DNA of 64,000 bases from NCBI GenBank assembly GCA_964543265.1, contig CAZIWN010000001.1, positions 104,577 through 168,576 of the forward strand, written 5' to 3'. This DNA is from an uncultured Candidatus Saccharibacteria bacterium. Its GTDB lineage: Bacteria > Patescibacteriota > Minisyncoccia > UBA6257 > 1-14-0-10-40-38. Both the position numbers and the translations under genes were made by a program. Shown here piece after piece: positions 1-64,000 of the stretch. Numbering within the stretch: the first letter of the stretch is position 1; each line of letters begins with the position of its first letter. The notes beneath the pieces were generated by a model. It was not told the DNA's origin and searched no databases. It saw nothing but the letters and a program-made list of their open reading frames with translations.

Positions 1-1
1 G

Positions 2-595
2 GTAAAATCTTTAGAGCAAGAGATGAATCAATTTTCCAAAAAACAAGAATTTGAAAAAGCAGAAAATATTAAAAAAAAGATTTTTGCCCTTAATCATATT
101 CAAGATATTTCTTTAATTAAAGAAGATGAGGTTTTATCTGGTCAAAATTCAAATCAATTCAGAATTGAGGGTTATGATATTTCAAACATCTCAGGAACTT
201 CTGCCGTCGGCTCCATGGTTGTTTTTATTAATGGCAAGCCAAATAAAAATGAATATAGAAAATTTAAGATTAAAACCATAACTGGTCCAAATGATACGGG
301 TATGTTGAAGGAGGTTTTATTAAGGCGTTTTAAAAATGATTGGAGAATGCCAAATTTAATTTTAATAGATGGCGGTGTTCCGCAGGTAAATTCAGCTCAA
401 GAAGTCTTAAATAATCTTAATTTAGAAATACCAATCATCGGAATTGCTAAGGGTCCCGACAGAGATAGAAATGATTTTATTGGAAATATTCCTCAAGGCG
501 TTGAAGAGAAAGTTTTAATTCAAGTTCGCGATGAAGCTCATAGATTTGCGATTAAGTTTCATAAAGAATTAAGAGGGAGGAATAGTTTTAAATAA
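2..595 (+). CDS. uvrC: Excinuclease ABC subunit C (UvrC), 3' part; the ORF is open to the window edge. The protein ends after the RNase H-like endonuclease region with no C-terminal HhH domain.
   Basis: Motifs RIEGYDISNISG...SMVVF..GKP.K..YRKFKI...ND...EVL.RR......PNL.LIDGG..Q and a terminal RDEAHRFAI are typical of UvrC. No in-frame stop lies between position 2 and the Met at 23. Confidence 0.75.
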   Translation, partial: VKSLEQEMNQFSKKQEFEKAENIKKKIFALNHIQDISLIKEDEVLSGQNSNQFRIEGYDISNISGTSAVGSMVVFINGKPNKNEYRKFKIKTITGPNDTGMLKEVLLRRFKNDWRMPNLILIDGGVPQVNSAQEVLNNLNLEIPIIGIAKGPDRDRNDFIGNIPQGVEEKVLIQVRDEAHRFAIKFHKELRGRNSFK

Positions 596-814
596 AATTT
601 CGCAAAAAAAAGAGCGGACGCTTCTTATTTTATTTAAGTAGAAGACGGCTTCGCTCCTTGTCATCAGTAATTGTTATTTTTACTGACTTTGTGATTGTTC
701 GGTTTTCGCTTGTTCTTTGGAGTCCTAATTTACTCATATGCATTTTGAGTAAAGACACAAGGAGGTTCGTGTAGGGTCACGCAAGGAACAGGATTGTACC
801 GAATAAGTTTTTGG

Positions 815-833
815 TTAGCAAAAAAGATTGCTA
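815..833. promoter_or_regulatory. Short palindrome TTAGCAA-N6-TTGCTA resembling CIRCE arms; possible auxiliary HrcA operator.
   Basis: Inverted repeat read from the sequence, about 100 nt upstream of the main CIRCE element. Confidence 0.3.
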
Positions 834-917
834 CCATTTATATTATTTTGTATGAAGTCCTGCTAATATTATACATTATTTAGCTTATTTTTATTGTGAA
901 TAACCGCCATTTGACAA

Positions 918-944
918 TTAGCAATCTGGCGTGTAGACTGCTAA
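918..944 (+). promoter_or_regulatory. CIRCE operator (HrcA binding site): TTAGCAATC-N9-GACTGCTAA. It overlaps the promoter region (TTGACA at 911-916) of the hrcA operon.
   Basis: 9-N9-9 inverted repeat matching the CIRCE consensus TTAGCACTC-N9-GAGTGCTAA at 15/18 positions, sited just upstream of hrcA-grpE-dnaK-dnaJ. Confidence 0.8.
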
Positions 945-969
945 TATATCAAATATTAAATAATATTAA

Positions 970-1689
970 ATGGAATTAAACGATCGTTCCAAAAGAATAT
1001 TAGAGGCAGTAATAAAAGAGTTTATCCGTCTTGGAAAACCTGTTTCTTCTTCAGAAATTTGTTCTGAATATGATTTAGGTGTTAAGTCGGCCACCGTAAG
1101 AAACGAGCTCAATAAACTCGAAGAGCTTGGCTATATTTATCAGCCCCACACCTCAGGAGGAAGAATTCCAACCGATGCCGGATACAAATTTTTTGTTTCT
1201 TCTTTTATGGATGGTGTCGCTATAGATTTAGCAAAAAAGGTGTCTGGAATTTTTGAATCTATTTTTGAAGAATTAAATTCTTCTGACACAAAAGGCATAG
1301 TTGAAACAATGTCTAGCGAATTAGGTCTTTTAAGTATAGGCAAATCTTCTCATGAAACAGAGGTGCATAAGAGCGGTTTAGATAATTTATTCGAAAAATT
1401 AGTTGGCAATTTTTTAATAGAAGACGAGCTTGAACTTTTCAGAGTCGTTCAAGATTTCGAAAATATAGATGAAAATATAGATGATTTAAAAAAATTTATT
1501 TCCACTAAACCATCTCCGCTGGTTTTCATTGGTAAAAGCCCGATAACCAAAAGTGAAAATTTATCAGTTATAGTAGATATATTCAAAAATGGAGATGAAG
1601 AAATAATTTTAGGAGCCATCGGGCCTAAATGGATGGATTACAGAAAACCACTGAAATTTTTTAGAGAATTAAAAGGTCTTGTAAATTAA
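970..1689 (+). CDS. hrcA: Heat-inducible transcription repressor HrcA, short form of 239 aa.
   Basis: N-terminal winged HTH (RSKRILEAVIKEFI..GKPVSSSEI......SATVRNEL..LEELGYI.QPHTSGGRIPTD.GY). It lies downstream of CIRCE and upstream of grpE-dnaK. Confidence 0.8.
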   Translation: MELNDRSKRILEAVIKEFIRLGKPVSSSEICSEYDLGVKSATVRNELNKLEELGYIYQPHTSGGRIPTDAGYKFFVSSFMDGVAIDLAKKVSGIFESIFEELNSSDTKGIVETMSSELGLLSIGKSSHETEVHKSGLDNLFEKLVGNFLIEDELELFRVVQDFENIDENIDDLKKFISTKPSPLVFIGKSPITKSENLSVIVDIFKNGDEEIILGAIGPKWMDYRKPLKFFRELKGLVN

Positions 1690-1702
1690 TCAATATAAAC
1701 CA

Positions 1703-2197
1703 ATGGAAGAAACAAAAAAAGACAATTCAATGTCAGAGCTAGAAGAACTTAAAGCAAAAATAGAAAATATAACCAAAGAAAGAGATGAATATTTAAATGG
1801 TTGGAAAAGAGCTAAGGCGGATCTGATGAATTTTCAGAAAGACGAAGAAAAAAGAATTACAGATTTAATCAAGTGGGGATTGAAAGATGTGATATCTGAA
1901 ATGATTCCAATTCTAGATAATTTCGAATTAGCCCTCGCCAACCTAGAGAAGGATGGAAAAGCGGAGAAAGGAATTCATATGATCAAGCTTCAGATGGAGG
2001 ATGCTTTAAAGAAAAAGGGTTTGGAAAAGATTTTAGTAGAGAAAGGCAAACCTTTTGATCCAAATTTTCAAGAGGCGATAGGCGAAGTTGAGTCGGAATT
2101 TGGAGAAGGGTGCGTAGTGAGAGAGATAGAGAAAGGATATTTGCTTAATGGAAAAGTTTTGCGTCCGTCTAGGGTAATGATTTCAAAAGCAAAATAA
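1703..2197 (+). CDS. grpE: Nucleotide exchange factor GrpE.
   Basis: Motifs RA.AD..N..KR typical of GrpE, plus its position in the operon. Confidence 0.9.
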   Translation: MEETKKDNSMSELEELKAKIENITKERDEYLNGWKRAKADLMNFQKDEEKRITDLIKWGLKDVISEMIPILDNFELALANLEKDGKAEKGIHMIKLQMEDALKKKGLEKILVEKGKPFDPNFQEAIGEVESEFGEGCVVREIEKGYLLNGKVLRPSRVMISKAK

Positions 2198-2230
2198 TTA
2201 TAATTTTTTTAATCAATTTAAATAAATAAT

Positions 2231-4126
2231 ATGGGAAAAATAATTGGTATAGATTTAGGAACAACTTATAGCGCAGTAGCAACAGTCGAAGGAGGATCTC
2301 CTAAGATTTTAGAAAACAGCGAAGGAATAAGAACTACTCCTTCTGTTGTCGCCATTTCAAAATCTGGCGAAAGATTAGTTGGAGTTTTAGCCAAGCGTCA
2401 GTCCGTTACAAATCCAAAAAACACCATCTTTTCAGTTAAGAGGTTGATTGGAAGAAAATATAACGATCCAGTCGTAACTCGCGACAAGGCTTGGCTTCCT
2501 TATGAAATAAAAGAATCTTCCGCTGGTTCGGTTGAGGTAAAAATGGGAGATAAATATTATAAGCCAGAAGAAATTTCTGCCATGGTCTTGCAGAAGCTAA
2601 AAGCCGATGCCGAAGCGCGTCTCGGGGAAAAAGTTGAAGAAGCAGTTATTACTGTTCCAGCTTATTTCGACGACTCTCAAAGACAAGCCACAAAAAACGC
2701 TGGAGAAATTGCTGGTCTTAAAGTTAGAAGAATTCTTCCAGAGCCAACAGCCGCCGCTTTGGCTTATGGATTAAATAAAAAGAAAAATGAAAAAATTGTA
2801 GTTTACGATTTTGGAGGCGGAACCTTCGACGTTTCAGTCTTGGAAGTCGGCGACGACACTATCGAAGTTAGGGCCACTGGCGGAGATACTCATTTAGGAG
2901 GAGACGATATAGATAAAATTATTATTGAATATTTAGTTAAAGAATACAAAGCTCAAGAGGGAGTAGATTTATCTAAAGACGCTTTAGCTCTTCAGAGATT
3001 AAAAGAAGCAGCCGAACGCACCAAGCACGAGCTTTCAACATCTTTTGAGGCAGAAGTTAATCTTCCATATATTACTTCAGACGCTTCTGGTCCAAAACAC
3101 TTCTTAATTAAAATTACCAGAGCAAAATTAGAAGAACTTACCAAGAGTTTAATCGATAGATCTATAGAATTATTAGATAAAACCATCAAGGAATCTGGAA
3201 TAGCTAAAGGAACTATAGATGAAATAGTTTTAGTTGGAGGTCAAACCAGAATGCCTGCTATTGCCGATGCTGTTAAAAAATATTTCGGCAAAGAACCGCA
3301 TAAAGGAGTAAACCCAGATGAGGTTGTGGCTTTAGGAGCTTCTATTCAGGCAGAAATTTTATCAGCCAAGGATGAAGGCAGACGTCCAGAAGGAGAGGTT
3401 AAAGATGTTTTGCTTTTAGACGTAACCCCACTTTCATTAGGAATAGAAACTCTCGGAGGAGTTTTCACAAAAATCATAGAAAAAAATACAACCATCCCGA
3501 CATCCAAATCTCAAACCTTCTCAACAGCTGCAGATAACCAGCCAGGAGTAGAGATTCATATCTTACAGGGAGAGCGCGAAATGGCTGCTGACAATAAAAC
3601 TTTAGGTAAATTTATGTTAGATGGAATTCCTCCAGCTCCTCGTGGAATTCCGCAGATTGAAGTTTCTTTCGATATAGACTCAAACGGAATCTTAAATGTT
3701 TCCGCTAAAGATAAAGCTTCTGGAAAATCTCAGTCAGTCAAAATCACAGCTTCAACCAATATGTCTAAAGAAGAAGTTGAAAGATTAAAAAACGAAGCTG
3801 CAAAATTTGCCGAGGAAGATAAAAAGAAAAGAGAGAATGCCGAAATTAAAATCAAGGCAGATCAATTAATCTTCCAGGCAGAACAAGCTTTGAAAAATGG
3901 AGGAGATAAGATTGCCGCAGACGTTAAAGATTCTGTACTTAAAAAAATAGAAAATTTAAGATCTATTAAAGACGGCATCGAATTCGAAAAAATAAAAACA
4001 GCTACCGACGAGCTTTTCACCGAAATGCAAAAAATAGGAGAAGCTATGTATAAAAAAGAAGAACCAAAGGCCGAAGGAAATAAGGATGGTGCCGCTGGAG
4101 CAAATCCTTCTGGAGAAAATAAATAA
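2231..4126 (+). CDS. dnaK: Chaperone DnaK (Hsp70).
   Basis: Motifs [29 protein letters not shown] and [16 protein letters not shown]. Confidence 0.97.
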
Positions 4127-4200
4127 TTTTAAATTGCGCTAAGACCAATCCACTTGGTCTTTCGCAATTTATAAATAAAAGCTATATAATTAATACAAAA

Positions 4201-5178
4201 ATGATTAATCAAGGTTCTGGATACTTTGAGAATAAGCCCCTTGCCGGATCAAGCCCGCAAGATATGAAAGAAAATAAAACCAAAGTTCTTCTTTATGGAA
4301 TATTTAACACTATTTCATCTTTAGCTTTAGGTTATTTCTTTTATGCTTTCTTAGATTCATTTTCTGTTTGGAATTTTATAGCACTTTGTTTATTCTTTGT
4401 GGTTTCTTTAGCTCTTTCTGTTTTTAATGCTATAGCCATCAAAGATCACTTAGAAAGGTTTATTCTAGTTCTTTTAGAGGTGCTTGCTATAATATTTTTC
4501 CCAGCAAAACTTGGCGGATTTTGGACAATATTCGCTGGTATAAGTTATTTAATATTTTCAATCTCTGCTCAAAGTATTGCTAGATCATATAGCGACAACG
4601 TTATTAAATTTAAATTTTACAATGTTGCCTATCATTTTTCTAAAAGCAAATCTACAGCTTTTGCGATTTTTATTTCTCTAGTTTTATTTGGCTACGGTTT
4701 TTATAACGGAGACAAGCTCGGTCAAGGTTTAGTTGATTCAACTATTAATTCTTCCAGATTTTTACTAGAGAGATATGTTCCTGGAATAAATTCATCATCT
4801 TCAGTTGATGATATCTTACTTGGTGTGGTTGAGAAGAAGGCCCCTGTTGGAACTAGTGTTTATGCCATCCAATCATCGGTTTCCGCTTTTAAAAAGAGCT
4901 TAGGGGAAACAATCGGATTAAATCTCACCGGCAAAGAAACAATTTTAGAATTGGTAAAAGACGGTACTTATGAAAAGACAAAAAATCTCCCATCTTTATA
5001 TAAAAATATTGGTTGGGTAATTTTAGGGCTCCTTGTTTTCTGGTCAATTAAAAGCCTCACTCATCTTTTCTCTTGGGCGATCTCAATAGTTGCATATATT
5101 TTTTACAAAATAATGTTATCCTCTGGATTTGTCCGCGTGAACGAAGAAATGATCACGAAAGAATCTATCATCATCTAG
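4201..5178 (+). CDS. Hypothetical polytopic membrane protein encoded between dnaK and dnaJ.
   Basis: Several hydrophobic helices and AT-rich native codon usage. No recognisable motif. Confidence 0.5.
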
Positions 5179-5215
5179 ACATCTCTCTTTATCCTTAATT
5201 CTTTATATCATTCCA

Positions 5216-6310
5216 ATGGCAGACGATTACTATAAAATTTTAGGCGTTGAAAAAAACGCTTCCGAAGAAGATATTAAGCGCGCTTATAGAAAAATGGCCC
5301 ACAAACATCACCCAGATAAATCTGGTGGCGATGAGGCCGCTTTTAAAAAGGTAAACGAGGCTTATCAAATTCTTTCTAATAAGGAAAAGCGTGCTCAATA
5401 CGATAAGTATGGTCGCGTTTTTGAGGGCGGCCAAGGGGGTGGTTTCAACGGCTTTCATGGTGGCAATCCTTTCGGCCAAGGAGGTTTTAATTTTGATTTC
5501 GGAAATATGGAAGATTTGGGCGATATGTTCGGCTCAATTTTCGAGGGTTTTGGAATGGGTGGCAAGCGCAAACAATATGAGCGCGGCGCCGATCTGGAAA
5601 TTCATCAAGAAATAGCTTTAAAAGAAGCCTATACGGGTATTGTTAAGAAACTTAAATTCAGCACAAAAATCAGTTGCGATAAATGTTCCGGAGTCGGACA
5701 CTTCCCAGAAAGCGGTTTCACTAAATGCGCCACCTGCGACGGCAAAGGAGAAATTAAAGAAACCAAGAGAACTTTCTTCGGTAATTTTGCCGAAGTTAGA
5801 AAATGCTCTAAATGTCGTGGGTTAGGCAAAATTCCTCATCGTCTCTGTTCTTCTTGTGAGGGTTTAGGTAGGCGAGTTGGAGAAAAAAATGTTGAGGTTA
5901 ATATTGGAGCCGGAATTGAGGATGGGCAGATTATAAAAGTAAATGGAGCCGGAGAATCTGGCGAGGCGGGAACTGACCCAGGGGACTTATATGTCAGAAT
6001 TAAGGTTTTAAAAGATAAAAAGTGGGAAAGACGAGGAGATGATCTTTTAGCTAGGCACGAAACAAGTTTAATAGATTTACTTATAACCAGATCTTTTGAG
6101 GTAGAAAATATTATAGGAGAAAAAATAAAATTAGAGCTTCCTGGAGGATTTAAGCTTGGAGATGAATTAGTTGTCTCTGGTGGTGGAATGCCCCGTCTAG
6201 GAGGATTTAGCAGGGGAAAGATGATTATTAAGCTAGAAGCTCAAATTCCAAAGAAATTAAATTCAAAAGCTAAAGAATTACTCGAACAACTTAAAAGAGA
6301 AGTAGATTAA
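5216..6310 (+). CDS. dnaJ: Chaperone DnaJ.
   Basis: J-domain with HPD (YYKILGV...HPDK), a G/F-rich linker and four CxxCxGxG zinc-finger repeats. Confidence 0.95.
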
Positions 6311-6317
6311 ATTTAAA

Positions 6318-6357
6318 ACCGCCTCCTGCATCTCGTTGGTGCAGTGGCGGTTTTTTG
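6318..6357 (+). terminator. Rho-independent terminator of the dnaK operon.
   Basis: Stem ACCGCC...GGCGGT followed by TTTTTT. Confidence 0.8.
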
Positions 6358-6363
6358 TTTGTA

Positions 6364-6483
6364 TCATCCCGTTGCAATAAACCACAGAATGATGAGAAAG
6401 ATGATGGTTGACCATCTCATGTTGAGGATCGAGCACTTCCATGGCTCAGGTTCGCTTACTGTTGGTTCTGGTCGCCTTTTCAT
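6364..6483 (-). CDS. 39-aa hydrophobic peptide (MKRRPEPTVSEPEPWKCSILNMRWSTIIFLIILWFIATG) in a GC-elevated segment.
   Basis: SD site AAGGGGG lies 6 nt upstream of the ATG. The C-terminal half is hydrophobic. It is absent from the 60-aa ORF track and I translated it by hand. Confidence 0.35.
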   Translation of the reverse strand: MKRRPEPTVSEPEPWKCSILNMRWSTIIFLIILWFIATG

Positions 6484-6522
6484 TTTTAACCCCCTTAATC
6501 TAATGAACTAATTTTATTATAT

Positions 6523-6585
6523 AAATTAAAACCACCCACAGCAACCGTAGTCGCTGGGGTGGTTCTGCGTCAGATTGTCTGACGC
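6523..6585 (-). terminator. Two tandem hairpins downstream of the islet lipoprotein gene: GCGTCAGA/TCTGACGC, then CCACCC...GGGTGG followed by a T-tract on the minus strand.
   Basis: Perfect 8-bp and 6-bp stems. The minus-strand sequence continues as TTTTAATTT. Confidence 0.6.
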
Positions 6586-6878
6586 TAGTTCGTCGCGGAG
6601 ATGGTCTCCGCGAGGCGCTCGAGGCCATCGTTCAGCTTCTCGAGGCCGTCGATGATCTTCTCCATCTCGATCGTCTGCTCGCGCATCCGCTCGAGATCGG
6701 TGTCGTCGCTCTTGACGACGTTCGGCAGCATGCGGTCGCGCATCTCGTCGTAGGCCTCCACCTTCTTCGTCGGCACCTCCTCCTTGGCGGGGGAGACGCA
6801 GCCGACGGACAGGAGGCAGAAGAAGGCGGCGATCCAGAACCCGTAGTTGAACGCGAGCATGTTTCGAAGCAAACGCAT
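6585..6878 (-). CDS. Small secreted or lipoprotein-like protein of 97 aa, GC-rich codons.
   Basis: Signal peptide with a lipobox-like LLSVGC. SD site CAAGGGAAAGGGAAAG is upstream of the ATG, and a consensus promoter lies upstream on the minus strand. Confidence 0.55.
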   Translation of the reverse strand: MRLLRNMLAFNYGFWIAAFFCLLSVGCVSPAKEEVPTKKVEAYDEMRDRMLPNVVKSDDTDLERMREQTIEMEKIIDGLEKLNDGLERLAETISATN

Positions 6879-6987
6879 TTTCTTCTTTCCCTTTCCCTTG
6901 GAAAGCTATTCTCTCGCAAGAAGGCGCTCGCCCTCATCGCAAAAGAATGCTTATTTGTTAATGTTCAATCTAACCCTAACCTTTGTA

Positions 6988-7017
6988 ATTATAGCACAAT
7001 ATATTGATATTTGTCAA
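6988..7017 (-). promoter_or_regulatory. Near-perfect sigma70 promoter with extended -10 (TTGACA-18-TGcTATAAT), copy A of the repeated promoter module.
   Basis: Read on the minus strand: CTATTGACAAATATCAATATATTGTGCTATAAT. Confidence 0.7.
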
Positions 7018-7020
7018 TAG

Positions 7021-7074
7021 ATAAGAAAGCCAATAAAATAATAGCCCCGGGTGCGCATTTGCGCATTCCGGGGC
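7021..7074 (-). terminator. Terminator of the 123-aa islet gene: GCCCCGG...CCGGGGC stem with an inner GTGCGCA/TGCGCAT palindrome, followed by a T-rich tract on the minus strand.
   Basis: Read from the sequence. Confidence 0.6.
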
Positions 7075-7080
7075 AGTAGT

Positions 7081-7452
7081 TCAGCTCGAAGCGGTAGCGG
7101 TGGCGGGGAACATCTCGCGAAGTTCCGCGCGAATCTCCTGGGCGAACCTGGTCATCGCCAAGCGCCATTCATCTTCATCGGTATGGATCCTGAGCTTTTT
7201 GGGCCAATACTTCGGGTCGCGCTTGGCCTTGGCCATGTCTGCAAGGTAGACCATCGCATCGAATCCTGTCTTGGCGTTGTTGTCTCCCGGCTTCAGTTCG
7301 AAGTCGAACGACATCTCGCCAATCCCATCGAAATCGGGCGCGGTCACGAAAGCAACGAGCTCTTCGTAGCTTCCAAGACCAAGCCATCCTTCCGGCGCCT
7401 GCTTCTTGCCGGGAAGAAAATGAAGGTCGTCAAGAAAAACATTCCTTTCCAT
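7081..7452 (-). CDS. Hypothetical 123-aa protein, GC-rich codons, unknown function.
   Basis: Clean ORF with SD site AAGGGA upstream of the ATG. Its own promoter (TTGACA-17-TAAACT at 7503-7531, minus strand) and its own terminator flank it. Composition is unlike that of the flanking genes. Confidence 0.5.
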   Translation of the reverse strand: MERNVFLDDLHFLPGKKQAPEGWLGLGSYEELVAFVTAPDFDGIGEMSFDFELKPGDNNAKTGFDAMVYLADMAKAKRDPKYWPKKLRIHTDEDEWRLAMTRFAQEIRAELREMFPATATASS

Positions 7453-7574
7453 TTTTCCCTTGTCTCCGCTTGGGTTTTTCTTTCCCTTAGGTGCTGACGT
7501 ATAGTTTAGCCCAAAACACCCAATTTGTCAAAGTTATATTAATCTACTATCTTATGCTAAAATTACATAAATAA

Positions 7575-7901
7575 ATGAGAAAAATATTATTATTTTCAAT
7601 AATTGGAATTATTTTAACTTCTTCTTTTGGATTTGCTTTAGCCAAAGAAGAAAGTCCAGAAGATATTCTTTTTATCGGTAAAATTACAAAAATCGGCCAA
7701 GATTCAATTAAATTCAAAACCGAAGACGGCGAAGAGTATTCTGCGCTTATAGACAGACTTACTCATCTCACAGATAAAAGCTACGACGAAATTATTTTTG
7801 AGAAATTTAAAAAAGGCCAAAATATTAGGGTTTGGGGTGTTCTAGCTACAGACGATTTTCATATATATTCTTCTTTTATCAGAAACCTTTCTCTTAAATA
7901 A
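7575..7901 (+). CDS. Small secreted protein (signal peptide), native AT-rich.
   Basis: N-terminal signal peptide MRKILLFSIIGIILTSSFGFALA. Confidence 0.5.
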   Translation: MRKILLFSIIGIILTSSFGFALAKEESPEDILFIGKITKIGQDSIKFKTEDGEEYSALIDRLTHLTDKSYDEIIFEKFKKGQNIRVWGVLATDDFHIYSSFIRNLSLK

Positions 7902-7922
7902 AAAATCCCCTTACGGGGATTT

Positions 7923-8558
7923 TTAAATCTTCAAGCAATCTTTTTCGGTATATTCTCCAACCCTAGTTCTAATTAAGGAATATAAATATCCTCCAGTTTT
8001 AAGTTCTGTTCCAAGATTTCTAGCAATAGAGCGTATGTAAACCCCTGGGCCGGTAGTGATCTGTAGTTTTAAAATAGGGAATTGATAAGCTAAGATTTTT
8101 ATATCTTTAACTAATACCTTTCTAGATTTTAATTCAGGGGTTTTTCCTTCGCGAGCATATTCATACAATTTTTTACCCCCAATCTTAATCGCGCTATAAA
8201 GTGGCGGAGTTTGATCAATTTCTCCAATAAATTTTTTTATAGCAAAATCAATTTCTCCACGAGTTGGTTCTTTTTCAAATTTTATTTCCGTTTTCATCCC
8301 TTGTGCGTCATCAGTCTCACTTTCTTCTCCAAGCTTAATTTCAGCAATATATTCTTTTTCCTTTTGAACTTCTGTTGAGAGTTTTTTAGTAAATTCTTTT
8401 CCCACAGCAATCACTAAAACACCCTCAGCGAGAGGGTCTAGCGTGCCAGCGTGTCCCACAATCTTTTCTCTGGCAATTCTGCGGACTTTAGCTACTATAT
8501 CGTGCGAAGTTGGTCCTTTCGGTTTCCAAACGCCCACAATTCCTTGTTTAATTAACAT
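7923..8558 (-). CDS. truB: tRNA pseudouridine(55) synthase TruB.
   Basis: Motif GHAGTLDPLAEGVLVIAVGK. Confidence 0.9.
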   Translation of the reverse strand: MLIKQGIVGVWKPKGPTSHDIVAKVRRIAREKIVGHAGTLDPLAEGVLVIAVGKEFTKKLSTEVQKEKEYIAEIKLGEESETDDAQGMKTEIKFEKEPTRGEIDFAIKKFIGEIDQTPPLYSAIKIGGKKLYEYAREGKTPELKSRKVLVKDIKILAYQFPILKLQITTGPGVYIRSIARNLGTELKTGGYLYSLIRTRVGEYTEKDCLKI

Positions 8559-8774
8559 TTATCTTATTTCAATCAATTTCTTCTTATATCGTAACCCAGA
8601 CTTGATAAATAAGCTATTTTTAGGGATTTTTAGATATTCTGCCAATATTTCAATCACTTTCAAGTTTGCCTCCATATCCTTAGCTTTTGCTTTAGTTTCT
8701 ATCTTATAAGAATTTTCTCCAATCTTTAAAATAGAATCCTTTTTCGCGTTAGTTTTTACGGTTATTTCAATCAT
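8559..8774 (-). CDS. DUF167/YggU-family small protein.
   Basis: Pattern I.VKV.P.AKK..I.....Y.I...A.A.D.EAN..VIE.LA..L. Confidence 0.55.
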   Translation of the reverse strand: MIEITVKTNAKKDSILKIGENSYKIETKAKAKDMEANLKVIEILAEYLKIPKNSLFIKSGLRYKKKLIEIR

Positions 8775-8804
8775 ATTTTATGATTATGGCACGTTATATT
8801 TTTT

Positions 8805-8833
8805 TTGACAAAAACATGATTTATCTGTATTTT
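8805..8833 (+). promoter_or_regulatory. Candidate promoter TTGACA-17-TATTTT for the islet ORF 8912-9421.
   Basis: Consensus -35 element with a weak -10. Confidence 0.4.
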
Positions 8834-8911
8834 AAATACAGCTCTTACGGTTAGAATCGAATCAATCAAACAAGCTTCCATTAAGTTGAGAAGCATAAGG
8901 GGGAGACTGAA

Positions 8912-9421
8912 ATGCCGGCAACCGCAACAATGATCGAAGTCTTCCAGATTCTCGGATTGGAGATGATAAAGCGTCCAGTTTTTTCGGATCTGCTTCCAAA
9001 AACTGGATGCGTGCCAGATAAGAGAATCACGGAACAAGTAATGGGCGAGCCGTATTCTCTATCAGCTACAAGAGATGACCATTGGCGATCCGGAACAAGA
9101 GAAATCGCTCTAGTTGAACATCCGCCAGTTTGGTCAATGTCTACTGTCTGCGCGAATTCAGCCAAGCTCGGTCTGGGTCTATTGGATCCATACGATGTTC
9201 TATATTTCGCCATCAAGCATCCAGGGGTCCAAAGGTCTGGCCCAATCGCCTTCGTTCATCAGCCGCTTTTTCTAGGCGAGAACCGGAGAGGCCTTTTTGC
9301 TCTCGTTCTCGGTTTTGATGGGCAAGACAGAACCATTAATCTTGTCAGCTGGTTCGATACTTGTGATGCCGTTCCCGGAGTTCGCTACGCCCTTTTGAAG
9401 AGGCCAGAGAAGAAGAAGTAG
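8912..9421 (+). CDS. Hypothetical 169-aa protein, intermediate to high GC, unknown function.
   Basis: Strong SD site AAGGGGGAG lies 7 nt upstream of the ATG, and a terminator follows the ORF. Its composition is foreign to the host. Confidence 0.55.
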   Translation: MPATATMIEVFQILGLEMIKRPVFSDLLPKTGCVPDKRITEQVMGEPYSLSATRDDHWRSGTREIALVEHPPVWSMSTVCANSAKLGLGLLDPYDVLYFAIKHPGVQRSGPIAFVHQPLFLGENRRGLFALVLGFDGQDRTINLVSWFDTCDAVPGVRYALLKRPEKKK

Positions 9422-9433
9422 TTCAAGGTCTCA

Positions 9434-9474
9434 AAATCCCGCGCATGAGGTAAGTCCAAAGCGCGGGTTTTTTA
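9434..9474. terminator. Bidirectional terminator CCCGCGC...GCGCGGG flanked by A- and T-tracts.
   Basis: Sits between convergent genes. Confidence 0.75.
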
Positions 9475-9885
9475 ATTCAAAAACAAATACGCCCAAATTG
9501 CTACGAAAAGAATGGGCAAAAATAGGAGCCAATTCCATAAGCGGTTTTTTCCAATCAAAACATCTTTAACAGATCCTTCTTTATGTGGCCACATCTGAAA
9601 ATCTTCATATCCAAGTTCTTTTTCAATCGCCCCGATTCTTCTAATCCAGGCATCTCTCCAAAGTTTCTGTTTCCTTAATAAGAAAAACCAATAGAAAGAC
9701 AGGATTAATCCCGTAAGCTGGGCGATATGTAGATATTCTGGGCTGACTTTGCCGGCAAATATCGCCACAAAGATGGCGCTTTCAATCGCAAAGAAAAAAT
9801 TGTATAGGCGATACAGCCCATCTATTTCAGATCGAACTTGAGCGATAAACCGATCATACTGCTTCTCCAAAAATTCTTTATTCAT
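9472..9885 (-). CDS. Hypothetical membrane protein of 137 aa.
   Basis: Two to three TM helices. The start overlaps the upstream gene by ATGA. Confidence 0.5.
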   Translation of the reverse strand: MNKEFLEKQYDRFIAQVRSEIDGLYRLYNFFFAIESAIFVAIFAGKVSPEYLHIAQLTGLILSFYWFFLLRKQKLWRDAWIRRIGAIEKELGYEDFQMWPHKEGSVKDVLIGKNRLWNWLLFLPILFVAIWAYLFLN

Positions 9886-10463
9886 TTTACATCAGTTTTT
9901 CTTTCTACTTTTAGAAGGGAGCTTGGAAATTCAACCGTCAACTTAGCCAATAAGTTCATTGGATTTTTATTGTTTTTATCAAATCTAAACTGTTCGTCTT
10001 CAAAATCTAGGAAAATTTGAGAATAATCATCCTTGGTTTGCTTACCTTTTATTTTCTCTCCAAAATATATAACCGCCATTCTCTTGCCATTTTTTTCACC
10101 AAGTCTTGCTTGTACCCAATAATTATCATCTTCAGCTTCGTCTATTACTTTAGTTGGGGGTAAATCAAGAGAGTGTATTGTGTAATCTAATGTGAGATAT
10201 CCATGCCAAGCTTTTTCTACATCTTTTCTGATCTGTCGATGATCTTTTTTGCATTCGTATTTTTTATCACATTTAACACATAAATAGCTATTTAATTCTT
10301 TATCTAAAATGTTGTGGCAATTCTGGTTTGGACAAAGAGGATTATCCCCAATAAATGCGACGCCATTTGGAGCAATAACTGGCATCCACAAAACCCCATG
10401 ACTTTTATATAATCTTTTTTCCTCCATATTATCTATAACTTGTTGGGCGGTGAGGCCTATCAA
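9882..10463 (-). CDS. Hypothetical protein of 193 aa with Cys/His clusters (CPNQNCHN, CVKCDKKYEC).
   Basis: ORF in native AT-rich sequence. Translationally coupled to its neighbours. Confidence 0.5.
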   Translation of the reverse strand: MIGLTAQQVIDNMEEKRLYKSHGVLWMPVIAPNGVAFIGDNPLCPNQNCHNILDKELNSYLCVKCDKKYECKKDHRQIRKDVEKAWHGYLTLDYTIHSLDLPPTKVIDEAEDDNYWVQARLGEKNGKRMAVIYFGEKIKGKQTKDDYSQIFLDFEDEQFRFDKNNKNPMNLLAKLTVEFPSSLLKVERKTDVK

Positions 10464-10620
10464 GTAGTTCTCCGTTAGGATCTCTTAATATTGTTAAATT
10501 TCCACAATTAGGACAAATTTCTAGATTTACAGAAGATCCCTTATTAATTTCAATCTTTCCCCTAAAAGAACAGTTTTTACAAAAAACATATTCATTGTAA
10601 GTAGTTTTATTATCTGTCAT
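10429..10620 (-). CDS. Small zinc-ribbon protein of 63 aa (CxxC...CPNC).
   Basis: Two CxxC pairs. First gene of a three-gene minus-strand operon. Confidence 0.5.
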   Translation of the reverse strand: MTDNKTTYNEYVFCKNCSFRGKIEINKGSSVNLEICPNCGNLTILRDPNGELLDRPHRPTSYR

Positions 10621-10702
10621 ATTTTTTTTAGATATTTTTTAACCCTTGTAATAAGTCTACAAATCAACGAAGACACTTGCAATAGATGATATAATTTATC
10701 AA

Positions 10703-11437
10703 ATGGCTAGGCTTAACGGAAAAAACAGTGGCTATTCCAATAAAATGGAAAAAACTACAAATATATTTTCTATTATTTGGTTATTAATGATTTTCTGGTT
10801 ATTTTATATATATTTTAAAAATATAAATAAAATTAATAATTTTCCAAGCCTAATTACTGCTTTAATTATTTTTAGTCCATTAACTGCATTTACCTATATT
10901 CAAATTATAAAATGGCAGAAAATTTCTAAAAAATTTCATCAAGGACAAGTCGGCGAAGCTTTAGTTCTTTTAGAATTATTAAAATTGCCGGACAATTATT
11001 CCATACTCCAAGACATAAAGTTTAATGGCGAATATTGGAATACTGATTTTGTTGTAATTGGTCCAACTGGGATTTTCACTATAGAGGTAAAAAGTCATAA
11101 GGGGTTTATTGAATTTAATAAAATAGAAAGACAGTTAACAATAAATAACTTACCATTTGAAAAAAATATTATATTTCAAGCAAACAGACAAGCAATGGGA
11201 TTACGAAGGTATTTAATGGAGTCAATAAATTTTTTTACACATATTAATCCCGTTATTGTTTTTTCAAGCTATTTTACTAAAATGCGCTTTGGTATGAAGT
11301 CAGTTGCTGATACGGGAGTTCAAGTTATTCAAAAAAGATGGCTAAGAAAAGTTATAGAAAAAGGAACAGGAAATCTAGATAATGAAATTATCTTAAAAAT
11401 AGAAAAAGCGATGATTAATTTAACATCTTTAAATTAA
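10703..11437 (+). CDS. Membrane-anchored NERD (nuclease-related domain) protein.
   Basis: N-terminal TM helices, then GEALVL..L..LPDNY.ILQDIKF......DFVVIGPTGIFTIEVKSHKG, which matches the NERD signature. Confidence 0.7.
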   Translation: MARLNGKNSGYSNKMEKTTNIFSIIWLLMIFWLFYIYFKNINKINNFPSLITALIIFSPLTAFTYIQIIKWQKISKKFHQGQVGEALVLLELLKLPDNYSILQDIKFNGEYWNTDFVVIGPTGIFTIEVKSHKGFIEFNKIERQLTINNLPFEKNIIFQANRQAMGLRRYLMESINFFTHINPVIVFSSYFTKMRFGMKSVADTGVQVIQKRWLRKVIEKGTGNLDNEIILKIEKAMINLTSLN

Positions 11438-11442
11438 TCTTT

Positions 11443-12048
11443 CTATGTCTTATCTTTTCTAAATTTTCTAAGCACAAAATATAAAATCACCACAAACACC
11501 GCCCCAGAGACATCCATCAGCATATCTTTTTGTGCATCCCAAATATCTCCCTGCGAACCCAAGAAAGCCGCCCCAGCATCTCCTCCCCAAATTTCTGCAT
11601 ATATCCACTCAATCCATTCATAAAGAACTGCCACAAAAGATATGGTAAAAATCGCATAAGTTGAAGCAATCCATTTTTTAGCCACAAGATTTCTACTTAA
11701 AAGATATTCCATTATAGGCAGGGCATAGAAGCCAACGGTAAAATGGGCAACTCGGTCAAACATATTCCTCTCAAAACCAAATAAATTTCCAAACCAATCA
11801 AATGGAACTTTTTCAAAAGTATAGTGTCCACCGATGGTATGTAAAAACGGCAAGACAAACATAAAAGCATAAGCCGTATTAGAAAAACGAATATTCTTAA
11901 AGTATAAAAATACGATAAAAGCGACGAGTATAAAAATCGGCCCATTCTCCGCATACCAAACATCTCGCGAAAATGGATGAATTCCCGCAATTATAAATTC
12001 AATAACATATATAGCCAGTAATAAGTGCGGAAAATACTTTTTAAGCAT
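11443..12048 (-). CDS. DUF2238/YjdF-family membrane protein.
   Basis: Motif GGHYTFEKVPF..W......RN.FDR..HF..GF. Confidence 0.5.
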   Translation of the reverse strand: MLKKYFPHLLLAIYVIEFIIAGIHPFSRDVWYAENGPIFILVAFIVFLYFKNIRFSNTAYAFMFVLPFLHTIGGHYTFEKVPFDWFGNLFGFERNMFDRVAHFTVGFYALPIMEYLLSRNLVAKKWIASTYAIFTISFVAVLYEWIEWIYAEIWGGDAGAAFLGSQGDIWDAQKDMLMDVSGAVFVVILYFVLRKFRKDKT

Positions 12049-12053
12049 TACCT

Positions 12054-13205
12054 TTATTTAATCACTTTCGCCACAGTCTTCACAAGTCGTTTATCAAAAA
12101 TCTTTGGCACGATATTTTGCTCTGTTGGTTTCTTAATTAATTTAGCAATTTCTCTCGCGGCTTTAATTTTCATCTCATCAGTTATTTTATTGACTCTATT
12201 ATCTAAGGCGCCCCTAAATACTCCAGGGAACACTTGCGCATTATTAAGCTGATTTGGAAAATCGCTTCTTCCAGTTGCCACAATTCTCGCTCCGGCTTTA
12301 AGTGCCTCCTCTGGCATAATCTCTGGCACTGGGTTGGCCAAAGTAAAAACGATCGAATCTTTATTCATAGAAGCGATCATCTCTGGGGTAACCAAATTCG
12401 GCCCAGAAACGCCGATAAATACATCGGCACCCATAAATGCGTCACTTGCCGTGCCAGTTTTATTATCTCTATTAGTAATAGAAGCTAATTCTGCTTTTTC
12501 TGCGGTTATGTCAGCGCGGTTTTTATGAATTATTCCAGAACGATCCAAAACTAAAATATTTTTAACTCCCGCCAAAAGCAAAATCTTAGTTATTGCCGTT
12601 CCAGCTGCTCCGGCTCCACTAATAACAACTCTCACATTTTCAATTTTCTTTTTTACCACCTTCAAAGCATTTAATAATCCTGCTAAAACAATAATTGCCG
12701 TGCCGTGTTGATCATCGTGCATCACTGGAATTGATAATTCTTCTTTTAATCTCCTTTCAATTTCAAAACATCGCGGAGCAGAAATATCTTCCAAATTAAT
12801 TCCTCCAAAAGCAGGGGATATCGCTTTTATGGTTTTTATTATCTCTTCTGTGTCTTGGGTATTTAAAACAATCGGCACCGCATCGATATTGGCAAACTTT
12901 TTAAACAACAAACATTTCCCCTCCATCACTGGCAACGCTCCTTCTGGACCAATATTCCCTAAGCCTAAAACTGCCGAACCGTCGGAAATCACCGCCACGC
13001 TATTTCCTTTCATTGTATAGTCTCGTGTCTTTTCTTTATTTTTGGCCACAAACGAACTCACCGCTCCAACTCCAGGGGTATAAGCCAAGCTCAAATCTTC
13101 CATATTGCGAATCGGCACCTTGCTTTCAATTGCAAAAACTCCAGTATGTTTTAAATGTAGCGCCAAAGATTTTTTATTTATCTTTTCAAGATTTCTTTTT
13201 TTCAT
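12054..13205 (-). CDS. NAD(P)-dependent malic enzyme, short form.
   Basis: Motif LAYTPGVG...ISDGSAVLGLGNIGPEGALPVMEGK, plus a Rossmann fold GAGAAG. Confidence 0.9.
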   Translation of the reverse strand: MKKRNLEKINKKSLALHLKHTGVFAIESKVPIRNMEDLSLAYTPGVGAVSSFVAKNKEKTRDYTMKGNSVAVISDGSAVLGLGNIGPEGALPVMEGKCLLFKKFANIDAVPIVLNTQDTEEIIKTIKAISPAFGGINLEDISAPRCFEIERRLKEELSIPVMHDDQHGTAIIVLAGLLNALKVVKKKIENVRVVISGAGAAGTAITKILLLAGVKNILVLDRSGIIHKNRADITAEKAELASITNRDNKTGTASDAFMGADVFIGVSGPNLVTPEMIASMNKDSIVFTLANPVPEIMPEEALKAGARIVATGRSDFPNQLNNAQVFPGVFRGALDNRVNKITDEMKIKAAREIAKLIKKPTEQNIVPKIFDKRLVKTVAKVIK

Positions 13206-13303
13206 AAATTTTAGTAGTTACATTCTATCATCTTAATTAGATTCAAAACTAGGCTTAAAAGCGCATATTTTTTAATTTTTTAAAAATAATCTACAATAGG
13301 TAT

Positions 13304-13696
13304 ATGAATAAATTTTTTAAAGATATTGGTGCTATCTTAAGCGGATTTATAAGCGTTGTTATTTTATCTGTCGGGACAGATGCCTTATTAGAGAAATTAA
13401 ATATATTTCCATCAGCGAGTGAAGGATTATTTGTTACTTGGATGTTGGTTCTGGCTTTTATATATAGAAGCATTTACGCGATTGTTGGTGGATACGTGAC
13501 AGCCAAATTAACTTCAACTAACCCAATGCGCAATGTTAAGATACTCGGATTTCTAGGAATCATAGGAGGAGTCGCTGGCGTGGTGGCTGGTTGGAATTTA
13601 TCTGATCATTGGTATCCGATTGCGCTCGCCGTCACGGCGTTTCCACTAACTTGGTTTGGTGGTAAATTAAAAAAAGATCAGCAACAAGTAAATTAA
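13304..13696 (+). CDS. Small membrane protein.
   Basis: Four hydrophobic helices. Confidence 0.5.
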   Translation: MNKFFKDIGAILSGFISVVILSVGTDALLEKLNIFPSASEGLFVTWMLVLAFIYRSIYAIVGGYVTAKLTSTNPMRNVKILGFLGIIGGVAGVVAGWNLSDHWYPIALAVTAFPLTWFGGKLKKDQQQVN

Positions 13697-13698
13697 AA

Positions 13699-13728
13699 AA
13701 ATCGCCCCCAAAGGGGCATTTTTTTATA
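13699..13728 (+). terminator. Terminator GCCCC caaa GGGGC followed by a T-tract.
   Basis: Read from the sequence. Confidence 0.7.
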
Positions 13729-13797
13729 AATATTTTTTACTCAAAAGTTATTAACACTTTACTTGCATAAAGCACTTTATTCTGCTAAAGTTAATGT

Positions 13798-14115
13798 ATG
13801 ATTAATTGGAGCAGTAAAGAAATTGAAAAATTAGTTACAGCAATTCTTCTTTTAGAAACAGAAGAAGATGCCAAAACATTTTTAAGAGATTTAATGACAG
13901 AAAAGGAAATTAGAGAATTTTCAAAACGCTTACAAGTCGCAGAAATGCTTAGTAATAAAATCTCTTATTCAGTTATTGAAAAAGAAACAGGTTTAAGCTC
14001 AACCACAATTGCCAGAGTTGCCAAATGGCTAAACGGCAAAGAGGGTGGATATAAAAATATTTTAGATAAACTGCATCGCCATAGCGCCTTACAGGTCGGT
14101 AGAAGGTTGTCTTAA
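13798..14115 (+). CDS. TrpR-like YerC/YecD family DNA-binding protein.
   Basis: Motif ...EEDAKTFLRDLMTEKEIREFSKRLQVAEML.......IEKETGLSSTTIARV. Confidence 0.75.
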   Translation: MINWSSKEIEKLVTAILLLETEEDAKTFLRDLMTEKEIREFSKRLQVAEMLSNKISYSVIEKETGLSSTTIARVAKWLNGKEGGYKNILDKLHRHSALQVGRRLS

Positions 14116-14216
14116 TGTTGGATAAATCATTAAGCTAACCTTCTCCTGAGTTGGAGAAAAGGGTCTGCTGGTCACCCTAAAAGACTAGCAACGGTTCTTT
14201 GACAAGGGAGAGAGTC

Positions 14217-14417
14217 ATGAACAGTCACATGCACCCGCACGATCACGATCACGGCGTTCGCGCTTCCGACGATCGGCATCACGGTGTTCACGGCGACCAC
14301 AGTGATCACAGCGACAGTGGCCACAGGCACCACAGGGGTGCGCACGGTCACGATCACAAGGCGCACGGTCACCACCACGGGTCGGTCCACAAGCAGAAGA
14401 GGGGCGGCGCGCACTGA
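14217..14417 (+). CDS. Histidine-rich 66-aa peptide (about 38% His) with GC-rich codons; likely metal binding.
   Basis: SD site AAGGGAG lies 6 nt upstream of the ATG at 14217. The run is MNSHMHPHDHDHG...HGHDHKAHGHHHGSVH. A terminator follows. Confidence 0.55.
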   Translation: MNSHMHPHDHDHGVRASDDRHHGVHGDHSDHSDSGHRHHRGAHGHDHKAHGHHHGSVHKQKRGGAH

Positions 14418-14493
14418 TTTCGTATTCCGCGATTTGTCAGAGATGTCATCATGAAGTCTTTTCCAAGTCCGAAGTCCGGTATTCAATACGAAA

Positions 14494-14538
14494 AAGGAGT
14501 TGATCACGATACGTCGAGATCAACTCCTTTTAATTTTT
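14494..14538. terminator. Bidirectional terminator AAGGAGTTGATC...GATCAACTCCTT followed by a T-tract.
   Basis: 12-bp perfect stem. Confidence 0.8.
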
Positions 14539-14775
14539 AAATAAAGATATTTTATCAACTCTTTTTAGTTTTTTAATCGCTGCCTCTCTCTGTTTAGCTT
14601 CTCGTAAAGTTTCAAAAGTTTCGTGATATACAAGCTTAACCGGACGGCGTATCTTCGTGTAGTGCGCCCCAGATTTTAATTCATTATGTTCTCTCAATCT
14701 TTTTTCTAAGTTATTAGTTGATCCTACGTAAAGTGTTTTATCTGCGCATTCAAGAATATAGGTAAAATATGGCAT
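14530..14775 (-). CDS. Stand-alone GIY-YIG domain protein (YhbQ/UPF0213-like).
   Basis: Motif YFTYILECADKTLYVGSTNNLEKRLREHN. Confidence 0.85.
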   Translation of the reverse strand: MPYFTYILECADKTLYVGSTNNLEKRLREHNELKSGAHYTKIRRPVKLVYHETFETLREAKQREAAIKKLKRVDKISLFKN

Positions 14776-14781
14776 TGCGGC

Positions 14782-14851
14782 TGCGGGACCTGGGCTCGAA
14801 CCAGGATACCAGCTTTCAGAGAGCTGTGTCCTACCATTAGACGATCCCGCA
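14782..14851 (-). tRNA. tRNA-Gln (anticodon CUG) with a U1:A72 pair; CCA is not encoded.
   Basis: Cloverleaf folded by hand: acceptor TGCGGGA/TCCCGCA, U8, anticodon stem CAGCT/AGCTG with loop CTCTGAA, and T-arm CTGG TTCGAGC CCAG. Confidence 0.8.
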
Positions 14852-14923
14852 ATATAAATAGGGTATAACCCTACTTCGTTTTTATAGTATAATTAAACCA
14901 ACTCATTTAGACAAATAAATCTG

Positions 14924-16255
14924 ATGTCATTTTTTTCTAGAAAAAAAACTCAAAAAGTAGAAGAAGAGAGGGTTTTAACTCAAGAAGAGAACGTTAAAAA
15001 ATTCCTTAGTGAAAGCCAGGGCCAAGAAAAAGATAAAAAACCAGAAGACGTTAAAACTCAAGCAGAAAATCAGAGCCAAGTTTCTATTATTAGAATAGTT
15101 GATCACTTAGTTTTAAACGCTTACGAAGCCGGAGCCTCTGATATTCATATCGACCCAGAAGAACACCAAATTAGAGTGCGCTTTAGGATAGACGGTATTT
15201 TACACGACCAATACACGTTTCCCAAAGACGTTCTTTCCGAAATTATAACCAGAATAAAAATTCTTTCAGGGCTAAGAACAGACGAACACCAAAAACCTCA
15301 AGACGGAAGATTTAAAGTTCCAATCAATGAAAAGAAAAACGAATTTATAGACGTCCGTGTATCCATTGCCCCAACTTATTATGGGGAAAATTGTGTTATG
15401 AGGCTTCTTGCAGAAACTGGTCAAATATTCTTTTTGGAAAATTTAGGTTTCTCTCCAGAAAATATTGAAAAAGTTTATCGCGCTATTAAAAAACCATACG
15501 GAATGATTCTAGCCACCGGTCCAACTGGATCCGGAAAAAGCTCAACTCTTTATGCAATTTTAAAGAAACTAAATACTAAAGATGTTTCAATTATTACCGT
15601 TGAAGACCCTATTGAATATTCAATCCAAGGAATAGACCAAATTCAGGTAAATAACACCACGGGATTAACATTTGCCCAAGGATTGCGTTTCATCTTGAGG
15701 CAAGATCCAAATATAATAATGGTAGGAGAAATCCGCGACGCCGAAACTGCTGGAATTGCTATTAACGCTTCTATGACTGGTCACTTATTGCTTTCAACCC
15801 TCCACACAAACGATGCCATCACAACTCTTCCAAGGTTGCTTGATATGGGCATTGAGCCATTTTTGATTGCTTCAACAATGAGTATCGCCATAGGTCAAAG
15901 ACTTGTGAGAACAATCTGTAAAGAGTGCAAAGTGGCAAAAACTTTAACCGAAAAAGAAATTTCTGCTGTCGGTGATGAAAATATTGCTAAATTTTTAAGA
16001 AAAAATAGTGATTTATATGTCGGTGTTGGATGTAAAAAATGCGATATGAGCGGATTTAAAGGTAGAGTTGGCATTCAGGAGGTTTTAGAGGTTAACGAAG
16101 AGATTAAAGATTTAATAATGAAACGCGCCAGCGCGAGCGAAGTTAAGGCAGCCGCTATTAGACACGGTATGAAAACCATGCTTGAAGATGGGTTGGAAAA
16201 AGTTAAAAACGGATTGACCACCATAGAAGAGGTCTTAAGAGTGTTTAGTGAATAA
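14924..16255 (+). CDS. pilB: Type IV pilus/type II secretion assembly ATPase (PilB/GspE family).
   Basis: Walker A GPTGSGKSS, Asp/His boxes and a tetracysteine motif. Confidence 0.9.
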   Translation: MSFFSRKKTQKVEEERVLTQEENVKKFLSESQGQEKDKKPEDVKTQAENQSQVSIIRIVDHLVLNAYEAGASDIHIDPEEHQIRVRFRIDGILHDQYTFPKDVLSEIITRIKILSGLRTDEHQKPQDGRFKVPINEKKNEFIDVRVSIAPTYYGENCVMRLLAETGQIFFLENLGFSPENIEKVYRAIKKPYGMILATGPTGSGKSSTLYAILKKLNTKDVSIITVEDPIEYSIQGIDQIQVNNTTGLTFAQGLRFILRQDPNIIMVGEIRDAETAGIAINASMTGHLLLSTLHTNDAITTLPRLLDMGIEPFLIASTMSIAIGQRLVRTICKECKVAKTLTEKEISAVGDENIAKFLRKNSDLYVGVGCKKCDMSGFKGRVGIQEVLEVNEEIKDLIMKRASASEVKAAAIRHGMKTMLEDGLEKVKNGLTTIEEVLRVFSE

Positions 16256-16266
16256 ATAAAATTAAA

Positions 16267-17310
16267 ATGTTTGGAATTTCACTTCAAGAAAAAACTTTAT
16301 TCTGCAGGCATATGGCCATCGCCCTAAAATCAGGAATGAGCCTTATTGATGGGCTGAAAATGATTAAGAATCAATCTGATTCTGGTCAGATGAAAAAAAT
16401 TGCCGAGCATTTAATCGGAACGGTTGAAAAAGGGGAATTTTTATCTAAAGGATTAGAAAAATACGAAAAAGTTTTCGGAAATTTATTCGTTAATATTATT
16501 CGCATTGCCGAGACGAGCGGAACTTTGCCCGAAAATTTAAATTATCTCGCTGAAGAATTAAAAAAGAAGCAGGAAATTATTTCTAAGGTTAGGGGAGCCA
16601 TGGTTTATCCAATAATCATTATGATAGTCACGATTTCTATGGCTGTTTTTATGATGATCTTCATTTTCCCTAAGATGTTGCCTATTTTTAAGGGATTAAA
16701 AGTTGATCTTCCTCTTTCTACAAAAATATTAATAGTTGTAGCTAACGCTGTTAATTCTTATGGATTATATATGTTAGGAGGATCGATAGCTCTTTTTGTA
16801 GGTTTTAGATTGATGTTGAATTGGAAAGGTTTTAGATATCCTATGCACTGGTTGTTGCTTAAGCTTCCAATTGTCGGAAAAATTTCTCAAGAAGTTAATC
16901 TCGCAAACATTTCAAGAACCCTCTGGCTCCTTTTAAGAGGAGGAATCAAAATTGTTGAGGGAGTTAATATTGTGGGCGATACGCTTCAAAACGCCGTTTT
17001 TAGGGAATATTTAAAAAAATCATCAAACACCATAAGGAGCGGAAAATTTCTTTCAGAAGCTTTATATGAAAAAAAATCTCTTTTTCCATTCGTTTTTTCA
17101 AATATGATTTCGGTTGGTGAAAGCACGGGAAATTTAACAGAAAATTTAAAATATTTATCAGAATATTATGATTCTGAAGTTGATGAATACTTAAAAAATT
17201 TATCCAGCACCTTAGAACCAATTCTTTTGGTATTTATGGGTGTCATTGTAGGATTTATTGCTATTTCGTTTATAACCCCAATTTATAAACTCACCCAAGG
17301 AGTAAGATAA
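16267..17310 (+). CDS. pilC: Type IV pilus platform protein (PilC/GspF family).
   Basis: Two GspF repeats (IAETSGTLPENL / VGESTGNLTENL) and three TM segments. Confidence 0.85.
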   Translation: MFGISLQEKTLFCRHMAIALKSGMSLIDGLKMIKNQSDSGQMKKIAEHLIGTVEKGEFLSKGLEKYEKVFGNLFVNIIRIAETSGTLPENLNYLAEELKKKQEIISKVRGAMVYPIIIMIVTISMAVFMMIFIFPKMLPIFKGLKVDLPLSTKILIVVANAVNSYGLYMLGGSIALFVGFRLMLNWKGFRYPMHWLLLKLPIVGKISQEVNLANISRTLWLLLRGGIKIVEGVNIVGDTLQNAVFREYLKKSSNTIRSGKFLSEALYEKKSLFPFVFSNMISVGESTGNLTENLKYLSEYYDSEVDEYLKNLSSTLEPILLVFMGVIVGFIAISFITPIYKLTQGVR

Positions 17311-17401
17311 TCCCGATTTTAAATTGCGAAGTAATATTAAAATCGAGGATCCCGATCTCTCTGATATAATTATAAAGAACATCGGGAAAATAAGAATTAA
17401 G

Positions 17402-17851
17402 ATGAAAAATAAAAAAACAAATTCTATCTATGGATTCAGCCTTACAGAGCTTATTCTTACTATGGGTATTATGATTACCATATTTGCCCTAACTATTCCC
17501 TTTATCTCAAAGCAATTTTCATATTTTGATCTTTCGGTTGAAAGAGACCGCTTAGTTGCCAATCTTCGAAGAGCAAGAATTATGGCCATGACTAATAGAA
17601 ATTCTTTACCTCACGGGCTCTATGTTGCTTCAAGCACTTTTTATGTTTTTGAAGGAACATCTTTCGCATCCAGAAATCAATCTTATGACGAATCCTATGA
17701 CAGGAGGCCAGAGGTTGGAATCTCCGGCGGGCCAGAAGTTGTTTTTACTTCTCTTTCGGGAACTACATCTAGTTCAACTTTTATATTAACTTCGCAATCT
17801 AACAGTGCAACGGTAGTCGTAAATCCAGAAGGTGGCGTATCTTATTATTAA
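17402..17851 (+). CDS. Prepilin-type pilin or pseudopilin.
   Basis: N-terminal G|FSLTELIL cleavage/methylation motif followed by a hydrophobic helix. Confidence 0.7.
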   Translation: MKNKKTNSIYGFSLTELILTMGIMITIFALTIPFISKQFSYFDLSVERDRLVANLRRARIMAMTNRNSLPHGLYVASSTFYVFEGTSFASRNQSYDESYDRRPEVGISGGPEVVFTSLSGTTSSSTFILTSQSNSATVVVNPEGGVSYY

Positions 17852-17855
17852 AAAT

Positions 17856-19268
17856 ATGAAAATTTTAAAAAACAATAAGGGTCAAAGTATTCTAGAGATA
17901 TTAATAGCGATTGGAATTGCTTTAGTTTCTATTAGCGCCGGCTCAATGCTATTTTTTGGCAACCAAACAACTTTTTTAGATCAAAAAAATTATCTTAAAG
18001 CTAGCGGTTTAGCCTCTGAATGCATAGAAGCTTCTAAGCAAATTTATAATAGAGATTGGAACGAACTTATTGTTGGCGGTCATGGTTTATTTTATGATGC
18101 CAGCGCTAAAAGCTGGTCTTATGCCAGCAGCTCTTCTGATGTTGTAGATATTTTTACCAGGGTTGCTACAGTGAGTACAACCTCTTCAAGTTTAGTAAAA
18201 GATCTAAAGTGCTCCATTTCTTGGAGTATAGATCCAGACAGGCCTCAACGCATAGATATGTATTATAAATTTTCAAACTGGTTTGGGCTTTATGGAGATT
18301 GGTCTAATCCAAGAACTTTAGGAACAATAGATTTAGGTGCAGGTAATCAAGGAACCGATCTTAAAGTTAGGAGTAAAATTGTTTATGTCACAACTAAGGC
18401 ATCTACAGCTTCAAAGAATGATTTTCACGTAGTTGATGCTACAAACGGAAATTTCCCGACTGTTCTAAAAAGCATCAACACTGGTCCAGGATTATTAGCT
18501 ATAGATATATATGGTGATTATGCCTATGTGGCAGCTGATTCTGACAGTAGGCAATTTCAAATAATTAATATCGCAACTAATAATAATCCATTTCTCGTAT
18601 CTTCATCCTCTATTCCAAGCAATGTTGCGAAGGGAGCTTCTGTTGCTTATAGAAATGGATACGTTTATTTAGGCACAAAAAACTCATCAGGAGGAAAAGA
18701 ATTAAATATTTTCAACGTATCTAATCCATCTTCGCCAACAATTACTGGTTCTTATGAGGTTGGGGGAGATGTAAATAAAATATTTCTTTATAATAACTAC
18801 GCCTATCTAGTGACTTCCTTAAATGATGGTCAAGTTTTTGTTTTAGACGTTTCAAATCCAGCATCTCCAACTCTAGCTAAAAAATACGATGTTTATGGAG
18901 ATACCGACGGAGATTCTATAGATATAGTCGGTAATTTAGTTTATTACGGAAGCTATCATGAATATGATCCGGTTGGTTTTGAGCTTAATATTTTAGATAC
19001 ATCTAATTTCCCAACCATAGTCGCTACTGGCACGAAAGACACCGCGGCAAATATTAACGATGTTTATGTAAAAGACTATATTGCTTTTATGGCTACAGAT
19101 GACAGTAACCAAGAGTTTCGAGCTTATGATATATCTAACCCTAAAAACGTAACTCTAATAAGTACTCTAAATTTTCCTCAGGTTGCAGCTGCTATAGATT
19201 ATGAAAATAATCTTGTTTATGTCGCAGTAAGAAGTAATGACACATTAAGAATAGTAACCTCTCAATGA
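17856..19268 (+). CDS. Large prepilin-like protein of about 470 aa with a repeat-rich C-terminal domain (beta-propeller-like LVYVA/YAYVA/YAYLV repeats); candidate pilus tip or adhesin pilin.
   Basis: G|QSILEIL prepilin motif. Recurring hydrophobic (L/Y)(V/A)Y(V/L) repeat units. Confidence 0.6.
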   Translation: MKILKNNKGQSILEILIAIGIALVSISAGSMLFFGNQTTFLDQKNYLKASGLASECIEASKQIYNRDWNELIVGGHGLFYDASAKSWSYASSSSDVVDIFTRVATVSTTSSSLVKDLKCSISWSIDPDRPQRIDMYYKFSNWFGLYGDWSNPRTLGTIDLGAGNQGTDLKVRSKIVYVTTKASTASKNDFHVVDATNGNFPTVLKSINTGPGLLAIDIYGDYAYVAADSDSRQFQIINIATNNNPFLVSSSSIPSNVAKGASVAYRNGYVYLGTKNSSGGKELNIFNVSNPSSPTITGSYEVGGDVNKIFLYNNYAYLVTSLNDGQVFVLDVSNPASPTLAKKYDVYGDTDGDSIDIVGNLVYYGSYHEYDPVGFELNILDTSNFPTIVATGTKDTAANINDVYVKDYIAFMATDDSNQEFRAYDISNPKNVTLISTLNFPQVAAAIDYENNLVYVAVRSNDTLRIVTSQ

Positions 19269-19789
19269 AGCCACTTATTTTCTTAAAAACCAAAAAAGAC
19301 GGATTCACTTTTATAGAGACACTTCTTTATTCAGCGATACTTGTGATTTTTTTAGGTTTTTCATATACGCTCTTAACTTCTTTTTTAAAGATTTCAAACC
19401 AATCAAGGTCTTCCATAGAAGCTTCGGATGAGGCTAATTTTATTTTAAGTAAAATTAATTATTCTTTAAATCAAGCTCAATACATTTCTTTTCCGGCCAC
19501 AAATACATCTTCTTTAATCGCTTTAGAGATATATGATTATAATAATGTAAAAAATAGATTTGATGTTTCAGGAAATAATATTTTATTTTCAAGAAATGGG
19601 CTCGGCACAACAACTTTAAATAGTAGCACTACAATTATTTCTTATTTTTCTATTGATAATAATTTTCAACCAGACAGCAATACTAGCGGGTTAAAAATTA
19701 ATTTTACCGTCAAGCAAAAATCAGTCGGAATCCAATTTGGGGAATTAGCCTCAACAACTATTTCAACAACTTATGTTTTACAAAAATAA
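19265..19789 (+). CDS. Prepilin-type minor pilin.
   Basis: G|FTFIETLL motif. Confidence 0.65.
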   Translation: MKPLIFLKTKKDGFTFIETLLYSAILVIFLGFSYTLLTSFLKISNQSRSSIEASDEANFILSKINYSLNQAQYISFPATNTSSLIALEIYDYNNVKNRFDVSGNNILFSRNGLGTTTLNSSTTIISYFSIDNNFQPDSNTSGLKINFTVKQKSVGIQFGELASTTISTTYVLQK

Positions 19790-20168
19790 AAAAAATAGCG
19801 GCTATATCGCCATAGTTACCGCAGTCATACTTTCTTCTATAGTTTATTTTCTTGCTTTTAGTTTTTCAGAAACATCAACTCTTGGGCGATATGATGCTTT
19901 AATTTTAAATAATAAAAAAGAGAGCAGATATCTGGCAGAAAGTTGTCTCGATTATGGAAAGCTTCAGTTGGCTCAAAATATAAATTATACCGGCAGCGAA
20001 ACAGTAACTCTTCCCAATGGAACTTGTTTTATCGGGGCCGTAACAACCCAAGGGAGCAATAAAATATTCACCTCAACAGCTTCTTTCGGTAACTCAAAAA
20101 CCGTGTTAAGATTAACATTAACACAGGTTAATCTTGGAAAAATAAAACTTGAAGAACTTCAATCGTAA
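19773..20168 (+). CDS. Pilin-like (PilX-like) protein.
   Basis: N-terminal hydrophobic helix after Gly, without the conserved Glu5. Confidence 0.45.
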   Translation: MFYKNKKNSGYIAIVTAVILSSIVYFLAFSFSETSTLGRYDALILNNKKESRYLAESCLDYGKLQLAQNINYTGSETVTLPNGTCFIGAVTTQGSNKIFTSTASFGNSKTVLRLTLTQVNLGKIKLEELQS

Positions 20169-20622
20169 AAATAAAGGTGTAACTCTTTCGGAAATATTAA
20201 TTTCAGTTTCAATATTAGCGATTTTAACCGCTGTTTTTATTATATCTTCAAATCCTGTTTCTACTCTGACAAATTCAAGAAACTTTGAGCGCCAAGCAGA
20301 ATTAAATTTGATTATGAACGCCATTTCTCAAAACATTGGGGATAATAACGGTAATTTCGGTTGTATCTCTGGTTCAATTCCCACGGCGACCACAACTATG
20401 GCTAGCACAACGTCATTAACCGGAGATTATAATATAGCTCCTTGTCTTGTCCCAGTTTATTTAGACGCTTTACCAATCGATCAAGGTTCATCTTCTGCTT
20501 ATTGGACCTCGACCACAAGTAACAATAGCGCCTATTCTATAATTATAAACTCTACCACCGGAAGAATAAAGGTATTTGCTCCATATTCGGAAGGATCAAC
20601 CACCATATCGGTTACTAGATAG
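20149..20622 (+). CDS. Prepilin-type pilin, candidate major pilin.
   Basis: G|VTLSEILISV motif and a Thr/Ser-rich body. Confidence 0.65.
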   Translation: MKNFNRKNKGVTLSEILISVSILAILTAVFIISSNPVSTLTNSRNFERQAELNLIMNAISQNIGDNNGNFGCISGSIPTATTTMASTTSLTGDYNIAPCLVPVYLDALPIDQGSSSAYWTSTTSNNSAYSIIINSTTGRIKVFAPYSEGSTTISVTR

Positions 20623-21466
20623 ATTTCGCTTCTTTTGGTTTTCCTCCCTCCTCTTGTATAGTTTTTAATTTAAGTTTCCCGTTTTCAATTTCCGCGCTTA
20701 GAATTTTTATTCTCTTATTATTTTTTATCACGTAAACTCCTGGCTCGTTTCCGAGGGCTCTAATTTTTTTATCAATTAAAATTGCTTTTTCTCCGCCAAT
20801 TTCCAGAGCTTCGCTTAAGTCATTTAATTCAATAAATCCATCTTGCGAAGAAAATTTTTTAGTATAAGTTGCTTCTTCTTCGTTTTGTTTAGTCGCCTTA
20901 ATTTCTTTTTTAAATAATTTAGGCAAAACTTCAACAACTAGATCTCCTCCAGCTTCTGCCGATTCCTTTTCTAATTCTAGATAATTTTTATTTTCAAGAC
21001 GTATTTTTTGAGTTTTAATCATTGATCCGCTATCAATTCCTTCATCTAAAGAATATATAGTTACTCCCGTTTCAGTCTCTTTAGAAAGTATTACTGATTG
21101 TATTGGTGTTGCTCCTCTGAATTTAGGCAAAATAGATGGATGGATTCCAATAGTGCCAAATTTTGGCATCTCTAAAACATCTTTTTTTAATATTTTAGAA
21201 TAAGCGGCAACCACAAAAAAATCTGGAGATATATTTAATTCTGATAATTTATCTAGTAAATCTGATTTATTTAATTTATCTTTTTGTAAAACAGGTATTT
21301 TATATTTTTCTGCTAATATTTTTGTCTCTGGGCTGGTTAATATTTTTTTTCTTCCCTTTGGTTTATCAATATTACAAACAACAAGAGAGGGGAGGACTCC
21401 TCCTTTAATTATTCTTTCCAAAGCTATTTCGGCAAATCTTGGTGATCCAAAAAATACAATCTGCAT
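20615..21466 (-). CDS. fmt: Methionyl-tRNA formyltransferase.
   Basis: N-terminal MQIVFFGSP.FA...L..I and a formyltransferase fold. Confidence 0.85.
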   Translation of the reverse strand: MQIVFFGSPRFAEIALERIIKGGVLPSLVVCNIDKPKGRKKILTSPETKILAEKYKIPVLQKDKLNKSDLLDKLSELNISPDFFVVAAYSKILKKDVLEMPKFGTIGIHPSILPKFRGATPIQSVILSKETETGVTIYSLDEGIDSGSMIKTQKIRLENKNYLELEKESAEAGGDLVVEVLPKLFKKEIKATKQNEEEATYTKKFSSQDGFIELNDLSEALEIGGEKAILIDKKIRALGNEPGVYVIKNNKRIKILSAEIENGKLKLKTIQEEGGKPKEAKSI

Positions 21467-21970
21467 TTATTTAGTTATTCCGTCTTCAATTTTATGAATA
21501 TCCGTAGCCCTATCTATAAACAATCCTCCATTTAAATGATCCATTTCGTGTTGAAAAATTCTTGCCAACAACCCCCAGGCTTTTATCTTTATATTTTTTC
21601 CATTAGCATCTAATCCAGTCAAAACAACATTTGTTGGTCTTTTTACTTTTCCAAATGTTTTTGGAACGCTTAAGCATCCCTCTTCAAAATCTACCGATTC
21701 TCCTTCTGATTTTACAATTTCAGGATTAAAAACCGCATAAAATTTACCTCTAGATTTTTGATTTCCCGGTATTTCTGCCACAAAAACTCTGGCATTGATT
21801 CCTATTTGATTTGCGGCAAGCCCTATTCCATCAGCCAACCTCATTGTCCTCTTCATCTCGGCAATTAAATCTTTTATTTCTTTTTTTGAATACTTCGAAA
21901 AATCAAAATCTTTGGTTTTTGATTTTAAGAATTTCTCATTTTCTTTTGAGGCTATTGTCAGTATTTCCAT
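21467..21970 (-). CDS. def: Peptide deformylase.
   Basis: Motifs EGCLSVP and HEMDHLNG. Confidence 0.95.
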   Translation of the reverse strand: MEILTIASKENEKFLKSKTKDFDFSKYSKKEIKDLIAEMKRTMRLADGIGLAANQIGINARVFVAEIPGNQKSRGKFYAVFNPEIVKSEGESVDFEEGCLSVPKTFGKVKRPTNVVLTGLDANGKNIKIKAWGLLARIFQHEMDHLNGGLFIDRATDIHKIEDGITK

Positions 21971-21984
21971 TTTTAAAATTCTTT

Positions 21985-22317
21985 TTAATTTTTAGCTACA
22001 GATTTTGTTTTTTGATCTTCCTTTTTACTCAGGGCTACCAATTTCATGAAATATGCCCCTCGATTTAAGACATTATTATTTTCTGAAACAGATTTAGCTA
22101 AGGCCAATAACTTGTCTTTATTATACATCTTTGCCAGCTTAATGTAAAGAGATTTATATTTGTGATCGCCCAGTATTTGTGAAATTAAAAGACCGGTCAT
22201 CTGATAATCTTTATATACCTTAGATTTTTTAGATTTATTTTTAATTTCAGTTAAATATTTGTCTTTATCAAATAAATCCTTATTCATACATTCAAGTCTA
22301 ACCCATATCCCTACCAC
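21985..22317 (-). CDS. Hypothetical protein.
   Basis: ORF only. Confidence 0.4.
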   Translation of the reverse strand: MVGIWVRLECMNKDLFDKDKYLTEIKNKSKKSKVYKDYQMTGLLISQILGDHKYKSLYIKLAKMYNKDKLLALAKSVSENNNVLNRGAYFMKLVALSKKEDQKTKSVAKN

Positions 22318-22342
22318 GAGCCAATATAAAAGTAATTGTTAG

Positions 22343-23653
22343 TTGGTGGTTGTTATTGGTGTGTGTTATCATTTTTTTATGCAAAATTTGTTTTTAAAGA
22401 TTAAAAATTATTTTGATATTCACTCTAAATTAATATTTCCGGCCATATTAGGAATTGGTTTAGTCGCTGGTTCGTATTATCTAGGATTTATTTTTGGAAC
22501 CCAACATCCAGATCATATTATTGTTGAGGGGATAAAAAATATGAGCGATAGCGATGTTAAAGCGGATATGGGTATATTTTGGGAAGCTTTTAAGAAGTTA
22601 AGGGTTAATCATTATGATTCTGACAAAACAACAGAAAAAGATTTTGTTTATGGAGCAATATCTGGTCTTGCCAGTACTTTTGGAGATCCAAATACGGTTT
22701 TTTTTAAACCCGTAGAATCAAAAAAATTTAAAGACGATATTTCAGGAACATTCGGTGGTATAGGCGCAGAAATAGGAATTAAAGACGGAACCTTGGTTAT
22801 CGTTGCTCCAATTAAAGACTCTCCATCAGATAAGGCTGGTTTAAAGCCGGGAGACAGGATTTTTAAAATTGAGGGAAAAATTACTTCTGGTATGACTGTT
22901 CCAGACGCTGTCAATATTATTAGAGGTAAAATTGGAACAAATATTAATTTAACTATGTATAGAGATTCTTGGGCCGCGCCAAGAGAATTTTCTATCACTA
23001 GGCAAGAAATAGTTTTACCAAATTTAGATTCAAAAATGCTGGACGATAAGATTATGTATATGAGGCTTCATAATTTTAATGAAAACAGCGTTAAGCAATT
23101 CTCTCAAGCAGTTTCAGAATTTTCAAAGAATGGGGGTAAGGGATTGATCTTTGATTTAAGGGGTAACCCAGGTGGATATCTACAGGTCGCAGTTGACCTT
23201 GCTGGTTGGTTCTTAAAAAACGGCTCCCTAGTTGTAACTCAAGATTATAAAAGTTCAATGGATTTTGGTTTTCATTCAAGCGGTAACGAATTTTTTGCCA
23301 ATATTCCAGTAGTTTTGTTATTAGATCAGGGATCCGCCTCAGCTTCAGAAATATTAGCAGGAGCTCTGAAATTCAATAGGCCAGATATAAAAATAGTTGG
23401 AGCAAAAAGTTTTGGTAAGGGAACGGTTCAAGACTTAGAAGATTTATCAGATGGTTCTCAGCTTAAAGTCACTATTGCTCATTGGATAATGCCAAATGGA
23501 GTTAGTATTGAGAAAAATGGCATAGCTCCAGATTATGAGGTTCAAATTTCTGAAGACGATCTAAAAAATAAAAACGACGCCCAGATGAATAAGGCCTTAG
23601 AGGTTTTGAGGTCTGAAATGTTCGGAACTTCTACGGCTTCAGTTAAAAAATAA
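22343..23653 (+). CDS. C-terminal processing peptidase (S41, CtpA/Prc-like) with a PDZ domain.
   Basis: Motifs GIGAEIG and DSPSDKAGLKPGDRI, with Ser/Lys catalytic context; a start at the later Met (22379) is possible. Confidence 0.8.
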   Translation: MVVVIGVCYHFFMQNLFLKIKNYFDIHSKLIFPAILGIGLVAGSYYLGFIFGTQHPDHIIVEGIKNMSDSDVKADMGIFWEAFKKLRVNHYDSDKTTEKDFVYGAISGLASTFGDPNTVFFKPVESKKFKDDISGTFGGIGAEIGIKDGTLVIVAPIKDSPSDKAGLKPGDRIFKIEGKITSGMTVPDAVNIIRGKIGTNINLTMYRDSWAAPREFSITRQEIVLPNLDSKMLDDKIMYMRLHNFNENSVKQFSQAVSEFSKNGGKGLIFDLRGNPGGYLQVAVDLAGWFLKNGSLVVTQDYKSSMDFGFHSSGNEFFANIPVVLLLDQGSASASEILAGALKFNRPDIKIVGAKSFGKGTVQDLEDLSDGSQLKVTIAHWIMPNGVSIEKNGIAPDYEVQISEDDLKNKNDAQMNKALEVLRSEMFGTSTASVKK

Positions 23654-23659
23654 AATAAT

Positions 23660-24088
23660 ATGAAAGTTTTACTTTTGGAAAATGTTAAAGGTATAGGTAA
23701 AAAAATGGAGATTAAGGAGGTAAAAGATGGTTACGCAAAAAATTTTCTTATAGCCAAAGGTTTAGCAACTCCAGCCAGTAGCGAATCGATGTCTATTAAG
23801 CACGGATATGATGAATCAAAAAAGAGCGACTTGGCTAAAAGAAAAGAGGCATCAGAAAAAGTTAAGTCCATCGTTTTAGAGTTTTCTGTTAAGGTTGGTT
23901 CTAAGGGTGAAGTCTTTGAAAGCGTTGGAGAAAAAGACATTGAAAAAGCTCTGCGATTAAAAGGAATTGATGGATTTAAAATTAATCTAGAGCATCATAT
24001 TAAATCTCTTGGAGAGCATTCTGTTTCTTTGAGTTTTGGAAAAGAATTTAATTCCTCAGTTAAGGTTGTGCTTAAGAAAAATAGTTAA
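23660..24088 (+). CDS. rplI: Ribosomal protein L9.
   Basis: N-terminal [36 protein letters not shown]. Confidence 0.9.
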
Positions 24089-24097
24089 TTAATTAAA

Positions 24098-24128
24098 AAA
24101 ACCGGTTTTCACCGGTTTTTTTAATCTT
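24098..24128. terminator. Bidirectional terminator AAACCGGT tttc ACCGGTTT.
   Basis: Sits between convergent rplI and rpmA. Confidence 0.8.
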
Positions 24129-24411
24129 ATTTCTTAACCTCTTCTATTTTAACCACCTTAACGTATCTTGTGCTTCTGTCGAAGTTGGATTTTTTCTTAT
24201 CTAAGAATTTAACCACTCCATTTTTCAACGCATATAATGTGTCATCTCCTCCAACTGCCACATTTGCTCCAGCGAGATATCTAGATCCTCTTTGCCTGAT
24301 GATTATTTCTCCAGCTCTAACAGCCTCGTTCTGATTTACCTTAATTCCAAGGCGTTGAGATCTCGAGTCTCTACCGTTTGCTGTTGAGCCTCCCGATTTA
24401 GTATGTGCCAT
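24127..24411 (-). CDS. rpmA: Ribosomal protein L27.
   Basis: Motif [16 protein letters not shown]...RLG.K. Confidence 0.95.
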
Positions 24412-24519
24412 TTTTTTTCAAAAAATAGAGCATGGCGATCTATTAAATTAGATAACTAATCGCCTAACCCTTATTTATAATGATATAATTAGTGGAATAA
24501 AGTATAGTATATTAAACAT

Positions 24520-25242
24520 ATGGCGTCAAATCAATCTAGGCTGGTTTTCGATATAGAAACAATAGGTGAAGATTTCAGTAAAATAGACAAAACAACCCAA
24601 GATAACTTAACAAATTGGATTAAAAGAGACGCTGAAGATAAGGATGATTATGAGAGAATGTTGGATGATCTCAAAAATGGTTTAGGCTTTTCCCCGTTAA
24701 CAGGGGAAATAGTGGCTATTGGAGTTTTAGATATTGATAAAGATAAGGGAGGTGTTTACTATCAGTCTCCAGATGTAAAATCTGAAAAATTCGAAGAAGA
24801 CGGCATTACCTATGAACCAATGGACGAAGCAGGAATTTTAAAAAAATTCTGGGACATAGCTTCAAAATATAGTGTCTTTGCCACCTTTAACGGCCGAGCT
24901 TTCGACGTTCCATTTATCATGGCTCGTTCGGCTATTAAGAAAGTTAAGCCGACAAAAAATCTGATGTTTAGTCGCTATCTCTATCAGCAGCATTCAGATT
25001 CAATTCATATAGATCTTTGCGACCAGCTTTCTTTCCAGGGAGCAGTTAGAAAAAAGGGGAGTCTTCATTTATGGAGTAGGGCACTGGGTATTAAAAGCCC
25101 CAAAGCCAGTGGAATTACCGGAGATGATGTTGGTTTCTTATTTAAAAAGAAAAAATATTTAGATATTGCTCGTTATAACGTGGGGGATTTAAAAGCCACA
25201 AAAGATCTTTTTAAGGTTTGGGAAGAATATTTTAATATCTAA
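24520..25242 (+). CDS. Predicted 3'-5' exonuclease (RNase H-like, PolB-exonuclease-related).
   Basis: Exo-I-like motif LVFDIETIG and later acidic motifs. Confidence 0.55.
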   Translation: MASNQSRLVFDIETIGEDFSKIDKTTQDNLTNWIKRDAEDKDDYERMLDDLKNGLGFSPLTGEIVAIGVLDIDKDKGGVYYQSPDVKSEKFEEDGITYEPMDEAGILKKFWDIASKYSVFATFNGRAFDVPFIMARSAIKKVKPTKNLMFSRYLYQQHSDSIHIDLCDQLSFQGAVRKKGSLHLWSRALGIKSPKASGITGDDVGFLFKKKKYLDIARYNVGDLKATKDLFKVWEEYFNI

Positions 25243-25248
25243 GAAAAA

Positions 25249-25407
25249 ATGTTTGAAAATTTTAAAAATTGGTTTAAAGAAAATGAAAAGAAGATATTAT
25301 TTATCCTTATAATATTTCTAAGTATCACTTTAAGTTTAGGATTAGGATTCTTGCTTGGAAAAAAATCAAAAGTCACACCAATTATTATCGAGAAAAATTC
25401 AAATTAA
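25249..25407 (+). CDS. 52-aa single-TM peptide (MFENFKNWFKENEKKILFILIIFLSITLSLGLGFLLGKK...).
   Basis: Hand-translated small ORF in native AT-rich sequence, followed by a strong terminator. Confidence 0.35.
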   Translation: MFENFKNWFKENEKKILFILIIFLSITLSLGLGFLLGKKSKVTPIIIEKNSN

Positions 25408-25414
25408 ATTTTAA

Positions 25415-25456
25415 GTGCCACCTCCAGCGCTTGCGCTAAATAGGTGGCACTTTTTC
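25415..25456. terminator. Terminator GTGCCACCT...AGGTGGCAC followed by TTTTT; also T-rich on the minus strand.
   Basis: 9-bp perfect stem. Confidence 0.8.
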
Positions 25457-25466
25457 TTCCCCGTCT

Positions 25467-25688
25467 TCAGTTCAGGACGGTGACGAATCTCCCGATTGGT
25501 GTGAAGACTTGTTCACCGTCGACGATCTCGAGTTGTCCGAGAACTTCGCCACATCCCGGTACGGGGCAAGAAACGTTTGAGTGTTTGCAGGACGGGGCAG
25601 CGACCTTGCACTGGCCATACCTTCCTTCCCACTTGCAAACGCACCTGATCTGCGTCTCCGCACCGCACTCCTTCTGACTCATCGTCAT
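25467..25688 (-). CDS. Cys-rich 73-aa protein with 8 Cys (CGAETQIRCVCKWEGRYGQCKVAAPSCKHSNVSCPVPGCG) and GC-rich codons.
   Basis: SD site AGGAGG lies 9 nt upstream of the ATG at 25688. It is wedged between a terminator and the rnpB promoter. Confidence 0.5.
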   Translation of the reverse strand: MTMSQKECGAETQIRCVCKWEGRYGQCKVAAPSCKHSNVSCPVPGCGEVLGQLEIVDGEQVFTPIGRFVTVLN

Positions 25689-25761
25689 TTCTTTCCGCCT
25701 CCTGAAGCTGGATTCGAAACTAGACATAATAATAACAATAATTAAGCCAAAAAGGCAAGAT

Positions 25762-25790
25762 TTGTCTATTTTTAATATTTATGGTATACT
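25762..25790 (+). promoter_or_regulatory. rnpB promoter TTGTCT-17-TATACT.
   Basis: Spacing places the transcription start near 25797, which is the first nucleotide of the P1 helix. Confidence 0.55.
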
Positions 25791-25796
25791 TTTAAA

Positions 25797-26141
25797 GTCG
25801 CTTAGGTGATTACACGGCATCGCAAAAAAATGCCGTGAGGAAAGTCTGGACTCCTGTCTTGCGAGAAATCGCAAGTAAACGTACCGGTTAAAAGCCGGCT
25901 GGGTAATCCAAGAGGTGCGAAAAGTGACGCTCAAAGACGAAAGAATTTGAGAATCCGCTTGCGGATTAACCTTCTCTATAGTGAAGGAGAGGGGTGCAAC
26001 GGCTAAATCCTTACGAGGTGCAAGATCGTGCTCTAAATTAAAACTTAGAGAGAATCGCTTGAGCCTTAAAGTAATTTAGGGCCTAGATAAATTATCACCG
26101 CTTCGCCGAAAGGCGGAAACAGAATCCGGCTTATTAGCGAC
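25797..26141 (+). ncRNA. rnpB: RNase P RNA (bacterial type A).
   Basis: Conserved GAGGAAAGUCUGGACUCC (P4 5' strand), ACAGAAUCCGGCUUA (P4 3' strand) and a P1 pairing GTCGCT/AGCGAC, followed by a terminator. Confidence 0.85.
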
Positions 26142-26155
26142 AAAAAATATCAGAA

Positions 26156-26180
26156 GTCCGCGCCTAAAGCGCGGATTTTT
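26156..26180 (+). terminator. rnpB terminator TCCGCGC ctaaa GCGCGGA followed by TTTTT.
   Basis: Read from the sequence. Confidence 0.8.
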
Positions 26181-26196
26181 GATATATGGTTTAATA

Positions 26197-26225
26197 TTGC
26201 TTTTATGACAACAATCTGTTATTAT
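26197..26225 (+). promoter_or_regulatory. Candidate promoter TTGCTT-17-TATTAT for the small membrane ORF.
   Basis: Read from the sequence. Confidence 0.4.
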
Positions 26226-26269
26226 GATTAACAGTTCTTCGGTTAAGGTCATTGGGAGGGAAGGCCTTG

Positions 26270-26458
26270 GTGGAATTCGGAAAGAGGCTTTGCTTCGCTC
26301 TGGTCTGGACTGTTTCCTGGGTTCTTCCGAAGGAATCTAGGGACGAGGAAGAAGAGGTGAGTGGTGTCTTGAAGCTTCTCCTCTTCGCCCTTGTCGGAGT
26401 TGGAACGGCCTTGGTTCTTCACTTCTATCGGATGAGGCAAAACTTCATCCAGATTTGA
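26270..26458 (+). CDS. Small two-TM membrane protein of 62 aa from the GTG start (68 aa if the TTG at 26252 is used), GC-rich.
   Basis: SD site GGGAGGGAAGG lies 5 nt upstream of the GTG. Two hydrophobic helices are separated by an acidic EEEE loop. A terminator follows. Confidence 0.45.
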   Translation: MEFGKRLCFALVWTVSWVLPKESRDEEEEVSGVLKLLLFALVGVGTALVLHFYRMRQNFIQI

Positions 26459-26477
26459 AAGAAGGCCAAGTGTCTCA

Positions 26478-26558
26478 AATGGCGTGCTGCCACCAAGTAG
26501 CGCGCCATTTTTTTTGTAAAAAAAGACCACCCATTACTCGCTCGCGAGCTAGGGTGGT
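26478..26558. terminator. Pair of convergent terminators sharing a central T8/A7 tract: ATGGCG...CGCCAT followed by T8 on the plus strand, and ACCACCC...GGGTGGT followed by a T-tract on the minus strand.
   Basis: Read from the sequence. Confidence 0.65.
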
Positions 26559-26570
26559 TTTCTGTCGCTG

Positions 26571-26789
26571 TTAACGAGGAGTAGTCGCTTCCCCGAACAG
26601 CATCGGTACTTCTATCAGATGCTTTTTATTGCATCCCTTCTTGCATTTCGGATGCGTCGAGCTCCCAAAATATGTATTGCCCTTTGGGATCTTACCACCG
26701 CACCCAGTGCAGGTACGATCCAAATGGGCAACATGATGTTCTGGAACCTCATCATCCTCTTCGTCGCTTCCGCCGTTGCCTCCACGCAT
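26571..26789 (-). CDS. Small zinc-ribbon protein of 72 aa from the ATG (CTGCGGKIPKGNTYFGSSTHPKCKKGC), acidic N-terminus.
   Basis: SD site GGGGAGGG lies upstream of the ATG. Its own promoter TTGAAA-17-TATAGT (26845-26873, minus strand) and its own terminator flank it. Confidence 0.5.
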   Translation of the reverse strand: MRGGNGGSDEEDDEVPEHHVAHLDRTCTGCGGKIPKGNTYFGSSTHPKCKKGCNKKHLIEVPMLFGEATTPR

Positions 26790-26876
26790 TGGGTTCGCCC
26801 TCCCCGTGAATGGATTGATGGTCAAGAAACGTGTACTGATATTTACTATAAAACATTCTTAAATAATTTTCAAAAT

Positions 26877-26920
26877 GAAAAGGCCCGGCTAGAACTATAC
26901 GTTCTATAACCGGACCTTTT
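26877..26920. terminator. Bidirectional terminator with a long imperfect stem GGCCCGGCTAGAAC tatac GTTCTATAACCGGACC, flanked by A4 and T4.
   Basis: Read from the sequence. Confidence 0.65.
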
Positions 26921-26946
26921 GCTCCGTCTTGCGGAGCCGTCGCCTT

Positions 26947-27153
26947 TCAGGCGGTGGCAACTGCGAGTTGCCGGCTCTCGGCGCGGAGCTCTGCGAGTTC
27001 TCCGCTCGAGAACAGATTGAGCAGTTCAGGCCACGTCGGCATCCTGCCGAGCTTCCGAGCCTTCCGCGCGATGATCTGCCGCATCGTGGGCACCGCGACC
27101 TCTTCTGAGCACTGATCGCAACCATTCGCGCAGCACTTGGATTCGCACGCCAT
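26947..27153 (-). CDS. Cys-rich 68-aa protein (N-terminal CESKCCANGCDQC, basic/helical C-terminus).
   Basis: A GGGGGG tract lies 7 nt upstream of the ATG. Copy B of the consensus promoter sits about 90 nt upstream. Confidence 0.5.
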   Translation of the reverse strand: MACESKCCANGCDQCSEEVAVPTMRQIIARKARKLGRMPTWPELLNLFSSGELAELRAESRQLAVATA

Positions 27154-27246
27154 CGTAGTTCCCCCCGAATGCCATTCTGATTTCGCCCTAAGGCTCGTCA
27201 GAGGACTTGTGAATGACTAGGGCCAATCCCTTATCATCACTCCTAT

Positions 27247-27276
27247 ATTATATCATACAATATATTAATTTGTCAA
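27247..27276 (-). promoter_or_regulatory. Near-perfect sigma70 promoter TTGACA-18-TGaTATAAT, copy B of the repeated promoter module.
   Basis: Read on the minus strand: CTATTGACAAATTAATATATTGTATGATATAAT. Confidence 0.7.
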
Positions 27277-27469
27277 TAGATAAAGCATAAAAAGCTAATA
27301 AAATAAGGATTTTAATATAAAAAATCTTAAAAATAAGGATTTTTTAACAACTCCAAATTTTCACCTCTTTACAAATTAAATTTACTTTGATATAATATGG
27401 AAATGAAGGTTGGACTCAAATCGTTATTAATAGTAGCGATGAGTCCAAAAAATAATTTAAAATAACTAT

Positions 27470-29485
27470 ATGTTTAAAAAAATTATACTTTTAAATATTG
27501 CAATTCTCTCGATATTCTTTATCGATTCAAACCATAGCAAAGCTTTGGCTTCTTTTCCTGGCTATTGTTCTGGTGAAACAATAATTTTTGCTCAAGACAT
27601 AGCGGGAGTTACCCCAGGGCATAACGCTGACACGGCTATTATTAATGATAGAAGCGGAACTCGTTTAGCAACTATTAATCAGGTTAGTGATGATTATGTG
27701 GTTTTTCCTAATGATTATTATATTAAGCTTTATTCTGGAGAAAGAATCGTTTATGCCGGAGCTCAAAAAGCTAATTTAACTTTTGAAATAACAGACAATA
27801 ATTATTCTGTTTTAAATAGTTATTCTTTCGGAGTTACTGGATCTGGTAGAAAAGAAGTTCCAATATCTCAAGATGGTTATATCCATTTTATTAAAAATTT
27901 TAAATCCAATCAGGCAAGCTGGGTAATTATTTGTCCAACATCAGGATATAATCCTCCAACATCTAATAATCAGATAACCTGGAATCAGATCCAAACCCAA
28001 TATGTAAATGTTGGCAGTCTTTTGCAGTTTTCTGTTTCCGCAAACAGCTCAACCGGAAGAACAATTTCATACAGCGTAGTTAATTTGGCCCAAGGAGCTT
28101 CTTTCGATTCTAATACGAGACAATTTTCTTGGACTCCAAATCAGCCAGGAACATTTAATGTAACTTTTAGAGCCAATGATGGAATTAATTCTTCTGATAT
28201 GAATGTTTCCATAATTGTAAACGGTATAGGTGGTGGCAACGGTTGTTACTACGGTTGCAATAATAGTTGCGGATATAATTACAGCAATGATTATATATAT
28301 TCAGGTCCTTCTGTTGTAGAGCGTTATGACATTTTCAATATATTCGGAAACTCAAATCATTATAATTACAATAATTGCAATACTAGTTGCGGTTATTATG
28401 GAAATTGTAATTACAACAGTGGTTATTACTATCAGACCTATAATGTCTATGGTCCAACTTGGAACATAATCACTAATCAAACTGGTTATGCTGGACAGCT
28501 TTTAAGATTCGTAGTTTTAGCTAATAGCCAAAACGCTTCCAATCTTTCTTATTCCGCTTTTAATCTTCCTTCTGGAGCATCTTTTGATTCTGTTACTAGA
28601 ACGTTTTCTTGGGTTCCAGGATTTAATCAAGTAGGAACTTATCATGTTTTATTTAGGGTAACAGATGGATTTTCAGCTTCTCAAGACATGAATGTGACGG
28701 TGACTATTTTAAATGGCGGCGCTTCAGCTCCAAACTTTACAGTCTTTGATCCTCCAACTACTGGAGTCGAAAATCAAACATGGACATATACAGTTCAAGC
28801 AGTTTCAACGGGAGGTGGTGGAGTTGTTTATAGATTACTAACCGCTCCAGCTGGTATGACTATCGGTCAATATTCCGGAACTATTAATTGGGTTCCAAAT
28901 TCTTCTCAAGGAAGACCAGCTCCATACCTAGTAACCGTTGGAGCCTCTTCTGGATATGCAGAAAATACAAGATCATTTAACTTAACCATAACCGACTTGG
29001 ATGGAAATTATTCCAACTACATTCCACCTTACCAATCACAAGGCTCTGGATCTTATGCCAGAAAACCAAACATCTATAATATAAACGTGGACAGTATAGA
29101 TGGAGGTATTCGTGTTTCTTGGAGTACAGATATTCCGGCTAAAGGAAGGGTGATTTACGGAAAAGAATCTCAAGCCAATAAAGGTGAGCCATATTCATAT
29201 TCCAACGCCACAAATTATTCCGAAGTTAATAAAGATAATTCAGTTAATTTAACTGGGTTAGAGGATAATCAAACTTATTATTTAAGAATCGTTGCTGATG
29301 CTTCTGGTGCAGTTTCTACTAGTGAAGAGTTTAGTCATGTGTTTATAGCTTCAGCTGGGTTAGGGCTTGGTCTTGCTCTAGCTTCTTTAGGTGCTCTACT
29401 TTCTAATGGATGGTTTTGGTTAATAGTTTTAATAGTTGTAACGATTTTCTACATCTATCCCAGATTTATTAAAAAAACATCATAA
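27470..29485 (+). CDS. Large secreted, surface-anchored protein with putative Ig-like (He_PIG-type) repeats, a Cys/Tyr/Asn-rich low-complexity segment and a C-terminal TM anchor.
   Basis: Signal peptide. Three repeats of the pattern YS..NL..GASFDS.TR.FSW.P...GT..V.FR..DG. C-terminal GLGLGLALASLGALL...WLIVLIVV. Confidence 0.6.
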   Translation: MFKKIILLNIAILSIFFIDSNHSKALASFPGYCSGETIIFAQDIAGVTPGHNADTAIINDRSGTRLATINQVSDDYVVFPNDYYIKLYSGERIVYAGAQKANLTFEITDNNYSVLNSYSFGVTGSGRKEVPISQDGYIHFIKNFKSNQASWVIICPTSGYNPPTSNNQITWNQIQTQYVNVGSLLQFSVSANSSTGRTISYSVVNLAQGASFDSNTRQFSWTPNQPGTFNVTFRANDGINSSDMNVSIIVNGIGGGNGCYYGCNNSCGYNYSNDYIYSGPSVVERYDIFNIFGNSNHYNYNNCNTSCGYYGNCNYNSGYYYQTYNVYGPTWNIITNQTGYAGQLLRFVVLANSQNASNLSYSAFNLPSGASFDSVTRTFSWVPGFNQVGTYHVLFRVTDGFSASQDMNVTVTILNGGASAPNFTVFDPPTTGVENQTWTYTVQAVSTGGGGVVYRLLTAPAGMTIGQYSGTINWVPNSSQGRPAPYLVTVGASSGYAENTRSFNLTITDLDGNYSNYIPPYQSQGSGSYARKPNIYNINVDSIDGGIRVSWSTDIPAKGRVIYGKESQANKGEPYSYSNATNYSEVNKDNSVNLTGLEDNQTYYLRIVADASGAVSTSEEFSHVFIASAGLGLGLALASLGALLSNGWFWLIVLIVVTIFYIYPRFIKKTS

Positions 29486-29496
29486 CCATTTTAAAA

Positions 29497-29526
29497 CCCC
29501 GCATAATGCGGGGTTTTAAATTTGAC
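29497..29526 (+). terminator. Terminator AAAACCCCGC ataat GCGGGGTTTT.
   Basis: Read from the sequence. Confidence 0.8.
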
Positions 29527-29822
29527 GAAGAATCTTTTTAGATTCAAAATTAAAAATAGCACGATCCGAAGGCAACATTTTGCCAAAGGAGAAGAACTTG
29601 GAAAAAACCCTGCCAAGAGAGGAGCGATTTCGCGAGTGGGGAGTCGCAGAAACACTATTTCGCGGCGCATTTCTTATTCTTTGCGGACCGCTAGGATATT
29701 TGATCGGAGGTTTTTTCGTGGGATATTTATTGAATGCTAAGTGACGATCTTCTGCCGCGCGAGTACAGGCGCGGCTTTTAATTTATAACAAAATTATATT
29801 ATTTCTTGTTATAATAATTCCT

Positions 29823-30302
29823 ATGGATAAAAAAATAGAAATCGCAACCTTTGCCGCTGGTTGTTTTTGGGGAGTTGAAGATAAATTTATGGAAACCAAG
29901 GGAGTAGTTAAAACAGAGGTTGGTTATACTGGAGGACACACTCAAAATCCAACATATAAAGAAGTCTGTACTGATAAGACTGGTCACGCTGAAGCTGTGA
30001 ATGTTTATTTTGATCCAAGTCAGGTTTCTTATGAGCAACTTTTAAATATCTTCTGGGATCTGCACGATCCAACCCAATTCAATCGCCAAGGACCAGATTA
30101 TGGCAGCCAATATCGCTCGACAATTTTTTATCACGACGAAAATCAAAAATCTTTAGCCGAAAAATCAAAATCCGAATTAGATCAAAGTAAAAAATATTCC
30201 AAAAAAATAGTTACAGAAATCACTAAAGCTACAGAATTTTATAGAGCTGAGGAATATCATCAACAATATATGAAAAAGACTGGATTAAAAGTTTGCCATT
30301 AA
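29823..30302 (+). CDS. msrA: Peptide methionine sulfoxide reductase MsrA.
   Basis: Motif FAAGCFWGVE. Confidence 0.95.
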   Translation: MDKKIEIATFAAGCFWGVEDKFMETKGVVKTEVGYTGGHTQNPTYKEVCTDKTGHAEAVNVYFDPSQVSYEQLLNIFWDLHDPTQFNRQGPDYGSQYRSTIFYHDENQKSLAEKSKSELDQSKKYSKKIVTEITKATEFYRAEEYHQQYMKKTGLKVCH

Positions 30303-30306
30303 TAAT

Positions 30307-30933
30307 ATGTCTAATCCACTAATTACAATATTTCAGCTTATAGTTTTAATTTTCTCGGTGATGATTCATGAGATTTCGCATGGAGCTATGGCTCTTAAAT
30401 TTGGCGACACCACAGCTAAAGATGCTGGCAGGTTAACATTAAATCCTTTGCGCCATATAGATCCAATATACTCAGTATTATTGCCATTAATCCTAATGCT
30501 TTCCGGAGCTCCGGTTTTTGGAATGGCCAAACCCGTTCCAGTTAATCCGTTCAATTTAAAAAATCCCAAAAAACAATATGGCCTAGTTGGTTTAGCTGGT
30601 CCATTAAGCAATTTTTTACTGGCTTTAATTTTTGGATTATTTCTAAGAATTATTCCATTAATAAATAGCAATCCATCTATCGCTCTAATTCTAGGTTTTG
30701 AAATTATAGTTTTGGTTAATATTAGTTTGGGAGTTTTTAATATGTTGCCAATTCCTCCATTAGATGGCTCAAATTTTTTATTTTCCTTTTTAAAGGATGA
30801 TTCAAGGGTTAAATATTTTTTGGCGCGATACGGAATGATAATTTTATTAGTTTTAATTTTTACAAATTCAATTAATTTTATTAGTCCAATAATCGGTTTT
30901 TTATTCAAATTATTTACAGGAATTAATCTCTAG
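30307..30933 (+). CDS. Site-2 protease family (M50) intramembrane metalloprotease, short form.
   Basis: HEISH in TM1 and the LPIPPLDGSNF (NPxxLDG-like) motif. Confidence 0.75.
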   Translation: MSNPLITIFQLIVLIFSVMIHEISHGAMALKFGDTTAKDAGRLTLNPLRHIDPIYSVLLPLILMLSGAPVFGMAKPVPVNPFNLKNPKKQYGLVGLAGPLSNFLLALIFGLFLRIIPLINSNPSIALILGFEIIVLVNISLGVFNMLPIPPLDGSNFLFSFLKDDSRVKYFLARYGMIILLVLIFTNSINFISPIIGFLFKLFTGINL

Positions 30934-30976
30934 TTTATTTTTTGACATTTAACCTCATAGATATAAGATTGTATAT

Positions 30977-31678
30977 ATGGCCAAAAAATATGTCGTTACT
31001 ATATATGGCGCCCCAGGTTCGGGCAAGACAATGCAAGCCGATCTTCTTTCTAGGAGATTGGGTATTTTGCATTTCGACATAGGACATTTTTTGGAAGAAA
31101 TTTTTAAAGATAAGAATTATTTAAGCGATAAAAAAGTAATTGAACAAAAACAAATTTTCGAAACAGGTGGAATGTGCGATCCTCTATGGGTTGTTTCTTT
31201 AGTTTCTAAGCGATTTAAAGAGATTTCAGATTCAGGATCTAGCTTGATTCTTAGCGGATCATTAAGAACGGTTTTAGAAACATTCGGCCACGAAAAGATG
31301 AAGGGGTTGATAGATGTTTTAGAAGATGGTTATGGTAAGGATAATATTTATTTCTATTTCTTAGACTCAAAGCCAGAAACTTCAATTAAGAGAAATAAAA
31401 ATAGATTGATTTGTTCAATTTGCGGAAGACCAGTTTTAAGCGATTCCTTTAAGACAAAGCCGATTGCCTGTCCGATTTGCGGAGGTAAGCTAAGCGCTAG
31501 AGCTCTAGATAAGCCAGAAATTATAAAGAAGCGCCTTATGGTTTTTAACTCAGACACAGCACCAGTTTTAGATGAATTGAGTAAGCGAGGCTACAAGATT
31601 ACTCATATTCAGGGAGAGAGAAAGCCGTACGAGGTTGAAGCAGATATTCTAAAAAGCCTGAATCATGATAAAAAATAA
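30977..31678 (+). CDS. Adenylate-kinase-like NMP kinase with a zinc-ribbon LID.
   Basis: P-loop GAPGSGKTMQA and CSICGRP...CPICGG; it overlaps map, as in the secY-adk-map arrangement. Confidence 0.6.
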   Translation: MAKKYVVTIYGAPGSGKTMQADLLSRRLGILHFDIGHFLEEIFKDKNYLSDKKVIEQKQIFETGGMCDPLWVVSLVSKRFKEISDSGSSLILSGSLRTVLETFGHEKMKGLIDVLEDGYGKDNIYFYFLDSKPETSIKRNKNRLICSICGRPVLSDSFKTKPIACPICGGKLSARALDKPEIIKKRLMVFNSDTAPVLDELSKRGYKITHIQGERKPYEVEADILKSLNHDKK

Positions 31679-32417
31679 AGAAGAGATAGAAAGAATAGGA
31701 AAATCTGGTAAAATTTTAGCTGAAGTTCTAAAGATATTAAAGAAAGAGGCAAAGATAGGAGTTTCACTTTTACAACTAGACGCACTAGCAAAAAAATCGA
31801 TTGAGTCGCTTGGTGGAATTCCAGCATTTTTAAATTATTTTCCATATGGAGCAAAGAAGCCGTATCCAAATACGCTGTGCGCTTCTTTGAATGAAGTGAT
31901 AGTTCACGGCGTACCAACAGAAAGAAAGTTGAGGGATGGGGACGTTTTAAAGCTTGATCTCGGTGTTGTGTTTGATGGTTTTTATTCTGATTCCGCAATC
32001 ACCGTTATTATTGGTAATCCTTCTAAGGAGGCTTTAAACCTAATCAAGGCAACGGAATTGGCTTTAGTAGAAGGGATTAAGTCAGCCAAGTCCGGCAATA
32101 CCTTGGGAGATGTAGGTTTTGCCATTCAATCAGTTGCTAGTAAGTATGGAGTTTCTGTTGTTCGTGGACTAGGTGGTCATGGAGTGGGTCGCGATCTTCA
32201 CGAAGAGCCCTTTATAGATAATATGGGAAGCCCAGGAAAGGGTCTTAAGTTGAAAGATGGAATGGTGGTTGCGTTAGAGCCAATGTTCTCTTTAGGTTCC
32301 GGAGAGATAAAAATTCTCCCAGATGATAGTTATGCCACAAAGGATGGATCCTTATCTGCTCAATTTGAGCATACGGTCCTTATAACTAAGGCTGGGGGCG
32401 AGATTTTAACCAAGTAA
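31665..32417 (+). CDS. map: Methionine aminopeptidase type I.
   Basis: Motif GHGVGRDLHEEP and the metal-ligand pattern. Confidence 0.9.
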   Translation: MIKNKEEIERIGKSGKILAEVLKILKKEAKIGVSLLQLDALAKKSIESLGGIPAFLNYFPYGAKKPYPNTLCASLNEVIVHGVPTERKLRDGDVLKLDLGVVFDGFYSDSAITVIIGNPSKEALNLIKATELALVEGIKSAKSGNTLGDVGFAIQSVASKYGVSVVRGLGGHGVGRDLHEEPFIDNMGSPGKGLKLKDGMVVALEPMFSLGSGEIKILPDDSYATKDGSLSAQFEHTVLITKAGGEILTK

Positions 32418-32541
32418 AACCTCGTCCAACAATATCGAGTTCTAATCTTGGTTGATGTGCGATAGATGATTTATTTTTGCTTTAAAATTTCAAATTTTAA
32501 CACTTTTTTGAATTTGATTAATATTATTAATTAATGTAAAC

Positions 32542-33015
32542 TTGATACTTAATTTTATGGAATACTACTTAACACCTGAAAAACTAAGCGAATTAAAAAC
32601 CGAATTGGAACGGTTAAAAACCGAAGCCAGAATTGAGATTTCAGAAAAGATAAAACGCGCCAAAGAATATGGTGATTTATCTGAGAATGCAGAATATTCA
32701 GAAGCCCGTGATGAGCAGGCCGAACTAGAGAAAAAAATTGCAGAAATGGAGGATTTAATAGGTAATGCAGTTTTAATTAAAAAAGCTCATAATAAAAAGG
32801 GATTGATAGAAATAGGATCAAGCTTCACGGTTTCTAAAAATGGTAAGGAAGCTAAGATGAGGCTCGTCGGTTCAAGCGAGGCAGATCCAGTAGCCGGCTT
32901 GATTTCTAATGAATCTCCTTTAGGAAAAGAGCTTTTAGGAAAGGAAAAAGGTGACACCATCACGATTAAGGCCCCAATGGGTGAGATAAAATACAAAATT
33001 TTACAAGTAGATTAA
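32542..33015 (+). CDS. greA: Transcription elongation factor GreA (the true start is probably the Met at 32557).
   Basis: N-terminal coiled coil YGDLSENAEY.EAR.EQ and a C-terminal FKBP-like domain. Confidence 0.9.
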   Translation: MILNFMEYYLTPEKLSELKTELERLKTEARIEISEKIKRAKEYGDLSENAEYSEARDEQAELEKKIAEMEDLIGNAVLIKKAHNKKGLIEIGSSFTVSKNGKEAKMRLVGSSEADPVAGLISNESPLGKELLGKEKGDTITIKAPMGEIKYKILQVD

Positions 33016-33026
33016 TTTTAATTTAA

Positions 33027-34484
33027 ATGGACTCATTAAGAGAAGAAAGAATTAAAAAACTAAACCTGCTTCGCAAGGCCAATATCGATCCATATCCTCC
33101 AAGAATTAAAAGAGATTTTGAAATTAATTCAGTCATATCGAATTTTAATAAATTTACTAAAGCCAAAAAGAAAATTTCTTTAGTTGGGCGCTTGGTTGGT
33201 TTAAGGGTTCAAGGAGCTTTATTTTTCGCTGACTTAAAAGATGAATCTGGAAAGATTCAAATTTTAGGTAAAAAAGATAATCTAAAAAATTTTGATATTT
33301 TTAAAGACGCCATAGATATAGGTGATTTTGTCGAAGTTTCTGGAGTTCCTTTTATTACCAAAAGAGGAGAAAAAAGCATAGAGGCAAAATCAATTAATAT
33401 TATCGTAAAAAGTTTGCGCCCAATACCATCAGATTGGTATGGCATACAAGACATTGAGCTTAAATTAAGAAAAAGATATTTAGATATTTTAGCCAATGAG
33501 GATATAAAAGAATTATTTAAAAAGAAAACTATTTTTTGGGCCACTTTCAGGGATGAATTAAAAAAGGAGGGTTTTTTAGAAGTTGAAACTCCAATTTTAG
33601 AGACTACTCCAGGAGGAGCTGATGCTGAGCCATTTAAGACGCATCACAACGCTCTTGATACTGATTTTTATTTAAGGATATCTTTAGAGATTGCTTTAAA
33701 AAAACTTTTAGTTGCTGGATATGAAAAAATTTTTGAAATAGGCAGAATTTTTAGAAATGAAGGCATAGACGCAGAACACTTACAAGACTATACCCAGATA
33801 GAATTTTATTGGGCTTATAAAGACTACAACGATTTAATGAAATTCATCGAACCTCTTTATAAAAAAATTATTAAAAATACTTTCGGAACTCTAAAAACCG
33901 AATGGAGGGGTATGAAAGTTGATTGGGGGAAAAAATGGCAAAAAATTTCATATTATGATCTTTTCAGAGAAAAATTAAGCATTGATTTAGAAAAAGCTTC
34001 AACCGCCGACCTAGAAAAGAAGGCTAAAAGTTTAAATCTAAAAATAGAACCAAATTTAAATCGTGGAAGATTAATCGATATTCTTTTCAAAACAATTCGC
34101 AAAGAGATTATTCAACCAGTGTTTTTAATCGACCAACCAGCAGAGCTTGAGCCGTTAGCTAAGCGCAATCCAGCTTCTCCTCATAAAGTTGAGAGGATGC
34201 AGATTATTGCTTGTGGAACAGAGCTTGGTAAGGGATTCTCTGAAGCTAATGATCCGTTAGATCAACGCGCTAGATTTGAAGAGCAAATGAAGATGAGGGA
34301 AGCGGGAGATAAAGAAGCTCAGATGTTAGATGAAGAATTTCTAGAAGCTCTTGAATACGGAATGCCTCCAACTGCGGGTTTTGGTATTTCGGAAAGATTA
34401 TTCGCTGTTTTAGCCGATAAACCAGTTCGAGAATGTGTATTTTTCCCTTTAATGAAAAGAGTTTCTAAAAAAGAAGACCAATAA
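33027..34484 (+). CDS. lysS: Lysyl-tRNA synthetase (class II).
   Basis: OB-fold N-terminus, class II motifs and GRIFRNEGID. Confidence 0.9.
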   Translation: MDSLREERIKKLNLLRKANIDPYPPRIKRDFEINSVISNFNKFTKAKKKISLVGRLVGLRVQGALFFADLKDESGKIQILGKKDNLKNFDIFKDAIDIGDFVEVSGVPFITKRGEKSIEAKSINIIVKSLRPIPSDWYGIQDIELKLRKRYLDILANEDIKELFKKKTIFWATFRDELKKEGFLEVETPILETTPGGADAEPFKTHHNALDTDFYLRISLEIALKKLLVAGYEKIFEIGRIFRNEGIDAEHLQDYTQIEFYWAYKDYNDLMKFIEPLYKKIIKNTFGTLKTEWRGMKVDWGKKWQKISYYDLFREKLSIDLEKASTADLEKKAKSLNLKIEPNLNRGRLIDILFKTIRKEIIQPVFLIDQPAELEPLAKRNPASPHKVERMQIIACGTELGKGFSEANDPLDQRARFEEQMKMREAGDKEAQMLDEEFLEALEYGMPPTAGFGISERLFAVLADKPVRECVFFPLMKRVSKKEDQ

Positions 34485-34502
34485 CGGTCTTCTTTTTTAA
34501 TC

Positions 34503-34532
34503 TTGACAATATATCTATTTAGGGAATAAAAT
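34503..34532 (+). promoter_or_regulatory. Consensus-like promoter TTGACA-18-TAAAAT at the start of a GC-rich islet.
   Basis: Read from the sequence. Confidence 0.6.
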
Positions 34533-34590
34533 TAAATTCCACGCGCTTTAAGAGGAAGCGCGCAGAAATCACTTGTCGAAGGGAGATTGA

Positions 34591-34821
34591 ATGGGTGCGA
34601 AGAGGGGATCTACGGTGAGGCAGGGATCTGTTGGCGGCGCCTCTTCTTCTACTGTCTTGAACCGACTGGCTCAACCCGACTGGAAGTTCAAGGGGGTTGA
34701 ACCGATTCGCGGGGCGATGAAGGGGTGCAGGTCTTGCACCTTCGATGGCGTGCCTCACGGTCAGTTCAGGGTGGGTGGTCCGAGGGGCGTCGTCTCCAGG
34801 TGTCCTTGCACGAACAGGTGA
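34591..34821 (+). CDS. Small 76-aa ORF (CRSC...CPC) in a GC-rich islet; coding status uncertain.
   Basis: SD site GAAGGGAG lies 6 nt upstream of the ATG. The Gly/Arg/Ser/Val-rich composition is typical of a random GC-rich translation. A 5' UTR hairpin CGCGCTT/AAGCGCG precedes it and a strong terminator follows. Confidence 0.35.
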   Translation: MGAKRGSTVRQGSVGGASSSTVLNRLAQPDWKFKGVEPIRGAMKGCRSCTFDGVPHGQFRVGGPRGVVSRCPCTNR

Positions 34822-34825
34822 TTTT

Positions 34826-34866
34826 TCAGCCCGGCTTTCCGAAAAGGAAGCCGGGCTGTATAATTT
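34826..34866 (+). terminator. Terminator CAGCCCGGCTTTCC gaaaa GGAAGCCGGGCTG followed by TATAATTTAT.
   Basis: 13-bp near-perfect stem. Confidence 0.8.
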
Positions 34867-34872
34867 ATATAA

Positions 34873-35256
34873 ATGAAAAAAGTTATGGTTTTCGGCGACT
34901 TCGATGGCCTTCATGAGGGTCATAGATTTTTTCTACGAAGCGCCAGAAAGTATGGAGATTATTTAATAGTGGCAGTTTCTCAAGATCATATTATCAAGCA
35001 TTTAAAAGGAGAATATCCAATAAAGAATTTTGCCGAACGCTTTGAGCACTTAGAAAATTATGACGATGTAAATCAAGTTGTCATTGGTGATCCGGAAAAC
35101 TCCCCAATTAATTTGATAAAAAAATATAATCCCGATATAGTTGTCTTATCTAAAAATCAAGAATTTTTACAAAACGAGATAGAAAGAAATTACGAAAATT
35201 TTTCTAAAAAAATTGAATTAAAGATAGTAGACGTTGGAGAAATAAAAATTTATTAA
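34873..35256 (+). CDS. Cytidylyltransferase-like (HxGH) nucleotidyltransferase domain protein (FMN adenylyltransferase-like).
   Basis: Motif VFGDFDGLHEGHRFFL. Confidence 0.55.
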   Translation: MKKVMVFGDFDGLHEGHRFFLRSARKYGDYLIVAVSQDHIIKHLKGEYPIKNFAERFEHLENYDDVNQVVIGDPENSPINLIKKYNPDIVVLSKNQEFLQNEIERNYENFSKKIELKIVDVGEIKIY

Positions 35257-35261
35257 TTAAT

Positions 35262-36557
35262 ATGCTAGATATAAAATTCATCAAAGAAAACGCTGATTTG
35301 GTTCAAAAAGTCAGTAATGAAAAAGGTTATAAGGTTGATGTTTCTGAGACTCTTAAGCTTTATAATGAGCAAAACTTAATTCTTCAGAAAATAGAAGGAT
35401 TGAGAAAAGAAAGAAATGAATTAGCAGCCCTTTCAAAAAATTCCAAACCCACAGAAGAGCATATTAAACGCGGAAAAGAGATAAAATCAGAAATTACCAA
35501 TCTTGAAGAATCTCTTAAAAAAGCCGAAAGCGATTTTTTAATTTCAATAAAAAAAATTCCAAACATTTATTCAGAAGATGTTCCTAAGGGAAAATCAGAA
35601 GATGAAAATGTTGTGGTTAAAACAGTAGGCGAAATTCCAAAATTTAAATTTACTCCCAAAAATCATTGGCAATTAGGTGAGGCTAAACACTGGATAGATA
35701 AAGAAAGAGCCACTAAAGTCGCCGGCACTCGTTTTGCGTATCTTATGGGAGATATGGTCCGCTTAGAATGGGCTCTTATGCGTTTTGCTATGGACGTTTT
35801 AACCGACGAAAAAACTTTAAAGAAAATAATTAAGGCTAATAATTTAAAAGTTTCTTCCAAACCATTTATTCCAGTTCTTCCTCCTTATATGATCAAAACA
35901 GAGCAATATGATGCTATGGATAGACTCGAGCCAAGAGAAGAAAGATATAAAATCGAAGGTGAAGATCTCTGGCTTCAAGGTTCCGCTGAGCACGTTTTAG
36001 GCAGTATGCACTCCGATGAAATTTTTAACGAAAGTGAATTACCGTTAAGATATGTCGGCTTTGCCACATCTTTTAGAAAAGAAGCTGGAAGCTATGGAAA
36101 AGATATGGAGGGCATTATCCGTCTTCATCAATTTAATAAGATGGAATTAGAAAGTTTTTCTGTAAAAGAAAATGGTATGCAAGAACATTTATTTTTTGTC
36201 GCCATTCAAGAGTATTTAATGAAAACACTAGAGCTTCCTTATAGGGTTGTAATGAAATGCACCGCAGATATCGGCAAACCAAACGCCAGAGGAATTGATA
36301 TTGATGTTTGGCTCCCTGGGCAAAATAAATATCGCGAAACTCACACAGCAGATTATATGACCGACTATCAAGCGCGCAGGCTTAAAACCAGAGTCAGAAG
36401 AGCCGATAATTCAGTTGAATTAATCCACACCAACGACGCCACTGCTCTTTCTCAAAGGCCATTAATAGCTATCTTAGAAAACAATCAAAGAGAAGACGGA
36501 TCAATCGAAATTCCTAAAGTTTTGCGTCCATACATGAACGGTAGAAAAGTTATTTAA
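35262..36557 (+). CDS. serS: Seryl-tRNA synthetase.
   Basis: N-terminal coiled-coil arm and the class II core (RFAYLMGDMVRLEWALMRFAMD). Confidence 0.85.
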   Translation: MLDIKFIKENADLVQKVSNEKGYKVDVSETLKLYNEQNLILQKIEGLRKERNELAALSKNSKPTEEHIKRGKEIKSEITNLEESLKKAESDFLISIKKIPNIYSEDVPKGKSEDENVVVKTVGEIPKFKFTPKNHWQLGEAKHWIDKERATKVAGTRFAYLMGDMVRLEWALMRFAMDVLTDEKTLKKIIKANNLKVSSKPFIPVLPPYMIKTEQYDAMDRLEPREERYKIEGEDLWLQGSAEHVLGSMHSDEIFNESELPLRYVGFATSFRKEAGSYGKDMEGIIRLHQFNKMELESFSVKENGMQEHLFFVAIQEYLMKTLELPYRVVMKCTADIGKPNARGIDIDVWLPGQNKYRETHTADYMTDYQARRLKTRVRRADNSVELIHTNDATALSQRPLIAILENNQREDGSIEIPKVLRPYMNGRKVI

Positions 36558-36565
36558 TTTTAAAT

Positions 36566-36600
36566 GCCCAACCATTTTCACGGTTGGGCATTTTATTTGT
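36566..36600. terminator. Terminator GCCCAACC attttcac GGTTGGGC followed by a T-tract (bidirectional).
   Basis: Read from the sequence. Confidence 0.8.
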
Positions 36601-36762
36601 TTATCTTTTCGGCTTTTTATTTGGTTTACATATCAACCATACCATTAAAGCCAAAAGCCCAAGGGCAATAAGTGCGATGTTCCAAGGATTTATCCCAAAA
36701 TCCTTAGCTGTTGTTATTATCTCTCGCGACCATCCTGGCATTGGACACTTGCTGTCTTGCAT
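36601..36762 (-). CDS. 53-aa protein with a C-terminal TM helix (MQDSKCPMPGWSREIITTAKDFGINPWNIALIALGLLALMVWLICKPNKKPKR).
   Basis: SD site AAGGGG lies 6 nt upstream of the ATG. Candidate promoter TTGATA-16-TAGACT lies upstream on the minus strand. Hand-translated. Confidence 0.4.
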   Translation of the reverse strand: MQDSKCPMPGWSREIITTAKDFGINPWNIALIALGLLALMVWLICKPNKKPKR

Positions 36763-36838
36763 CTTTTTCCCCTTAGTTTTTTGCCATTTGTGCTGTTTTC
36801 TAGTCTACAAGAATATTTTTAATTATCAAAACTTAAAT

Positions 36839-36884
36839 AAAAAAAAGAACCCGAGAACCGCTCTGGATGAGCTAGCTCTCGGGC
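36839..36884 (-). terminator. Minus-strand terminator CCCGAGA...TCTCGGG followed by TTCTTTTTTTT.
   Basis: Read from the sequence. Confidence 0.6.
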
Positions 36885-37089
36885 TGCAGAACAGTCCACA
36901 TTCACGATCCCGAAAAGAGTTACGACGATTTCCTCGAGGACTTACGTCTCAGGGTTCGATTGAGGGGAAGAAGCCAAGCTGAAGTTCGATCCAATTGCAC
37001 CATCTTTCGCCGGCGTTTGAATCTCTCCCTTATACGCTTTTCTAAAGATCGAGGTGAACTTTCCGCCCGTATATAATATCATATTTCTT

Positions 37090-37273
37090 TAAAAACAAAA
37101 AAATCCGAGAATCATGTACTTGCGCACAAGATTCTCGGATCCAGGAACCCTCTTTGCTAGGGACATCATTGGAAGGTTTGCAGTGCTATGGAATTAATCG
37201 TGCTCTGCGCAGGATCTTACCAAGGCTGTTGCATTCTTTCCGTTGGAAACCTAGCTCATACGGCTAACCTGGT
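37090..37273 (-). ncRNA. Candidate small RNA of about 180 nt. Promoter TTGACA-17-TATATT (37281-37309, minus strand), then an ORF-less body, then an 11-bp perfect hairpin terminator ATCCGAGAATC...GATTCTCGGAT with a T7 tract.
   Basis: No ORF longer than 26 aa and no SD site. Strong promoter and terminator. Identity unknown. Confidence 0.4.
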
Positions 37274-37334
37274 TAATTTAAATATAACAATATTACATCT
37301 TTATGTCAAATTTGTAACAAATTAACATTTATTT

Positions 37335-38399
37335 TTGTTGAACTATCTAATGAATAAAAAACTAAAAATCACTCTACTTTTTGGAGGAAAATCAGCCGAA
37401 CACGAAGTTTCTATGCTTTCGGCAAAAAATGTTTTTAATGCTCTTGATAAGAATAAATACGAAGTTTTTTTAATCGGAATTGATAAAACGGGTTATTGGA
37501 GTTTTTTTGAAGACTCCAAAATCTTATCCGAAAAAAGCATAGAAAAAATAAACAGAAATCATAATGGATTCTTAGATCCCAACTGCGGAAAAATTTTAGT
37601 TGATTCAGATGTAATTTTTCCAGTCCTCCACGGTGGCACAGGAGAAGATGGAACAATTCAAGGATTTTTCAAATTAATAAATAAACCATTCGTCGGCCCA
37701 GGAGTTTTAGGGTCTGCTTTGGGGATGGATAAAGATGTAGCTAAGCGCTTATTAAATCAAGCGGGGATTGCTACGGCTAAATTTATTACTCTTAGAGATT
37801 ATGAAAATATAGATTTTAAAAAAATAAAAAAACAGCTAGGGCTTCCGCTTTTTATAAAACCAGCCAACTCCGGTTCTTCGATCGGAGTTTCTAAAGTTAA
37901 AAAAGAATCAGAATTTACACTAGCCATTAAAGAGGCTTTTAAATACGATAGTAAAATATTAATCGAAGAATTTATAGACGGCAGACAAATTGAATGTTCT
38001 ATATTGGGAAATGATAATCCAATAGCTTCAATCCCAGGAGAAGTTATCACAACTCATGAATTTTATTCATACGAGGCAAAATATTTAGACAAAAACGGTG
38101 CAATTCTAGAAATTCCAGCTAAATTAAATAAAAAAATCTCTAAACAAATTCAAGAAATATCATTAAAAACTTTTAAAGTCTTAGAATGTTTTGGTTTAAG
38201 TCGTGTCGATCTTTTTTTAGATAAAAAGGGAAAGATTTATGTTAATGAAATAAACACTCTTCCAGGATTCACTTCAATCAGTATGTATCCCAAACTCTGG
38301 GAAGCTAGCGGAATAAGTTATTCAGATTTAATAGATAAACTCATCGAATTAGCAATAGAAAAATTTAAAAAAGACAGTAAATTAAAAACTTCTTATTAA
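37335..38399 (+). CDS. ddl: D-alanine--D-alanine ligase.
   Basis: N-terminal KI.LLFGGKSAEHEVS..SA and an ATP-grasp domain. Confidence 0.9.
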   Translation: MLNYLMNKKLKITLLFGGKSAEHEVSMLSAKNVFNALDKNKYEVFLIGIDKTGYWSFFEDSKILSEKSIEKINRNHNGFLDPNCGKILVDSDVIFPVLHGGTGEDGTIQGFFKLINKPFVGPGVLGSALGMDKDVAKRLLNQAGIATAKFITLRDYENIDFKKIKKQLGLPLFIKPANSGSSIGVSKVKKESEFTLAIKEAFKYDSKILIEEFIDGRQIECSILGNDNPIASIPGEVITTHEFYSYEAKYLDKNGAILEIPAKLNKKISKQIQEISLKTFKVLECFGLSRVDLFLDKKGKIYVNEINTLPGFTSISMYPKLWEASGISYSDLIDKLIELAIEKFKKDSKLKTSY

Positions 38400-38445
38400 A
38401 AATTAAACCGCCAGGACCCTTGTTGGGCGCTGGCGGCGTTTAGTT
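38400..38445. terminator. Bidirectional terminator CCGCCAG...CTGGCGG.
   Basis: A-tract upstream; T-tract on the minus strand. Confidence 0.65.
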
Positions 38446-38451
38446 CAATAC

Positions 38452-38802
38452 TTAGCCCGTAGGCTCAGTATACGTAGCATCAAGAATAAAACTCTTCTTT
38501 TGATCAAAGGTTCCACTGAATTTATCATCTCCGCGCTTAACAGCAATTCTAACAGGAACCCACACGTGTCCGAATGTTGCATCTGCCTTGCGATACATCG
38601 TACAGGTTACCGAAACCGGAAGCAGGCCCTGAGCTGGTCCACGATTTTTAAGACTTAAGGTAAATGTTCTGATGTCCAGAAACCGCGTAGCTTCGATATC
38701 CATAGCATTCCACACGGAGTCATTATCTCCGTCAACCGTGCTAATTGCGATTTGCGTCATCCTGATTGCCAAAAGCACGCCAGCAGCCAAGCTCATTTTC
38801 AT
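38452..38802 (-). CDS. Secreted 116-aa protein (signal peptide MKMSLAAGVLLAIRMTQIAIS), GC-rich codons.
   Basis: SD site GGAG lies 6 nt upstream of the ATG at 38802. Copy C of the consensus promoter lies upstream. Confidence 0.5.
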   Translation of the reverse strand: MKMSLAAGVLLAIRMTQIAISTVDGDNDSVWNAMDIEATRFLDIRTFTLSLKNRGPAQGLLPVSVTCTMYRKADATFGHVWVPVRIAVKRGDDKFSGTFDQKKSFILDATYTEPTG

Positions 38803-38940
38803 CGGACATCTCCTTGTCAAAAGGGGATTCACTCCAGGGGTCAACCCAGAAAGTGGCAGCCATCACGGCAGCACCTTAGAAGCAAGAATAAGTCTTCTTT
38901 CCAAAGTGCCACCGTGACAACCTCTCAATATGCTTATAAA

Positions 38941-38970
38941 ATTATAGCACAATATTACTATAAAAGTCAA
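38941..38970 (-). promoter_or_regulatory. Near-perfect sigma70 promoter TTGACT-18-TGcTATAAT, copy C of the repeated promoter module.
   Basis: Read on the minus strand: CTATTGACTTTTATAGTAATATTGTGCTATAAT. Confidence 0.7.
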
Positions 38971-39029
38971 TAGTCACAAAACCCATATAAATTAGTCAAA
39001 ATAGGTCATTTAGGTTATTATAAATTCCA

Positions 39030-40157
39030 ATGAAAGAGGAAAAAATCTACAAAACCTGGATTGAGCTCAATAGCAAAAATCTAAAAAACAATATCTCGAT
39101 ATTTAAAGGTTTATTAGATAAAAAAACCAAGCTTTTCGCTGTTGTTAAATCTAATGCCTATGGCCATGGATTAGAGGATTTTTCTAGAATTGCGGATAAA
39201 TTCAAAGTTGATGGTTTTTGCGTTGATTCAATAATTGAAGGAATTAAATTGAGAAATATCGGCATCACAAAACCAATTCTAGTTATAGGGCCTTCAATTC
39301 CAGGAAATTCATTATTAGATGCCAAGAAAAACGACATAACTATTTCCATTTCCAATTTAGAGGCTTTAAAAATTTATTCTACCTCAAAAGCCAAGCCAGA
39401 TTTTCATCTTAAAATAGATACGGGCATGCATCGCCAAGGATTGCAGATTTTTGAAATAAACGATGCTATTAATATTATTAAAAAGAAAAAACTTCCAATT
39501 AATGGCGTTTATACCCATTTTGCCTCAGCTAAAGATCCTAAAAATACCGAATTCACCAATAAACAATTTAATGAATTTAAAGAAGTTATTAAATTATTAG
39601 AAACTGCCGGCTTGAAAGATTTAGCCAAACACTGTTCCGCAACTGGTGGAACTTTATTAGATAAAAAATATCATCTAGATATGGTTCGTGTCGGCATCGG
39701 TCTTTATGGAATTTATCCAAGCGATGAGCTTAAAAAAGAATTTCAGGAAAAATATAAATTACTTCCAGTTTTATCCTGGAAAGCGCTTGTAAGCGAAATA
39801 AAAGAAGTTAAATCTGGCGAAGGAATAAGTTATGACTTAACCGAAAAATTAAATAAAAATTCAAAAATTGCCATCATTCCAATTGGTTATTGGCACGGCT
39901 ATCCTAGAAGCCTAACCAGTGTTGGAAAAATTTTAATAAATGGCATTGAGTGTAAGGTTTTGGGCAGAGTTTGTATGGATATGATTATAGTTGATGTTTC
40001 TAGTATGAAAGATGTGAATCTGGGAAATATTTCTATTTTAATTGGAAAATCTGAAACTGCAGAAATATCTTTGGAAAATATTTCTGAATTAGCAGGAGTT
40101 TCTACTTATGAGTTTGTTACCAGAATAAATCCATTAATTAAAAAAGTAGTAATTTAA
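39030..40157 (+). CDS. alr: Alanine racemase.
   Basis: PLP site AVVKSNAYGHG. Confidence 0.9.
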   Translation: MKEEKIYKTWIELNSKNLKNNISIFKGLLDKKTKLFAVVKSNAYGHGLEDFSRIADKFKVDGFCVDSIIEGIKLRNIGITKPILVIGPSIPGNSLLDAKKNDITISISNLEALKIYSTSKAKPDFHLKIDTGMHRQGLQIFEINDAINIIKKKKLPINGVYTHFASAKDPKNTEFTNKQFNEFKEVIKLLETAGLKDLAKHCSATGGTLLDKKYHLDMVRVGIGLYGIYPSDELKKEFQEKYKLLPVLSWKALVSEIKEVKSGEGISYDLTEKLNKNSKIAIIPIGYWHGYPRSLTSVGKILINGIECKVLGRVCMDMIIVDVSSMKDVNLGNISILIGKSETAEISLENISELAGVSTYEFVTRINPLIKKVVI

Positions 40158-40158
40158 A

Positions 40159-40950
40159 ATGGAAATTCATCAGAGCAATATTAAAAGAAAAAAAAGAAAG
40201 CTTAAATTTGAAATCTATTTTTTATTAGTGATTTTTTTATGTGGACCAATCTTGGCTCTTAAGGCGATAAAAGAAACTTCAATTTTTCAAATTAAAAATA
40301 TAGAAATATCTGGTATTGATAATTCAGAAAAATCTTTTTTCCTTGAGAATCTTAAAAAATACGCCTTTAGGCCAAGCATTTTAGCTCTATTGGGAGACAA
40401 TAATATTTTTTCTTGGAAAAGCGATATCCGGTCTTTGGAATTTCTTCAATTCAATAATGTCAGTATCGAAAAAGATGTCGCCGATATGTCTATAAAAATA
40501 AAAGCGGAAAAAGTTGGCAAATTTGGTATTTGGTGTTTTGCGGTTAATTCTATAAATGGTAATTGTTTCTGGATCTCTTCTAGTGATGGTGTTGTTTTAG
40601 AAGAAGCCCCTCAAACATCTGGCGGTCTTTATCCTGGAATTTTTGAAGATTCATCGCGCTCTGGTTTTTTGGGATTAAAGATCGTGGAAGATATAAAATT
40701 TTCTAATCTTAAAAAAATATTACAAGAACTAAATTCTTTTAGTGTAGTTGCTGAAAAAATTGAATATAAAAAAACCGGTGATATTTTAAGTATTCACAAT
40801 AAAACCGGTTCAAAATTAATTTTTAATTTAAATTTCGATCCATCTCTTAATTTAGAAGCTTTGGGTAAAATTATTAAAAAATCTTCATTAAAAGACATTG
40901 ATTATATAGATCTTTCTGTTGAGGGTAAAATTTACGTAAAACCCAAATAA
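40159..40950 (+). CDS. FtsQ-like cell division protein (TM anchor plus a POTRA-like domain).
   Basis: Motif IKNIEISGIDNSEKSFFLENL, plus its position after ddl-alr. Confidence 0.5.
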   Translation: MEIHQSNIKRKKRKLKFEIYFLLVIFLCGPILALKAIKETSIFQIKNIEISGIDNSEKSFFLENLKKYAFRPSILALLGDNNIFSWKSDIRSLEFLQFNNVSIEKDVADMSIKIKAEKVGKFGIWCFAVNSINGNCFWISSSDGVVLEEAPQTSGGLYPGIFEDSSRSGFLGLKIVEDIKFSNLKKILQELNSFSVVAEKIEYKKTGDILSIHNKTGSKLIFNLNFDPSLNLEALGKIIKKSSLKDIDYIDLSVEGKIYVKPK

Positions 40951-40962
40951 TTTTCAGCTTTT

Positions 40963-41352
40963 ATGTTTATAAAATTTCCTAAAGATACTCCAAGTATTTC
41001 TTGGACACGCCATATTAAAAATAAGATGGCTTTTTATGGCCTTTCTGAATCAAAAATAAAATCTATACTTGCTTATCCAAAACGCAAAGAAGAGGGTATT
41101 GCTCCTGATACTTTTGCTTCAATGAAGCGAAATGATAAAAAAGAAAAAAAGGAAGAGATTTGGATAATGTATCTAGATAAAAAAGAAAAAATGAAGGTAT
41201 CAAAGCTCAAAAAAAGATCAAAGATTTTAATGATCAGTGCTTGGCGTTATCCGGGAATTTCAAAGCCAGGCTCTCAAATACCAATTCCTGAAGATATTTT
41301 AAATGAAGTAAAAGGATTTTTTAAAATTCAGGAAAATTCTAGTCTTTTGTAA
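40963..41352 (+). CDS. Hypothetical protein.
   Basis: ORF only. Confidence 0.4.
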   Translation: MFIKFPKDTPSISWTRHIKNKMAFYGLSESKIKSILAYPKRKEEGIAPDTFASMKRNDKKEKKEEIWIMYLDKKEKMKVSKLKKRSKILMISAWRYPGISKPGSQIPIPEDILNEVKGFFKIQENSSLL

Positions 41353-41353
41353 A

Positions 41354-41382
41354 TTGACATTTAGATTCCTTATTGTTAAAAT
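41354..41382 (+). promoter_or_regulatory. Consensus promoter TTGACA-17-TAAAAT.
   Basis: Read from the sequence. Confidence 0.65.
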
Positions 41383-41389
41383 TGTAGGA

Positions 41390-41707
41390 CAAGCGAGTTT
41401 AGAGGTCGCAAGTCAGCCTTCTGACGCCAAAGTTCTCAAGCTCCTTCTTCGCACTTCGCAAGCGTCTTTAGGTCTAAAAAATGGACTCTCGACCTTCATC
41501 GGGAGTTGACCTTCCGTTTTCACTGGTCACAAATCCAGTGACCGCTGGCTAACCGATTACGACCAGGTTATCCGACACGGTGAGTAATCTCTGGGACAAT
41601 TAGATGTAACTAACCAGGGAGCGGTAAGAAATTGCGCCTCAAAAACTCGCGCGGTGCCCCAAGCTTCGAGCAGGGTGAAAGACAACCCTGCTCGAAGCTA
41701 CTTTTTT
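41390..41707 (+). ncRNA. Candidate ncRNA of about 320 nt (GC about 50%), bounded by the consensus promoter and a 15-bp perfect hairpin terminator AGCTTCGAGCAGGGT...ACCCTGCTCGAAGCT followed by T6.
   Basis: No ORF longer than 28 aa on either strand and no SD site. Identity unknown; I found no match to tmRNA, SRP RNA or RNase P RNA motifs. Confidence 0.45.
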
Positions 41708-41723
41708 AAAATAAATATAAAAC

Positions 41724-42719
41724 ATGAAATTATCCATAGGTATAGTTGGTCTCCCAAACGTTGGTAAATCGACTTTATTTAAAATAATCACAAAAAACGA
41801 AGTTAATATAGCTAATTATCCATTTTGCACAATTGATCCAAACGTAGGAGTCGTTTCTGTACCAGATGAAAGATTGGATAAATTAAGCGATATGTCTAAG
41901 TCTGCCAAAAAAGTACCAGCTATTATTGAATTTTATGATATTGCTGGTCTTGTTAAGGGCGCCTCTTCTGGTGAGGGATTGGGTAATCAGTTTTTATCTC
42001 ACATCAAAGAAACGGAGGTAATAGTCCAAGTATTAAGATGTTTTTCTTCTGAAGAAATAATTCACGTTGAAAACAGAGTTGATCCTTTAACTGATTTAGA
42101 AATTATAAATACCGAATTAATTTTAAAAGACTTAGACGTTGTCTCTAAAAGATTTGCCAAAATAGATTCAGAAATAAAATCAGGCAACAAACAGGCAGTT
42201 AAAAACAAAGAGGTTTTAGCTAAAATAAAAGAAAAGCTTGAAAAAGGGGAATTAATTAGCGATTTTAGAGATGAATTAATAGTTAAAGAACTCCAGCTTT
42301 TAACTGCTAAAAAGCAAATCTATTTTTTAAATGGTAAACCAGAAGATGTTAGTGAAAAATTGAAAGCCAAAATAGCTTCTTTAAATTGTGAGTATGTCGT
42401 TTCTGACTTATCTACCGCAGAAAATATTCCGGAACTGATTAAAAAAGCTTACAAAGTTCTAGATCTTATTAGTTTTTTCACTACTGGAGAAGACGAATCA
42501 CGCGCTTGGACTATTAAGCGTGGTTGGAAAGCGCCACAAGCTTCAGGGGTTATTCATACCGACTTTGAAAAGAAATTTATTCGCGCAGAGGTAATTGCTT
42601 CAGATAAATTATTAGAATGCGGTTCTTGGGTTAAAGCAAAAGAAAAAGGATTAATCAGGGTAGAGGGTAAAGAATACGAGGTGAAAGATGGTGATGTTTT
42701 AGTTGTCCGACACAGCTAA
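41724..42719 (+). CDS. ychF: Ribosome-binding ATPase YchF (Obg-family GTPase).
   Basis: Motifs GIVGLPNVGKSTLF and ANYPFCTIDPNVG, plus a C-terminal TGS domain. Confidence 0.9.
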   Translation: MKLSIGIVGLPNVGKSTLFKIITKNEVNIANYPFCTIDPNVGVVSVPDERLDKLSDMSKSAKKVPAIIEFYDIAGLVKGASSGEGLGNQFLSHIKETEVIVQVLRCFSSEEIIHVENRVDPLTDLEIINTELILKDLDVVSKRFAKIDSEIKSGNKQAVKNKEVLAKIKEKLEKGELISDFRDELIVKELQLLTAKKQIYFLNGKPEDVSEKLKAKIASLNCEYVVSDLSTAENIPELIKKAYKVLDLISFFTTGEDESRAWTIKRGWKAPQASGVIHTDFEKKFIRAEVIASDKLLECGSWVKAKEKGLIRVEGKEYEVKDGDVLVVRHS

Positions 42720-42768
42720 TTTTTAGGCTGTTAATTAATGACCACGCTAAAAATGATATAATTTTAGT

Positions 42769-44331
42769 ATGTCTTTTTTAGCATTCTCGCTTATTCCAGT
42801 TTTTATATTGGGAATTTTTGTTTATCTGACTTCATTAAAGAAACATAAAATATATAAAAATTTTTATTCAAATTTTGGATTTTCTTTATCTAATTTTAAA
42901 GTTGCTAAGCCAGAAGAGGAAAAATTTAAATTTGAAATATTTTCAGATTTTTTAATTGAGAAAAATATTAGATCAGTCTTTGAGGTTTACAAATCGAGGC
43001 TTTCAGACGACGTTCGATTTGAAATATGTGTTCCTAATTTTGTTTTTCCTATAGTTAAAGCAAAATTTTCAGAAATATGGCCAGAAATTAAATTAATTGA
43101 TTTTCCCGAATCGGGTCTTCATTTTGAAACCAATTCCAATATTGGTGGAGAATTTTCCTTCCCCAAAAACGAATCTTTTCAGGGGTTTTTGGGTTTTATT
43201 TTTTCATTTCTTAAAGAAATATCCTTTGGTTCCGGATATATTTTTCAAGCCATAGCCAATCCTCATCTAGAAGGCAACCTAGACGCCGATGTTAGAATTC
43301 TTATTTCTTCTAGTGATAAGCTGGAGAATGAGCATGTCTTTGATAATTTTATTAGTAGGTTTAAGGAAAATTTTAAAAATTCTGGGATAAAATTTATTAA
43401 ATCTAGAAATTCCGAAGATTTAAAATCAAAAATCATTTCTAGACAAAATTTATCGTCATCTTTTCTTTCTTCTAGAGATTTTTCAAATATCTTTAATTTT
43501 TCGTTGGGTGAAAAAGATAAGGTTTATAAAAAACTGAAAATTTCAGAAATATCTGGAAAATCAAGAAAAAAGGGAAATTCTTTAGCGATTAGTTCCAAAA
43601 AATCTTTAATACTCGGATCAGACGAGGAAAGTCTTTCTGATTTTATAGCCACGCTTGCTTTAAACGATATTCATCTAGGTAAAAATGTCATTTTCTTGGA
43701 AAAAAATCTATCAGTCATAGAAAAAATAGTTTCCAATTTTCCAAAAGAAAAAGCTAATGATTTAATACTTTTAGATCAAAAAGATGCTTTTAAGATTCTT
43801 AAATTAAAAAATCTTCAACTCGAAGGCAAGGATTATAAGGCTGCCGTTTTCTCTCCTCACAATTTTAATAAGGAAAAATTTCTTCCAAGAGAAACAAAAA
43901 TTTATGCCGGTATGATGAGCGGCTTTAATTCTAGGCTGATAGAAGAAATCTTGGCTAAGAATTTTTTTAATAATATAGAAATAGTTTTAGCATCTAACCA
44001 ATTATCTATTTTAGCCCCAAATATTAAAAATCTATTAAAATTAAAAATAGGCACAGCCGCTTTTCTTAAGTTAGATAAAGAAGAATTGCGAAAAATAGAA
44101 GATGAATTCCCAGAAATTATAAATTCAGATTCAATGCATAACTTAAATGACGATACGGCAATTCTAAATAATCTTGAAAGTGGAGGCTTCAATTCCGGAG
44201 ATTTGCGTTTAGTTAAATTTAATAAGATTATAAGTAATGTGTCTGAAATGAAGAAAATGGAGACATATGCCAATCTCGTTTATTGGTCTAATAAAAAATA
44301 TATAGATGAAATTATAAGTAAATTAGTTTAA
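42769..44331 (+). CDS. Hypothetical 520-aa protein.
   Basis: ORF only; N-terminal TM segment. Confidence 0.45.
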   Translation: MSFLAFSLIPVFILGIFVYLTSLKKHKIYKNFYSNFGFSLSNFKVAKPEEEKFKFEIFSDFLIEKNIRSVFEVYKSRLSDDVRFEICVPNFVFPIVKAKFSEIWPEIKLIDFPESGLHFETNSNIGGEFSFPKNESFQGFLGFIFSFLKEISFGSGYIFQAIANPHLEGNLDADVRILISSSDKLENEHVFDNFISRFKENFKNSGIKFIKSRNSEDLKSKIISRQNLSSSFLSSRDFSNIFNFSLGEKDKVYKKLKISEISGKSRKKGNSLAISSKKSLILGSDEESLSDFIATLALNDIHLGKNVIFLEKNLSVIEKIVSNFPKEKANDLILLDQKDAFKILKLKNLQLEGKDYKAAVFSPHNFNKEKFLPRETKIYAGMMSGFNSRLIEEILAKNFFNNIEIVLASNQLSILAPNIKNLLKLKIGTAAFLKLDKEELRKIEDEFPEIINSDSMHNLNDDTAILNNLESGGFNSGDLRLVKFNKIISNVSEMKKMETYANLVYWSNKKYIDEIISKLV

Positions 44332-44340
44332 TAAAATAAA

Positions 44341-45318
44341 ATGCCAAAAATATTTATTACAAGAAACATTCCAGAATCCGGAATTAAAATGCTCCGCGAT
44401 AAGGGTTATGAATTAGTTATTAATCCAAAAGACAGAGTTCTTTCCAAATCCGAATTAATCAAATCCATAAAAGGTAAGAATTACGATGCTGTTTTATGTC
44501 TTTTAACTGACAAAATAGATCAAGAAGTCTTCGATGCTTCTTCGTCATCTGTAAAAATCTTTGCTAATTACGCTGTTGGCACTGATAATATAGATCTTAA
44601 GTATGCTGCCACTAAAAATATTTTAATTTCTAATACTCCAGACGTTTTAACTAATTCAGTGGCCGAACATGCCTTTGCTTTAATACTTTCAATTTCAAAA
44701 AGAATTGTTGAGGCAGACGATTTTATGAGAACGGGAAAATACAAGGGTTGGGAGCCTAAATTATTATTAGGATCAGACGTTTACGGCAAAACTCTTGGTA
44801 TAGTTGGTTTGGGTCGTATTGGTGCCAGAGTCGCTCATTTTGCCATTAATGGGTTTGGTATGAGAGTTTTATATTATGATCCAAAACGAAATGAAAACTT
44901 TGAAAAAGATCAGCCAGGAGCAACCTACACTTCTAACTTGGATGATGTCTTAAAGGGTTGCGATTACATTAGTATCCATGTTCCACTTCTTCCAACCACC
45001 AAGCATTTAATTAATGAAGAAAAGTTAAAATTAATGAAGCCGACAGCTTATTTAATTAATACTTCTCGCGGACCAATAGTTGATGAAATAGCTCTTTCTA
45101 ATGCTTTAAAAAATAACACCATTAAAGGAGCCGCTTTAGACGTTTTTGAATTTGAACCTAAACTGTATTCCGGCCTCAAAAAACTTAAAAATATTATAGT
45201 AACCCCACATACAGCTTCTGCCACCATAGAAACCAGAGAAAGTATGTCAAAAATGTGCGCAGAAAATATTATCGCCGCTCTAGAGGGGAAAACTCCTCCA
45301 AATCTTGTGAAAATATAA
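44341..45318 (+). CDS. D-isomer-specific 2-hydroxyacid dehydrogenase (glyoxylate/hydroxypyruvate reductase-like).
   Basis: NAD-binding motif GIVGLGRIGARVA and catalytic-domain motifs. Confidence 0.85.
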   Translation: MPKIFITRNIPESGIKMLRDKGYELVINPKDRVLSKSELIKSIKGKNYDAVLCLLTDKIDQEVFDASSSSVKIFANYAVGTDNIDLKYAATKNILISNTPDVLTNSVAEHAFALILSISKRIVEADDFMRTGKYKGWEPKLLLGSDVYGKTLGIVGLGRIGARVAHFAINGFGMRVLYYDPKRNENFEKDQPGATYTSNLDDVLKGCDYISIHVPLLPTTKHLINEEKLKLMKPTAYLINTSRGPIVDEIALSNALKNNTIKGAALDVFEFEPKLYSGLKKLKNIIVTPHTASATIETRESMSKMCAENIIAALEGKTPPNLVKI

Positions 45319-45332
45319 ATTCTAAACTTTAA

Positions 45333-45366
45333 AAAGGCAAATCTTGTATAGATTTGCCTTTTTAAA
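45333..45366 (+). terminator. Terminator GGCAAATCT tgtata AGATTTGCC followed by TTTTT.
   Basis: Read from the sequence. Confidence 0.8.
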
Positions 45367-45379
45367 TACTATATGTTAT

Positions 45380-45638
45380 CCTTATAAGCGTCGGTAGGGC
45401 TGACTTTGTCTTAGCTCTGATAAGTGGGACACTTTGTGCCCACAACGAAATTCGGCGAATAGAGAGGCGTGGTCGCAAGATCACAATAGCTCCTCTCGTC
45501 AGAGTACGAGCAAATCAGCCCTACCGACACCATTTCAAAAACAAGGCACACGGTGCTGCTGGTACCCCCCCGTACCAGACACCGCTGAGTCACTGGTCCG
45601 ACGCTACCCGCAAGGGCGCGCTCGGACCTATTTTTTTA
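45380..45638 (+). ncRNA. Candidate structured ncRNA of about 260 nt. A 14-bp long-range helix (45390-45403 pairing with 45515-45528) encloses 111 nt. Then a GGTAC-C6-GTACC hairpin and a terminator GTCCGA...TCGGAC followed by T7.
   Basis: No credible ORF. Helices read directly from the sequence. Possible promoter TTGTAT-18-TACTAT (45344-45373). Confidence 0.4.
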
Positions 45639-45649
45639 CAATCTTAATT

Positions 45650-45676
45650 AAAACCCCGCCAATCGGCGGGGTTTTC
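45650..45676. terminator. Bidirectional terminator AAAACCCCGCC aatc GGCGGGGTTTT; it also terminates typA.
   Basis: Read from the sequence. Confidence 0.8.
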
Positions 45677-47479
45677 TTATTCAGTTCTCTTTCTTAGCGC
45701 ATTCTTTAAAATTCTTTTTCTTAATCTTATAGATGTTGGAGTGGCTTCTACCAATTCATCATCTCCAATATACTCCAAGGCCTCTTCAAGGGTTAATTTT
45801 TTAGCTGGCACCAAATCATCAGTTACAGCATCTGTTTTTGCTCTAAAGTTAGTCAACTGTTTAGCTTTACAAACATTTACCACCAAATCTTCTGATTTTG
45901 CATTTTGTCCTACAACTTGTCCTTCATAAACATCTTCTGCTGGAGCCACAAACATAACTCCTCTTTCTTGAGAGCTTAATAGAGCATAGGCGGTAGATTT
46001 TCCGGCCTCATGTGCAACCAAGGATCCATGTGGGCTAGTTTCTAATCCCTGTATTTTTGGGAAATATCCAGCGCTTAAACTATTTATAATTCCCATACCT
46101 TTAGTTTCTATAAGTAATTGATTTCTAAATCCAATAAGGCCCCTGGTAGGAATAAAGAAGTGAAACGCCACAGTTCCATTATCAACTGCCATATTTTTCA
46201 TTTCTCCCTTACGTTCACTTATCTTTTGAATAACCATTCCCGAATATTTTTCTGGTGCTTCAATCCAAACATCTTCGAATGGCTCCATGGTTACTCCGTT
46301 TTCTTCATTGAAAATAACTTCTGGTCTCGAAACTTGAAGTTCGTATCCTTCGCGTCTCATTTTTTCAATTAAAATTGAAAGGTGAAGTTCTCCTCTTCCG
46401 CTTACAATAAATTCGTCTGCAGATTTACCCTGCACAACCTGTAGCGCAACATCGCTATCTAATTCTTTCTCTAATCTTTCTTTTAGGTTTCTTGAAGTGC
46501 AATATTCTCCCTCTCTGCCAGCAAAAGGGGACGTATTTACTCCAAAAATCATTTTAACCGTAGGTTTTTCTATAACGATTGGCTTCATTCCTTTTGGATT
46601 TTCAGCTTCAGAAATAGTGTCTCCAATCATAATATTATCCACTCCAGCCACAGCTCCGATATCTCCAGCCACAAGCTCTGGAACTTCAACTTTTCCAAGT
46701 CCCGAAAAGACCATTAAGTTTGTAAGCTTAACTTTAGAAATTTCTCCATTTCTATGAACTACAGAAATCATCTGCCCAGATTTCATCTTTCCAGCAGTCA
46801 CTCTTCCAATTCCAATTTTTCCCTTAAAGTTGTCATAAGCTAAGGAAACAACCATCATTTGTAGTGTTTCATTTATTTCTGCTTTAGGTGTTGGGATGTG
46901 TTTAATAATCTCTTCAATTAATGGTTTAACTCCAGTCATATTCTCAAGTTCTGGGGCCATTCCAGTCTTTCCCAATCTTCCAGAAGCATAAACGATAGGG
47001 AAATTAAGCTGATCGTTATTTGCTCCTAATTCTATAAATAATTCTATAGTTTTTTCTAAAACATAATTAATTCTTGCATTGGGTTTATCAATTTTATTTA
47101 TAACTACAATAATCTTATGTCCCATCGCCAATGCTTTCTTTAAAACGAATCTTGTTTGAGGCATTGGGCCTTCTTGAGCATCGATAAGTAAAAGCGAACC
47201 ATCAGCCATATTTAAAACGCGCTCAACTTCTCCTCCGAAGTCTGCGTGTCCAGGGGTGTCTATGATATTAATTTTATATTCACCATAACGAACAGAAGCA
47301 TTTTTAGAGAATATAGTAATTCCTCTTTCTCTTTCAATTTCGTTAAAGTCCATTATCATCGATCCACCCTCTCCAAGCCTTCCAAGATCAGTTTCGGATT
47401 GTCTCAAAAGCGCATCAACTAAAGTTGATTTTCCGTGGTCGACGTGAGCAATAATTGCGATATTTCTTAAGTTATTCAT
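45677..47479 (-). CDS. typA: Translational GTPase BipA/TypA.
   Basis: G1 motif AIIAHVDHGKSTLVD and an EF-G-like domain organisation. Confidence 0.95.
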   Translation of the reverse strand: MNNLRNIAIIAHVDHGKSTLVDALLRQSETDLGRLGEGGSMIMDFNEIERERGITIFSKNASVRYGEYKINIIDTPGHADFGGEVERVLNMADGSLLLIDAQEGPMPQTRFVLKKALAMGHKIIVVINKIDKPNARINYVLEKTIELFIELGANNDQLNFPIVYASGRLGKTGMAPELENMTGVKPLIEEIIKHIPTPKAEINETLQMMVVSLAYDNFKGKIGIGRVTAGKMKSGQMISVVHRNGEISKVKLTNLMVFSGLGKVEVPELVAGDIGAVAGVDNIMIGDTISEAENPKGMKPIVIEKPTVKMIFGVNTSPFAGREGEYCTSRNLKERLEKELDSDVALQVVQGKSADEFIVSGRGELHLSILIEKMRREGYELQVSRPEVIFNEENGVTMEPFEDVWIEAPEKYSGMVIQKISERKGEMKNMAVDNGTVAFHFFIPTRGLIGFRNQLLIETKGMGIINSLSAGYFPKIQGLETSPHGSLVAHEAGKSTAYALLSSQERGVMFVAPAEDVYEGQVVGQNAKSEDLVVNVCKAKQLTNFRAKTDAVTDDLVPAKKLTLEEALEYIGDDELVEATPTSIRLRKRILKNALRKRTE

Positions 47480-47526
47480 ATTGGGTTGAGCGTTTATTCT
47501 ACTATATTTTGATTTAAAGAGTCAAT

Positions 47527-47554
47527 TTGACTAAAGATAATATTTGTCTATAAT
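47527..47554 (+). promoter_or_regulatory. Consensus promoter TTGACT-16-TATAAT.
   Basis: Read from the sequence. Confidence 0.6.
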
Positions 47555-47599
47555 AATAAAACCCTTAATTTTGAGGGGGTAAAAGGGAGGGATTGATAG

Positions 47600-47791
47600 A
47601 TGAGCTCTTCTGGTTCTGCGACGGCTGCACCAATCATCAGGGGACGTTGCTTAGAGCTTCGCTCCAACGCCCTTTCTCGTCGGGCTAGAAACGTGAATCA
47701 TCGCGCATTGAGCGATCACGCTCGCACCTGCGCCAGCTGCAGGGACCACCTTGCATCGCTCGCCGCCAAGCAATCGAGCTCGGCGTCTTGA
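47600..47791 (+). CDS. Small 63-aa ORF with an HxxxCxxC (ZAS-like) motif (HARTCASC); coding status uncertain.
   Basis: SD site AAGGGAGGG lies 9 nt upstream of the ATG. The Arg/Ser/Ala-rich composition could be a random GC-rich translation. A terminator follows. Confidence 0.35.
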   Translation: MSSSGSATAAPIIRGRCLELRSNALSRRARNVNHRALSDHARTCASCRDHLASLAAKQSSSAS

Positions 47792-47796
47792 GCCAA

Positions 47797-47838
47797 ATAC
47801 TCCGATAGGCCACGGGTCTGTCGGAGTATTTTATTTTC
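47797..47838 (+). terminator. Terminator ATACTCCGA...TCGGAGTAT followed by TTTATTTT.
   Basis: Read from the sequence. Confidence 0.75.
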
Positions 47839-48940
47839 CTAAGCTTTCAATAATCGCAATCTCAAGCGGTATAAAAGAAAAAGGAGAATACCTCATTTCA
47901 GAATAAGCTCTAATTAACGATTTTAATAGATTAATTAAAAACTTTTCATCAGCGCTAATGGAAAGATTTTTTAATTTATTCAGTTCGGTAGTCGTAAATT
48001 CTTCCACAAATATTTTTTCAAAATCAGGATTTGCTTTCAGGGCTAAAATTTTTCTCAAAAAATGTATCAATTCTTTAGCTGAATCAACAATACTTATTCC
48101 GTTGTTATAAATCGCATTTACCGCCTCGATAGATTCTTTAGTTTTTTTATTTAATATCAACTCTGCTAAATTAGAAATCTTTTTAAATCCGGCTTTTCCT
48201 AAAATAGATTCAACCTTGTCGGCGGTAATTTTTTCTTCCAAACTTCCCATTTGGTCAAGTATAGATTCGGCGTCTCTAAATCCTCCTTCTGCGGTTTCTG
48301 CAATGAGTTCTAATGCCTCATCTTCTATGTCGATTTTTTCAGTTTTAGAGATGTCTTTTAATTTTTTAAATAATTTCTGAATAGGAATTTTCCTAAAATT
48401 AAATTTTTGGACACGCGACAAGATCGTTCCAGGAACTTTTTCATATTCCGTCGTAGCTAAAATAAATACAGCGTGAGCTGGTGGCTCTTCTAATGTCTTT
48501 AATAGCGCATTAAAAGCTTCTTTAGTTAACTGATGAACTTCGTCTATAATAAAAACCTTATATTTTGAAGATGTGGGGGATAGTTTAATAGATTCTTTTA
48601 AATCTCTAATTTCATCTATGCCCCTATTTGAAGCCGCATCCATTTCCACGACATCTAATGATTTTCCAGAATCGACATCTATACATTTAAGGCATTCATT
48701 GCAAGGCTCTCCTTTGGCGGCAAATTTTTTATCACTTTGGCGCGTTTCGCAATTTAATATTTTAGCCAAAATTCTAGCAACCGTCGTTTTTCCTGTTCCT
48801 CGACTGCCATAAAAAAGATAGGCATGCGAAATTCTGTCTTGAATTGCCGCGTTTTTTAATGTTTCAGTAATATGGTCTTCACCTAAAACATCTTCTAATT
48901 TTTTAGGTCTATATTTTCTATATAAAGCTCCTCCTTTCAC
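47831..48940 (-). CDS. dnaX: DNA polymerase III gamma/tau subunit (short form).
   Basis: Motifs GSRGTGKTT and a zinc module C..C..C. Confidence 0.9.
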   Translation of the reverse strand: MKGGALYRKYRPKKLEDVLGEDHITETLKNAAIQDRISHAYLFYGSRGTGKTTVARILAKILNCETRQSDKKFAAKGEPCNECLKCIDVDSGKSLDVVEMDAASNRGIDEIRDLKESIKLSPTSSKYKVFIIDEVHQLTKEAFNALLKTLEEPPAHAVFILATTEYEKVPGTILSRVQKFNFRKIPIQKLFKKLKDISKTEKIDIEDEALELIAETAEGGFRDAESILDQMGSLEEKITADKVESILGKAGFKKISNLAELILNKKTKESIEAVNAIYNNGISIVDSAKELIHFLRKILALKANPDFEKIFVEEFTTTELNKLKNLSISADEKFLINLLKSLIRAYSEMRYSPFSFIPLEIAIIESLGK

Positions 48941-49096
48941 GGTTTTATTCTTTTATTTTTGAATCTCTTATTCAAAAATGATTATAACAGAATAAAATTG
49001 CTTCGCGAAATTTTTGGACAAAAAATGAGCGAGTTAGATGCCTTAGCGTTAATTTAGAAAATATTCTTAATCTGTTAAACTTAATATATTACTCCA

Positions 49097-50344
49097 ATGG
49101 CAAAAAGCTTATTTTTAAGCACGATAGCCGCCTCGGCACTTTTCGCTGTGTCTTATTTTTATATTAATAATGAAAAAAATATTATAACTATAAATAACGA
49201 ACCAATTGTTGCCCAAAAAGAAGACGCAATGGTTTCAAAAGCTGTTAACGATAAAATAACTAACGAAGTTATTGAGACTGATAAGCCATTACAAGAGGTT
49301 GATCAATCTTTAATACTGCCAATTGAAAATAAAACAGATAAAATTGAAACACCAGAAGAAGTTCGTGGTCTTTATTTTACTTCGCTATTTTTTAATCAAA
49401 AATATTTTTTAGATTTTGCTCGTAAAATGAAAAATTCTAATAAAATAAATACCTTAGTTATTGACCTTAAAGATTCGGATGGATTTGTTTCATATGATTC
49501 AAAAGTAAAAGAAGTGTCAGACTACGGAACAGGAAAACCATTTATTAGAAATATTAAAAATAAATTAGAAGATCTTCACAAGGAGGGATTCTATTTAATC
49601 GCAAGAATTAATATTTTTAATGATCAGGCCCTAGCTAAATCACGGCCTGGTTTTGCTTTAAAATCGATTACTGGAGATTCTTGGAAGACAGATAAAGGTA
49701 CTTTTTGGCTTAATCCATCTAATGTAAACGTTTGGCTTTATAATGCTAATCTAGGAATAGAGGCTTATAATCTTGGTTTTGACGAAATTAATTTTGATTA
49801 TATTAGATTTCCCTCAGAGGGAGATATGAATGCTCTGGATTTGGGTGAAATAACAAGTTATTCATCAACTATAAGAAATTTCTCCTCATTTTTAAGAGAC
49901 ACTTTTAAAAATGTTAAAATATCTGCTGATATTTTTGCCTATTCCTTAATAGAGAAAAATAATTTAGGCATAGGTCAAAGATATGAAGATTTTTTTGGAT
50001 ATTTTGATTATATTTGCCCGATGATGTATCCATCTCATTACAATAAAAATTTTTTAGGTTTTGAAAATTCAGCTCTTCATCCCTATGAAGTGGTAAGATA
50101 TTCTTTAATTATAGGTAAAAATAGGGCCTTGGATTTTTTCGCCAATAATCCAGATAAAAATCAATCATTCAAAATGAGGCCTTGGTTCCAGGCCTTTAGT
50201 CTTTCTGACCATTATGATTCAAATATGATCAATGCTCAGATATCTGCATTAAACGACGAGGTTTTGATTAATAAAAATTTTTGGAACGGTTATTTAATGT
50301 GGGACGCTTCCAATATTTATAATGATTTTTCCATAGCTAAATAA
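49097..50344 (+). CDS. Secreted hypothetical protein, possibly glycoside-hydrolase-like (TIM barrel).
   Basis: N-terminal TM or signal sequence and the motif EINFDYIRFP; weak call. Confidence 0.35.
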   Translation: MAKSLFLSTIAASALFAVSYFYINNEKNIITINNEPIVAQKEDAMVSKAVNDKITNEVIETDKPLQEVDQSLILPIENKTDKIETPEEVRGLYFTSLFFNQKYFLDFARKMKNSNKINTLVIDLKDSDGFVSYDSKVKEVSDYGTGKPFIRNIKNKLEDLHKEGFYLIARINIFNDQALAKSRPGFALKSITGDSWKTDKGTFWLNPSNVNVWLYNANLGIEAYNLGFDEINFDYIRFPSEGDMNALDLGEITSYSSTIRNFSSFLRDTFKNVKISADIFAYSLIEKNNLGIGQRYEDFFGYFDYICPMMYPSHYNKNFLGFENSALHPYEVVRYSLIIGKNRALDFFANNPDKNQSFKMRPWFQAFSLSDHYDSNMINAQISALNDEVLINKNFWNGYLMWDASNIYNDFSIAK

Positions 50345-50345
50345 T

Positions 50346-51134
50346 ATGAACGAATATCTTGTAAAAGTTAAAGACTTCGAGGGCCCCCTCTATAAACTTC
50401 TCGAATTAATAGAAGAAAAACACTTAGAGATAACAGAGATGAGTTTAGGTGCTGTTACTTCTGATTTTCTGGATTTTTTAAGAAAATCTGAAACAAATAT
50501 GCCAAGCGATATTATTTCAGATTTTTTAGTAGTAGCCTCAAGACTTATCTTAATTAAATCAAAAGAACTTATTCCTGGGGTTGAGCTTAAAAGCTCTGAA
50601 GATTCGGAAATTAAAGATTTAGAAAATCGTCTTAAAATATATAGAGAATTTTTACTTAGGGCTAAGGTTGGCGAAGATAAGCGTCCAGGGGCAGCTTATG
50701 TTATTAGAGGGATTCTTTCTAGTGGATTTTATTTTACGTCTAGAGGTTATTTAAGAGGTGTTTGGAAAAATCCAATTTTTATATTTCCTAAAAACGTTTC
50801 ATTAAAATCTATAAAAGAATATGCAGAAAAAGCTTTTATTTTAGAAAATTTCAAAATAAAAGATCCTGAAGGAGCTGTTAAGAAGTTAGTTGTCAGGCTA
50901 GAAGAAAAAATTATTGAACTTTTAGATCGTTTAGGTAAAGAAGGTAAAAATAGTTTTAATTTATTAGCTAAAACAAAACCTAAAATGGAAATTATAGTTT
51001 TGTTTTTAGCAGTTTTGCATTTAGCTAGAGATAGAAAATTAAAATTTGAGCAGAAAGAAAAATTTGGTGATATAATTTTAGAAAAGGAAAAGGAATTGGA
51101 AGCAGAAAATATTTCAAGCCCAAATGGAAACTGA
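50346..51134 (+). CDS. scpA: Segregation and condensation protein A.
   Basis: N-terminal F.GPL..LL.LIE....I.......VT.DFL. Confidence 0.8.
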   Translation: MNEYLVKVKDFEGPLYKLLELIEEKHLEITEMSLGAVTSDFLDFLRKSETNMPSDIISDFLVVASRLILIKSKELIPGVELKSSEDSEIKDLENRLKIYREFLLRAKVGEDKRPGAAYVIRGILSSGFYFTSRGYLRGVWKNPIFIFPKNVSLKSIKEYAEKAFILENFKIKDPEGAVKKLVVRLEEKIIELLDRLGKEGKNSFNLLAKTKPKMEIIVLFLAVLHLARDRKLKFEQKEKFGDIILEKEKELEAENISSPNGN

Positions 51135-51720
51135 AAATCAAAAAGAAATTAGCCTAAAAGGCAGAATAGAGGGGGTGCTTTTTGCTTATGGAGAAGCAAT
51201 ATCTAAAGACAAATTAATGCCTTTGCTTTTTGGTGATAAAAATAACCTTCCAGAATCGGATTTAGCCTTCAATTCAGCTATTGCGGATTTGAAATTAAAA
51301 TACGAATCAGACCTAAGCTGTGGTCTTTGTTTATTAGAGTCTAATAATAAGTTTGAATTGGTGGCTAGATCAGAATTAGGACCAATTATTTCCAGTTTAA
51401 TTAAGAGCGAAATGGAGGGTGATTTATCAGAAAGTGCATTAGAGGTTTTATCTATAATTATTTACGGAGGCCCCATAGAAAAACATTTAATAGACTATAT
51501 CAGAGGTGTAAATTCAACTTTAGCCATTAAAAATCTAGAGATGAGGGGATTGATTGAAAAAAAATCTTCAGAAAATAAAAATGTATTTAAATATTTAGCG
51601 TCTACTGATCTAATTTTAAAATTAGGAGTCGCTAATTTAGAAGAAGTTCCAGAATATCAGCGCTTTAAAGGCTTGGTCGAGTCAGCTAGGGCTAATTTTT
51701 CATCTCAGAATGTTAAATAG
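51124..51720 (+). CDS. scpB: Segregation and condensation protein B.
   Basis: Motif IEG.LFAYGE.IS and tandem wHTH; overlaps scpA. Confidence 0.8.
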   Translation: METENQKEISLKGRIEGVLFAYGEAISKDKLMPLLFGDKNNLPESDLAFNSAIADLKLKYESDLSCGLCLLESNNKFELVARSELGPIISSLIKSEMEGDLSESALEVLSIIIYGGPIEKHLIDYIRGVNSTLAIKNLEMRGLIEKKSSENKNVFKYLASTDLILKLGVANLEEVPEYQRFKGLVESARANFSSQNVK

Positions 51721-52762
51721 TAAAAAAAAGGTATTTTTTTTATCTTTAATAATATTATATTTTGCATTCACTGCTCATTTTTTAATTTTTAAAAAATTTG
51801 AAAATCGCAATAATAATCTATTAAAAGCCAATCTTGTTGATTTGGGGATAGTAGCTTCGGATGATGATATCGATAATAGTTCCGAATCAAATTTATTTAA
51901 GCCATTAAAAATACAATCCTTTGAGAGCTATAAAAAAGCTCCAATATTTTTTAAACCAGAAATCAAAAAAGAAGTAACAAAAAAAGAAGTTAGTAAAACC
52001 ACCTCAATAAAGGAAGATAAAGATAATCCCATTCTCTCTGCCCATTCTATTTTATTAAGAGACATTTCTTCTAATAATGTTTTAATGAAAAAAAATGAAT
52101 CCGTTGAGTGGCCAATGGCTTCCCTGACAAAATTAATGACAGCAACCATTGCTATAGAAAATATGGATTTGTCTTCAAAAATTACAATTTCAGAAAAATC
52201 TGCAAATCAATCCAGTAATTCTCTTTTTAAGGCTGGTGAATCTTATTCTGCTCTAGATATGATTAAAGCGTCACTAATTCTATCCAATAATGCTTCAGCT
52301 ATGGCGCTCTCCGAATCTTTTGGATATCAGAGGTTTATGGGGCTTATGCAGTCTAAGGCAGATTTTTTAGGAATGAAAAAAACAAAATTTTATGAGCCAA
52401 CAGGTCTTTCTCCTTTAAATAAATCAACAGCTTTAGATTTCGAAATTTTAGCAAAATATATTTATACCAATCATAAAGAAATATTGGATATAACTTCAGA
52501 AAAAATCGCAGAAATTAAAGAATTATCCTCCGGCAACACAAAAACCCTTAACAGCACCAATATATTTGCGGGAGAGGAATATTTTATAGGTGGTAAAACT
52601 GGCTATACGGCTGAAGCTCAGGGTAATCTATTTTCAATATTTAAAGCTGGAAATAAGGTCTTATTAAGTATAGTATTAGGTTCTACCTCTAGATTCGAAG
52701 ACACTCAAAAAATATATATATTAGGCTTAAGAAAACTCCTCGGACTTTCTGTTTCGAAATAA
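51710..52762 (+). CDS. D-alanyl-D-alanine carboxypeptidase (S11, PBP5-like).
   Basis: SxxK motif (MASLTK), plus SNN and KTG motifs. Confidence 0.75.
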   Translation: MLNSKKKVFFLSLIILYFAFTAHFLIFKKFENRNNNLLKANLVDLGIVASDDDIDNSSESNLFKPLKIQSFESYKKAPIFFKPEIKKEVTKKEVSKTTSIKEDKDNPILSAHSILLRDISSNNVLMKKNESVEWPMASLTKLMTATIAIENMDLSSKITISEKSANQSSNSLFKAGESYSALDMIKASLILSNNASAMALSESFGYQRFMGLMQSKADFLGMKKTKFYEPTGLSPLNKSTALDFEILAKYIYTNHKEILDITSEKIAEIKELSSGNTKTLNSTNIFAGEEYFIGGKTGYTAEAQGNLFSIFKAGNKVLLSIVLGSTSRFEDTQKIYILGLRKLLGLSVSK

Positions 52763-52779
52763 CTTTATTTTATTAATTT

Positions 52780-53820
52780 ATGATTACTCTACAAGTTGTT
52801 AAGGTTTTAATAGTTTCAATAATTTCTTTCCTTTTTGCTTTTATTTTTACACCATCAATTTATAAAATTTTAATAAACATCAAGGCCAGAAAAAGAATTC
52901 GCTCAAAAGAAGAGGCTCCAATTATGGCCTCTTTGCACGAAAAAAAAGCTGGAACTCCAACGATGGCCGGTGTTTTAATTTGGGGAACCGTTGCCGCTTT
53001 ATCTCTATTTCTTTTTATTATGGATTTATTTTTTGATGGTTTCTGGGGCTATATGAATTTCATTAGCCGTCCAGAAACATATCTTCCTTTAACGGCTATG
53101 ATCATAGCCGGATTATTAGGTCTTTTAGATGATTTTATAGGTGTTTTTAGAATTAAGAATTCTAGTGGACTAAAGATAAAGCATAAGCTTCTAGCTTATT
53201 TATTTTTAGGAATCATAGGGGCTTCTTGGTTTTATTTCAGATTAGGTTGGGACACTTTGATGATCCCATTTATAGGTAACGTTACGGTTGGATGGCTTTA
53301 TATTCCAATATTTATCTTTGTAATTATAGCCACGACATTCTCGGCTAATGAAACTGATGGTTTAGATGGTTTGTTGGGCGGTACAGTTCTTTTTGGTTAT
53401 ATCGCTTTAACCATAGTTGCTTTCGCTCTTGGAAAATACAATCTAGCAACTTTTGGAGGAGCAATTATTGGATCACTCTTAGCTTTTCTTTGGTTTAATA
53501 TTTATCCAGCGAAATTTATGATGGGCGACACTGGATCTATGGCTTTGGGAATGACCTTGGGGGTTATTGCAATGCTTACTAATACAACCCTACTATTACC
53601 ATTTTTTGCCTTTATCTTTGTTTTAGAATCTGCCTCCGTTATAATTCAAGTTACAAGTAAGAAGCTTAGGGGTAAAAAGATTTTTCTTTCTGCTCCTATA
53701 CATCATCATTTTGAGGCTTTGGGTTGGGGAGAAACAAAGGTTACTATGAGGTTTTGGATTATTTCTGCTATGGCTTCCACTATAGGTTTAATTATTTTCT
53801 TTCTTAATCGTTATCTATAA
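52780..53820 (+). CDS. mraY: Phospho-N-acetylmuramoyl-pentapeptide transferase.
   Basis: Polytopic membrane protein with LLGLLDDFIGV and NETDGLDGL motifs, in a cell-wall gene context. Confidence 0.8.
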   Translation: MITLQVVKVLIVSIISFLFAFIFTPSIYKILINIKARKRIRSKEEAPIMASLHEKKAGTPTMAGVLIWGTVAALSLFLFIMDLFFDGFWGYMNFISRPETYLPLTAMIIAGLLGLLDDFIGVFRIKNSSGLKIKHKLLAYLFLGIIGASWFYFRLGWDTLMIPFIGNVTVGWLYIPIFIFVIIATTFSANETDGLDGLLGGTVLFGYIALTIVAFALGKYNLATFGGAIIGSLLAFLWFNIYPAKFMMGDTGSMALGMTLGVIAMLTNTTLLLPFFAFIFVLESASVIIQVTSKKLRGKKIFLSAPIHHHFEALGWGETKVTMRFWIISAMASTIGLIIFFLNRYL

Positions 53821-53829
53821 ATAAAATAT

Positions 53830-54708
53830 ATGAATTTTTTAAATCAAATTAAGTCTTCAATTTATAATCCTCAGTTTTATAAAGACTTAGAGCATCAACC
53901 AGTGTCTTTTTCTATAAAATATTTCATCAAACTTGTTTTCTGTGCATCGTTTTTATCCTTGTTAATTATTGGAATATTTAATAAGTCATTTTTTTCAAAT
54001 ACAAAAACTTTAATAGAAAAAGGATTTGATACTATTCCAGAAGACTTAGAAATAAATATTAATAATTCTAGTGGAATTATTGAGTCGAACAAAAAAGAGC
54101 CATATTTTTTAAACGAAAACGCCATTATTAATAATAATGGAAATATTAAAAAATTAGATTCTTCCCATCTTTTATTTGTAAATACAAATATTGATTTTTC
54201 TGTTAATGCCCTAAACGAATCAAATTCAGTTGTTTCCGTATTCAGAGATTCAATCGCTTTCTATAACCCCAAAGATCAAAATATAAGAATTTATAAAGCA
54301 ACAGACTTGCCAGATTTAAAAATTTCAAAAAGTGAAGTTCTTAAGTGGAAAAATAAATTCTTTAAATTCTGGCCATTAATTGTTGTGCTTCTTAATTTAA
54401 TTATGTTTTTTGGTTTGATTATTTCCTCATTTAAATATTTGATTTTGGGTGTTGTTTTTGGGCTTATCTTAATGTTTTTATTAAGAATTAAAAATAACAA
54501 AGTTTCTTTCAAATATTCTTTTAAAATAGCTATTCATTTATTTACCATATCTATAATTTTTAGCATCATTGAAGAGTCATTCTTCGTATATGGATTTGGT
54601 TCGAGTTATGGATATTTTTCAATTCTTTCCTTTATCACAATTTTGAATTTAAAGGATTTTGGTAAGCAGGAAAACTTAAATTCTGAAAATCCAGGATCAT
54701 CTGTTTAA
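53830..54708 (+). CDS. Hypothetical membrane protein.
   Basis: ORF with TM helices. Confidence 0.4.
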   Translation: MNFLNQIKSSIYNPQFYKDLEHQPVSFSIKYFIKLVFCASFLSLLIIGIFNKSFFSNTKTLIEKGFDTIPEDLEININNSSGIIESNKKEPYFLNENAIINNNGNIKKLDSSHLLFVNTNIDFSVNALNESNSVVSVFRDSIAFYNPKDQNIRIYKATDLPDLKISKSEVLKWKNKFFKFWPLIVVLLNLIMFFGLIISSFKYLILGVVFGLILMFLLRIKNNKVSFKYSFKIAIHLFTISIIFSIIEESFFVYGFGSSYGYFSILSFITILNLKDFGKQENLNSENPGSSV

Positions 54709-54791
54709 TTACTTCTATCGTTATTTGTTTTGACATTAGGGGCCATTTTATTTTTTTGCTATAATAATAAGAATCATCTCTTGATAAAAAG

Positions 54792-56282
54792 ATGCTTCTT
54801 ATTAAAAACGCCAAAATAATAGATGGTACTGGTGGTCTGCCTTTTTTGGGTGACGTTTTAATTGATAAAAATATTATTTTAGACGTCGGCAATTTAGTGA
54901 ATAATAAGACAAAGAATATTTTTAATGCAGAGGGAAATTATTTAATACCAGGAATTATAGATATTAATTCTTCTTCGGATCATTATTTCACTATTTTTTC
55001 AGATCGGGGACAGGAAAGTCTTTTAAGTCAGGGCGTCACAACAATTATAGGTGGTCATTGCGGAGTTTCCCTGGCTCCATCTTTTTACGGAGAATTTTTT
55101 GGTATAGAAAACTGGTCAACGCCACATAGTTATAATATTGCTTGGCATGGAGTTGATGAGTTTTTAGATGTTATAGAAAAAAATGGTCTTAGTTTAAATT
55201 TTGGAACCTTTATTGGCTACAACTCTATAAGAGGAAGTGTTTTAGGCGATCACAAGAGAGATGCAACTATTAATGAATTAAAAGTCATTAAGAAAATAAT
55301 TAATCTAGGTCTAAAGGAGGGGGCGCTCGGCCTGTCTTTTGGTTTGGGTTTTATTGATGGTAGATCTATAAACTTTAAAGAGATAATTGAAGCCTTAAAA
55401 CCAGTAAAAAGATTTGATCGTCCTTTTTCTATTCATCTTAAGGACTATAAAAATAATTTAGAAAATTCTATTAGCGAAGTTGTTAGTATTTCTAAAAAAT
55501 CTGGCACAACAGCGATTATTAACCATTTAAAACCTGTATTGGGTTTCGAGAAGTCTTTTGGAAATGCTTTATCTGCTATTTCTTCAGATTTAAATAATCA
55601 AATATATTTCGACTCATATGCATCTCATTGGTCCCTAGCTCCAATTCAATTTATGCTTCCCGATTGGATTAAATTTGGTAAAAAGGAGGATATTTTAAAA
55701 AGCATAAAGGATAAGCATTTAAAAAGTAAAATCATTTCTGAAATAGAAGATTTTAATCCCAACAATATCAAAATAGCTCATTCAAAAATTTTATCCCATT
55801 TAGACGGAATATCTTTAAAGGATTATTCAGCCAATCGCTCTATTTCTGGCAAAGAAGCTATATTGGAGTTATTAGAAAAATCAAAATTCGAAATGGTTCT
55901 TCTGGTAAAAAATATCAATTATGATTATTCACTAATGACACTTTGCCAAAAAAATGCAATTTTATCTTCAAATTCTCCAGGATTTAATTTAAATAAATCT
56001 GGTCTTAGTCACGAAAGAAATTTAGATATTTTTTCCATATTTTTTAAATTTGCGGAGCACTCAAAAGCAATATCAATAGAGAGAGCTATTCAGAAAGCCA
56101 CTAGTTTACCAGCTTCAATATTGGGTATTAAAAATAGGGGAATTATAGGAAAAAATTTTATAGCCGACATAGCTATTTTAGATAAGGATTGGAAAGCAAG
56201 AGAAGTTTTTATTTCTGGTGATAAGGTTTTTTCAAATGGAAAATCTTTAAATAAATTAAATGGCAGAATTTTAAAGAAATAA
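54792..56282 (+). CDS. Amidohydrolase-family protein (D-aminoacylase-like).
   Basis: N-terminal LIKNAKIIDGTG...GDVLI....I and a metal-dependent hydrolase fold. Confidence 0.5.
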   Translation: MLLIKNAKIIDGTGGLPFLGDVLIDKNIILDVGNLVNNKTKNIFNAEGNYLIPGIIDINSSSDHYFTIFSDRGQESLLSQGVTTIIGGHCGVSLAPSFYGEFFGIENWSTPHSYNIAWHGVDEFLDVIEKNGLSLNFGTFIGYNSIRGSVLGDHKRDATINELKVIKKIINLGLKEGALGLSFGLGFIDGRSINFKEIIEALKPVKRFDRPFSIHLKDYKNNLENSISEVVSISKKSGTTAIINHLKPVLGFEKSFGNALSAISSDLNNQIYFDSYASHWSLAPIQFMLPDWIKFGKKEDILKSIKDKHLKSKIISEIEDFNPNNIKIAHSKILSHLDGISLKDYSANRSISGKEAILELLEKSKFEMVLLVKNINYDYSLMTLCQKNAILSSNSPGFNLNKSGLSHERNLDIFSIFFKFAEHSKAISIERAIQKATSLPASILGIKNRGIIGKNFIADIAILDKDWKAREVFISGDKVFSNGKSLNKLNGRILKK

Positions 56283-56283
56283 T

Positions 56284-57390
56284 ATGATGCCCATATCTTC
56301 AAAAAGAAAATACACTTGGCCAGACACTTTTTTTACAGCCATTTTTTTTGTTTTAATTTTTTGGGGATTGATTATATTAGGAAGCGCATCTTCAAATTTT
56401 TCCAATTTAAAATTCGGAGACAGTTTTTATATGTTAAAAAAACAAATTGTTTTTGGATTTTTAATAGGTTTAGCTGGTTTCTTCTTGGCTTTAAAAATAC
56501 CATATAAAAATTACAAAAAAATAGCTCCACTTCTCCTTATAGGTTCAATATCTCTTTTAGTTCTAGTGTTTACGCCTCTTGGGCTTACTATTAAGGGTTC
56601 TGCAAGATGGGTTGATTTTAAGTTATTTTCTTTTCAACCATCGGAAGTTGCTAAATTTCTTTCTATTATTTACTTTGCCTATTGGTTTAGTAAAAAAAAT
56701 ACAGGGGAACTATCTTTTAAAGAAATTATTCCATTTTTTATAATTTTAGGAACAATCTTAACTCTTTTATTTTTAGAGCCGGCCACGAGCGTCGCTGTTA
56801 TTATATTTCTATCATCTTTTGCTATTTATTTCTTCGCCGGAGCCAGATTCAGTCACGTAGCCGCTTCTATTGCTTGTCTTTTATTAATTCTCGGCGGAAT
56901 TATTTATTCCACCCCATATAGATTTTCAAGAATTCAGGGATTTTTTAATAGTCAGGAATTTTCTCAAACTAGCGGATTTCATATAGATCAAGCAATGATT
57001 GCAATTGGATCAGGAAGATTAACGGGCGTAGGATTCGGGCAATCAACAACTAAATTAAGATTTTTACCAGAACCATATGGAGATTCTATCTTTGCTGTTT
57101 TAAGCGAAGAATTCGGATTTTTAGGATCTATTTTCACAATTTTACTTTTTGGATTATTGATTTTAAGGATTTTTATTTTAGCAAAAAAAATTCCAGATAA
57201 ATTTGGTTCCTATCTCTTAATAGGATTTGGATCAATGATAGGGATTCAAGCTTTTATTAATATTGCTGCAATCTCCGGTCTAATTCCTTTAACTGGAATG
57301 CCTTTGCCTTTTATAAGTTATGGAGGAACGGCTTTGGCAGTTTTTATGACAATATCAGGCATTATAGCCAATGTTTCCAAGTCGGCTTAA
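56284..57390 (+). CDS. ftsW: SEDS-family peptidoglycan glycosyltransferase FtsW/RodA.
   Basis: Ten TM segments and the motif LPEPYGDSIFAVL; adjacent to murG. Confidence 0.8.
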   Translation: MMPISSKRKYTWPDTFFTAIFFVLIFWGLIILGSASSNFSNLKFGDSFYMLKKQIVFGFLIGLAGFFLALKIPYKNYKKIAPLLLIGSISLLVLVFTPLGLTIKGSARWVDFKLFSFQPSEVAKFLSIIYFAYWFSKKNTGELSFKEIIPFFIILGTILTLLFLEPATSVAVIIFLSSFAIYFFAGARFSHVAASIACLLLILGGIIYSTPYRFSRIQGFFNSQEFSQTSGFHIDQAMIAIGSGRLTGVGFGQSTTKLRFLPEPYGDSIFAVLSEEFGFLGSIFTILLFGLLILRIFILAKKIPDKFGSYLLIGFGSMIGIQAFINIAAISGLIPLTGMPLPFISYGGTALAVFMTISGIIANVSKSA

Positions 57391-57415
57391 TAAAAAGTTA
57401 TGATAAAATAAATTT

Positions 57416-58549
57416 ATGTCTAAAATCAGAATACTCCTAGCGGGTGGTGGCAGTGGTGGGCACATAATGCCCCTTTTAGCTGTTGCTGATGAGGCTTGGA
57501 GATATGCGGATGAAAATAAGTTAGAACTTAAGATGAGATATTTTGGTAATCCTCTGGAATATAAAAATGAACTATTGCTTCGCAAAATTCCAATATCTAA
57601 AGTTGCTTCTTCAAAAATCAGAAGATATTTTGATCTTCGTAATTTTTTAGATATTTTTAAGTTTTTTTTCAGTCTTTTTCAGTCTTTTTGGAAAGTTTAT
57701 CTTTTTATGCCTAATGTATGTTTTTCCAAAGGTGGTCCTGGGGCTATTTCTGTGATCTTGGCCTGTAGATTCTATAGAATTCCAGTCATTATTCACGAAT
57801 CAGATTCAATTCCCAGCATAACAACTAAAATATCTTGTAGATTCGCCAAGTCTGTACAATTAGCTTTTCCGTCTGCTAAAGACTATTTTCCTGGATGGAA
57901 AAATATAAAAATAGTTGGCAATCCTGTAAGAAAGATAGTTTCTCAGATTATTAGCAAGAGAGAAGCAAAAGAATTTTTTGGTTTTAATCCAGATCTTCCA
58001 GTAGTTCTTTTTGCTGGCGGATCTCAAGGCTCGAATCATATTAATGATTTTGTTTTGGTTAATTTAAAAAAATTTCTGCCAAATTTTCAGATACTTCACC
58101 AAGTTGGAGTAGAAAATATTAATGCCTATAAAGCGGAGTATGAGGTTATGTCTAGAGATTTATTACCAGAATTAAAATCGAAATATAAATTTTTTGCTTT
58201 TTTTAAAAATGAGATAGGGGAAAGTTATAATTCGGCAGATGTTTTTGTTGGCCGTGCCGGAGCCGGACAAATATTCGAAGTGGCCTCATTAAAAATCCCA
58301 AGCATTTTAATTCCTCTTCCAGATTCAGCCAATAATCATCAATTTGAAAATGCAATTAAGTATGAAGAATCAGGGTCGTCTTTTACCATAGAGCAAGACA
58401 ATTTAATCCCAGAAGTTTTAATTCAAGAAATCGATAGTATCTTAAATAATCCAGATAAAAGAAAACAGATGGAGTCTTCGGCCGGGCAATTTTACAACCC
58501 AAACTCAGCAAGGCTTATCGTCCAAGATATTTTCGCTTCAGTTAAATAA
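57416..58549 (+). CDS. murG: UDP-GlcNAc:lipid I GlcNAc transferase MurG.
   Basis: Motif GGGSGGHIMP and a GT-B fold. Confidence 0.9.
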   Translation: MSKIRILLAGGGSGGHIMPLLAVADEAWRYADENKLELKMRYFGNPLEYKNELLLRKIPISKVASSKIRRYFDLRNFLDIFKFFFSLFQSFWKVYLFMPNVCFSKGGPGAISVILACRFYRIPVIIHESDSIPSITTKISCRFAKSVQLAFPSAKDYFPGWKNIKIVGNPVRKIVSQIISKREAKEFFGFNPDLPVVLFAGGSQGSNHINDFVLVNLKKFLPNFQILHQVGVENINAYKAEYEVMSRDLLPELKSKYKFFAFFKNEIGESYNSADVFVGRAGAGQIFEVASLKIPSILIPLPDSANNHQFENAIKYEESGSSFTIEQDNLIPEVLIQEIDSILNNPDKRKQMESSAGQFYNPNSARLIVQDIFASVK

Positions 58550-58618
58550 AAAATCATATTTTTTTACCCTATTTACAGGGTGGATTTTTTATTATTTAAA
58601 TGATACTATTTATAGACA

Positions 58619-60097
58619 ATGCCACCCAAAGAACTCAAAGAAATAAGGGTTCGTATAGCCCCAAGCCCTACGGGTTTTTTTCACTTTGGAACCGCAAGAA
58701 CAGCTCTTTTTAACTATCTTTTTGCCAAAAAAAACAATGGCAAATTTATCGTAAGAATTGAAGATACTGACAAGGAGAGATCAAAGCCAGAATATGAGAA
58801 AGATATTTTAGATGGTCTGCGATGGCTTGGACTTAATTCGGACGAAGATCCGGTTAATGGTGGTAAATTTGGTCCATATCGCCAAAGTGAAAGAACAGAC
58901 ATTTATGCAAAATATTTAGAAAAGCTTTTAAAAGAAAATAAAGCTTATTATTGTTTTTGTAGGGCCGAAGATTTAGAAGAAGAAAGAAAGGCTATGATGG
59001 AATCTGGTATTGCTCCAAAATATTCCGGAAAATGCAGAAACATATCTCATAAAGAATCTGAAGATAAAGTTAAGCAAGGAGCTCCATCTGTAATCAGATT
59101 TAAAATGCCAGAAGAAAAAATTCATTTCAATGACTTAATTAAGGGCAAGATAGAAATGGATTTATCTTTGTTTGGAGATCAAGTCATAGCCAAAAATATT
59201 CGTGAACCTCTTTATAATTTTGCAGTTGTCGTTGATGATCACGAAATGAAAATCTCTCACGTTATAAGAGGGGAAGATCATTTATCAAACACTCCTAAAC
59301 AAATTCCATTGCAAAAAGCTCTCGGTTTTGAACATGTCATATATGCTCATTTGCCTCTTATTTTAAATCCAGATAGAAGTAAGATGTCTAAAAGATTTTT
59401 AGACGTTTCTATTAAGGATTATAAGGACAAGGGCTATCTTCCTTCGGCCATGGTTAATTTCATGGCTTTAATTGGTTGGCATCCAGAAGCAAAGTCTGGA
59501 ACTTCTGAAAAAGAAATTTTTAATATAAAAGAATTAATTTCAGAATTTAATTTAGAAAGAGTTCAAAAGGGTGGAGGTATTTTTAGCGAAGAAAAATTAG
59601 ATTGGATTAATTCTCAATTTATTAAAAGTATGGAAGATTCCCATCTCTTAGAAGAACTTAAATTAAGGGGTGAAATAAGTGCTGAAAACAAATTTTTAGA
59701 TAAAGATTCTATCTTAAAAATAATTAAAATATCTAAAGAGAGAATGAAAAAATTAAGCGACTTTAAAGATTTAGCTCAATTTTTCTTTATGCTTCCTTCT
59801 TATGATAAAAATCTTTTAATTTGGAAAAAATCTAATTTAGCCGGCGCAGTTGTTTCTCTTAATAAATGTTTAGAGGTTATGGAATCTATTAAAATAGATA
59901 ATTTTAAAAAAGAAATTATAGAAAAAGAATTAAACGTTTTTGCCGATAAAATGGGGAAGGGTGATATCTATTGGCCTCTTAGAGTCGCTCTTTCTGGAAA
60001 GGAGTTTTCTCCTCCTCCGCAAGAAATTATGGATATAATTGGCAAAGAAGAGTCTATTAAGAGAGTAAAATTTGCCATAGAGCATATAGAAAAATAA
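58619..60097 (+). CDS. gltX: Glutamyl-tRNA synthetase.
   Basis: Motif RIAPSPTGFFHFGTARTALFNY (HIGH region) and KMSKR. Confidence 0.9.
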   Translation: MPPKELKEIRVRIAPSPTGFFHFGTARTALFNYLFAKKNNGKFIVRIEDTDKERSKPEYEKDILDGLRWLGLNSDEDPVNGGKFGPYRQSERTDIYAKYLEKLLKENKAYYCFCRAEDLEEERKAMMESGIAPKYSGKCRNISHKESEDKVKQGAPSVIRFKMPEEKIHFNDLIKGKIEMDLSLFGDQVIAKNIREPLYNFAVVVDDHEMKISHVIRGEDHLSNTPKQIPLQKALGFEHVIYAHLPLILNPDRSKMSKRFLDVSIKDYKDKGYLPSAMVNFMALIGWHPEAKSGTSEKEIFNIKELISEFNLERVQKGGGIFSEEKLDWINSQFIKSMEDSHLLEELKLRGEISAENKFLDKDSILKIIKISKERMKKLSDFKDLAQFFFMLPSYDKNLLIWKKSNLAGAVVSLNKCLEVMESIKIDNFKKEIIEKELNVFADKMGKGDIYWPLRVALSGKEFSPPPQEIMDIIGKEESIKRVKFAIEHIEK

Positions 60098-60098
60098 A

Positions 60099-61367
60099 AT
60101 GAAAACTCTTTATTCAAAACTATTTCTAGTAGTAATATTTTTTTCACTTATTTTTTTGAGTTCTTTTAATAGATCTCTTGCTTTAACGGAGGTTGAATTA
60201 AATTTAAAATCAGCTATTGAAGATAAGTCCAAAGATCTTCAGGAAATAACAAAAAAAATAGAAGAAACTCAAAATCAGCTTTTTGAAACACAAGAAAAGG
60301 GCACAACCTTAAAACAAGAAGTTAAAAGAACAGACAATCTTCTTAATCAAATAAATTTAAATATTAAATCCAGTGAAATTAAAATAGATAAACTAACTCT
60401 AGAGCTTCAAAATCTTAGTTCTACTAAAAAAGATAAAGAAGATAAGATAGTAGAAAAAAAGACAGCTATTGAAGAACTTTTAAGGCAGATTATGAAGAAA
60501 AGTAGAGAGTCTGGTTTGAGATTAATTTTAGAAAGCAAAAGCATCTCTCAGGGTGTTTTGGATTCTAGATCCATAGAATATATGAGCAAAAGCCTCGCTT
60601 CGGAGGTGGACGATTTAGAGATTTTAAAACAGGACCTATCAAGCCAGATCCAAGAAGCAGCAGATAAAAAAAGATCTCTCGAGGGAGAAAAAACTAATCT
60701 TAAATATAAAAAAAATATCGCAGAAGATGAAAAAAATAATAAACAATATATTTTAAGCACCACCAAAAACCAAGAAAAATTATATCAGGCACAATTAAAA
60801 GAATTAGAAAAAAAACAAGAAGAAATAGCCGCGGAGGTTGAAGCTATTGAATCAGAGCTTCGCGCCAAAATAGACCCAAGCCTTCTTCCTAGCGCCATAC
60901 CAGGAGTTCTTCTTTGGCCAGTTGCTGGCGGAAGATTAACTCAAGGGTATGGTTCCACCGCCTTTGCTCTTAAGACTTATAAAGGCAAACACCACAACGG
61001 AGTTGATGTCGGAGCCCCTATAGGAACGCCTATTTATAGCGCCGAAGACGGTGAGGTTGTTTTTGTTGCTAATCAAGATAATTTTTGCAGAGGAGCAGGA
61101 TATGGAAAGGTAATAGTAGTTAAACATAATAATAATTTAACAACTCTTTATGGCCATCTTTCTCAGCAGGCAGTTTACGTTGGCCAAAAAGTTAAAAAAG
61201 GAGATACTATCGGTTATCTTGGAAAATCGGGATGGGCAACAGGACCGCACCTACATTTCACAGTTTTTGAAAGCGCAACCTATTATGTAAAACCAACAAG
61301 ATCTTGCGGGCCTATGCCAGTAGGAGGAGATATGGATCCTAATAAGTATCTTTCACACGCACCTTAA
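60099..61367 (+). CDS. M23 peptidase with an N-terminal coiled coil (EnvC-like).
   Basis: Motifs HHNGVDVGAPIGTPIYSAEDGEVVF and GHLHF. Confidence 0.85.
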   Translation: MKTLYSKLFLVVIFFSLIFLSSFNRSLALTEVELNLKSAIEDKSKDLQEITKKIEETQNQLFETQEKGTTLKQEVKRTDNLLNQINLNIKSSEIKIDKLTLELQNLSSTKKDKEDKIVEKKTAIEELLRQIMKKSRESGLRLILESKSISQGVLDSRSIEYMSKSLASEVDDLEILKQDLSSQIQEAADKKRSLEGEKTNLKYKKNIAEDEKNNKQYILSTTKNQEKLYQAQLKELEKKQEEIAAEVEAIESELRAKIDPSLLPSAIPGVLLWPVAGGRLTQGYGSTAFALKTYKGKHHNGVDVGAPIGTPIYSAEDGEVVFVANQDNFCRGAGYGKVIVVKHNNNLTTLYGHLSQQAVYVGQKVKKGDTIGYLGKSGWATGPHLHFTVFESATYYVKPTRSCGPMPVGGDMDPNKYLSHAP

Positions 61368-61376
61368 TTTTCTTTA

Positions 61377-62318
61377 ATGTTGAAGCACTCTTTTCTTCAA
61401 TCTCAAGAATGGGCTGATTTTCAAAAATCTTTAAATAGAGATTTTTTAAATTGCGAAATTAATGGAATAAAATCTTTTTTTCAAAAAAATAATTTTCCTT
61501 TAAGGTTTCATTATTTTTATTTTCCTCGTGGACCAATCTTTAAAAAAGAAATAGATGATTCAGAGCTCAATAGCTTAATTAATATATTTAAACAGGGGAG
61601 AGTAGCCTCCAAAAAAACAATTTCTTTTAAAATAGAGCCGAATGAAAATTATTCAGAAAAATTAGAACAAGTATTATTTAGAGCTGGATTTAAAAAGGCC
61701 AAATCAATACAACCACAAGAAACTATTATTTTAAATCTGGATAATACCGAAGAAGTGCTTCTTCGAGAAATGGAACATGATACTCGTTATGCAATAAGAT
61801 ATTCAATTCGTCAAGGCGTTGAAATTATTAAATCAGAAACTTTAGAAGATAAGGAAAAATTATTCGAAAAATTCTGGGATATTTTTAAAGAAACAAATAC
61901 AAAACATAACCTTAAAGCTTACGATAAAGCTTATTATAAAAAATTATCTGAAATTGATGGAAAATTAAAATCTTATATATATCTTGCCCAAATTAACGGC
62001 CAAAGTATTGCTTCAGCCATATTTTTATCTTACGGCAGTGAAACATTCTATATGTTTGCCGGCTCGCGTACGGGGTTTGCCAAGTTTAACGCTCCAAGCC
62101 TGATCATCTGGACCGCCATAAGGGATTTTAAGCTTAAGGGCTTTAAAACGCTTGATTTATGGGGTGTTAGCGATACAAATACTAAATGGCTTGGTGTAAC
62201 TAGGTTTAAAAGAGGTTTTGGAGGCAAATCTATAAAGTATATAGGAACTTACGAATATGTATTAAATAAATTTAATTATTATATATTTAATTTAATAAAA
62301 TTTATTTTAAGAAAATAA
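61377..62318 (+). CDS. FemAB-family peptidoglycan bridge transferase-like protein.
   Basis: N-terminal FLQSQEWADFQ, which is typical of FemAB/acyltransferases. Confidence 0.5.
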   Translation: MLKHSFLQSQEWADFQKSLNRDFLNCEINGIKSFFQKNNFPLRFHYFYFPRGPIFKKEIDDSELNSLINIFKQGRVASKKTISFKIEPNENYSEKLEQVLFRAGFKKAKSIQPQETIILNLDNTEEVLLREMEHDTRYAIRYSIRQGVEIIKSETLEDKEKLFEKFWDIFKETNTKHNLKAYDKAYYKKLSEIDGKLKSYIYLAQINGQSIASAIFLSYGSETFYMFAGSRTGFAKFNAPSLIIWTAIRDFKLKGFKTLDLWGVSDTNTKWLGVTRFKRGFGGKSIKYIGTYEYVLNKFNYYIFNLIKFILRK

Positions 62319-62469
62319 TTTAAATAAAAGGGTAGAAATATGATAAATAATCATAAAATCATATAAAGTTTATTTTATATAGTTTTATGACTATATATGT
62401 CGCAAAAGGTATATTGGGCGACAGGTAATAGATATAGTCCCCGATAGATCAAGATAAGATTTTTTTGAA

Positions 62470-62520
62470 AATTAAAAAGCCCCTCTCCTATCTCTTTCGA
62501 GTATAGGATTGGGGCTTTCG
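62470..62520 (-). terminator. Minus-strand terminator AAAGCCCC...GGGGCTTT followed by a T-tract on the minus strand.
   Basis: Read from the sequence. Confidence 0.6.
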
Positions 62521-62521
62521 T

Positions 62522-63220
62522 TCAGTGATTCCAGTTTGTAGCGACTTCGCTACCAAACTGGTTTGCCAGACAATTCCTGAAGCGTTCGTCTTCCTCCTTT
62601 TCCCTCTTCAGGATGTCTCCAATTCCCTGCTGGTTCTCTTCGAGCTTCTCGAAGCTCATTCCGCAGAAGGCGCTTCTCGCCAATTCTTCGCAGTTGCGAA
62701 GCTTGGCAAAGCCGACGACGAGATCATTCAGCTGGGACGGCGACAAATCGTGGGGGTTGATCTCAGGCAAGGTCTCGAATAGATTCATCGCCATCTTTTG
62801 GAGATGATCGAGATCCATCTTGCCTTCTGGGTCCTGCAAGTAATTCCAGGATTGATGATCAACCAAGCTCTTCTTATGGAGCTTGGTAAGTTCGTGCTTG
62901 AGAAAATCGTTTTCCTTCTTCAGGGCTTCGATTTCCTCGTGAGCGCTTGTGAGCTCTTGGGTGAGCTCGAGGATGTTGCTCTGGCTCTCGCCAGTTTCGA
63001 TCTGAGGCTCGATTGCGCTCCTCTCGGCAACGATCTCCGTTTCCGGAGCCGTCGGCGCAAGTGTCACAGCCTGGTAGGCTTCGATCTTGGTAGGGTCATC
63101 TCCAACGAAGTTTTGTTGAGGGTGACAACCATAATCGACGCCGTGATTGTTGTTTCCTGAAATTGCGAACATGGCAACGCAGAAAACAACAAGCGCAATC
63201 AATCCGACAATTCGCTTCAT
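62522..63220 (-). CDS. Secreted coiled-coil protein of 232 aa with GC-rich codons.
   Basis: Signal or TM anchor MKRIVGLIALVVFCVAMFAISG, heptad-rich middle and SD site AAAGGAG upstream. Second gene of a two-gene minus-strand operon. Confidence 0.55.
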   Translation of the reverse strand: MKRIVGLIALVVFCVAMFAISGNNNHGVDYGCHPQQNFVGDDPTKIEAYQAVTLAPTAPETEIVAERSAIEPQIETGESQSNILELTQELTSAHEEIEALKKENDFLKHELTKLHKKSLVDHQSWNYLQDPEGKMDLDHLQKMAMNLFETLPEINPHDLSPSQLNDLVVGFAKLRNCEELARSAFCGMSFEKLEENQQGIGDILKREKEEDERFRNCLANQFGSEVATNWNH

Positions 63221-63249
63221 AGCTGACAGCTCCTTTGTCTTTCGAGTGA

Positions 63250-63295
63250 TCCCGGAAGGATCTCTTTCACTACTTAAGCCGAGATCCTTCCGGGA
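63250..63295 (-). promoter_or_regulatory. Perfect 15-bp intercistronic hairpin TCCCGGAAGGATCTC...GAGATCCTTCCGGGA with no U-tract.
   Basis: Sits between two co-oriented genes; possible processing, stability or attenuation element. Confidence 0.45.
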
Positions 63296-63311
63296 ATCTT
63301 CTCGGCTGCCG

Positions 63312-63851
63312 TCAGTTGTGGATCTTGTTGTTCGAGCCCTGGTAGTTTTCGACGTTGGCGTCGCTCCTGCCGTTCAAGTCAACGTCGTTGCCGTTGTTCC
63401 CGCCATCGGGACCAGTGAGCAACCCACCACCTTCGAAGTCGTGATCGTTGTTGTCGCAGTTCTTCTCGTTGACGCCGCCACCGTTCTTGATGTCGATGTC
63501 ATTCCCGTCGCAATCGTCCAGCTTGATCTTGCCGCCATCGGCATCGATCTCGTCGCCGTTCAGGCCTTCACCGCGGGCCAGTACGCCCTTCTTGATGGTG
63601 ATCTTGGCCTTCACGTAGTCGCCGTGATTCCAGATCTCTTCGACGACGACGTTGTCCGCGCTGTCTGGGCTGTTGGTGACCTTTCCTTCTCCGTCCGGAG
63701 CGGTCCAGGTCTGGCCAGGTCCCAGGCGAGTCGTGTGCGTTCCCGATGACGATCCGCTCGTCGCCGCGTTGGCGACCGACGTCCCTCCTCCGATCGCGAA
63801 GATCGCGACCAGAGCGAGTGCGAGCAAGGCGAAAATCTTCCTCGGATTCAT
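63312..63851 (-). CDS. Secreted Asp/Gly/Asn-rich protein with DxDxDG-like repeats; putative Ca2+-binding protein.
   Basis: Signal peptide MNPRKIFALLALALVAIFAIGGGTSVANA. Loops DADGGKIKLDD, DGNDIDIKNGG and DNNDHDFEGGG. SD site AGGAG upstream. Confidence 0.55.
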   Translation of the reverse strand: MNPRKIFALLALALVAIFAIGGGTSVANAATSGSSSGTHTTRLGPGQTWTAPDGEGKVTNSPDSADNVVVEEIWNHGDYVKAKITIKKGVLARGEGLNGDEIDADGGKIKLDDCDGNDIDIKNGGGVNEKNCDNNDHDFEGGGLLTGPDGGNNGNDVDLNGRSDANVENYQGSNNKIHN

Positions 63852-64000
63852 GCGTTCACTCCTGTGTTTTGGCCCGTTTTCGGTTCTTAAGCGAAATCGG
63901 GCTTAAGCCTACCTCCCCTTCTTTCGTCGCTGTTTTGTCAAGGTGCTACGAATCTAGGGCTACACACCCCAGTTTCATACTTAACATTACTCCTTTAACA

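Follow-up and report, generated by a model that had tools for sequence, protein, structure and literature searches.

This locus raises the question of whether three closely similar promoter-like sequences, each lying 5' of a different small GC-rich gene, are copies of a single ancestral module or have come to look alike because each is a good promoter. The preliminary description of the window (the whole stretch of 64,000 nucleotides that was analysed) had placed them at 6988-7017, 27247-27276 and 38941-38970 on the minus strand, and the sequences are indeed present there on that strand. The modules to which they belong, designated A, B and C, lie 12-20 kb apart and are composed as follows.

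6988-7041, minus strand: candidate promoter module A, with the upstream motif TTATTTTATTGGCTTT at 7026-7041, TATCTATTGACAAAT at 7009-7023, the -35 hexamer TTGACA at 7012-7017, an 18-nt spacer ending in TGTGC and the -10 hexamer TATAAT at 6988-6993
27247-27306, minus strand: candidate promoter module B, with TTATTTTATTAGCTTT at 27291-27306, TATCTATTGACAAAT at 27268-27282, the -35 hexamer at 27271-27276, an 18-nt spacer ending in TATGA and the -10 hexamer TATAAT at 27247-27252
38941-38991, minus strand: candidate promoter module C, with TTTATATGG at 38983-38991, CTATTGACT, the -35 hexamer TTGACT at 38965-38970, an 18-nt spacer ending in TGTGC and the -10 hexamer TATAAT at 38941-38946

The core of the three modules (minus strand, 6988-7020, 27247-27279 and 38941-38973) consists of TTGACA in A and B or TTGACT in C, the 18-nt spacer, an extended -10 sequence T(G/A)TGn (TGTGC in A and C and TATGA in B, that is, TRTG in all three copies of the window) and TATAAT. 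The hexamers match the consensus at 12 of 12 positions in both A and B and at 11 of 12 in C, with TGn preceding the -10 hexamer in each. A, B and C form the top direct-repeat family of the window (repeats D1 and D9), and the pattern CTATTGAC-N7-11-ATATTGT-N2-4-TATAAT matches solely these three sites within it; 100 shuffles gave no matches. The extended -10 motif, TGn or T-17G-16T-15G-14, is known from sigma-70/SigA promoters of Firmicutes and Actinobacteria (PMC6212719, PMC2613000), and A, B and C resemble those promoters in their consensus -35 and -10 hexamers, in TGn at -15/-14 and in TRTG. They differ from typical sigma-70 promoters in a spacer fixed at 18 nt, where the mode elsewhere is 17, and from other extended -10 promoters in an extra upstream block, TTTATwTrG(G)CTTTyTT, and in their host, which the name of a 90%-identity cluster member places in the Paceibacteria/CPR.

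Outside the window, there are at least 118 matches to this core pattern, spread over unrelated Clostridia, Bacilli, Saccharibacteria, Spirochaetes and others. Among the matches listed, these stand 5' of tRNA and protein-coding genes, and one promoter, in a [Eubacterium] saphenum MAG (L036), differs from copy A at 3 of 33 positions. Given this recurrence in unrelated phyla, the combination of -35, extended -10 and -10 elements is no sign of ancestry; the resemblance of the three cores is generic to strong sigma-70-type promoters, and this makes up the bulk of their mutual likeness.

Comparison with orthologous loci, drawn from three or four related Paceibacteria genomes, bears on function. In five orthologous pairs (L121, L203, L205 and L208) the hexamers are identical at 12 of 12 positions and the spacer is always 18 nt long, while 9 to 17 of the 18 spacer positions are identical; a sixth ortholog, in L210, likewise keeps TTGACA-18-TATAAT, and an 18-nt spacer is found in 8 of the 8 sequences examined. 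TATAAT is the -10 hexamer in A, B, C and all orthologs examined. The core of promoter A is identical at 32 of 33 positions in L121 and at 30 of 33 in L208/L209, as against 66-75% amino-acid identity for the lipoprotein downstream, and that of promoter B at 29 of 33 in L205, with hexamers 12 of 12, and is also conserved in L210. In L203/L204 the ortholog of promoter C has the hexamers and the 18-nt spacing unchanged, together with TTTATATGGGCTTTCTTGCCTATTGAC. The TG of the extended -10 is kept in the orthologs of A and B; the L203 ortholog of C reads TGTTG and has no TG at -15/-14, so that the TG is out of register there. Invariant hexamers and spacing, in the face of a spacer sequence that drifts, are read as the outcome of selection on promoter function. 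Furthermore, each module lies 87-132 nt upstream of an ORF that ends in an intrinsic terminator. That A, B and C act as promoters is well supported, though only indirectly, and we infer their transcription, the positions of their start sites and their strength from the sequences.

A and B have more in common than this core. Two blocks of 15 and 16 nt, TATCTATTGACAAAT and TTATTTTATTRGCTTT, have exact occurrences at A and B only, and the two copies additionally have a common 10-mer that is 2 nt out of register. With 116 external promoters that match the same core (among the matches listed) as controls, the A-B local alignment score of 33 exceeds the control maximum of 32 for A and of 31 for B, and when only the 40 nt upstream are aligned, A and B score 16, where the controls average about 7 (sd 2). 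Between species the A-B scores are 26-36; the orthologs of A in L121 and of B in L205 share TATAATTATAGAG(G)TAAG, and in the orthologs the likeness of A and B runs beyond the -10 hexamer. These comparisons argue firmly that A and B are a duplicated module of common ancestry, and the two appear to be paralogous copies older than the split of the sampled species.

The position of C is different. Pairwise alignment, which places A-B above all controls, leaves the in-window scores of A-C (27) and B-C (20) within the control distribution, whose 95th percentile is 28, and more than 50 external promoters outscore C against a profile of A and B. What A, B and C have in common beyond the core is an element at about -40 to -60, TTTATwTrG(G)CTTTyTT followed by (a)TCTATTGAC, which is present in the members of the A, B and C family and absent from 115-116 of the 116 controls, although the motif was defined after the sequences had been seen. 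It is clearest not in the window copy of C but in its ortholog in L203, whose score against A is 28-29 and which contains TTTATATGGGCTTTCTT, a motif shared by 0-1 of the 116 controls (again defined post hoc). The membership of C rests on this motif and one ortholog, and the motif weakly suggests that C is a more divergent family member of common ancestry. A profile search with nhmmer, using either an A and B profile or a profile of all seven sequences, found no members beyond the training loci, whether in the window, in distant relatives (812 kb) or in close relatives (about 90 kb); given this lack of further members in the window and the close relatives, the family is small and may be a product of local history and not a system.

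Two further promoter-like sites were compared with the family.

7503-7531, minus strand: TTGACA-17-TAAACT, candidate promoter of the 123-aa cREC_REC gene; conserved, not a family member
27368-27396, plus strand: TTTACA-17-TGATATAAT, candidate divergent promoter B' of a gene for a 671-aa He_PIG/PKD surface protein; resembles module B

The former had been described as a degenerate fourth copy that drives the 123-aa gene. It does appear to be a genuine promoter of that gene (7081-7452, a match to Pfam cREC_REC at 1.8e-9) and differs from L208/L209 by a single base; however, it is not a copy, as its scores against A, B and C are 13, 13 and 10, where the background has a mean of 11.5 and an sd of 2.3. 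The score of B against B' is 24, compared with an external mean of 13.6 and maximum of 23, and a 35-nt stretch across B' is perfectly conserved in L205. The common ancestry that the preliminary description had drawn from a duplicated module is thus borne out for A and B, is weakly indicated through the upstream motif for C, and does not extend to the fourth site.

The same description had called the flank shared by A and B UP-like. The sharing holds, in the form of the exact 15- and 16-nt blocks, whereas the label is not supported. The UP element, a binding site of the alpha-CTD, has the consensus -59 nnAAAwwTwTTTTnnnAAAnnn -38, which the shared upstream sequence, TTATTTTATTrGCTTTyTTATCTA, does not match when the two are compared by eye; the non-template strand of the shared sequence is rich in T and includes GGCTTTC. 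Part of this sequence in copy A is the U-tract that belongs to the terminator of the cREC gene.

Given these data, it is possible to ask whether the likeness of A, B and C could have arisen without duplication, each site having been selected toward the same optimal sigma-70 promoter in AT-rich DNA. The recurrence of the core in unrelated phyla, the near-identity of the L036 promoter to copy A, the unexceptional scores of C and the free drift of the spacer sequence among orthologs are all as pure convergence would have it. It is nevertheless distinctly unlikely: the exact blocks common to A and B lie outside the consensus positions and are joined by the displaced 10-mer, no control reaches the A-B score, the likeness holds across species and past the -10 hexamer, and the upstream motif occurs in at most one control. 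A somewhat less improbable alternative, though still one that we doubt, is that the upstream motif is not a mark of descent but a site for an activator or the alpha-CTD, kept for co-regulation of the three units. The motif occupies the region used by class I activators and UP elements, orthologs of all three promoters retain it next to a spacer whose sequence drifts, and all three cargos are small proteins of accessory or surface type. However, apart from the mismatch to the UP-element consensus, the distance from the motif to the -35 hexamer is unequal between copies, with 5-6 extra nt in B, L121 has lost 9-10 nt of the motif and retains promoter A and its gene, and no regulator was identified. 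Co-regulation is in any case compatible with common ancestry, and the two are not exclusive.

Spread of the module to the three loci by a small mobile promoter-bearing repeat, MITE-like or Correia-like, or by a recent mobile cassette would account for copies at such distances that all head foreign-looking GC-rich genes, in units that are inserted relative to distant relatives. This is very improbable, given that neither terminal inverted repeats nor target-site duplications were found around the modules or units, that no further copies were found in the window or its relatives, and that the A/B module pattern was not found in IMG/VR, viral contigs being without a match. Moreover, each copy is found at its orthologous position in genomes with 15-25% divergence, which indicates that nothing moved recently. 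Less credible still is a repressor operator, for example an NrdR-box-like palindrome, in the ATATTGTG / CAATATATTG segment of all three promoters. NrdR-box operators are conserved 16-bp palindromes, usually in tandem, upstream of nrd genes. Copy A does contain a perfect 10-bp palindrome, CAATATATTG, that agrees with the NrdR-box consensus at 12 of 16 positions, and on our own reading several external same-core promoters, among the matches listed, appear to be of nrdR type with full palindromes. Against this, neither ortholog of A keeps the palindrome intact (CTATATATTG in L208, CGATATATTG in L121), in B and C it is shorter or absent, no second box was found about 31 nt away, as would be usual, none of the downstream genes is related to ribonucleotide reduction, and the extended -10 fully accounts for the invariant TGTGC/TATGA before TATAAT.

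Besides the ancestry of A and B, to which C is weakly attached as a more divergent member, there is the question of what these promoters head. Each lies at the start of a unit that contains a leader hairpin, an RBS with a GC-rich ORF and a terminator.

6879-6981, minus strand: 5' leader of unit A, about 103 nt from the inferred start site, with a conserved stem-loop and a purine-rich RBS region
6585-6878, minus strand: cargo A, a putative lipoprotein of 97 aa with a signal peptide, LSVGC and a helical C-terminus; GC3 0.95
6524-6563, minus strand: intrinsic terminator of unit A, dG -23.6, conserved in L121, L208 and L209
27154-27240, minus strand: 5' leader of unit B, with a stem-loop at its 5' end (GUGAUGAUAAGGGAUUGGCCC...)
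26947-27153, minus strand: cargo B, 68 aa, with an N-terminal Cys cluster followed by one homing-endonuclease-associated-repeat-like domain; GC3 0.75
26874-26916, minus strand: intrinsic terminator of unit B, dG -20.7, conserved in L205
38803-38934, minus strand: 5' leader of unit C, with a 24-bp stem-loop, fold z-score -4.6
38452-38802, minus strand: cargo C, an orphan putative ORF of 116 aa with an AAGGAG RBS 5' of it
38400-38437, minus strand: intrinsic terminator that ends slot C, 84% identical in L203

The ORFs are as the preliminary description had them, a 97-aa lipoprotein, a 68-aa Cys-rich protein and a 116-aa protein; that each copy drives its gene would follow from the arrangement of the sequence. 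Leader A is conserved better than the coding sequence in four orthologs, and its hairpin is predicted in all four with mostly invariant pairs; given that the upstream reading frame differs between orthologs of A, this stretch is non-coding. The hairpin sequence of leader B is conserved in L205 and L210. The sole homolog of cargo A among 5.8 billion proteins is its ortholog P0001, and its Cys is conserved in L121 and L208. For cargo B, a word-based search gave no match and an exhaustive search led to HNH_repeat-type proteins: residues 19-67 match repeat proteins such as P0003 (2e-17) and P0006, which has 8 copies of PF18780, and the ortholog in L205 has 79% amino-acid identity. A homolog search with cargo C returned no match but itself. 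Cargos A and B show strong codon-position GC periodicity; in cargo C, GC is flat across codon positions, the AlphaFold model is uninformative (pLDDT 35), and C may not encode a protein.

Several sources of artefact or of foreign composition were considered. An assembly chimera is ruled out by the presence of the A locus in independent runs (L001 and L002 at 98-100%, and diverged orthologs in L121, L208 and L209). Structured RNA does not explain the islets, as Rfam (at gathering thresholds and at E <= 1) returned only tRNA-Gln and a sub-threshold RNase P RNA, and A and B head real ORFs. A phage or defence origin was rejected on the basis of zero viral-contig matches, no PADLOC match for the cargos of A, B and C, and a single PHROG match, that of cREC (phrog_1479, unknown function).

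The islets have a GC content of 47-63% compared with 35% in the window, and a GC3 of 0.67-0.95 compared with 0.22-0.31; 6 of the 9 near-consensus promoters in the window lead into DNA of at least 47% GC (P = 1.6e-5). Recent horizontal transfer as the source of this GC-richness is ruled out for A and B by their synteny in 3-4 genomes with GC3 undiminished. The GC3 of the cargos, which reaches 0.95 where that of the genome is about 0.25, is maintained across species. The neighbours of the units include dnaK/dnaJ, truB, RNase P RNA, ddl, alr and ychF. For the three slots examined in this respect (C, E and H), the flanking genes are adjacent in distant relatives (L125, L129, L132, L133, L134, L137, L154 and L160) with gaps of about 30-45 nt; the adjacent pairs are ddl-alr or serS-alr, and slot E is flanked by an aaRS gene and a nucleotidyltransferase-like gene. 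From this synteny, the units appear to be insertions between neighbours that are adjacent in distant relatives.

In the sister species L203, slot C holds an unrelated ORF of 147 aa with a GC3 of 0.85. Identity between the window and L203 at slot C is 82% in the promoter and 84% in the terminator, and 56% in the cargo, which is the value also given by shuffled sequence; at slot E the corresponding values are 87% for the promoter, 96% for the terminator and 54% for the cargo. The terminator of slot C may also serve the convergent ddl-like gene. Given that the promoter and terminator of slot C are kept and the gene between them has been replaced in the sister species, the promoter is part of the locus and not of the cargo, and the idea of a common design of the cassettes needs rewording in that sense.

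Several known systems invite comparison with the units. Phage morons are single accessory genes with their own promoter and terminator and a deviant composition, lying between genes that are adjacent in relatives (PMC4378225). As analogues, the A, B and C units resemble morons in having one gene, their own sigma-70 promoter, a factor-independent terminator and deviant GC; unlike morons they lie amid housekeeping genes with no phage or prophage, and viral matches were not found. Units A and B are, moreover, old and syntenic across species, and their GC-rich composition is maintained and does not mark them as newly arrived. In replacement-type flexible genomic islets one locus carries different cargo from strain to strain, and exchange proceeds by recombination within conserved flanks. 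Slots C and E are like such islets in that their flanks are 82-96% conserved and their cargo is no closer than shuffled sequence, but they are tiny (0.3-0.6 kb, one gene), their flanks are a promoter with early leader and a terminator, and no recombinase or att-like site for the slots was found. With the cassettes of integrons the units have in common a small, swappable, promoter-dependent cargo of a single gene with foreign composition; unlike these, every unit comes with a promoter and a terminator of its own, the units are dispersed and form no array, and the three regions examined yielded no attC-like inverted repeats.

In summary, it is probable that a Paceibacteria (Patescibacteria/CPR) chromosome has in A, B and C strong promoters of the housekeeping-sigma (sigma-70/SigA) type that head autonomous units, with A and B paralogous and C more divergent, and that the slot is stable while its cargo evolves fast or is replaced. 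From general knowledge of such elements, sigma region 4 would read the consensus -35 hexamer TTGACA/T, region 3 the extended -10 sequence T(G/A)TGn and region 2 TATAAT, across a spacer fixed at 18 nt. The upstream element would be a relic of the promoter duplication, or a site for the C-terminal domain of the alpha subunit or for an activator. Each promoter would then transcribe a single-gene unit made up of an 87-132-nt leader with a stable stem-loop, a small GC-rich ORF and an intrinsic terminator, and such units between housekeeping genes would presumably give high and independent expression of accessory surface or small proteins, the promoter and terminator forming a stable 'expression slot' whose cargo is free to evolve fast or be exchanged.

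A more tentative extension, possible but for now doubtful, is that such expression slots are a feature of the Paceibacteria: a fixed promoter with early leader and a fixed terminator, between which unrelated GC-rich genes would be swapped by recombination in the flanks, with the GC-rich codon usage actively maintained and the A, B and C promoters as a reusable front end. Given that the conserved flanks are the promoter with early leader and the terminator, new cargo would automatically be expressed, and a captured gene could thus be used at once. The GC-rich codons might reflect alleles that pass through a GC-rich partner or gene pool or are adapted to one; alternatively, the mRNA might be selected for stability or yield.

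To our knowledge, no promoter of the CPR/Patescibacteria has been mapped experimentally. The hexamers and spacing that are invariant across species provide sequence-level evidence for canonical sigma-70 extended -10 promoters in this group, and the three modules are candidate strong promoters that may be usable as genetic parts. If the slot pattern holds genome-wide, it would offer streamlined episymbiotic bacteria a simple route to gain and immediately express small surface or secreted proteins, and would pose the question of what maintains GC-rich genes in an AT-rich genome.

Reading of the window sequence confirmed the three minus-strand promoter sites at the positions claimed for them in the preliminary description. 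The sites compared here are as follows.

6988-7020, minus strand: promoter A, heading cargo A (6585-6878)
27247-27279, minus strand: promoter B, heading cargo B (26947-27153)
38941-38973, minus strand: promoter C, heading cargo C (38452-38802)
7503-7531, minus strand: putative promoter of the 123-aa cREC_REC gene (cREC, 7081-7452)
27368-27396, plus strand: B', divergent promoter of a 671-aa He_PIG/PKD surface protein

A, B and C each consist of TTGACA/T, an 18-nt spacer, TGn and TATAAT. They are the only matches in the window to the pattern CTATTGAC-N7-11-ATATTGT-N2-4-TATAAT, which was absent from 100 shuffles, and among the direct repeats of the window they form the family placed first by a repeat-finder search. 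The blocks TATCTATTGACAAAT and TTATTTTATTRGCTTT occur exactly at A and B only. Directly upstream of promoter B lies a tandem duplication of about 30 nt (27287-27343; ATAAAAAGCTAATAAAATAAGGATTTT / ATAAAAAATCTTAAAAATAAGGATTTT, 78% identical).

A scan of one genome per bacterial species for the same core (-35, extended -10 and -10) matched at least 118 loci; the matches listed come from Clostridia, Bacilli, Saccharibacteria, Spirochaetes and others, lie upstream of tRNA and ordinary protein-coding genes, and include a site in an [Eubacterium] saphenum MAG with 3 mismatches to copy A over 33 positions. Given this spread across unrelated bacteria, the core similarity of A, B and C is generic. Relatedness was therefore judged in 93-nt local alignments against a conditional control, 116 of the listed core-pattern matches. 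Aligned pairwise, as the preliminary description had proposed, A and B lie above the controls (score 33 against control maxima of 32 and 31; for the upstream 40 nt alone, 16 against a mean of ~7, sd 2), while A-C (27; control 95th percentile 28) and B-C (20, equal to the control mean) lie within them, and more than 50 foreign promoters score above C on a profile of A and B. Within the window alone, a relationship that goes beyond the consensus can be demonstrated for A and B only. The site at 7503-7531, described earlier as a degenerate fourth copy, is not a copy of the module: it scores 13, 13 and 10 to A, B and C against a control mean of 11.5 (sd 2.3). It differs from its counterpart in L208/L209 by one base and is best read as a real promoter unrelated to A, B and C.

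Orthologous loci were retrieved by exact-protein and cluster look-ups from related genomes of 72-88% nucleotide identity, on contigs L121 (a short Logan contig), L203 and L204, L205, L206 and L207, L208 and L209, and L210 (GCA_009694925.1). Promoter A was found in L121, L208 and L209, B in L205 and L210, and C in L203 and L204. In all five orthologous pairs measured the hexamers are identical (12/12) and the spacer is 18 nt long, with a spacer identity of 9/18 to 17/18; the L210 ortholog of B likewise keeps hexamers and spacing. Fixed hexamers and spacing around a drifting spacer are what should be expected under selection on promoter function, and with this conservation behind it the reading of A, B and C as promoters is well, if indirectly, supported. 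Promoter A is conserved at 30-32 of 33 positions, against no more than 66-75% amino-acid identity for its lipoprotein.

Across species, A-B scores range from 26 to 36, and the A ortholog of L121 and the B ortholog of L205 also have TATAATTATAGAG(G)TAAG in common immediately after the -10. The segment GGACTTTCTT, corresponding to GGCTTTCTT in the window, is missing from L121; since L208 keeps it, the longer A/B form is ancestral, with a deletion in L121. Where A has TTTTATTGGCTTTCTTATCTATTGAC, the C ortholog has TTTATATGGGCTTTCTTGCCTATTGAC. The motif TTTATwTrG is present in five of the seven family sequences and rG(r)CTTTyT in four, both being absent from the 116 controls (the looser GCTTTyT occurs in one); given that these sub-motifs were defined post hoc, after inspection of the sequences, the membership of C in the A/B family is probable and not certain. 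The common ancestry proposed for the modules is thus solid for A and B and plausible for C, the shared core being no evidence of ancestry. B' scores 24 to B against a control maximum of 23, a 35-nt stretch across it is perfectly conserved in L205, and the two promoters lie back to back at a distance of about 100 nt. No further family member was found in the window, nor in ~90 kb of closely and 812 kb of distantly related sequence. The best external match to an A/B-only profile is L021 (27.4 bits), which on the seven-sequence profile (26.4 bits) falls narrowly behind L064 (26.6 bits). In L021, from other Patescibacteria, 601-1151 (+) holds a terminator followed directly by ATCTATTGACAAATATAAATATTGTGTGTTATAAT and a GC-rich ORF; the same style is seen in L154 19649-20613 (+), also from other Patescibacteria, where a GC-rich gene for a secreted-looking product of 294 aa lies behind TTGACT-17-TGTGCTATAAT.

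The units headed by A, B and C share one compact layout, in which the promoter is followed by a leader of 87-132 nt with a stable stem-loop, then by a small ORF and finally by a strong intrinsic terminator. Cargo A encodes a putative lipoprotein of 97 aa (codon-position GC 0.57/0.34/0.95), for which a search of 5.8 billion proteins yielded a single homolog, its own ortholog. Cargo B encodes 68 aa with a Cys cluster, resembles a homing-endonuclease-associated repeat over residues 19-67 and is 79% identical to its L205 ortholog; cargo C is an orphan, a putatively coding ORF of 116 aa, in which GC is flat over the codon positions and for which the structure model is uninformative. Across four orthologs, conservation of the leader of the lipoprotein unit (6879-6981, minus strand) exceeds that of the coding sequence; this possible regulatory leader contains a conserved hairpin (AUUCUUUUGC…GCGAGAGAAU) and an RBS-adjacent hairpin (CUUUCCAAGGGAAAG). 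The terminators of the lipoprotein unit (6524-6563, minus strand) and of an 84-aa ORF unit (26519-26560, minus strand) both read CAGAA(AA)CCACCC[CT]AGC...GGGTGGT, which may be a repeated module or chance. A 39-aa ORF at 6386-6505 (-), with a hydrophobic C-terminus (MKRRPEPTVSEPEPWKCSILNMRWSTIIFLIILWFIATG) and its own TATAAT and AAGGGGG RBS, resembles a type I toxin or small membrane peptide; it is kept in L121 and missing, along with the dnaJ terminator, from L208/L209. In contig L001, which matches the window exactly from 6505 to where the contig ends (7878), 11 of the 39 residues differ; L122, the other contig of that sample, is 100% identical to the window.

These units stand in a window of 35% GC with ordinary housekeeping gene content.

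Housekeeping genes of the window
hrcA, grpE, dnaK, dnaJ, truB
Type IV pilus / T2SS-like genes
Ribosomal proteins L9 and L27, several aminoacyl-tRNA synthetases, ddl, alr, ychF, bipA
RNA genes: tRNA-Gln; class-A RNase P RNA, 25797-26145 (+)

The RNase P RNA (95.5 bits, E = 8e-28) is missed at the default Rfam threshold because its score is slightly below the gathering score of 100. The 240-aa exonuclease (24520-25242) shares a 90%-identity cluster with MST03949.1 ('Candidatus Pacebacteria / Paceibacterota bacterium'), and the closest metagenome relatives of the alanine racemase, from sources including 0.1-um-filtered Hainich groundwater, are at most 56% identical. On these grounds the organism is probably a member of the Paceibacteria (Patescibacteria/CPR). 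Between the exonuclease gene and the RNase P RNA, L205 (10845-12788), L207 (5325-7268) and L210 (5559-7529) carry a 647-656-aa PG_binding_1/CARDB gene with no counterpart in the window.

About 12 islets of 0.2-1.5 kb and 50-55% GC break up the AT-rich background, and behind six of the nine near-consensus promoters of the window the sequence has a GC content of at least 47% (P = 1.6e-5). At 41354-41725 (+), a near-consensus promoter (TTGACA-17-TAAAAT), ~300 nt at 50% GC and a perfect terminator form a candidate uncharacterised ncRNA, with a fold z-score of -6.5, patchy conservation in L203 (86 nt at 86%), and neither an Rfam match nor any ORF of at least 60 aa in the ~300-nt stretch. A GC-rich ORF of 72 aa, rich in His and Asp (14199-14417 (+); …HMHPHDHDHGVRASDDRHHGVHGDHSDHSDSGHRHH…; codon-position GC 0.73/0.41/0.74), lies inside an islet with a flanking bidirectional terminator and may encode a metal-binding peptide. 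The largest GC-rich block, at the window end (62523-63974), holds two secreted-looking minus-strand ORFs of 232 and 179 aa (GC3 0.63 and 0.79), the former with a weak PADLOC match to PDC-M33C (1e-4). At the position of islet 45379-45711, L204 has a PIF1 helicase gene.

In distant relatives, 30-45 nt separate the genes that flank three of the islet positions (slots C, H and E), a comparison that identifies the units there as insertions. The sister species L203 has GC-rich islets at the same slots.

Identity between window and L203 at two slots
Slot C, window 38438-38933, L203 9361-9903: promoter region 82%, cargo 56%, shuffled cargo 56%, terminator 84%
Slot E, window 34560-34815, L203 5330-5635: promoter region 87%, cargo 54%, shuffled cargo 55%, terminator 96%

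Homology stops 15-35 nt inside the leader, tblastx and blastn gave no match between the window and L203 cargos at slots C and E, and the L203 cargo at slot C is a different 147-aa ORF (GC3 0.85). From these alignments, the GC-rich cargo at both slots appears to have been replaced between a fixed promoter and terminator. Given that the flanks are kept and the cargo is unrelated, the promoter is a feature of the locus, whichever gene lies behind it, so that the common design proposed for the cassettes is only partly right.

The alien composition of the cargo is kept across species, at a housekeeping-gene dS of ~0.7.

GC3 across species and share of G<->C among third-position differences (window 6585-6878, 26947-27153 and 7081-7452, all minus strand; orthologs in L121, L205 and L208)
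Lipoprotein: GC3 0.95 / 0.90 / 0.92; 19/25 and 8/15
Gene B: GC3 0.76 / 0.81; 4/18
cREC: GC3 0.67 / 0.68 / 0.61; 5/40 and 17/67
dnaJ, truB, alr: GC3 0.24-0.31; 0-3%

Third-position divergence is lower in the lipoprotein gene (16%) than in dnaJ (41%). Recent HGT cannot account for this maintained composition; it may instead stem from selection for mRNA yield or stability, from exchange of alleles with a GC-rich pool, or from biased gene conversion. Bearing on the selection on mRNA yield or stability, Raghavan, Kelkar and Ochman reportedly described in 2012 that GC-rich gene variants are favoured.

Among known systems, A, B and C correspond to standard extended -10 sigma-70/SigA promoters, the elements of which are defined in PMC6212719 and PMC2613000, with an unusual fixed 18-nt spacer and an added upstream block. 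Four features define phage morons (PMC4378225): a promoter and a terminator of their own, a place between genes that are otherwise neighbours, deviant composition and residence in a phage. The gene units share the first three features and lack the fourth, since they are not in a phage. Integron cassettes, MITEs and NrdR operators were each rejected as the identity of the units or modules. HGT is frequent in Patescibacteria (PMC12455944, the text of which makes no mention of promoters). The finding, a small family of strong, canonical promoters that are paralogous, is modest in itself; it is the context, moron-like slots bounded by promoter and terminator with maintained GC-rich cargo on a CPR chromosome, that deserves follow-up.

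Follow-up and report, generated by a model that had tools for sequence, protein, structure and literature searches.

The gene analysed here, ORF169, lies in a 64-kb stretch of DNA (the window) between a gene for a DUF167 protein (PF02594) on its left and one for an 8xMP membrane protein (PF24838) on its right, a neighbourhood proposed in the original prediction and recovered in our Pfam searches (Table 1). Its frame is intact (510 nt, 169 codons) and all the peptides quoted earlier are found in the translation; neither a frameshift nor an internal stop was seen, and no match to a housekeeping enzyme was found. The strong Shine-Dalgarno site that had been placed upstream of the gene is indeed there (AAGGGGGAG), as is the TTGACA promoter, the latter as a consensus match. 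Downstream, a GC-rich hairpin is preceded by AAAA and followed by TTTTTT, a T-run that overlaps the stop codon of the 8xMP gene at 9472-9474; its folding energy (9438-9467) is -17.3 kcal/mol (z = -3.2 against shuffled sequences). This hairpin, which was missed in a consensus terminator scan because its loop is 16 nt long, is likely to be the shared terminator of the convergent ORF169 and 8xMP genes. As to the bidirectional terminator announced for this site, the GC hairpin is followed by TTTTTT on the plus strand; read on the minus strand, its T-run is a weak one (ATTTT).

Table 1. Features of the ORF169 locus and further GC-rich islets (positions in the window)
Feature	Position	Strand	Remarks
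ORF169 gene, 169 aa	8912-9421	+	divergent member of an unannotated C-type-lectin-fold family
Shine-Dalgarno AAGGGGGAG	8897-8905	+	read from sequence; 6 nt before ATG
Sigma-70-like promoter match TTGACA-17 nt-TATTTT	8805-8833	+	10/12 consensus positions; consensus match only
Divergent promoter match TTGTCA-17 nt-CATAAT	8811-8783	-	overlaps the 8805-8833 match; faces DUF167/TruB
GC-rich hairpin	9433-9473	.	stem CCCGCGC (9438-9444)/GCGCGGG (9461-9467), 7 bp, 16-nt loop
Islet (promoter, leader, ORF169, hairpin)	8781-9467	.	no DNA homology to the closest relative's slot
C-type-lectin-like alpha/beta core, predicted	9089-9406	+	residues ~60-165
DGR-variable-region equivalent, predicted ligand-binding face	9266-9406	+	residues ~119-165; alignment with five DGR-linked targets
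Further GC-rich islets	6401-7540, 14061-14560, 25361-27280, 34481-34960, 38401-38960		
Further GC-rich islets (continued)	41361-41740, 45361-45760, 47521-47920, 62461-63980		

The paired arms of the hairpin, 9438-9467, fall within the islet, and a search of the islet region against Rfam gave no match even at E <= 1. Read by eye, the N-terminus of ORF169 has no obvious signal peptide or transmembrane segment. The ORF169 sequence is 100% identical in two further assemblies (SRR12487045 and DRR736439), so that an assembly chimera is ruled out, and the contigs are unbroken at this region in all three identical assemblies.

The closest available genome, that of 'Candidatus Pacebacteria bacterium' GCA_009694925.1 (L115), keeps the gene order, with high protein identities for TruB (87%), DUF167 (94%), malic enzyme (93%), DUF2238 (94%), DnaJ (85%) and 8xMP (~90%). 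Nucleotide alignments (blastn) break off at both edges of the islet: window positions 8566-8780 correspond to L115 7076-6862, and 9468-9786 to L115 6390-6072. The slot between these breakpoints in L115 is 471 nt long, has a GC content of ~0.30 and holds an unrelated ORF with a Gmad2 domain on the same strand as DUF167; our family HMM (see below) had no match in that genome. Since the slot is filled by a different, AT-rich gene, ORF169 is accessory, and two marks of a horizontally acquired islet are found together: the composition is atypical, and the corresponding slot in a close relative lacks the gene. In another close relative, L058 from Hainich groundwater, the one found by a TruB scan of metagenomes, 8781-8850 is partly conserved and the sequence then diverges, the contig stopping exactly where the gene of the slot would begin. 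Judging from these sequence comparisons, ORF169 was gained or swapped in recently in the host lineage. Its composition does not point to a non-CPR donor, and the borders of the islet carry neither an integrase or transposase gene nor a tRNA (the only tRNA of the window is at 14779-14851), nor, among the repeat families listed for the window, flanking repeats.

The stretch from TruB to DUF2238 as a whole is variable (window 8559-12048, L115 4145-8011). Three further window genes, p193 (9882-10463), p63 (10429-10620) and a NERD protein gene (10703-11437), were not found in L115 by tblastn at E <= 1e-3; in their stead that genome has a YgjP-like gene, ORFs of 175 and 114 aa that separate DUF167 from TruB, and an 8xMP gene that is apparently split.

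The GC content of ORF169 is 0.491 and its GC3 0.467, as compared to 0.335±0.034 and 0.257±0.047, respectively, for 33 native genes, so that the GC-rich codons attributed to the gene are real and both values lie ~4.5 sd above the native ones. When the protein was recoded with native codon usage, GC fell to 0.408 and GC3 to 0.275; about half of the GC excess is therefore synonymous and about half due to amino-acid composition.

ORF169 is found in a window (35% GC) that contains about nine further GC-rich islets, with 200-nt peaks of 0.51-0.65. Most of these consist of small ORFs without a Pfam match (GC3 0.43-0.79), inserted as single genes between native ones. The first of them encodes, on the minus strand, a cREC_REC (PF20274) protein and a 97-aa protein (6585-6878 and 7081-7452). 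Both are present, and GC-rich, in L115 (9090-9945), at 50-52% identity versus 85-94% for the flanking core proteins, which points to either very fast evolution or xenologue replacement. A motif of 37-53 nt is found three times (6987-7039, 27247-27283 and 38940-38992), each copy lying at or within the border of a GC-rich islet; its first copy reads on the minus strand as TTGACA-18 nt-TATAAT with a TGTGCTATAAT extended -10. By its sequence the motif looks like a shared strong promoter of islet genes, although the similarity among the copies may be no more than promoter consensus.

The statement that ORF169 matches no recognised family was not supported. A word-indexed search returned ORF169 itself as the sole match, and the relatives surfaced only in exhaustive HMMER searches: phmmer against 1.84 billion representative proteins yielded six true homologues (E 2.6e-8 to 4.6e-4), and a profile of these six brought in 191 proteins (140-215 aa), every one labelled hypothetical and without a Pfam domain. 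ORF169 thus belongs to a family of >190 proteins whose CPR branch includes genuine variable proteins of diversity-generating retroelements (DGRs). An HMM of the family built without the query scores ORF169 at 43.9 bits, a significant match. The unannotated domain of ~140 aa is defined by family alignments A2 and A3, and the six homologues share the motif ...GLERPTYEDALYFGxxHPExQxxxPxVFLHEP...RxLxLxxFDxxW...FAFVR. With Pfam, ORF169 had no match at E <= 1, and none of the 119 family members screened matched FGE-sulfatase (PF03781) or DUF1566 at E <= 0.1. Searches of PHROGs, NCBIfam, PADLOC and PDB sequences with ORF169 and the family gave no matches, and no paralogue of ORF169 was found within the window. 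Two ideas on the gene's nature were rejected on the way: that of a phage moron, with no PHROG match and no family member among IMG/VR viral contigs, and that of a defence gene, with no PADLOC match.

Within the family ORF169 is the most divergent member found, with at most ~38% identity to any homologue. Compared over the motif set GLERPTYEDALYFG / HPExQ / VFLHEP / R-L-L-FD-W / FAFVR, it keeps all five invariant residues (L88, F114, H116, L133 and R140); of the 27 nearly invariant columns, it matches 10, while 10 show a conservative and 7 a non-conservative replacement (including R90L, P91L and E94Y). The conserved ERP motif and ~13 residues of the N-terminal β-hairpin segment are missing. HMMs of the CPR and of the high-GC members score the query about equally (37.0 and 35.8 bits). 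A scan of GTDB species genomes identified 49 loci, ~27 of them in Rokubacteria/Methylomirabilota and 12 in CPR/Patescibacteria (including one unclassified bin), the rest being scattered. A neighbour-joining tree, built without support values, groups the CPR copies in a single clade apart from the high-GC one, with ORF169 on the longest branch of the tree. One locus labelled Nitrosotalea sp. (L051) has a contig GC of 0.71 and a member of Methylomirabilota-clade type, and is probably mis-binned rather than archaeal.

The copies from Rokubacteria/Methylomirabilota and other high-GC soil bacteria resemble ORF169 in consisting of the ~140-aa domain, mostly stand-alone, with no adjacent DGR. They differ in that the motif GLERPTYEDALYFG...VFLHEP...RRELGLEGFD is almost invariant among them, several of its residues being lost from ORF169, in that their composition matches the GC of their own genomes, and in that some are fused to other domains. 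These in-frame fusions join the domain to a class I SAM methyltransferase (L036, L022 and L052) or a GNAT acetyltransferase (L023 and L046), as confirmed with Pfam for one representative each (L036 and L023). Because the domain is fused to such modifying enzymes, the architecture hints that it recognises a substrate or small molecule for them. Two proteins, P0002 and P0004, carry the domain as a tandem duplicate. An enoyl-CoA hydratase family gene lies less than 3 kb from the family gene in ~20 of the 38 non-CPR loci examined (e.g. L005, L013, L018, L022 and L023), often accompanied by CoA-transferase and acyl-CoA dehydrogenase genes; this proximity may represent lineage synteny or a functional link. 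At the CPR loci the only common neighbours are DGR parts (avd, RT and the template repeat, TR), plus one ORF shared by L035 and L042.

Since a single-sequence AlphaFold model of ORF169 was uninformative (pLDDT 31), the fold was assessed from a model computed with a 119-sequence alignment, in which block-mean pLDDT ranges from ~68 to 93 over residues 61-169; residues 121-150 are at the lower end (68-74), and residues 61-120 and 151-169 have the highest values (86-93). The model predicts that ORF169 carries a C-type-lectin-fold (CLec) domain at the region that holds the variable residues in its DGR-linked relatives. Foldseek searches of PDB and BFVD returned no significant match, and the best hit of a profile search against PDB had E = 0.94. 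No sequence-level relationship to the structurally characterised variable proteins with CLec/FGE-type folds (Mtd, TvpA 2y3c, TaqVP and AvpA) is detectable, and compared to these the domain of ORF169 is much smaller (~105 residues), with no match to FGE-sulfatase or DUF1566.

CPR DGR variable proteins were reportedly first surveyed by Paul et al. in 2017. DGRs are enriched in CPR genomes, and Roux et al. (2021; PMC8144416) described a DGR clade confined to CPR, with targets in which no domain is recognisable, the regions containing their variable region having CLec folds. In five CPR loci (L009, L031, L045, L048 and L053), spanning Saccharibacteria, Moranbacteria, Portnoybacteria, Paceibacterota and Falkowbacteria, blastn of each family gene against its own locus (word 9, E <= 1e-4) showed that the last 91-128 nt of the gene are repeated downstream (81-84% identity), the second copy starting ~330-460 nt after the end of the gene copy. 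Nearly all mismatches fall at adenines of the downstream copy (19/20, 16/16, 19/20, 22/23 and 19/20 for L009, L031, L045, L048 and L053, respectively), which is the TR and is rich in AAC codons. Genes for bAvd (PF22296) and an RVT_1 reverse transcriptase adjoin it in all five loci, those of L048 having been used as tblastn queries that matched the other four. These loci are textbook DGRs, and the adenine pattern, together with bAvd and RT, identifies the CPR branch as one of DGR variable proteins. No such pair of variable region and TR was present in 37 non-CPR loci, and TR and RT were absent from at least six other CPR loci (L035, L054, L055, L042, L003 and L007) within 4-8 kb of flank on each side; at least half of the CPR copies thus have no DGR next to them. 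A Saccharibacteria contig (L009) carries two 100% identical copies of the target gene (53-709 and 3315-3971), only one of which lies beside TR, Avd and RT, and L042 holds several DGR-less paralogues on one contig at ~70% DNA identity (848-1602 and 5799-6254).

ORF169 itself aligns with these targets across their variable region. Its residues at columns with TR-adenine codons in at least three of the five targets are E123, R125, G127, F129, G134-D136, D139, T141, N143, S146, D149-C151, A153, P155, G156 and R164. The HMM of the five DGR-linked targets, which correspond to the CPR DGR targets of clade 2 of Roux et al. (2021; PMC8144416), gives ORF169 36 bits. Like such targets it is a small protein with neither a recognisable Pfam domain nor an obvious signal peptide or transmembrane segment, its GC exceeds that of its host, and it ends in a predicted CLec-like domain, the last ~45 residues of which line up with the variable region. 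Unlike them, it has no TR, RT or Avd in the window, lacks a ~60-aa N-terminal extension, shows indels within the variable-region equivalent and is without the conserved 3' end encoding FAFVRK, its own 3' end GTTCGCTACGCCCTTTTG being unlike the TTCGCGTTCGTCCGCAA of DGR-linked loci. DGR RT and Avd queries (L048, tblastn) found nothing in the window (best E 0.31), no repeat of 8800-9480 was found there by blastn at settings (word 7, E <= 10) more sensitive than those that revealed the five linked loci, and the conserved 3' motif of the TR was absent even with up to 3 mismatches. A local DGR is thereby ruled out by the lack of RT, Avd, repeat and TR 3' motif over the 64 kb searched, which amount to about a fifth of a contig of at least 307 kb. 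Comparison of the three consensus assemblies, 100% identical across ORF169, revealed no diversity in the variable region.

The GC-richness of ORF169 has to be read against its family. All 15 CPR members exceed their own flanks in GC (by +0.04 to +0.16, mean +0.124±0.033), so that GC-richness is a family trait, and gene GC correlates with host GC (r = 0.72, p = 0.002, uncorrected for phylogeny); in high-GC hosts the difference between family gene and genome is ~0. In the CPR DGR cassettes (L048, L009, L031, L053 and L045) the target genes have a GC of 0.48-0.58 and the TRs of 0.47-0.59, while the avd and RT genes are at 0.36-0.45, at or below the host flanks. With an excess over the native mean of +0.156, ORF169 is at the upper end of the CPR offsets. 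The compositional anomaly described earlier is therefore real (~4.5 sd), but it is a weak indicator of the foreign origin that had been read from it, as CPR members are all GC-richer than their hosts; for such genes, GC-richness alone is no evidence of recent foreign origin.

Taken together, we favour the reading that ORF169 is probably expressed as a binding protein with a CLec fold and a fixed sequence, no DGR being adjacent to its gene. It would be expressed from its own promoter match, Shine-Dalgarno site and terminator, and would bind a ligand through the face of its C-terminal β-hairpin, the one that its DGR-linked relatives diversify. With no retroelement within 64 kb, ORF169 is a fairly ordinary accessory gene.

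The alternative that survives best, though we consider it fairly unlikely, is that ORF169 is the decaying relic of a DGR target or lectin-fold gene, its frame still open but its product without function. Decay would agree with the longest branch of the family tree, the loss of the ERP motif and the N-terminal β-hairpin segment, the lack of any close relative among the 1.84 billion representatives and the absence of the gene from the sister genome L115. It is harder to reconcile with an intact 510-nt frame that retains its signals (promoter match, strong Shine-Dalgarno site, terminator), with the conservation of all five invariant residues and of 20 of the 27 nearly invariant positions (identical or conservatively replaced), and with a core that AlphaFold models confidently.

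Targets located away from their retroelement are known for other DGRs, and ORF169 might be such a remote target, the region 9266-9406 being live and rewritten in trans by a DGR elsewhere in the genome. That it is homologous to true DGR targets over the variable region, that DGRs are enriched in CPR genomes and that about a fifth of the contig was covered are in keeping with this reading, which is unlikely all the same: the window has no TR, RT or Avd, whereas no more than ~460 nt separate the start of the TR from the end of the variable region in the five linked loci; the gene has indels relative to those TRs and the divergent 3' end noted above; and the sequence is identical in three assemblies, with no contig breaks at the region.

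A live remote target, or one recently 'frozen', is also what ORF169 would be if the GC excess of the CPR copies, which is stable, tracks the host, is partly synonymous and is seen whether or not a gene is DGR-linked, reflected a process or selection, so far unrecognised, that keeps genes of the DGR-target type GC-rich and adenine-poor along their length. Adenine avoidance in the TR would account for the variable region only, not for the GC-richness of the whole gene; one possibility is that scaffold codons are shielded from adenine mutagenesis while the boundaries of the TR shift. We give this proposal a small chance.

Recent transfer from a high-GC, non-CPR donor such as Rokubacteria/Methylomirabilota, with the GC content reflecting the donor and the function being that of the non-DGR branch, appears quite improbable. 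About 27 of the 49 loci do belong to that group, where gene GC equals genome GC, the two HMMs score the query about equally, and the islet is absent from the sister genome. Yet the non-CPR members have a GC of 0.63-0.76, far above that of ORF169 (0.49), identity to any homologue does not exceed ~38%, the +0.156 excess is at the upper end of a CPR range in which offsets track host GC, and the borders of the islet are free of mobility genes, tRNAs and flanking repeats. Finally, although a GC-rich patch in an AT-rich genome is often an RNA gene, the notion that the segment is a structured RNA or other non-coding element rather than a protein gene is effectively refuted, and its probability practically nil, given the significant protein homology, motifs conserved across >190 sequences and an empty Rfam search at E <= 1.

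ORF169 is thus a divergent member, with no adjacent DGR, of the known CPR proteins of the CLec-fold, DGR-target type, the member itself being new, and an apparent orphan becomes part of a definable family. In many CPR lineages that family supplies genuine DGR variable proteins, yet Pfam, NCBIfam, PHROGs and PADLOC are all without a model for it, and it has a large non-DGR sister clade in soil bacteria, some of whose members are fused to methyltransferases or acetyltransferases. Copies with and without a DGR provide a natural comparison set for the way in which a fixed binding domain becomes hypermutable, or the reverse.

Follow-up and report, generated by a model that had tools for sequence, protein, structure and literature searches.

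A mobile-type ZnR63-P181 gene pair in a variable slot beside a resident 8xMP gene of a Candidatus Saccharibacteria genome: a candidate conflict-linked regulator or sensor

In the current work, we analyzed four adjacent genes within a 64-kb stretch of DNA from an uncultured Candidatus Saccharibacteria bacterium (the window) that had been put forward as a candidate defense module. We conclude that the locus is a mosaic rather than a four-gene system and that the module built around one of its genes, P181, probably serves as a regulator or sensor linked to conflict systems; we put the probability that both statements hold at roughly 60%. The backbone runs from malic enzyme through a gene for an 8xMP-family membrane protein to a DUF167-TruB-cREC_REC-DnaJ-Hsp70 series, with 8xMP a resident gene that has its own terminator, and the 2.2 kb upstream of 8xMP are a fast-turnover slot. 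The P181 family, in turn, moves among many contexts and is found repeatedly within or abutting restriction-modification (R-M) operons and serine-recombinase elements. A general role in defense or conflict is thus retained for P181 alone, and the description of the genes as native to the host holds only for 8xMP, the others lying in the variable slot.

Table 1. Positions of the features discussed, numbered from the first letter of the window
Feature	Position	Strand	Basis or remark
Intrinsic-terminator-like hairpin	9430..9467	-	CCCGCGC...GCGCGGG then AUUUU, directly after 8xMP stop codon
8xMP-family membrane protein, 137 aa, 3 TM, lineage resident	9472..9885	-	PF24838
P181, 181 aa, uncharacterized CPR-restricted family	9882..10427	-	Homologue alignment, P0001
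Variable slot, 2.2 kb, malic enzyme to 8xMP start	9886..12053	.	tblastx vs L076
ZnR63, 63-aa C4 zinc-ribbon protein, first gene of minus-strand unit	10429..10620	-	ORF, invariant CxxC...CxxC
Divergent intergenic region ZnR63/NERD	10621..10702	.	82 bp, AT-rich
Membrane-anchored NERD (PD-(D/E)xK-type) nuclease-like protein, 244 aa	10703..11437	+	PF08378
DUF2238 membrane protein, remaining cassette gene	11443..12048	-	PF09997, E 1.5e-46
Malic enzyme	12054-13205		Bordering variable slot

The original prediction was borne out in part: all four open reading frames lie where the list of reading frames had placed them, and a 193-aa start, one gene overlap and a histidine cluster fell away. The reading frame given as 193 aa (9882 to 10463, minus strand, TTG start) begins instead at the ATG at 10427 and encodes 181 aa, a start that is backed by the homologue alignment and by a 100%-identical protein called by NCBI (P0001). 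Overlaps had been described among the minus-strand genes; P181 and 8xMP do overlap by 4 nt (ATGA, the 8xMP start within the P181 stop), and ZnR63 and P181 are separated by a single nucleotide (TAA, 1 nt, ATG). The three minus-strand genes look like one transcription unit, as predicted from sequence, because the sequence just past the 8xMP stop codon is predicted to fold into a strong hairpin that leads into a U-tract. This hairpin has a folding energy of -17.7 kcal/mol (z -3.93; none of 200 shuffles equally stable), and a similar one lies 3' of 8xMP in the sister locus L076.

Comparison with that sister genome delimits the slot. Its locus (L076/L077) shares a common backbone of malic enzyme (93% amino acid identity), 8xMP (95%), DUF167, TruB (85%), cREC_REC and DnaJ (88%), and in the tblastx comparison with L076 nothing matches between malic enzyme and 8xMP. 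In the window the slot holds DUF2238, NERD, ZnR63 and P181; in the sister genome it holds DM13, YgjP-like, DUF1801 and TM-DUF2726 genes, with DUF2238 missing from the equivalent slot of L076. Four genomes have their slot junction 3 nt 5' of the 8xMP ATG, with unrelated genes ending 0 to 6 nt short of an identical 8xMP start. With its conserved backbone, a cassette that changes from one close relative to the next and nuclease-like genes in both cassettes (TM-NERD here, TM-DUF2726 in the sister), the locus resembles defense islands and integration hotspots. It differs from them in that no att-like repeats flank the slot and no integrase or tRNA gene was found at its borders, in the placing of the junction exactly at a start codon, and in that DUF2238, DM13, YgjP and DUF1801 carry no defense annotation.

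The prediction of a membrane protein at the end of the minus-strand unit held up. Its product has three hydrophobic helices and matches PF24838 over its length (residues 8 to 136 against profile positions 2 to 132 of 136; E 7e-15; 55.5 bits against a cut-off of 30), and this domain is also precomputed for close homologues. PF24838 is named for an octameric membrane protein, and of such an architecture the three hydrophobic helices are what the sequence shows here; the window's gene is lineage resident and unlinked to P181 in relatives. Orthologues of 95% and 78% identity keep their position with differing upstream genes, and in all 8xMP orthologues were found behind four different upstream genes, including YqfO-like housekeeping and peptidase-like ones. 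At the 8xMP homologue loci L024, L025, L076 and L077 the other three genes are absent, and no 8xMP match was found in plasmids. Our literature search returned nothing on the function of 8xMP or PF24838, and no solved structure related to it by sequence was found; a possible link of the family to Francisella RipA plays no part in our reading.

The fourth gene encodes, as had been proposed, a membrane-anchored NERD protein, with two N-terminal membrane helices (residues 20 to 38 and 51 to 69) and a match to PF08378 that covers profile positions 2 to 111 of 111 (E 2.5e-17; 63.8 bits against a gathering threshold of 22.1). Loss of its catalytic residues was one outcome to be checked for; E85, D115, E128 and K130, together with G81, are invariant in 19 homologues of the same architecture, and the nuclease is predicted to be catalytically intact. 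Weak matches link it to the N termini of BREX PglW (16.6 bits) and of the MADS kinase MAD6, with the PD-(D/E)xK residues kept. Unlike these, however, the window's protein is a stand-alone gene product with a two-helix anchor and without a kinase, helicase or methylase partner, and it has no BREX or MADS neighbors. TM-NERD homologues have unrelated neighbors and no conserved neighborhood, the other three genes are absent from the homologue loci L078 and L079, and our literature search found no described function for a stand-alone TM-NERD. NERD is an independent gene and not part of the ZnR63-P181 module.

What remains linked among the four genes is ZnR63 and P181, the sole conserved pair and the one evolutionarily linked unit. 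At 17 other loci a ZnR63 homologue lies immediately 5' of P181 in the same orientation, with a gap of -9 to +46 nt as called, and the loci fetched contain none in any other place; adjacency, strand and tight spacing are those of a two-gene module. All 17 loci belong to the tree group of the window's P181 (their P181s are 38 to 65% identical to it), which points to ZnR63 as a clade-specific partner. ZnR63 itself is the zinc ribbon that had been predicted, with two CxxC knuckles (C14, C17, C36 and C39) invariant in 18 homologues and kept family-wide, and its profile matches are to generic zinc ribbons, all under the curated cut-offs. Since both are C4 zinc ribbons of about 60 aa and weak Lar matches appear in three libraries, we considered whether ZnR63 is a Lar restriction-alleviation protein. 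It scores 16.3 bits against cut-offs of 28.6 (Pfam PF14354) and 39.6 (TIGR03655), and Lar is matched at E<=0.1 by 3 of 18 family members, beside dozens of other ribbon families; judged on these scores, the resemblance is generic ribbon similarity.

P181 has beta-hairpins and a 4-Cys zinc ribbon at its N terminus, a single long helix, and an all-beta domain of seven strands at its C terminus. The Cys/His cluster originally predicted survives as its cysteine part: the predicted zinc ligands C32, C37, C50 and C53 of a C4 ribbon are conserved across the family, and the histidines are not. In the AF2 model the beta-ribbon reaches a pLDDT of 97 to 98, and solved structures include no detectable relative of the beta domain; the model thus offers a fold that is confidently predicted yet unmatched. 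The family comprises 188 clusters at 50% identity, found in CPR (Patescibacteria) records only. Its C-terminal domain is about 60% identical across contexts and the N-terminal ribbon is more variable; such high C-terminal conservation is unusual for fast-evolving defense sensors and counts against a sensor role. None of the tools used predicted a binding or catalytic activity. Three other identities were rejected: an acidic DNA mimic of the Ocr/ArdA kind (pI averages 7.3, and the net charge on the C-terminal domain is near -1), a PD-(D/E)xK site built from conserved acidic positions (no fold of that kind was matched, and the domain is all-beta) and a phage or plasmid origin (relatives are absent from IMG/VR contigs and GenBank phages). 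No viral or plasmid copy that would give a direct record of mobility was found. P181 is autonomous: among loci with sequence 5' of it, the majority have it without ZnR63 or any consistent partner, and many of its genes sit in housekeeping contexts without a nearby conflict gene, as in RNR-P181-CobA.

Elsewhere the family keeps different company. In two loci (L005 and L021) P181 lies within a type III system in the order Mod-P181-Res, the three genes having codiverged (59%, 49% and 60% identity), and an unrelated type III lineage has the order Mod-Res-P181 (L050). Type IIG/ISP and HsdR genes are upstream of P181 in L045 and L054, respectively; Dcm and a recombinase occur in L042; a methyltransferase, MutH-like, RhuM and PIF1-WYL occur in L012; PIN_12 abuts P181 in L060; and ZnR63 faces away from a large serine recombinase gene in L011, L026 and L029. 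P181 is also fused to other C-terminal domains, and in one protein (P0187), whose gene ends a type I-like HsdR-DUF3800-M/S operon, to an AbiU2 HEPN domain with the Rx5H motif RHKRIAH, a match that at 26.7 bits falls 0.1 bit short of the Pfam cut-off of 26.8. Judged by the Rx4-6H motif, P0187 is the only family member with a HEPN domain, and the window's P181 has none. R-M or recombinase-type conflict genes were found in 15 of 47 P181 loci (338 kb) and in none of 106 kb of control CPR DNA, an enrichment measured against a small control and with profiles that were themselves seeded from the P181 loci. On several independent occasions P181 appears to have joined unrelated R-M lineages, two of them type III, one type IIG/ISP and one type I-like, plus one HEPN RNase, and it is from such neighbors and the one fusion that we infer its conflict role. 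A search of PADLOC-DB v2 matched no known defense system: there was no match for ZnR63, P181, 8xMP or the P181 fusions and neighbors, and at most a weak similarity of NERD to PglW.

The presence of HEPN genes, AbiU2 among them, within R-M operons has been described, and RhuM has been noted as a neighbor of PrrC-like genes (PMC3710099). P0187 resembles these systems (PrrC/EcoprrI, AbiU2 and AbiJ), as do the family members located within type III operons or behind type IIG ones and those with RhuM nearby. The window's P181, however, lacks the HEPN domain and, no R-M gene having been detected in the 64 kb, its module appears to be an orphan; moreover, the P181 domain is unrelated to the PrrC ABC ATPase and to the described AbiJ N-terminal domains. 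We propose that a mobile ZnR63-P181 pair landed beside an unrelated resident 8xMP gene and an independent NERD gene, inserted in such a way as to be cotranscribed and translationally coupled with 8xMP, and that this coupling is most likely a by-product of the landing site. P181 would be a nonenzymatic, zinc-dependent binding module for nucleic acid or an R-M subunit that senses or regulates nuclease-based conflict systems, in a role comparable to that of the N-terminal regulatory domain of PrrC- or AbiJ-type HEPN proteins, and ZnR63 would be its clade-specific accessory. A more far-reaching version, which we offer tentatively and think rather less likely to be right than wrong, is that P181 represents a new family and fold acting as a dedicated accessory or "guard" of nuclease-based CPR immunity, with ZnR63 as cofactor. 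Such a guard might bind either an R-M subunit (methyltransferase or specificity) or nucleic acid that is foreign or lacks modification, and then gate a second-line effector, be it the AbiU2 HEPN domain of the fusion, a PIN or Res nuclease next to P181 or, here, 8xMP. If so, this would be a PrrC-like layered defense made of entirely different parts.

It might be argued that ZnR63, P181 and 8xMP, with or without NERD, form one abortive-infection system, in which P181 senses and an 8xMP oligomer or the membrane nuclease is the effector. The packing is tight (1-nt spacer, ATGA overlap and just one terminator, 3' of 8xMP), P181 adjoins nuclease effectors elsewhere, and in the sister genome a different membrane-anchored PD-(D/E)xK-type protein, TM-DUF2726, lies directly 5' of 8xMP. 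Unrelated small membrane proteins also follow P181 in L031, L034 and L055, which together with the ATGA overlap leaves room for a partnership between P181 and membrane proteins. Nevertheless, 8xMP and NERD occur at 0 of 47 other distinct P181 loci, and the four genes were not found colocalized in relatives, the outcome that the original prediction had itself named as refuting it. Given, in addition, the fidelity of 8xMP to its place behind changing upstream genes, the unrelated neighbors of NERD homologues and the blank PADLOC result for the three minus-strand genes, we regard an integrated system as improbable.

It is unlikely, too, that P181 is an ordinary CPR zinc-ribbon transcription factor or nucleoid protein, possibly akin to an R-M controller, whose neighbors reflect regulons. 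The variable ribbon could confer specificity and the conserved C-terminal part a shared function, P181 is solitary in many contexts, housekeeping ones included, and in L005 and L021 it is a small gene directly 5' of, and codirectional with, the restriction subunit gene Res. C genes usually lie directly upstream of the restriction gene. However, C proteins are HTH proteins of about 80 to 100 aa from type II systems, and P181 is a zinc ribbon plus beta domain that lies mostly away from R-M genes; no HTH match at E<=1 was found among 75 members, nor any known DNA-binding family. The ribbon resembles RPA70-C and TFIIB-type ribbons, with all matches below threshold, no operator-like motif is common to the ZnR63 upstream regions here and in other loci, and fusions to a HEPN RNase and other C-terminal domains would be atypical of such a factor. 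Two small, tightly coupled genes in variable neighborhoods, with serine recombinases adjacent and, in L049, an XRE-type HTH gene 5' of P181, also bring to mind a type II toxin-antitoxin pair on mobile elements, with ZnR63 as the small upstream antitoxin and P181 as the downstream toxin. We consider this very improbable: toxin and antitoxin should co-occur obligatorily and P181 is so often without ZnR63, and it has neither a toxin-family match nor a recognizable catalytic motif. P181 also stands alone inside housekeeping operons, where an unguarded toxin would not be tolerated, and the toxin reading is therefore disfavored.

The small genomes of CPR bacteria encode a conflict biology that is largely unannotated. 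Here, an apparent four-gene "system" is removed, and the locus illustrates how genes can pass for an operon when a variable slot borders on a start codon. Were P181 an R-M accessory or guard, it would be a new class of component for type III and type I restriction biology and a marker for defense islands in CPR genomes; were it a regulator alone, the finding would be ordinary. Two smaller points concern the surrounding DNA. A GC-rich stretch at 8.8 to 9.4 kb was considered as a structured RNA and rejected, there being no Rfam match at E<=1 and a homologous protein being encoded in the sister genome. In the region between ZnR63 and NERD, a consensus promoter scan gave sites no more numerous than in shuffles. 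As had been remarked, no Shine-Dalgarno-like motif was seen upstream of any of the four starts; the same intergenic region carries TGATATAAT on the plus strand at 10687 to 10695, 7 nt 5' of the NERD ATG.

In the current analysis, we found that the locus is a mosaic, that the 63-aa zinc-ribbon protein ZnR63 is linked to its downstream neighbor P181, and that relatives of P181 recurrently occupy R-M and recombinase contexts. The original prediction had joined these two genes, the membrane protein gene 8xMP and the gene for the divergent, nuclease-like NERD protein in one candidate defense or stress module native to the host. Its description of the genes was essentially right: all four ORFs are present, and, as it had stated, no SD-like motif occurs at any of the four starts. 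Details of starts and overlaps required correction. The 193-aa length first given to P181 counted from a TTG, whereas an identical protein called by NCBI (P0001) and the aligned homologues set an ATG start and a length of 181 aa. The overlap of minus-strand genes holds for P181 and 8xMP (the TGA of the former overlaps the ATG of the latter) but not for ZnR63, which ends 1 nt ahead of P181, and what had been called a Cys/His cluster in P181 is a zinc ribbon built on four cysteines (C32, C37, C50, and C53). The divergent spacer between ZnR63 and NERD is AT-rich and 82 bp long. Within window 10687-10705, an extended -10 consensus (TGATATAAT) stops 7 nt short of the NERD start codon, which suggests that the NERD mRNA is leaderless or nearly so.

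Features of the locus and its surroundings (window coordinates unless a related locus is named)
Feature	Coordinates	Strand	Remarks
cREC_REC domain protein	7081-7452	minus	PF20274, E 1.8e-9
169-aa protein, no family	8912-9421	plus	
Hairpin, GC-rich, with U-tract	9430-9467		directly after 8xMP; -17.7 kcal/mol, z -3.9
8xMP, 137 aa	9472-9885	minus	full-length Pfam PF24838 member, E 7e-15; three hydrophobic helices
P181, 181 aa	9882-10427	minus	ATG at 10427, 1 nt after ZnR63
Homology break at 8xMP start	9883-9888; L076:4266-4275; L024:6970-6979; L025:534-543		
ZnR63, 63-aa C4 zinc ribbon	10429-10620	minus	first gene of minus-strand set
NERD protein, 244 aa		plus	two N-terminal TM helices and PF08378, E 2.5e-17
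His-rich ORF	14199-14417		

We gathered relatives of P181 by exact look-up and in the species genomes of GTDB and the metagenomes of JGI, which gave 60 distinct loci; the 47 with usable context were analyzed. When six-frame ORFs of these loci were searched with the window's proteins, neither 8xMP nor NERD was found in any of the 47. P181 is missing, and different genes lie upstream, at the two closest 8xMP homologues and at a third orthologue, and two TM-NERD homologues sit in unrelated neighborhoods. The clearest evidence against a single module comes from a syntenic sister genome (L076/L077), which shares with the window, in the same order, malic enzyme (93% amino acid identity), 8xMP (95%), TruB (85%) and DnaJ (88%), as well as DUF167, a 108-aa gene, cREC_REC and Hsp70. 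In the slot between malic enzyme and the 8xMP start, the window carries DUF2238, NERD, ZnR63 and P181, whereas the sister carries another cassette, consisting of DM13, a YgjP-like gene, DUF1801 and a TM-anchored DUF2726 protein. On these grounds, the proposal of one four-gene module fails.

In four related genomes, homology sets in precisely 3 nt ahead of the 8xMP start codon (ATG), and four unrelated genes, one per genome, end 0 to 6 nt upstream of 8xMP; the hairpin terminator 3′ of 8xMP is also conserved. Given this break and the conserved terminator, 8xMP is resident and the rest is a variable cassette; nativeness to the host fits 8xMP and not the other genes. The apparent translational coupling (ATGA) arises because the P181 TGA falls inside 8xMP's own conserved start context (AAAATGAAT). 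As a recombination boundary, the 8xMP start is unusually precise and recurrent. No integrase, tRNA or flanking repeat was found at the borders of the slot, which behaves as an ordinary variable island. The sister's DUF2726 protein (PD-(D/E)xK clan; L076:3624-4268) ends 3 nt upstream of 8xMP. Across the two genomes, the slot holds two different membrane-tethered nuclease-like proteins, TM-DUF2726 and the window's TM-NERD, with no detectable sequence similarity between them. A YqfO/NIF3-C-like gene of about 105 aa adjoins P181 upstream in L016 (2759-3079) and downstream in L032 (1454-1777), and in L024 (6646-6963) it comes immediately before 8xMP; P181 or 8xMP also has a TrpR-like gene nearby in the window (13798-14115), in L001/L031 and in L024. 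These recurrent neighbors suggest that one chromosomal neighborhood serves as a repeated landing site.

NERD and 8xMP belong to families already known; what is new is P181, alone or together with ZnR63, an unannotated, CPR-restricted family whose predicted fold is unmatched. It comprises 108 clusters at 90% identity (188 representatives at 50%), and of about 186,000 GTDB species genomes only 15 carry it; informative record titles of carriers name Paceibacterota, Kaiserbacteria, Berkelbacteria or Patescibacteria. Several P181-bearing GTDB MAG records (L010, L018 and L020) are titled "uncultured Gammaproteobacteria" or "Candidatus Saccharibacteria," although in gene content and in P181 relatives they are Paceibacteria-like; the taxonomy supplied by the submitters is probably loose. 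P181 has no match in Pfam, NCBIfam, PHROGs or PADLOC, even with 75 members of the family scanned at E ≤ 1. Conservation is higher in the C-terminal domain than elsewhere (LD.P, ED..Y, K.G, Y.G.K, Y.Q.F.D, and RFD...P), and the protein is not acidic (pI ~7.3).

In 17 other distinct loci, the gene just upstream of P181 is a ZnR63 homologue in the same orientation, and no further copy was found in the fetched DNA. All loci with ZnR63 fall in the window's part of the P181 tree (38 to 65% identity to the window's P181), where some members have lost it; more distant clades never carry it. The many places at which P181 stands without this partner include the order NrdR-RNR-P181-CobA (L003/L018) and loci where it comes downstream of ribosomal protein L1 (L010), a DnaX-like gene (L017), or NUDIX plus a YqfO-like gene (L016). 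Because it stands alone in so many places, we regard P181 as functionally autonomous and ZnR63 as accessory. Matches of ZnR63 to Lar are weak and confined to 3 of 18 members; judged by its sequence, it is a generic C4 ribbon. In distant clades, a different small multi-Cys zinc-ribbon protein is encoded after P181, not before it (L047:6476-6673; L023:5349-5702); pairing with a small ribbon protein may recur in the family, the partner being supplied by unrelated genes.

Neighbors of P181 were called from Pfam annotation and from profile searches over all P181 loci, and genes of conflict systems and mobile elements recur among them. In one type III lineage (L005 and L021), the order is Mod-P181-Res with 0- to 10-nt junctions, and the three have codiverged (59%, 49% and 60% identity); in a second (L050 and L052), it is Mod-Res-P181, with Mod and Res only ~24% identical to those of the first. 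A type IIG/ISP enzyme lies directly upstream of P181 in L045, an HsdR-like gene occurs in L054, Dcm and a serine recombinase in L042, and an N4/N6 methylase, a MutH/Sau3AI-like gene, RhuM and a PIF1-WYL helicase in L012. L011, L026 and L029 each have a large serine recombinase gene divergent from ZnR63, and in L060 PIN_12 abuts P181. In the 380-aa protein P0187, P181 is fused to an AbiU2-like HEPN domain (motif RHKRIAH; Pfam score 26.7 against a cut-off of 26.8), encoded by the last gene of an HsdR-like/DUF3800/N6_Mtase+Methylase_S operon. HEPN genes, including AbiU2, have been described inside R-M operons, together with RhuM-like genes, and read as layered defense on the PrrC/EcoprrI model (PMC3710099). 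DUF3800 lies near P181 twice, beside a stand-alone copy (L058:6645-7415) and within the R-M operon whose last gene is the fusion (L080:2672-3295). Two more kinds of C-terminal extension (~130 to 150 aa, beta-rich; proteins of ~310 to 330 aa), each common to two representatives (P0185/P0226 and P0191/P0229), have no Pfam or PADLOC match. One P181 copy (L041:1-12501) is accompanied by Rep-like, ParB-like, serine recombinase and 1,194-aa DEAH helicase genes, a segment that looks plasmid- or phage-like, with labels drawn from sequence motifs. Conflict or mobile-element genes were found in 15 of the 47 P181 loci (338 kb) and nowhere in the control, 106 kb of CPR sequence that took in the entire window. 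Were the rates equal, a control with none would be expected with a probability of ~0.009; the test is crude, with profiles seeded from these same P181 loci.

The associations of P181 with several R-M lineages and with a HEPN RNase are independent, and P181 would be a kind of "defense-island accessory gene." We infer a non-enzymatic, zinc-dependent binding module that may sense or regulate nuclease-based conflict systems and would pass horizontally among genomic contexts. No R-M gene was detected in the window's 64 kb, where P181 would then be an orphan copy, presumably cotranscribed with the resident 8xMP by chance. The finding would matter more if P181 proved to act as a guard or sensor for R-M. 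P181 might instead be a plain transcription factor, which we consider unlikely. An integrated abortive-infection system of P181 and 8xMP, perhaps with NERD, could draw on the few other P181 genes that are followed by unrelated small membrane proteins, but it has no support from co-occurrence and seems quite improbable. Least credible is a ZnR63-P181 toxin-antitoxin pair, against which the autonomy of P181 argues.

The catalytic residues of NERD, on which the original prediction had partly hung, are kept: E85, D115, E128 and K130 are invariant in 19 homologues, leaving the active site intact. We take the protein to be a predicted, independent membrane-tethered nuclease; defense, DNA uptake and DNA processing are candidate roles.

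Short GC-rich islands (50 to 64% GC, against 35% for the genome) lie at window 6500-7500, 8900-9420, 14150-14500 and 62000-64000, with no Rfam match in them. Sister locus L076 encodes homologues of the cREC_REC and 169-aa proteins in matching positions, and their genes are therefore real and conserved.
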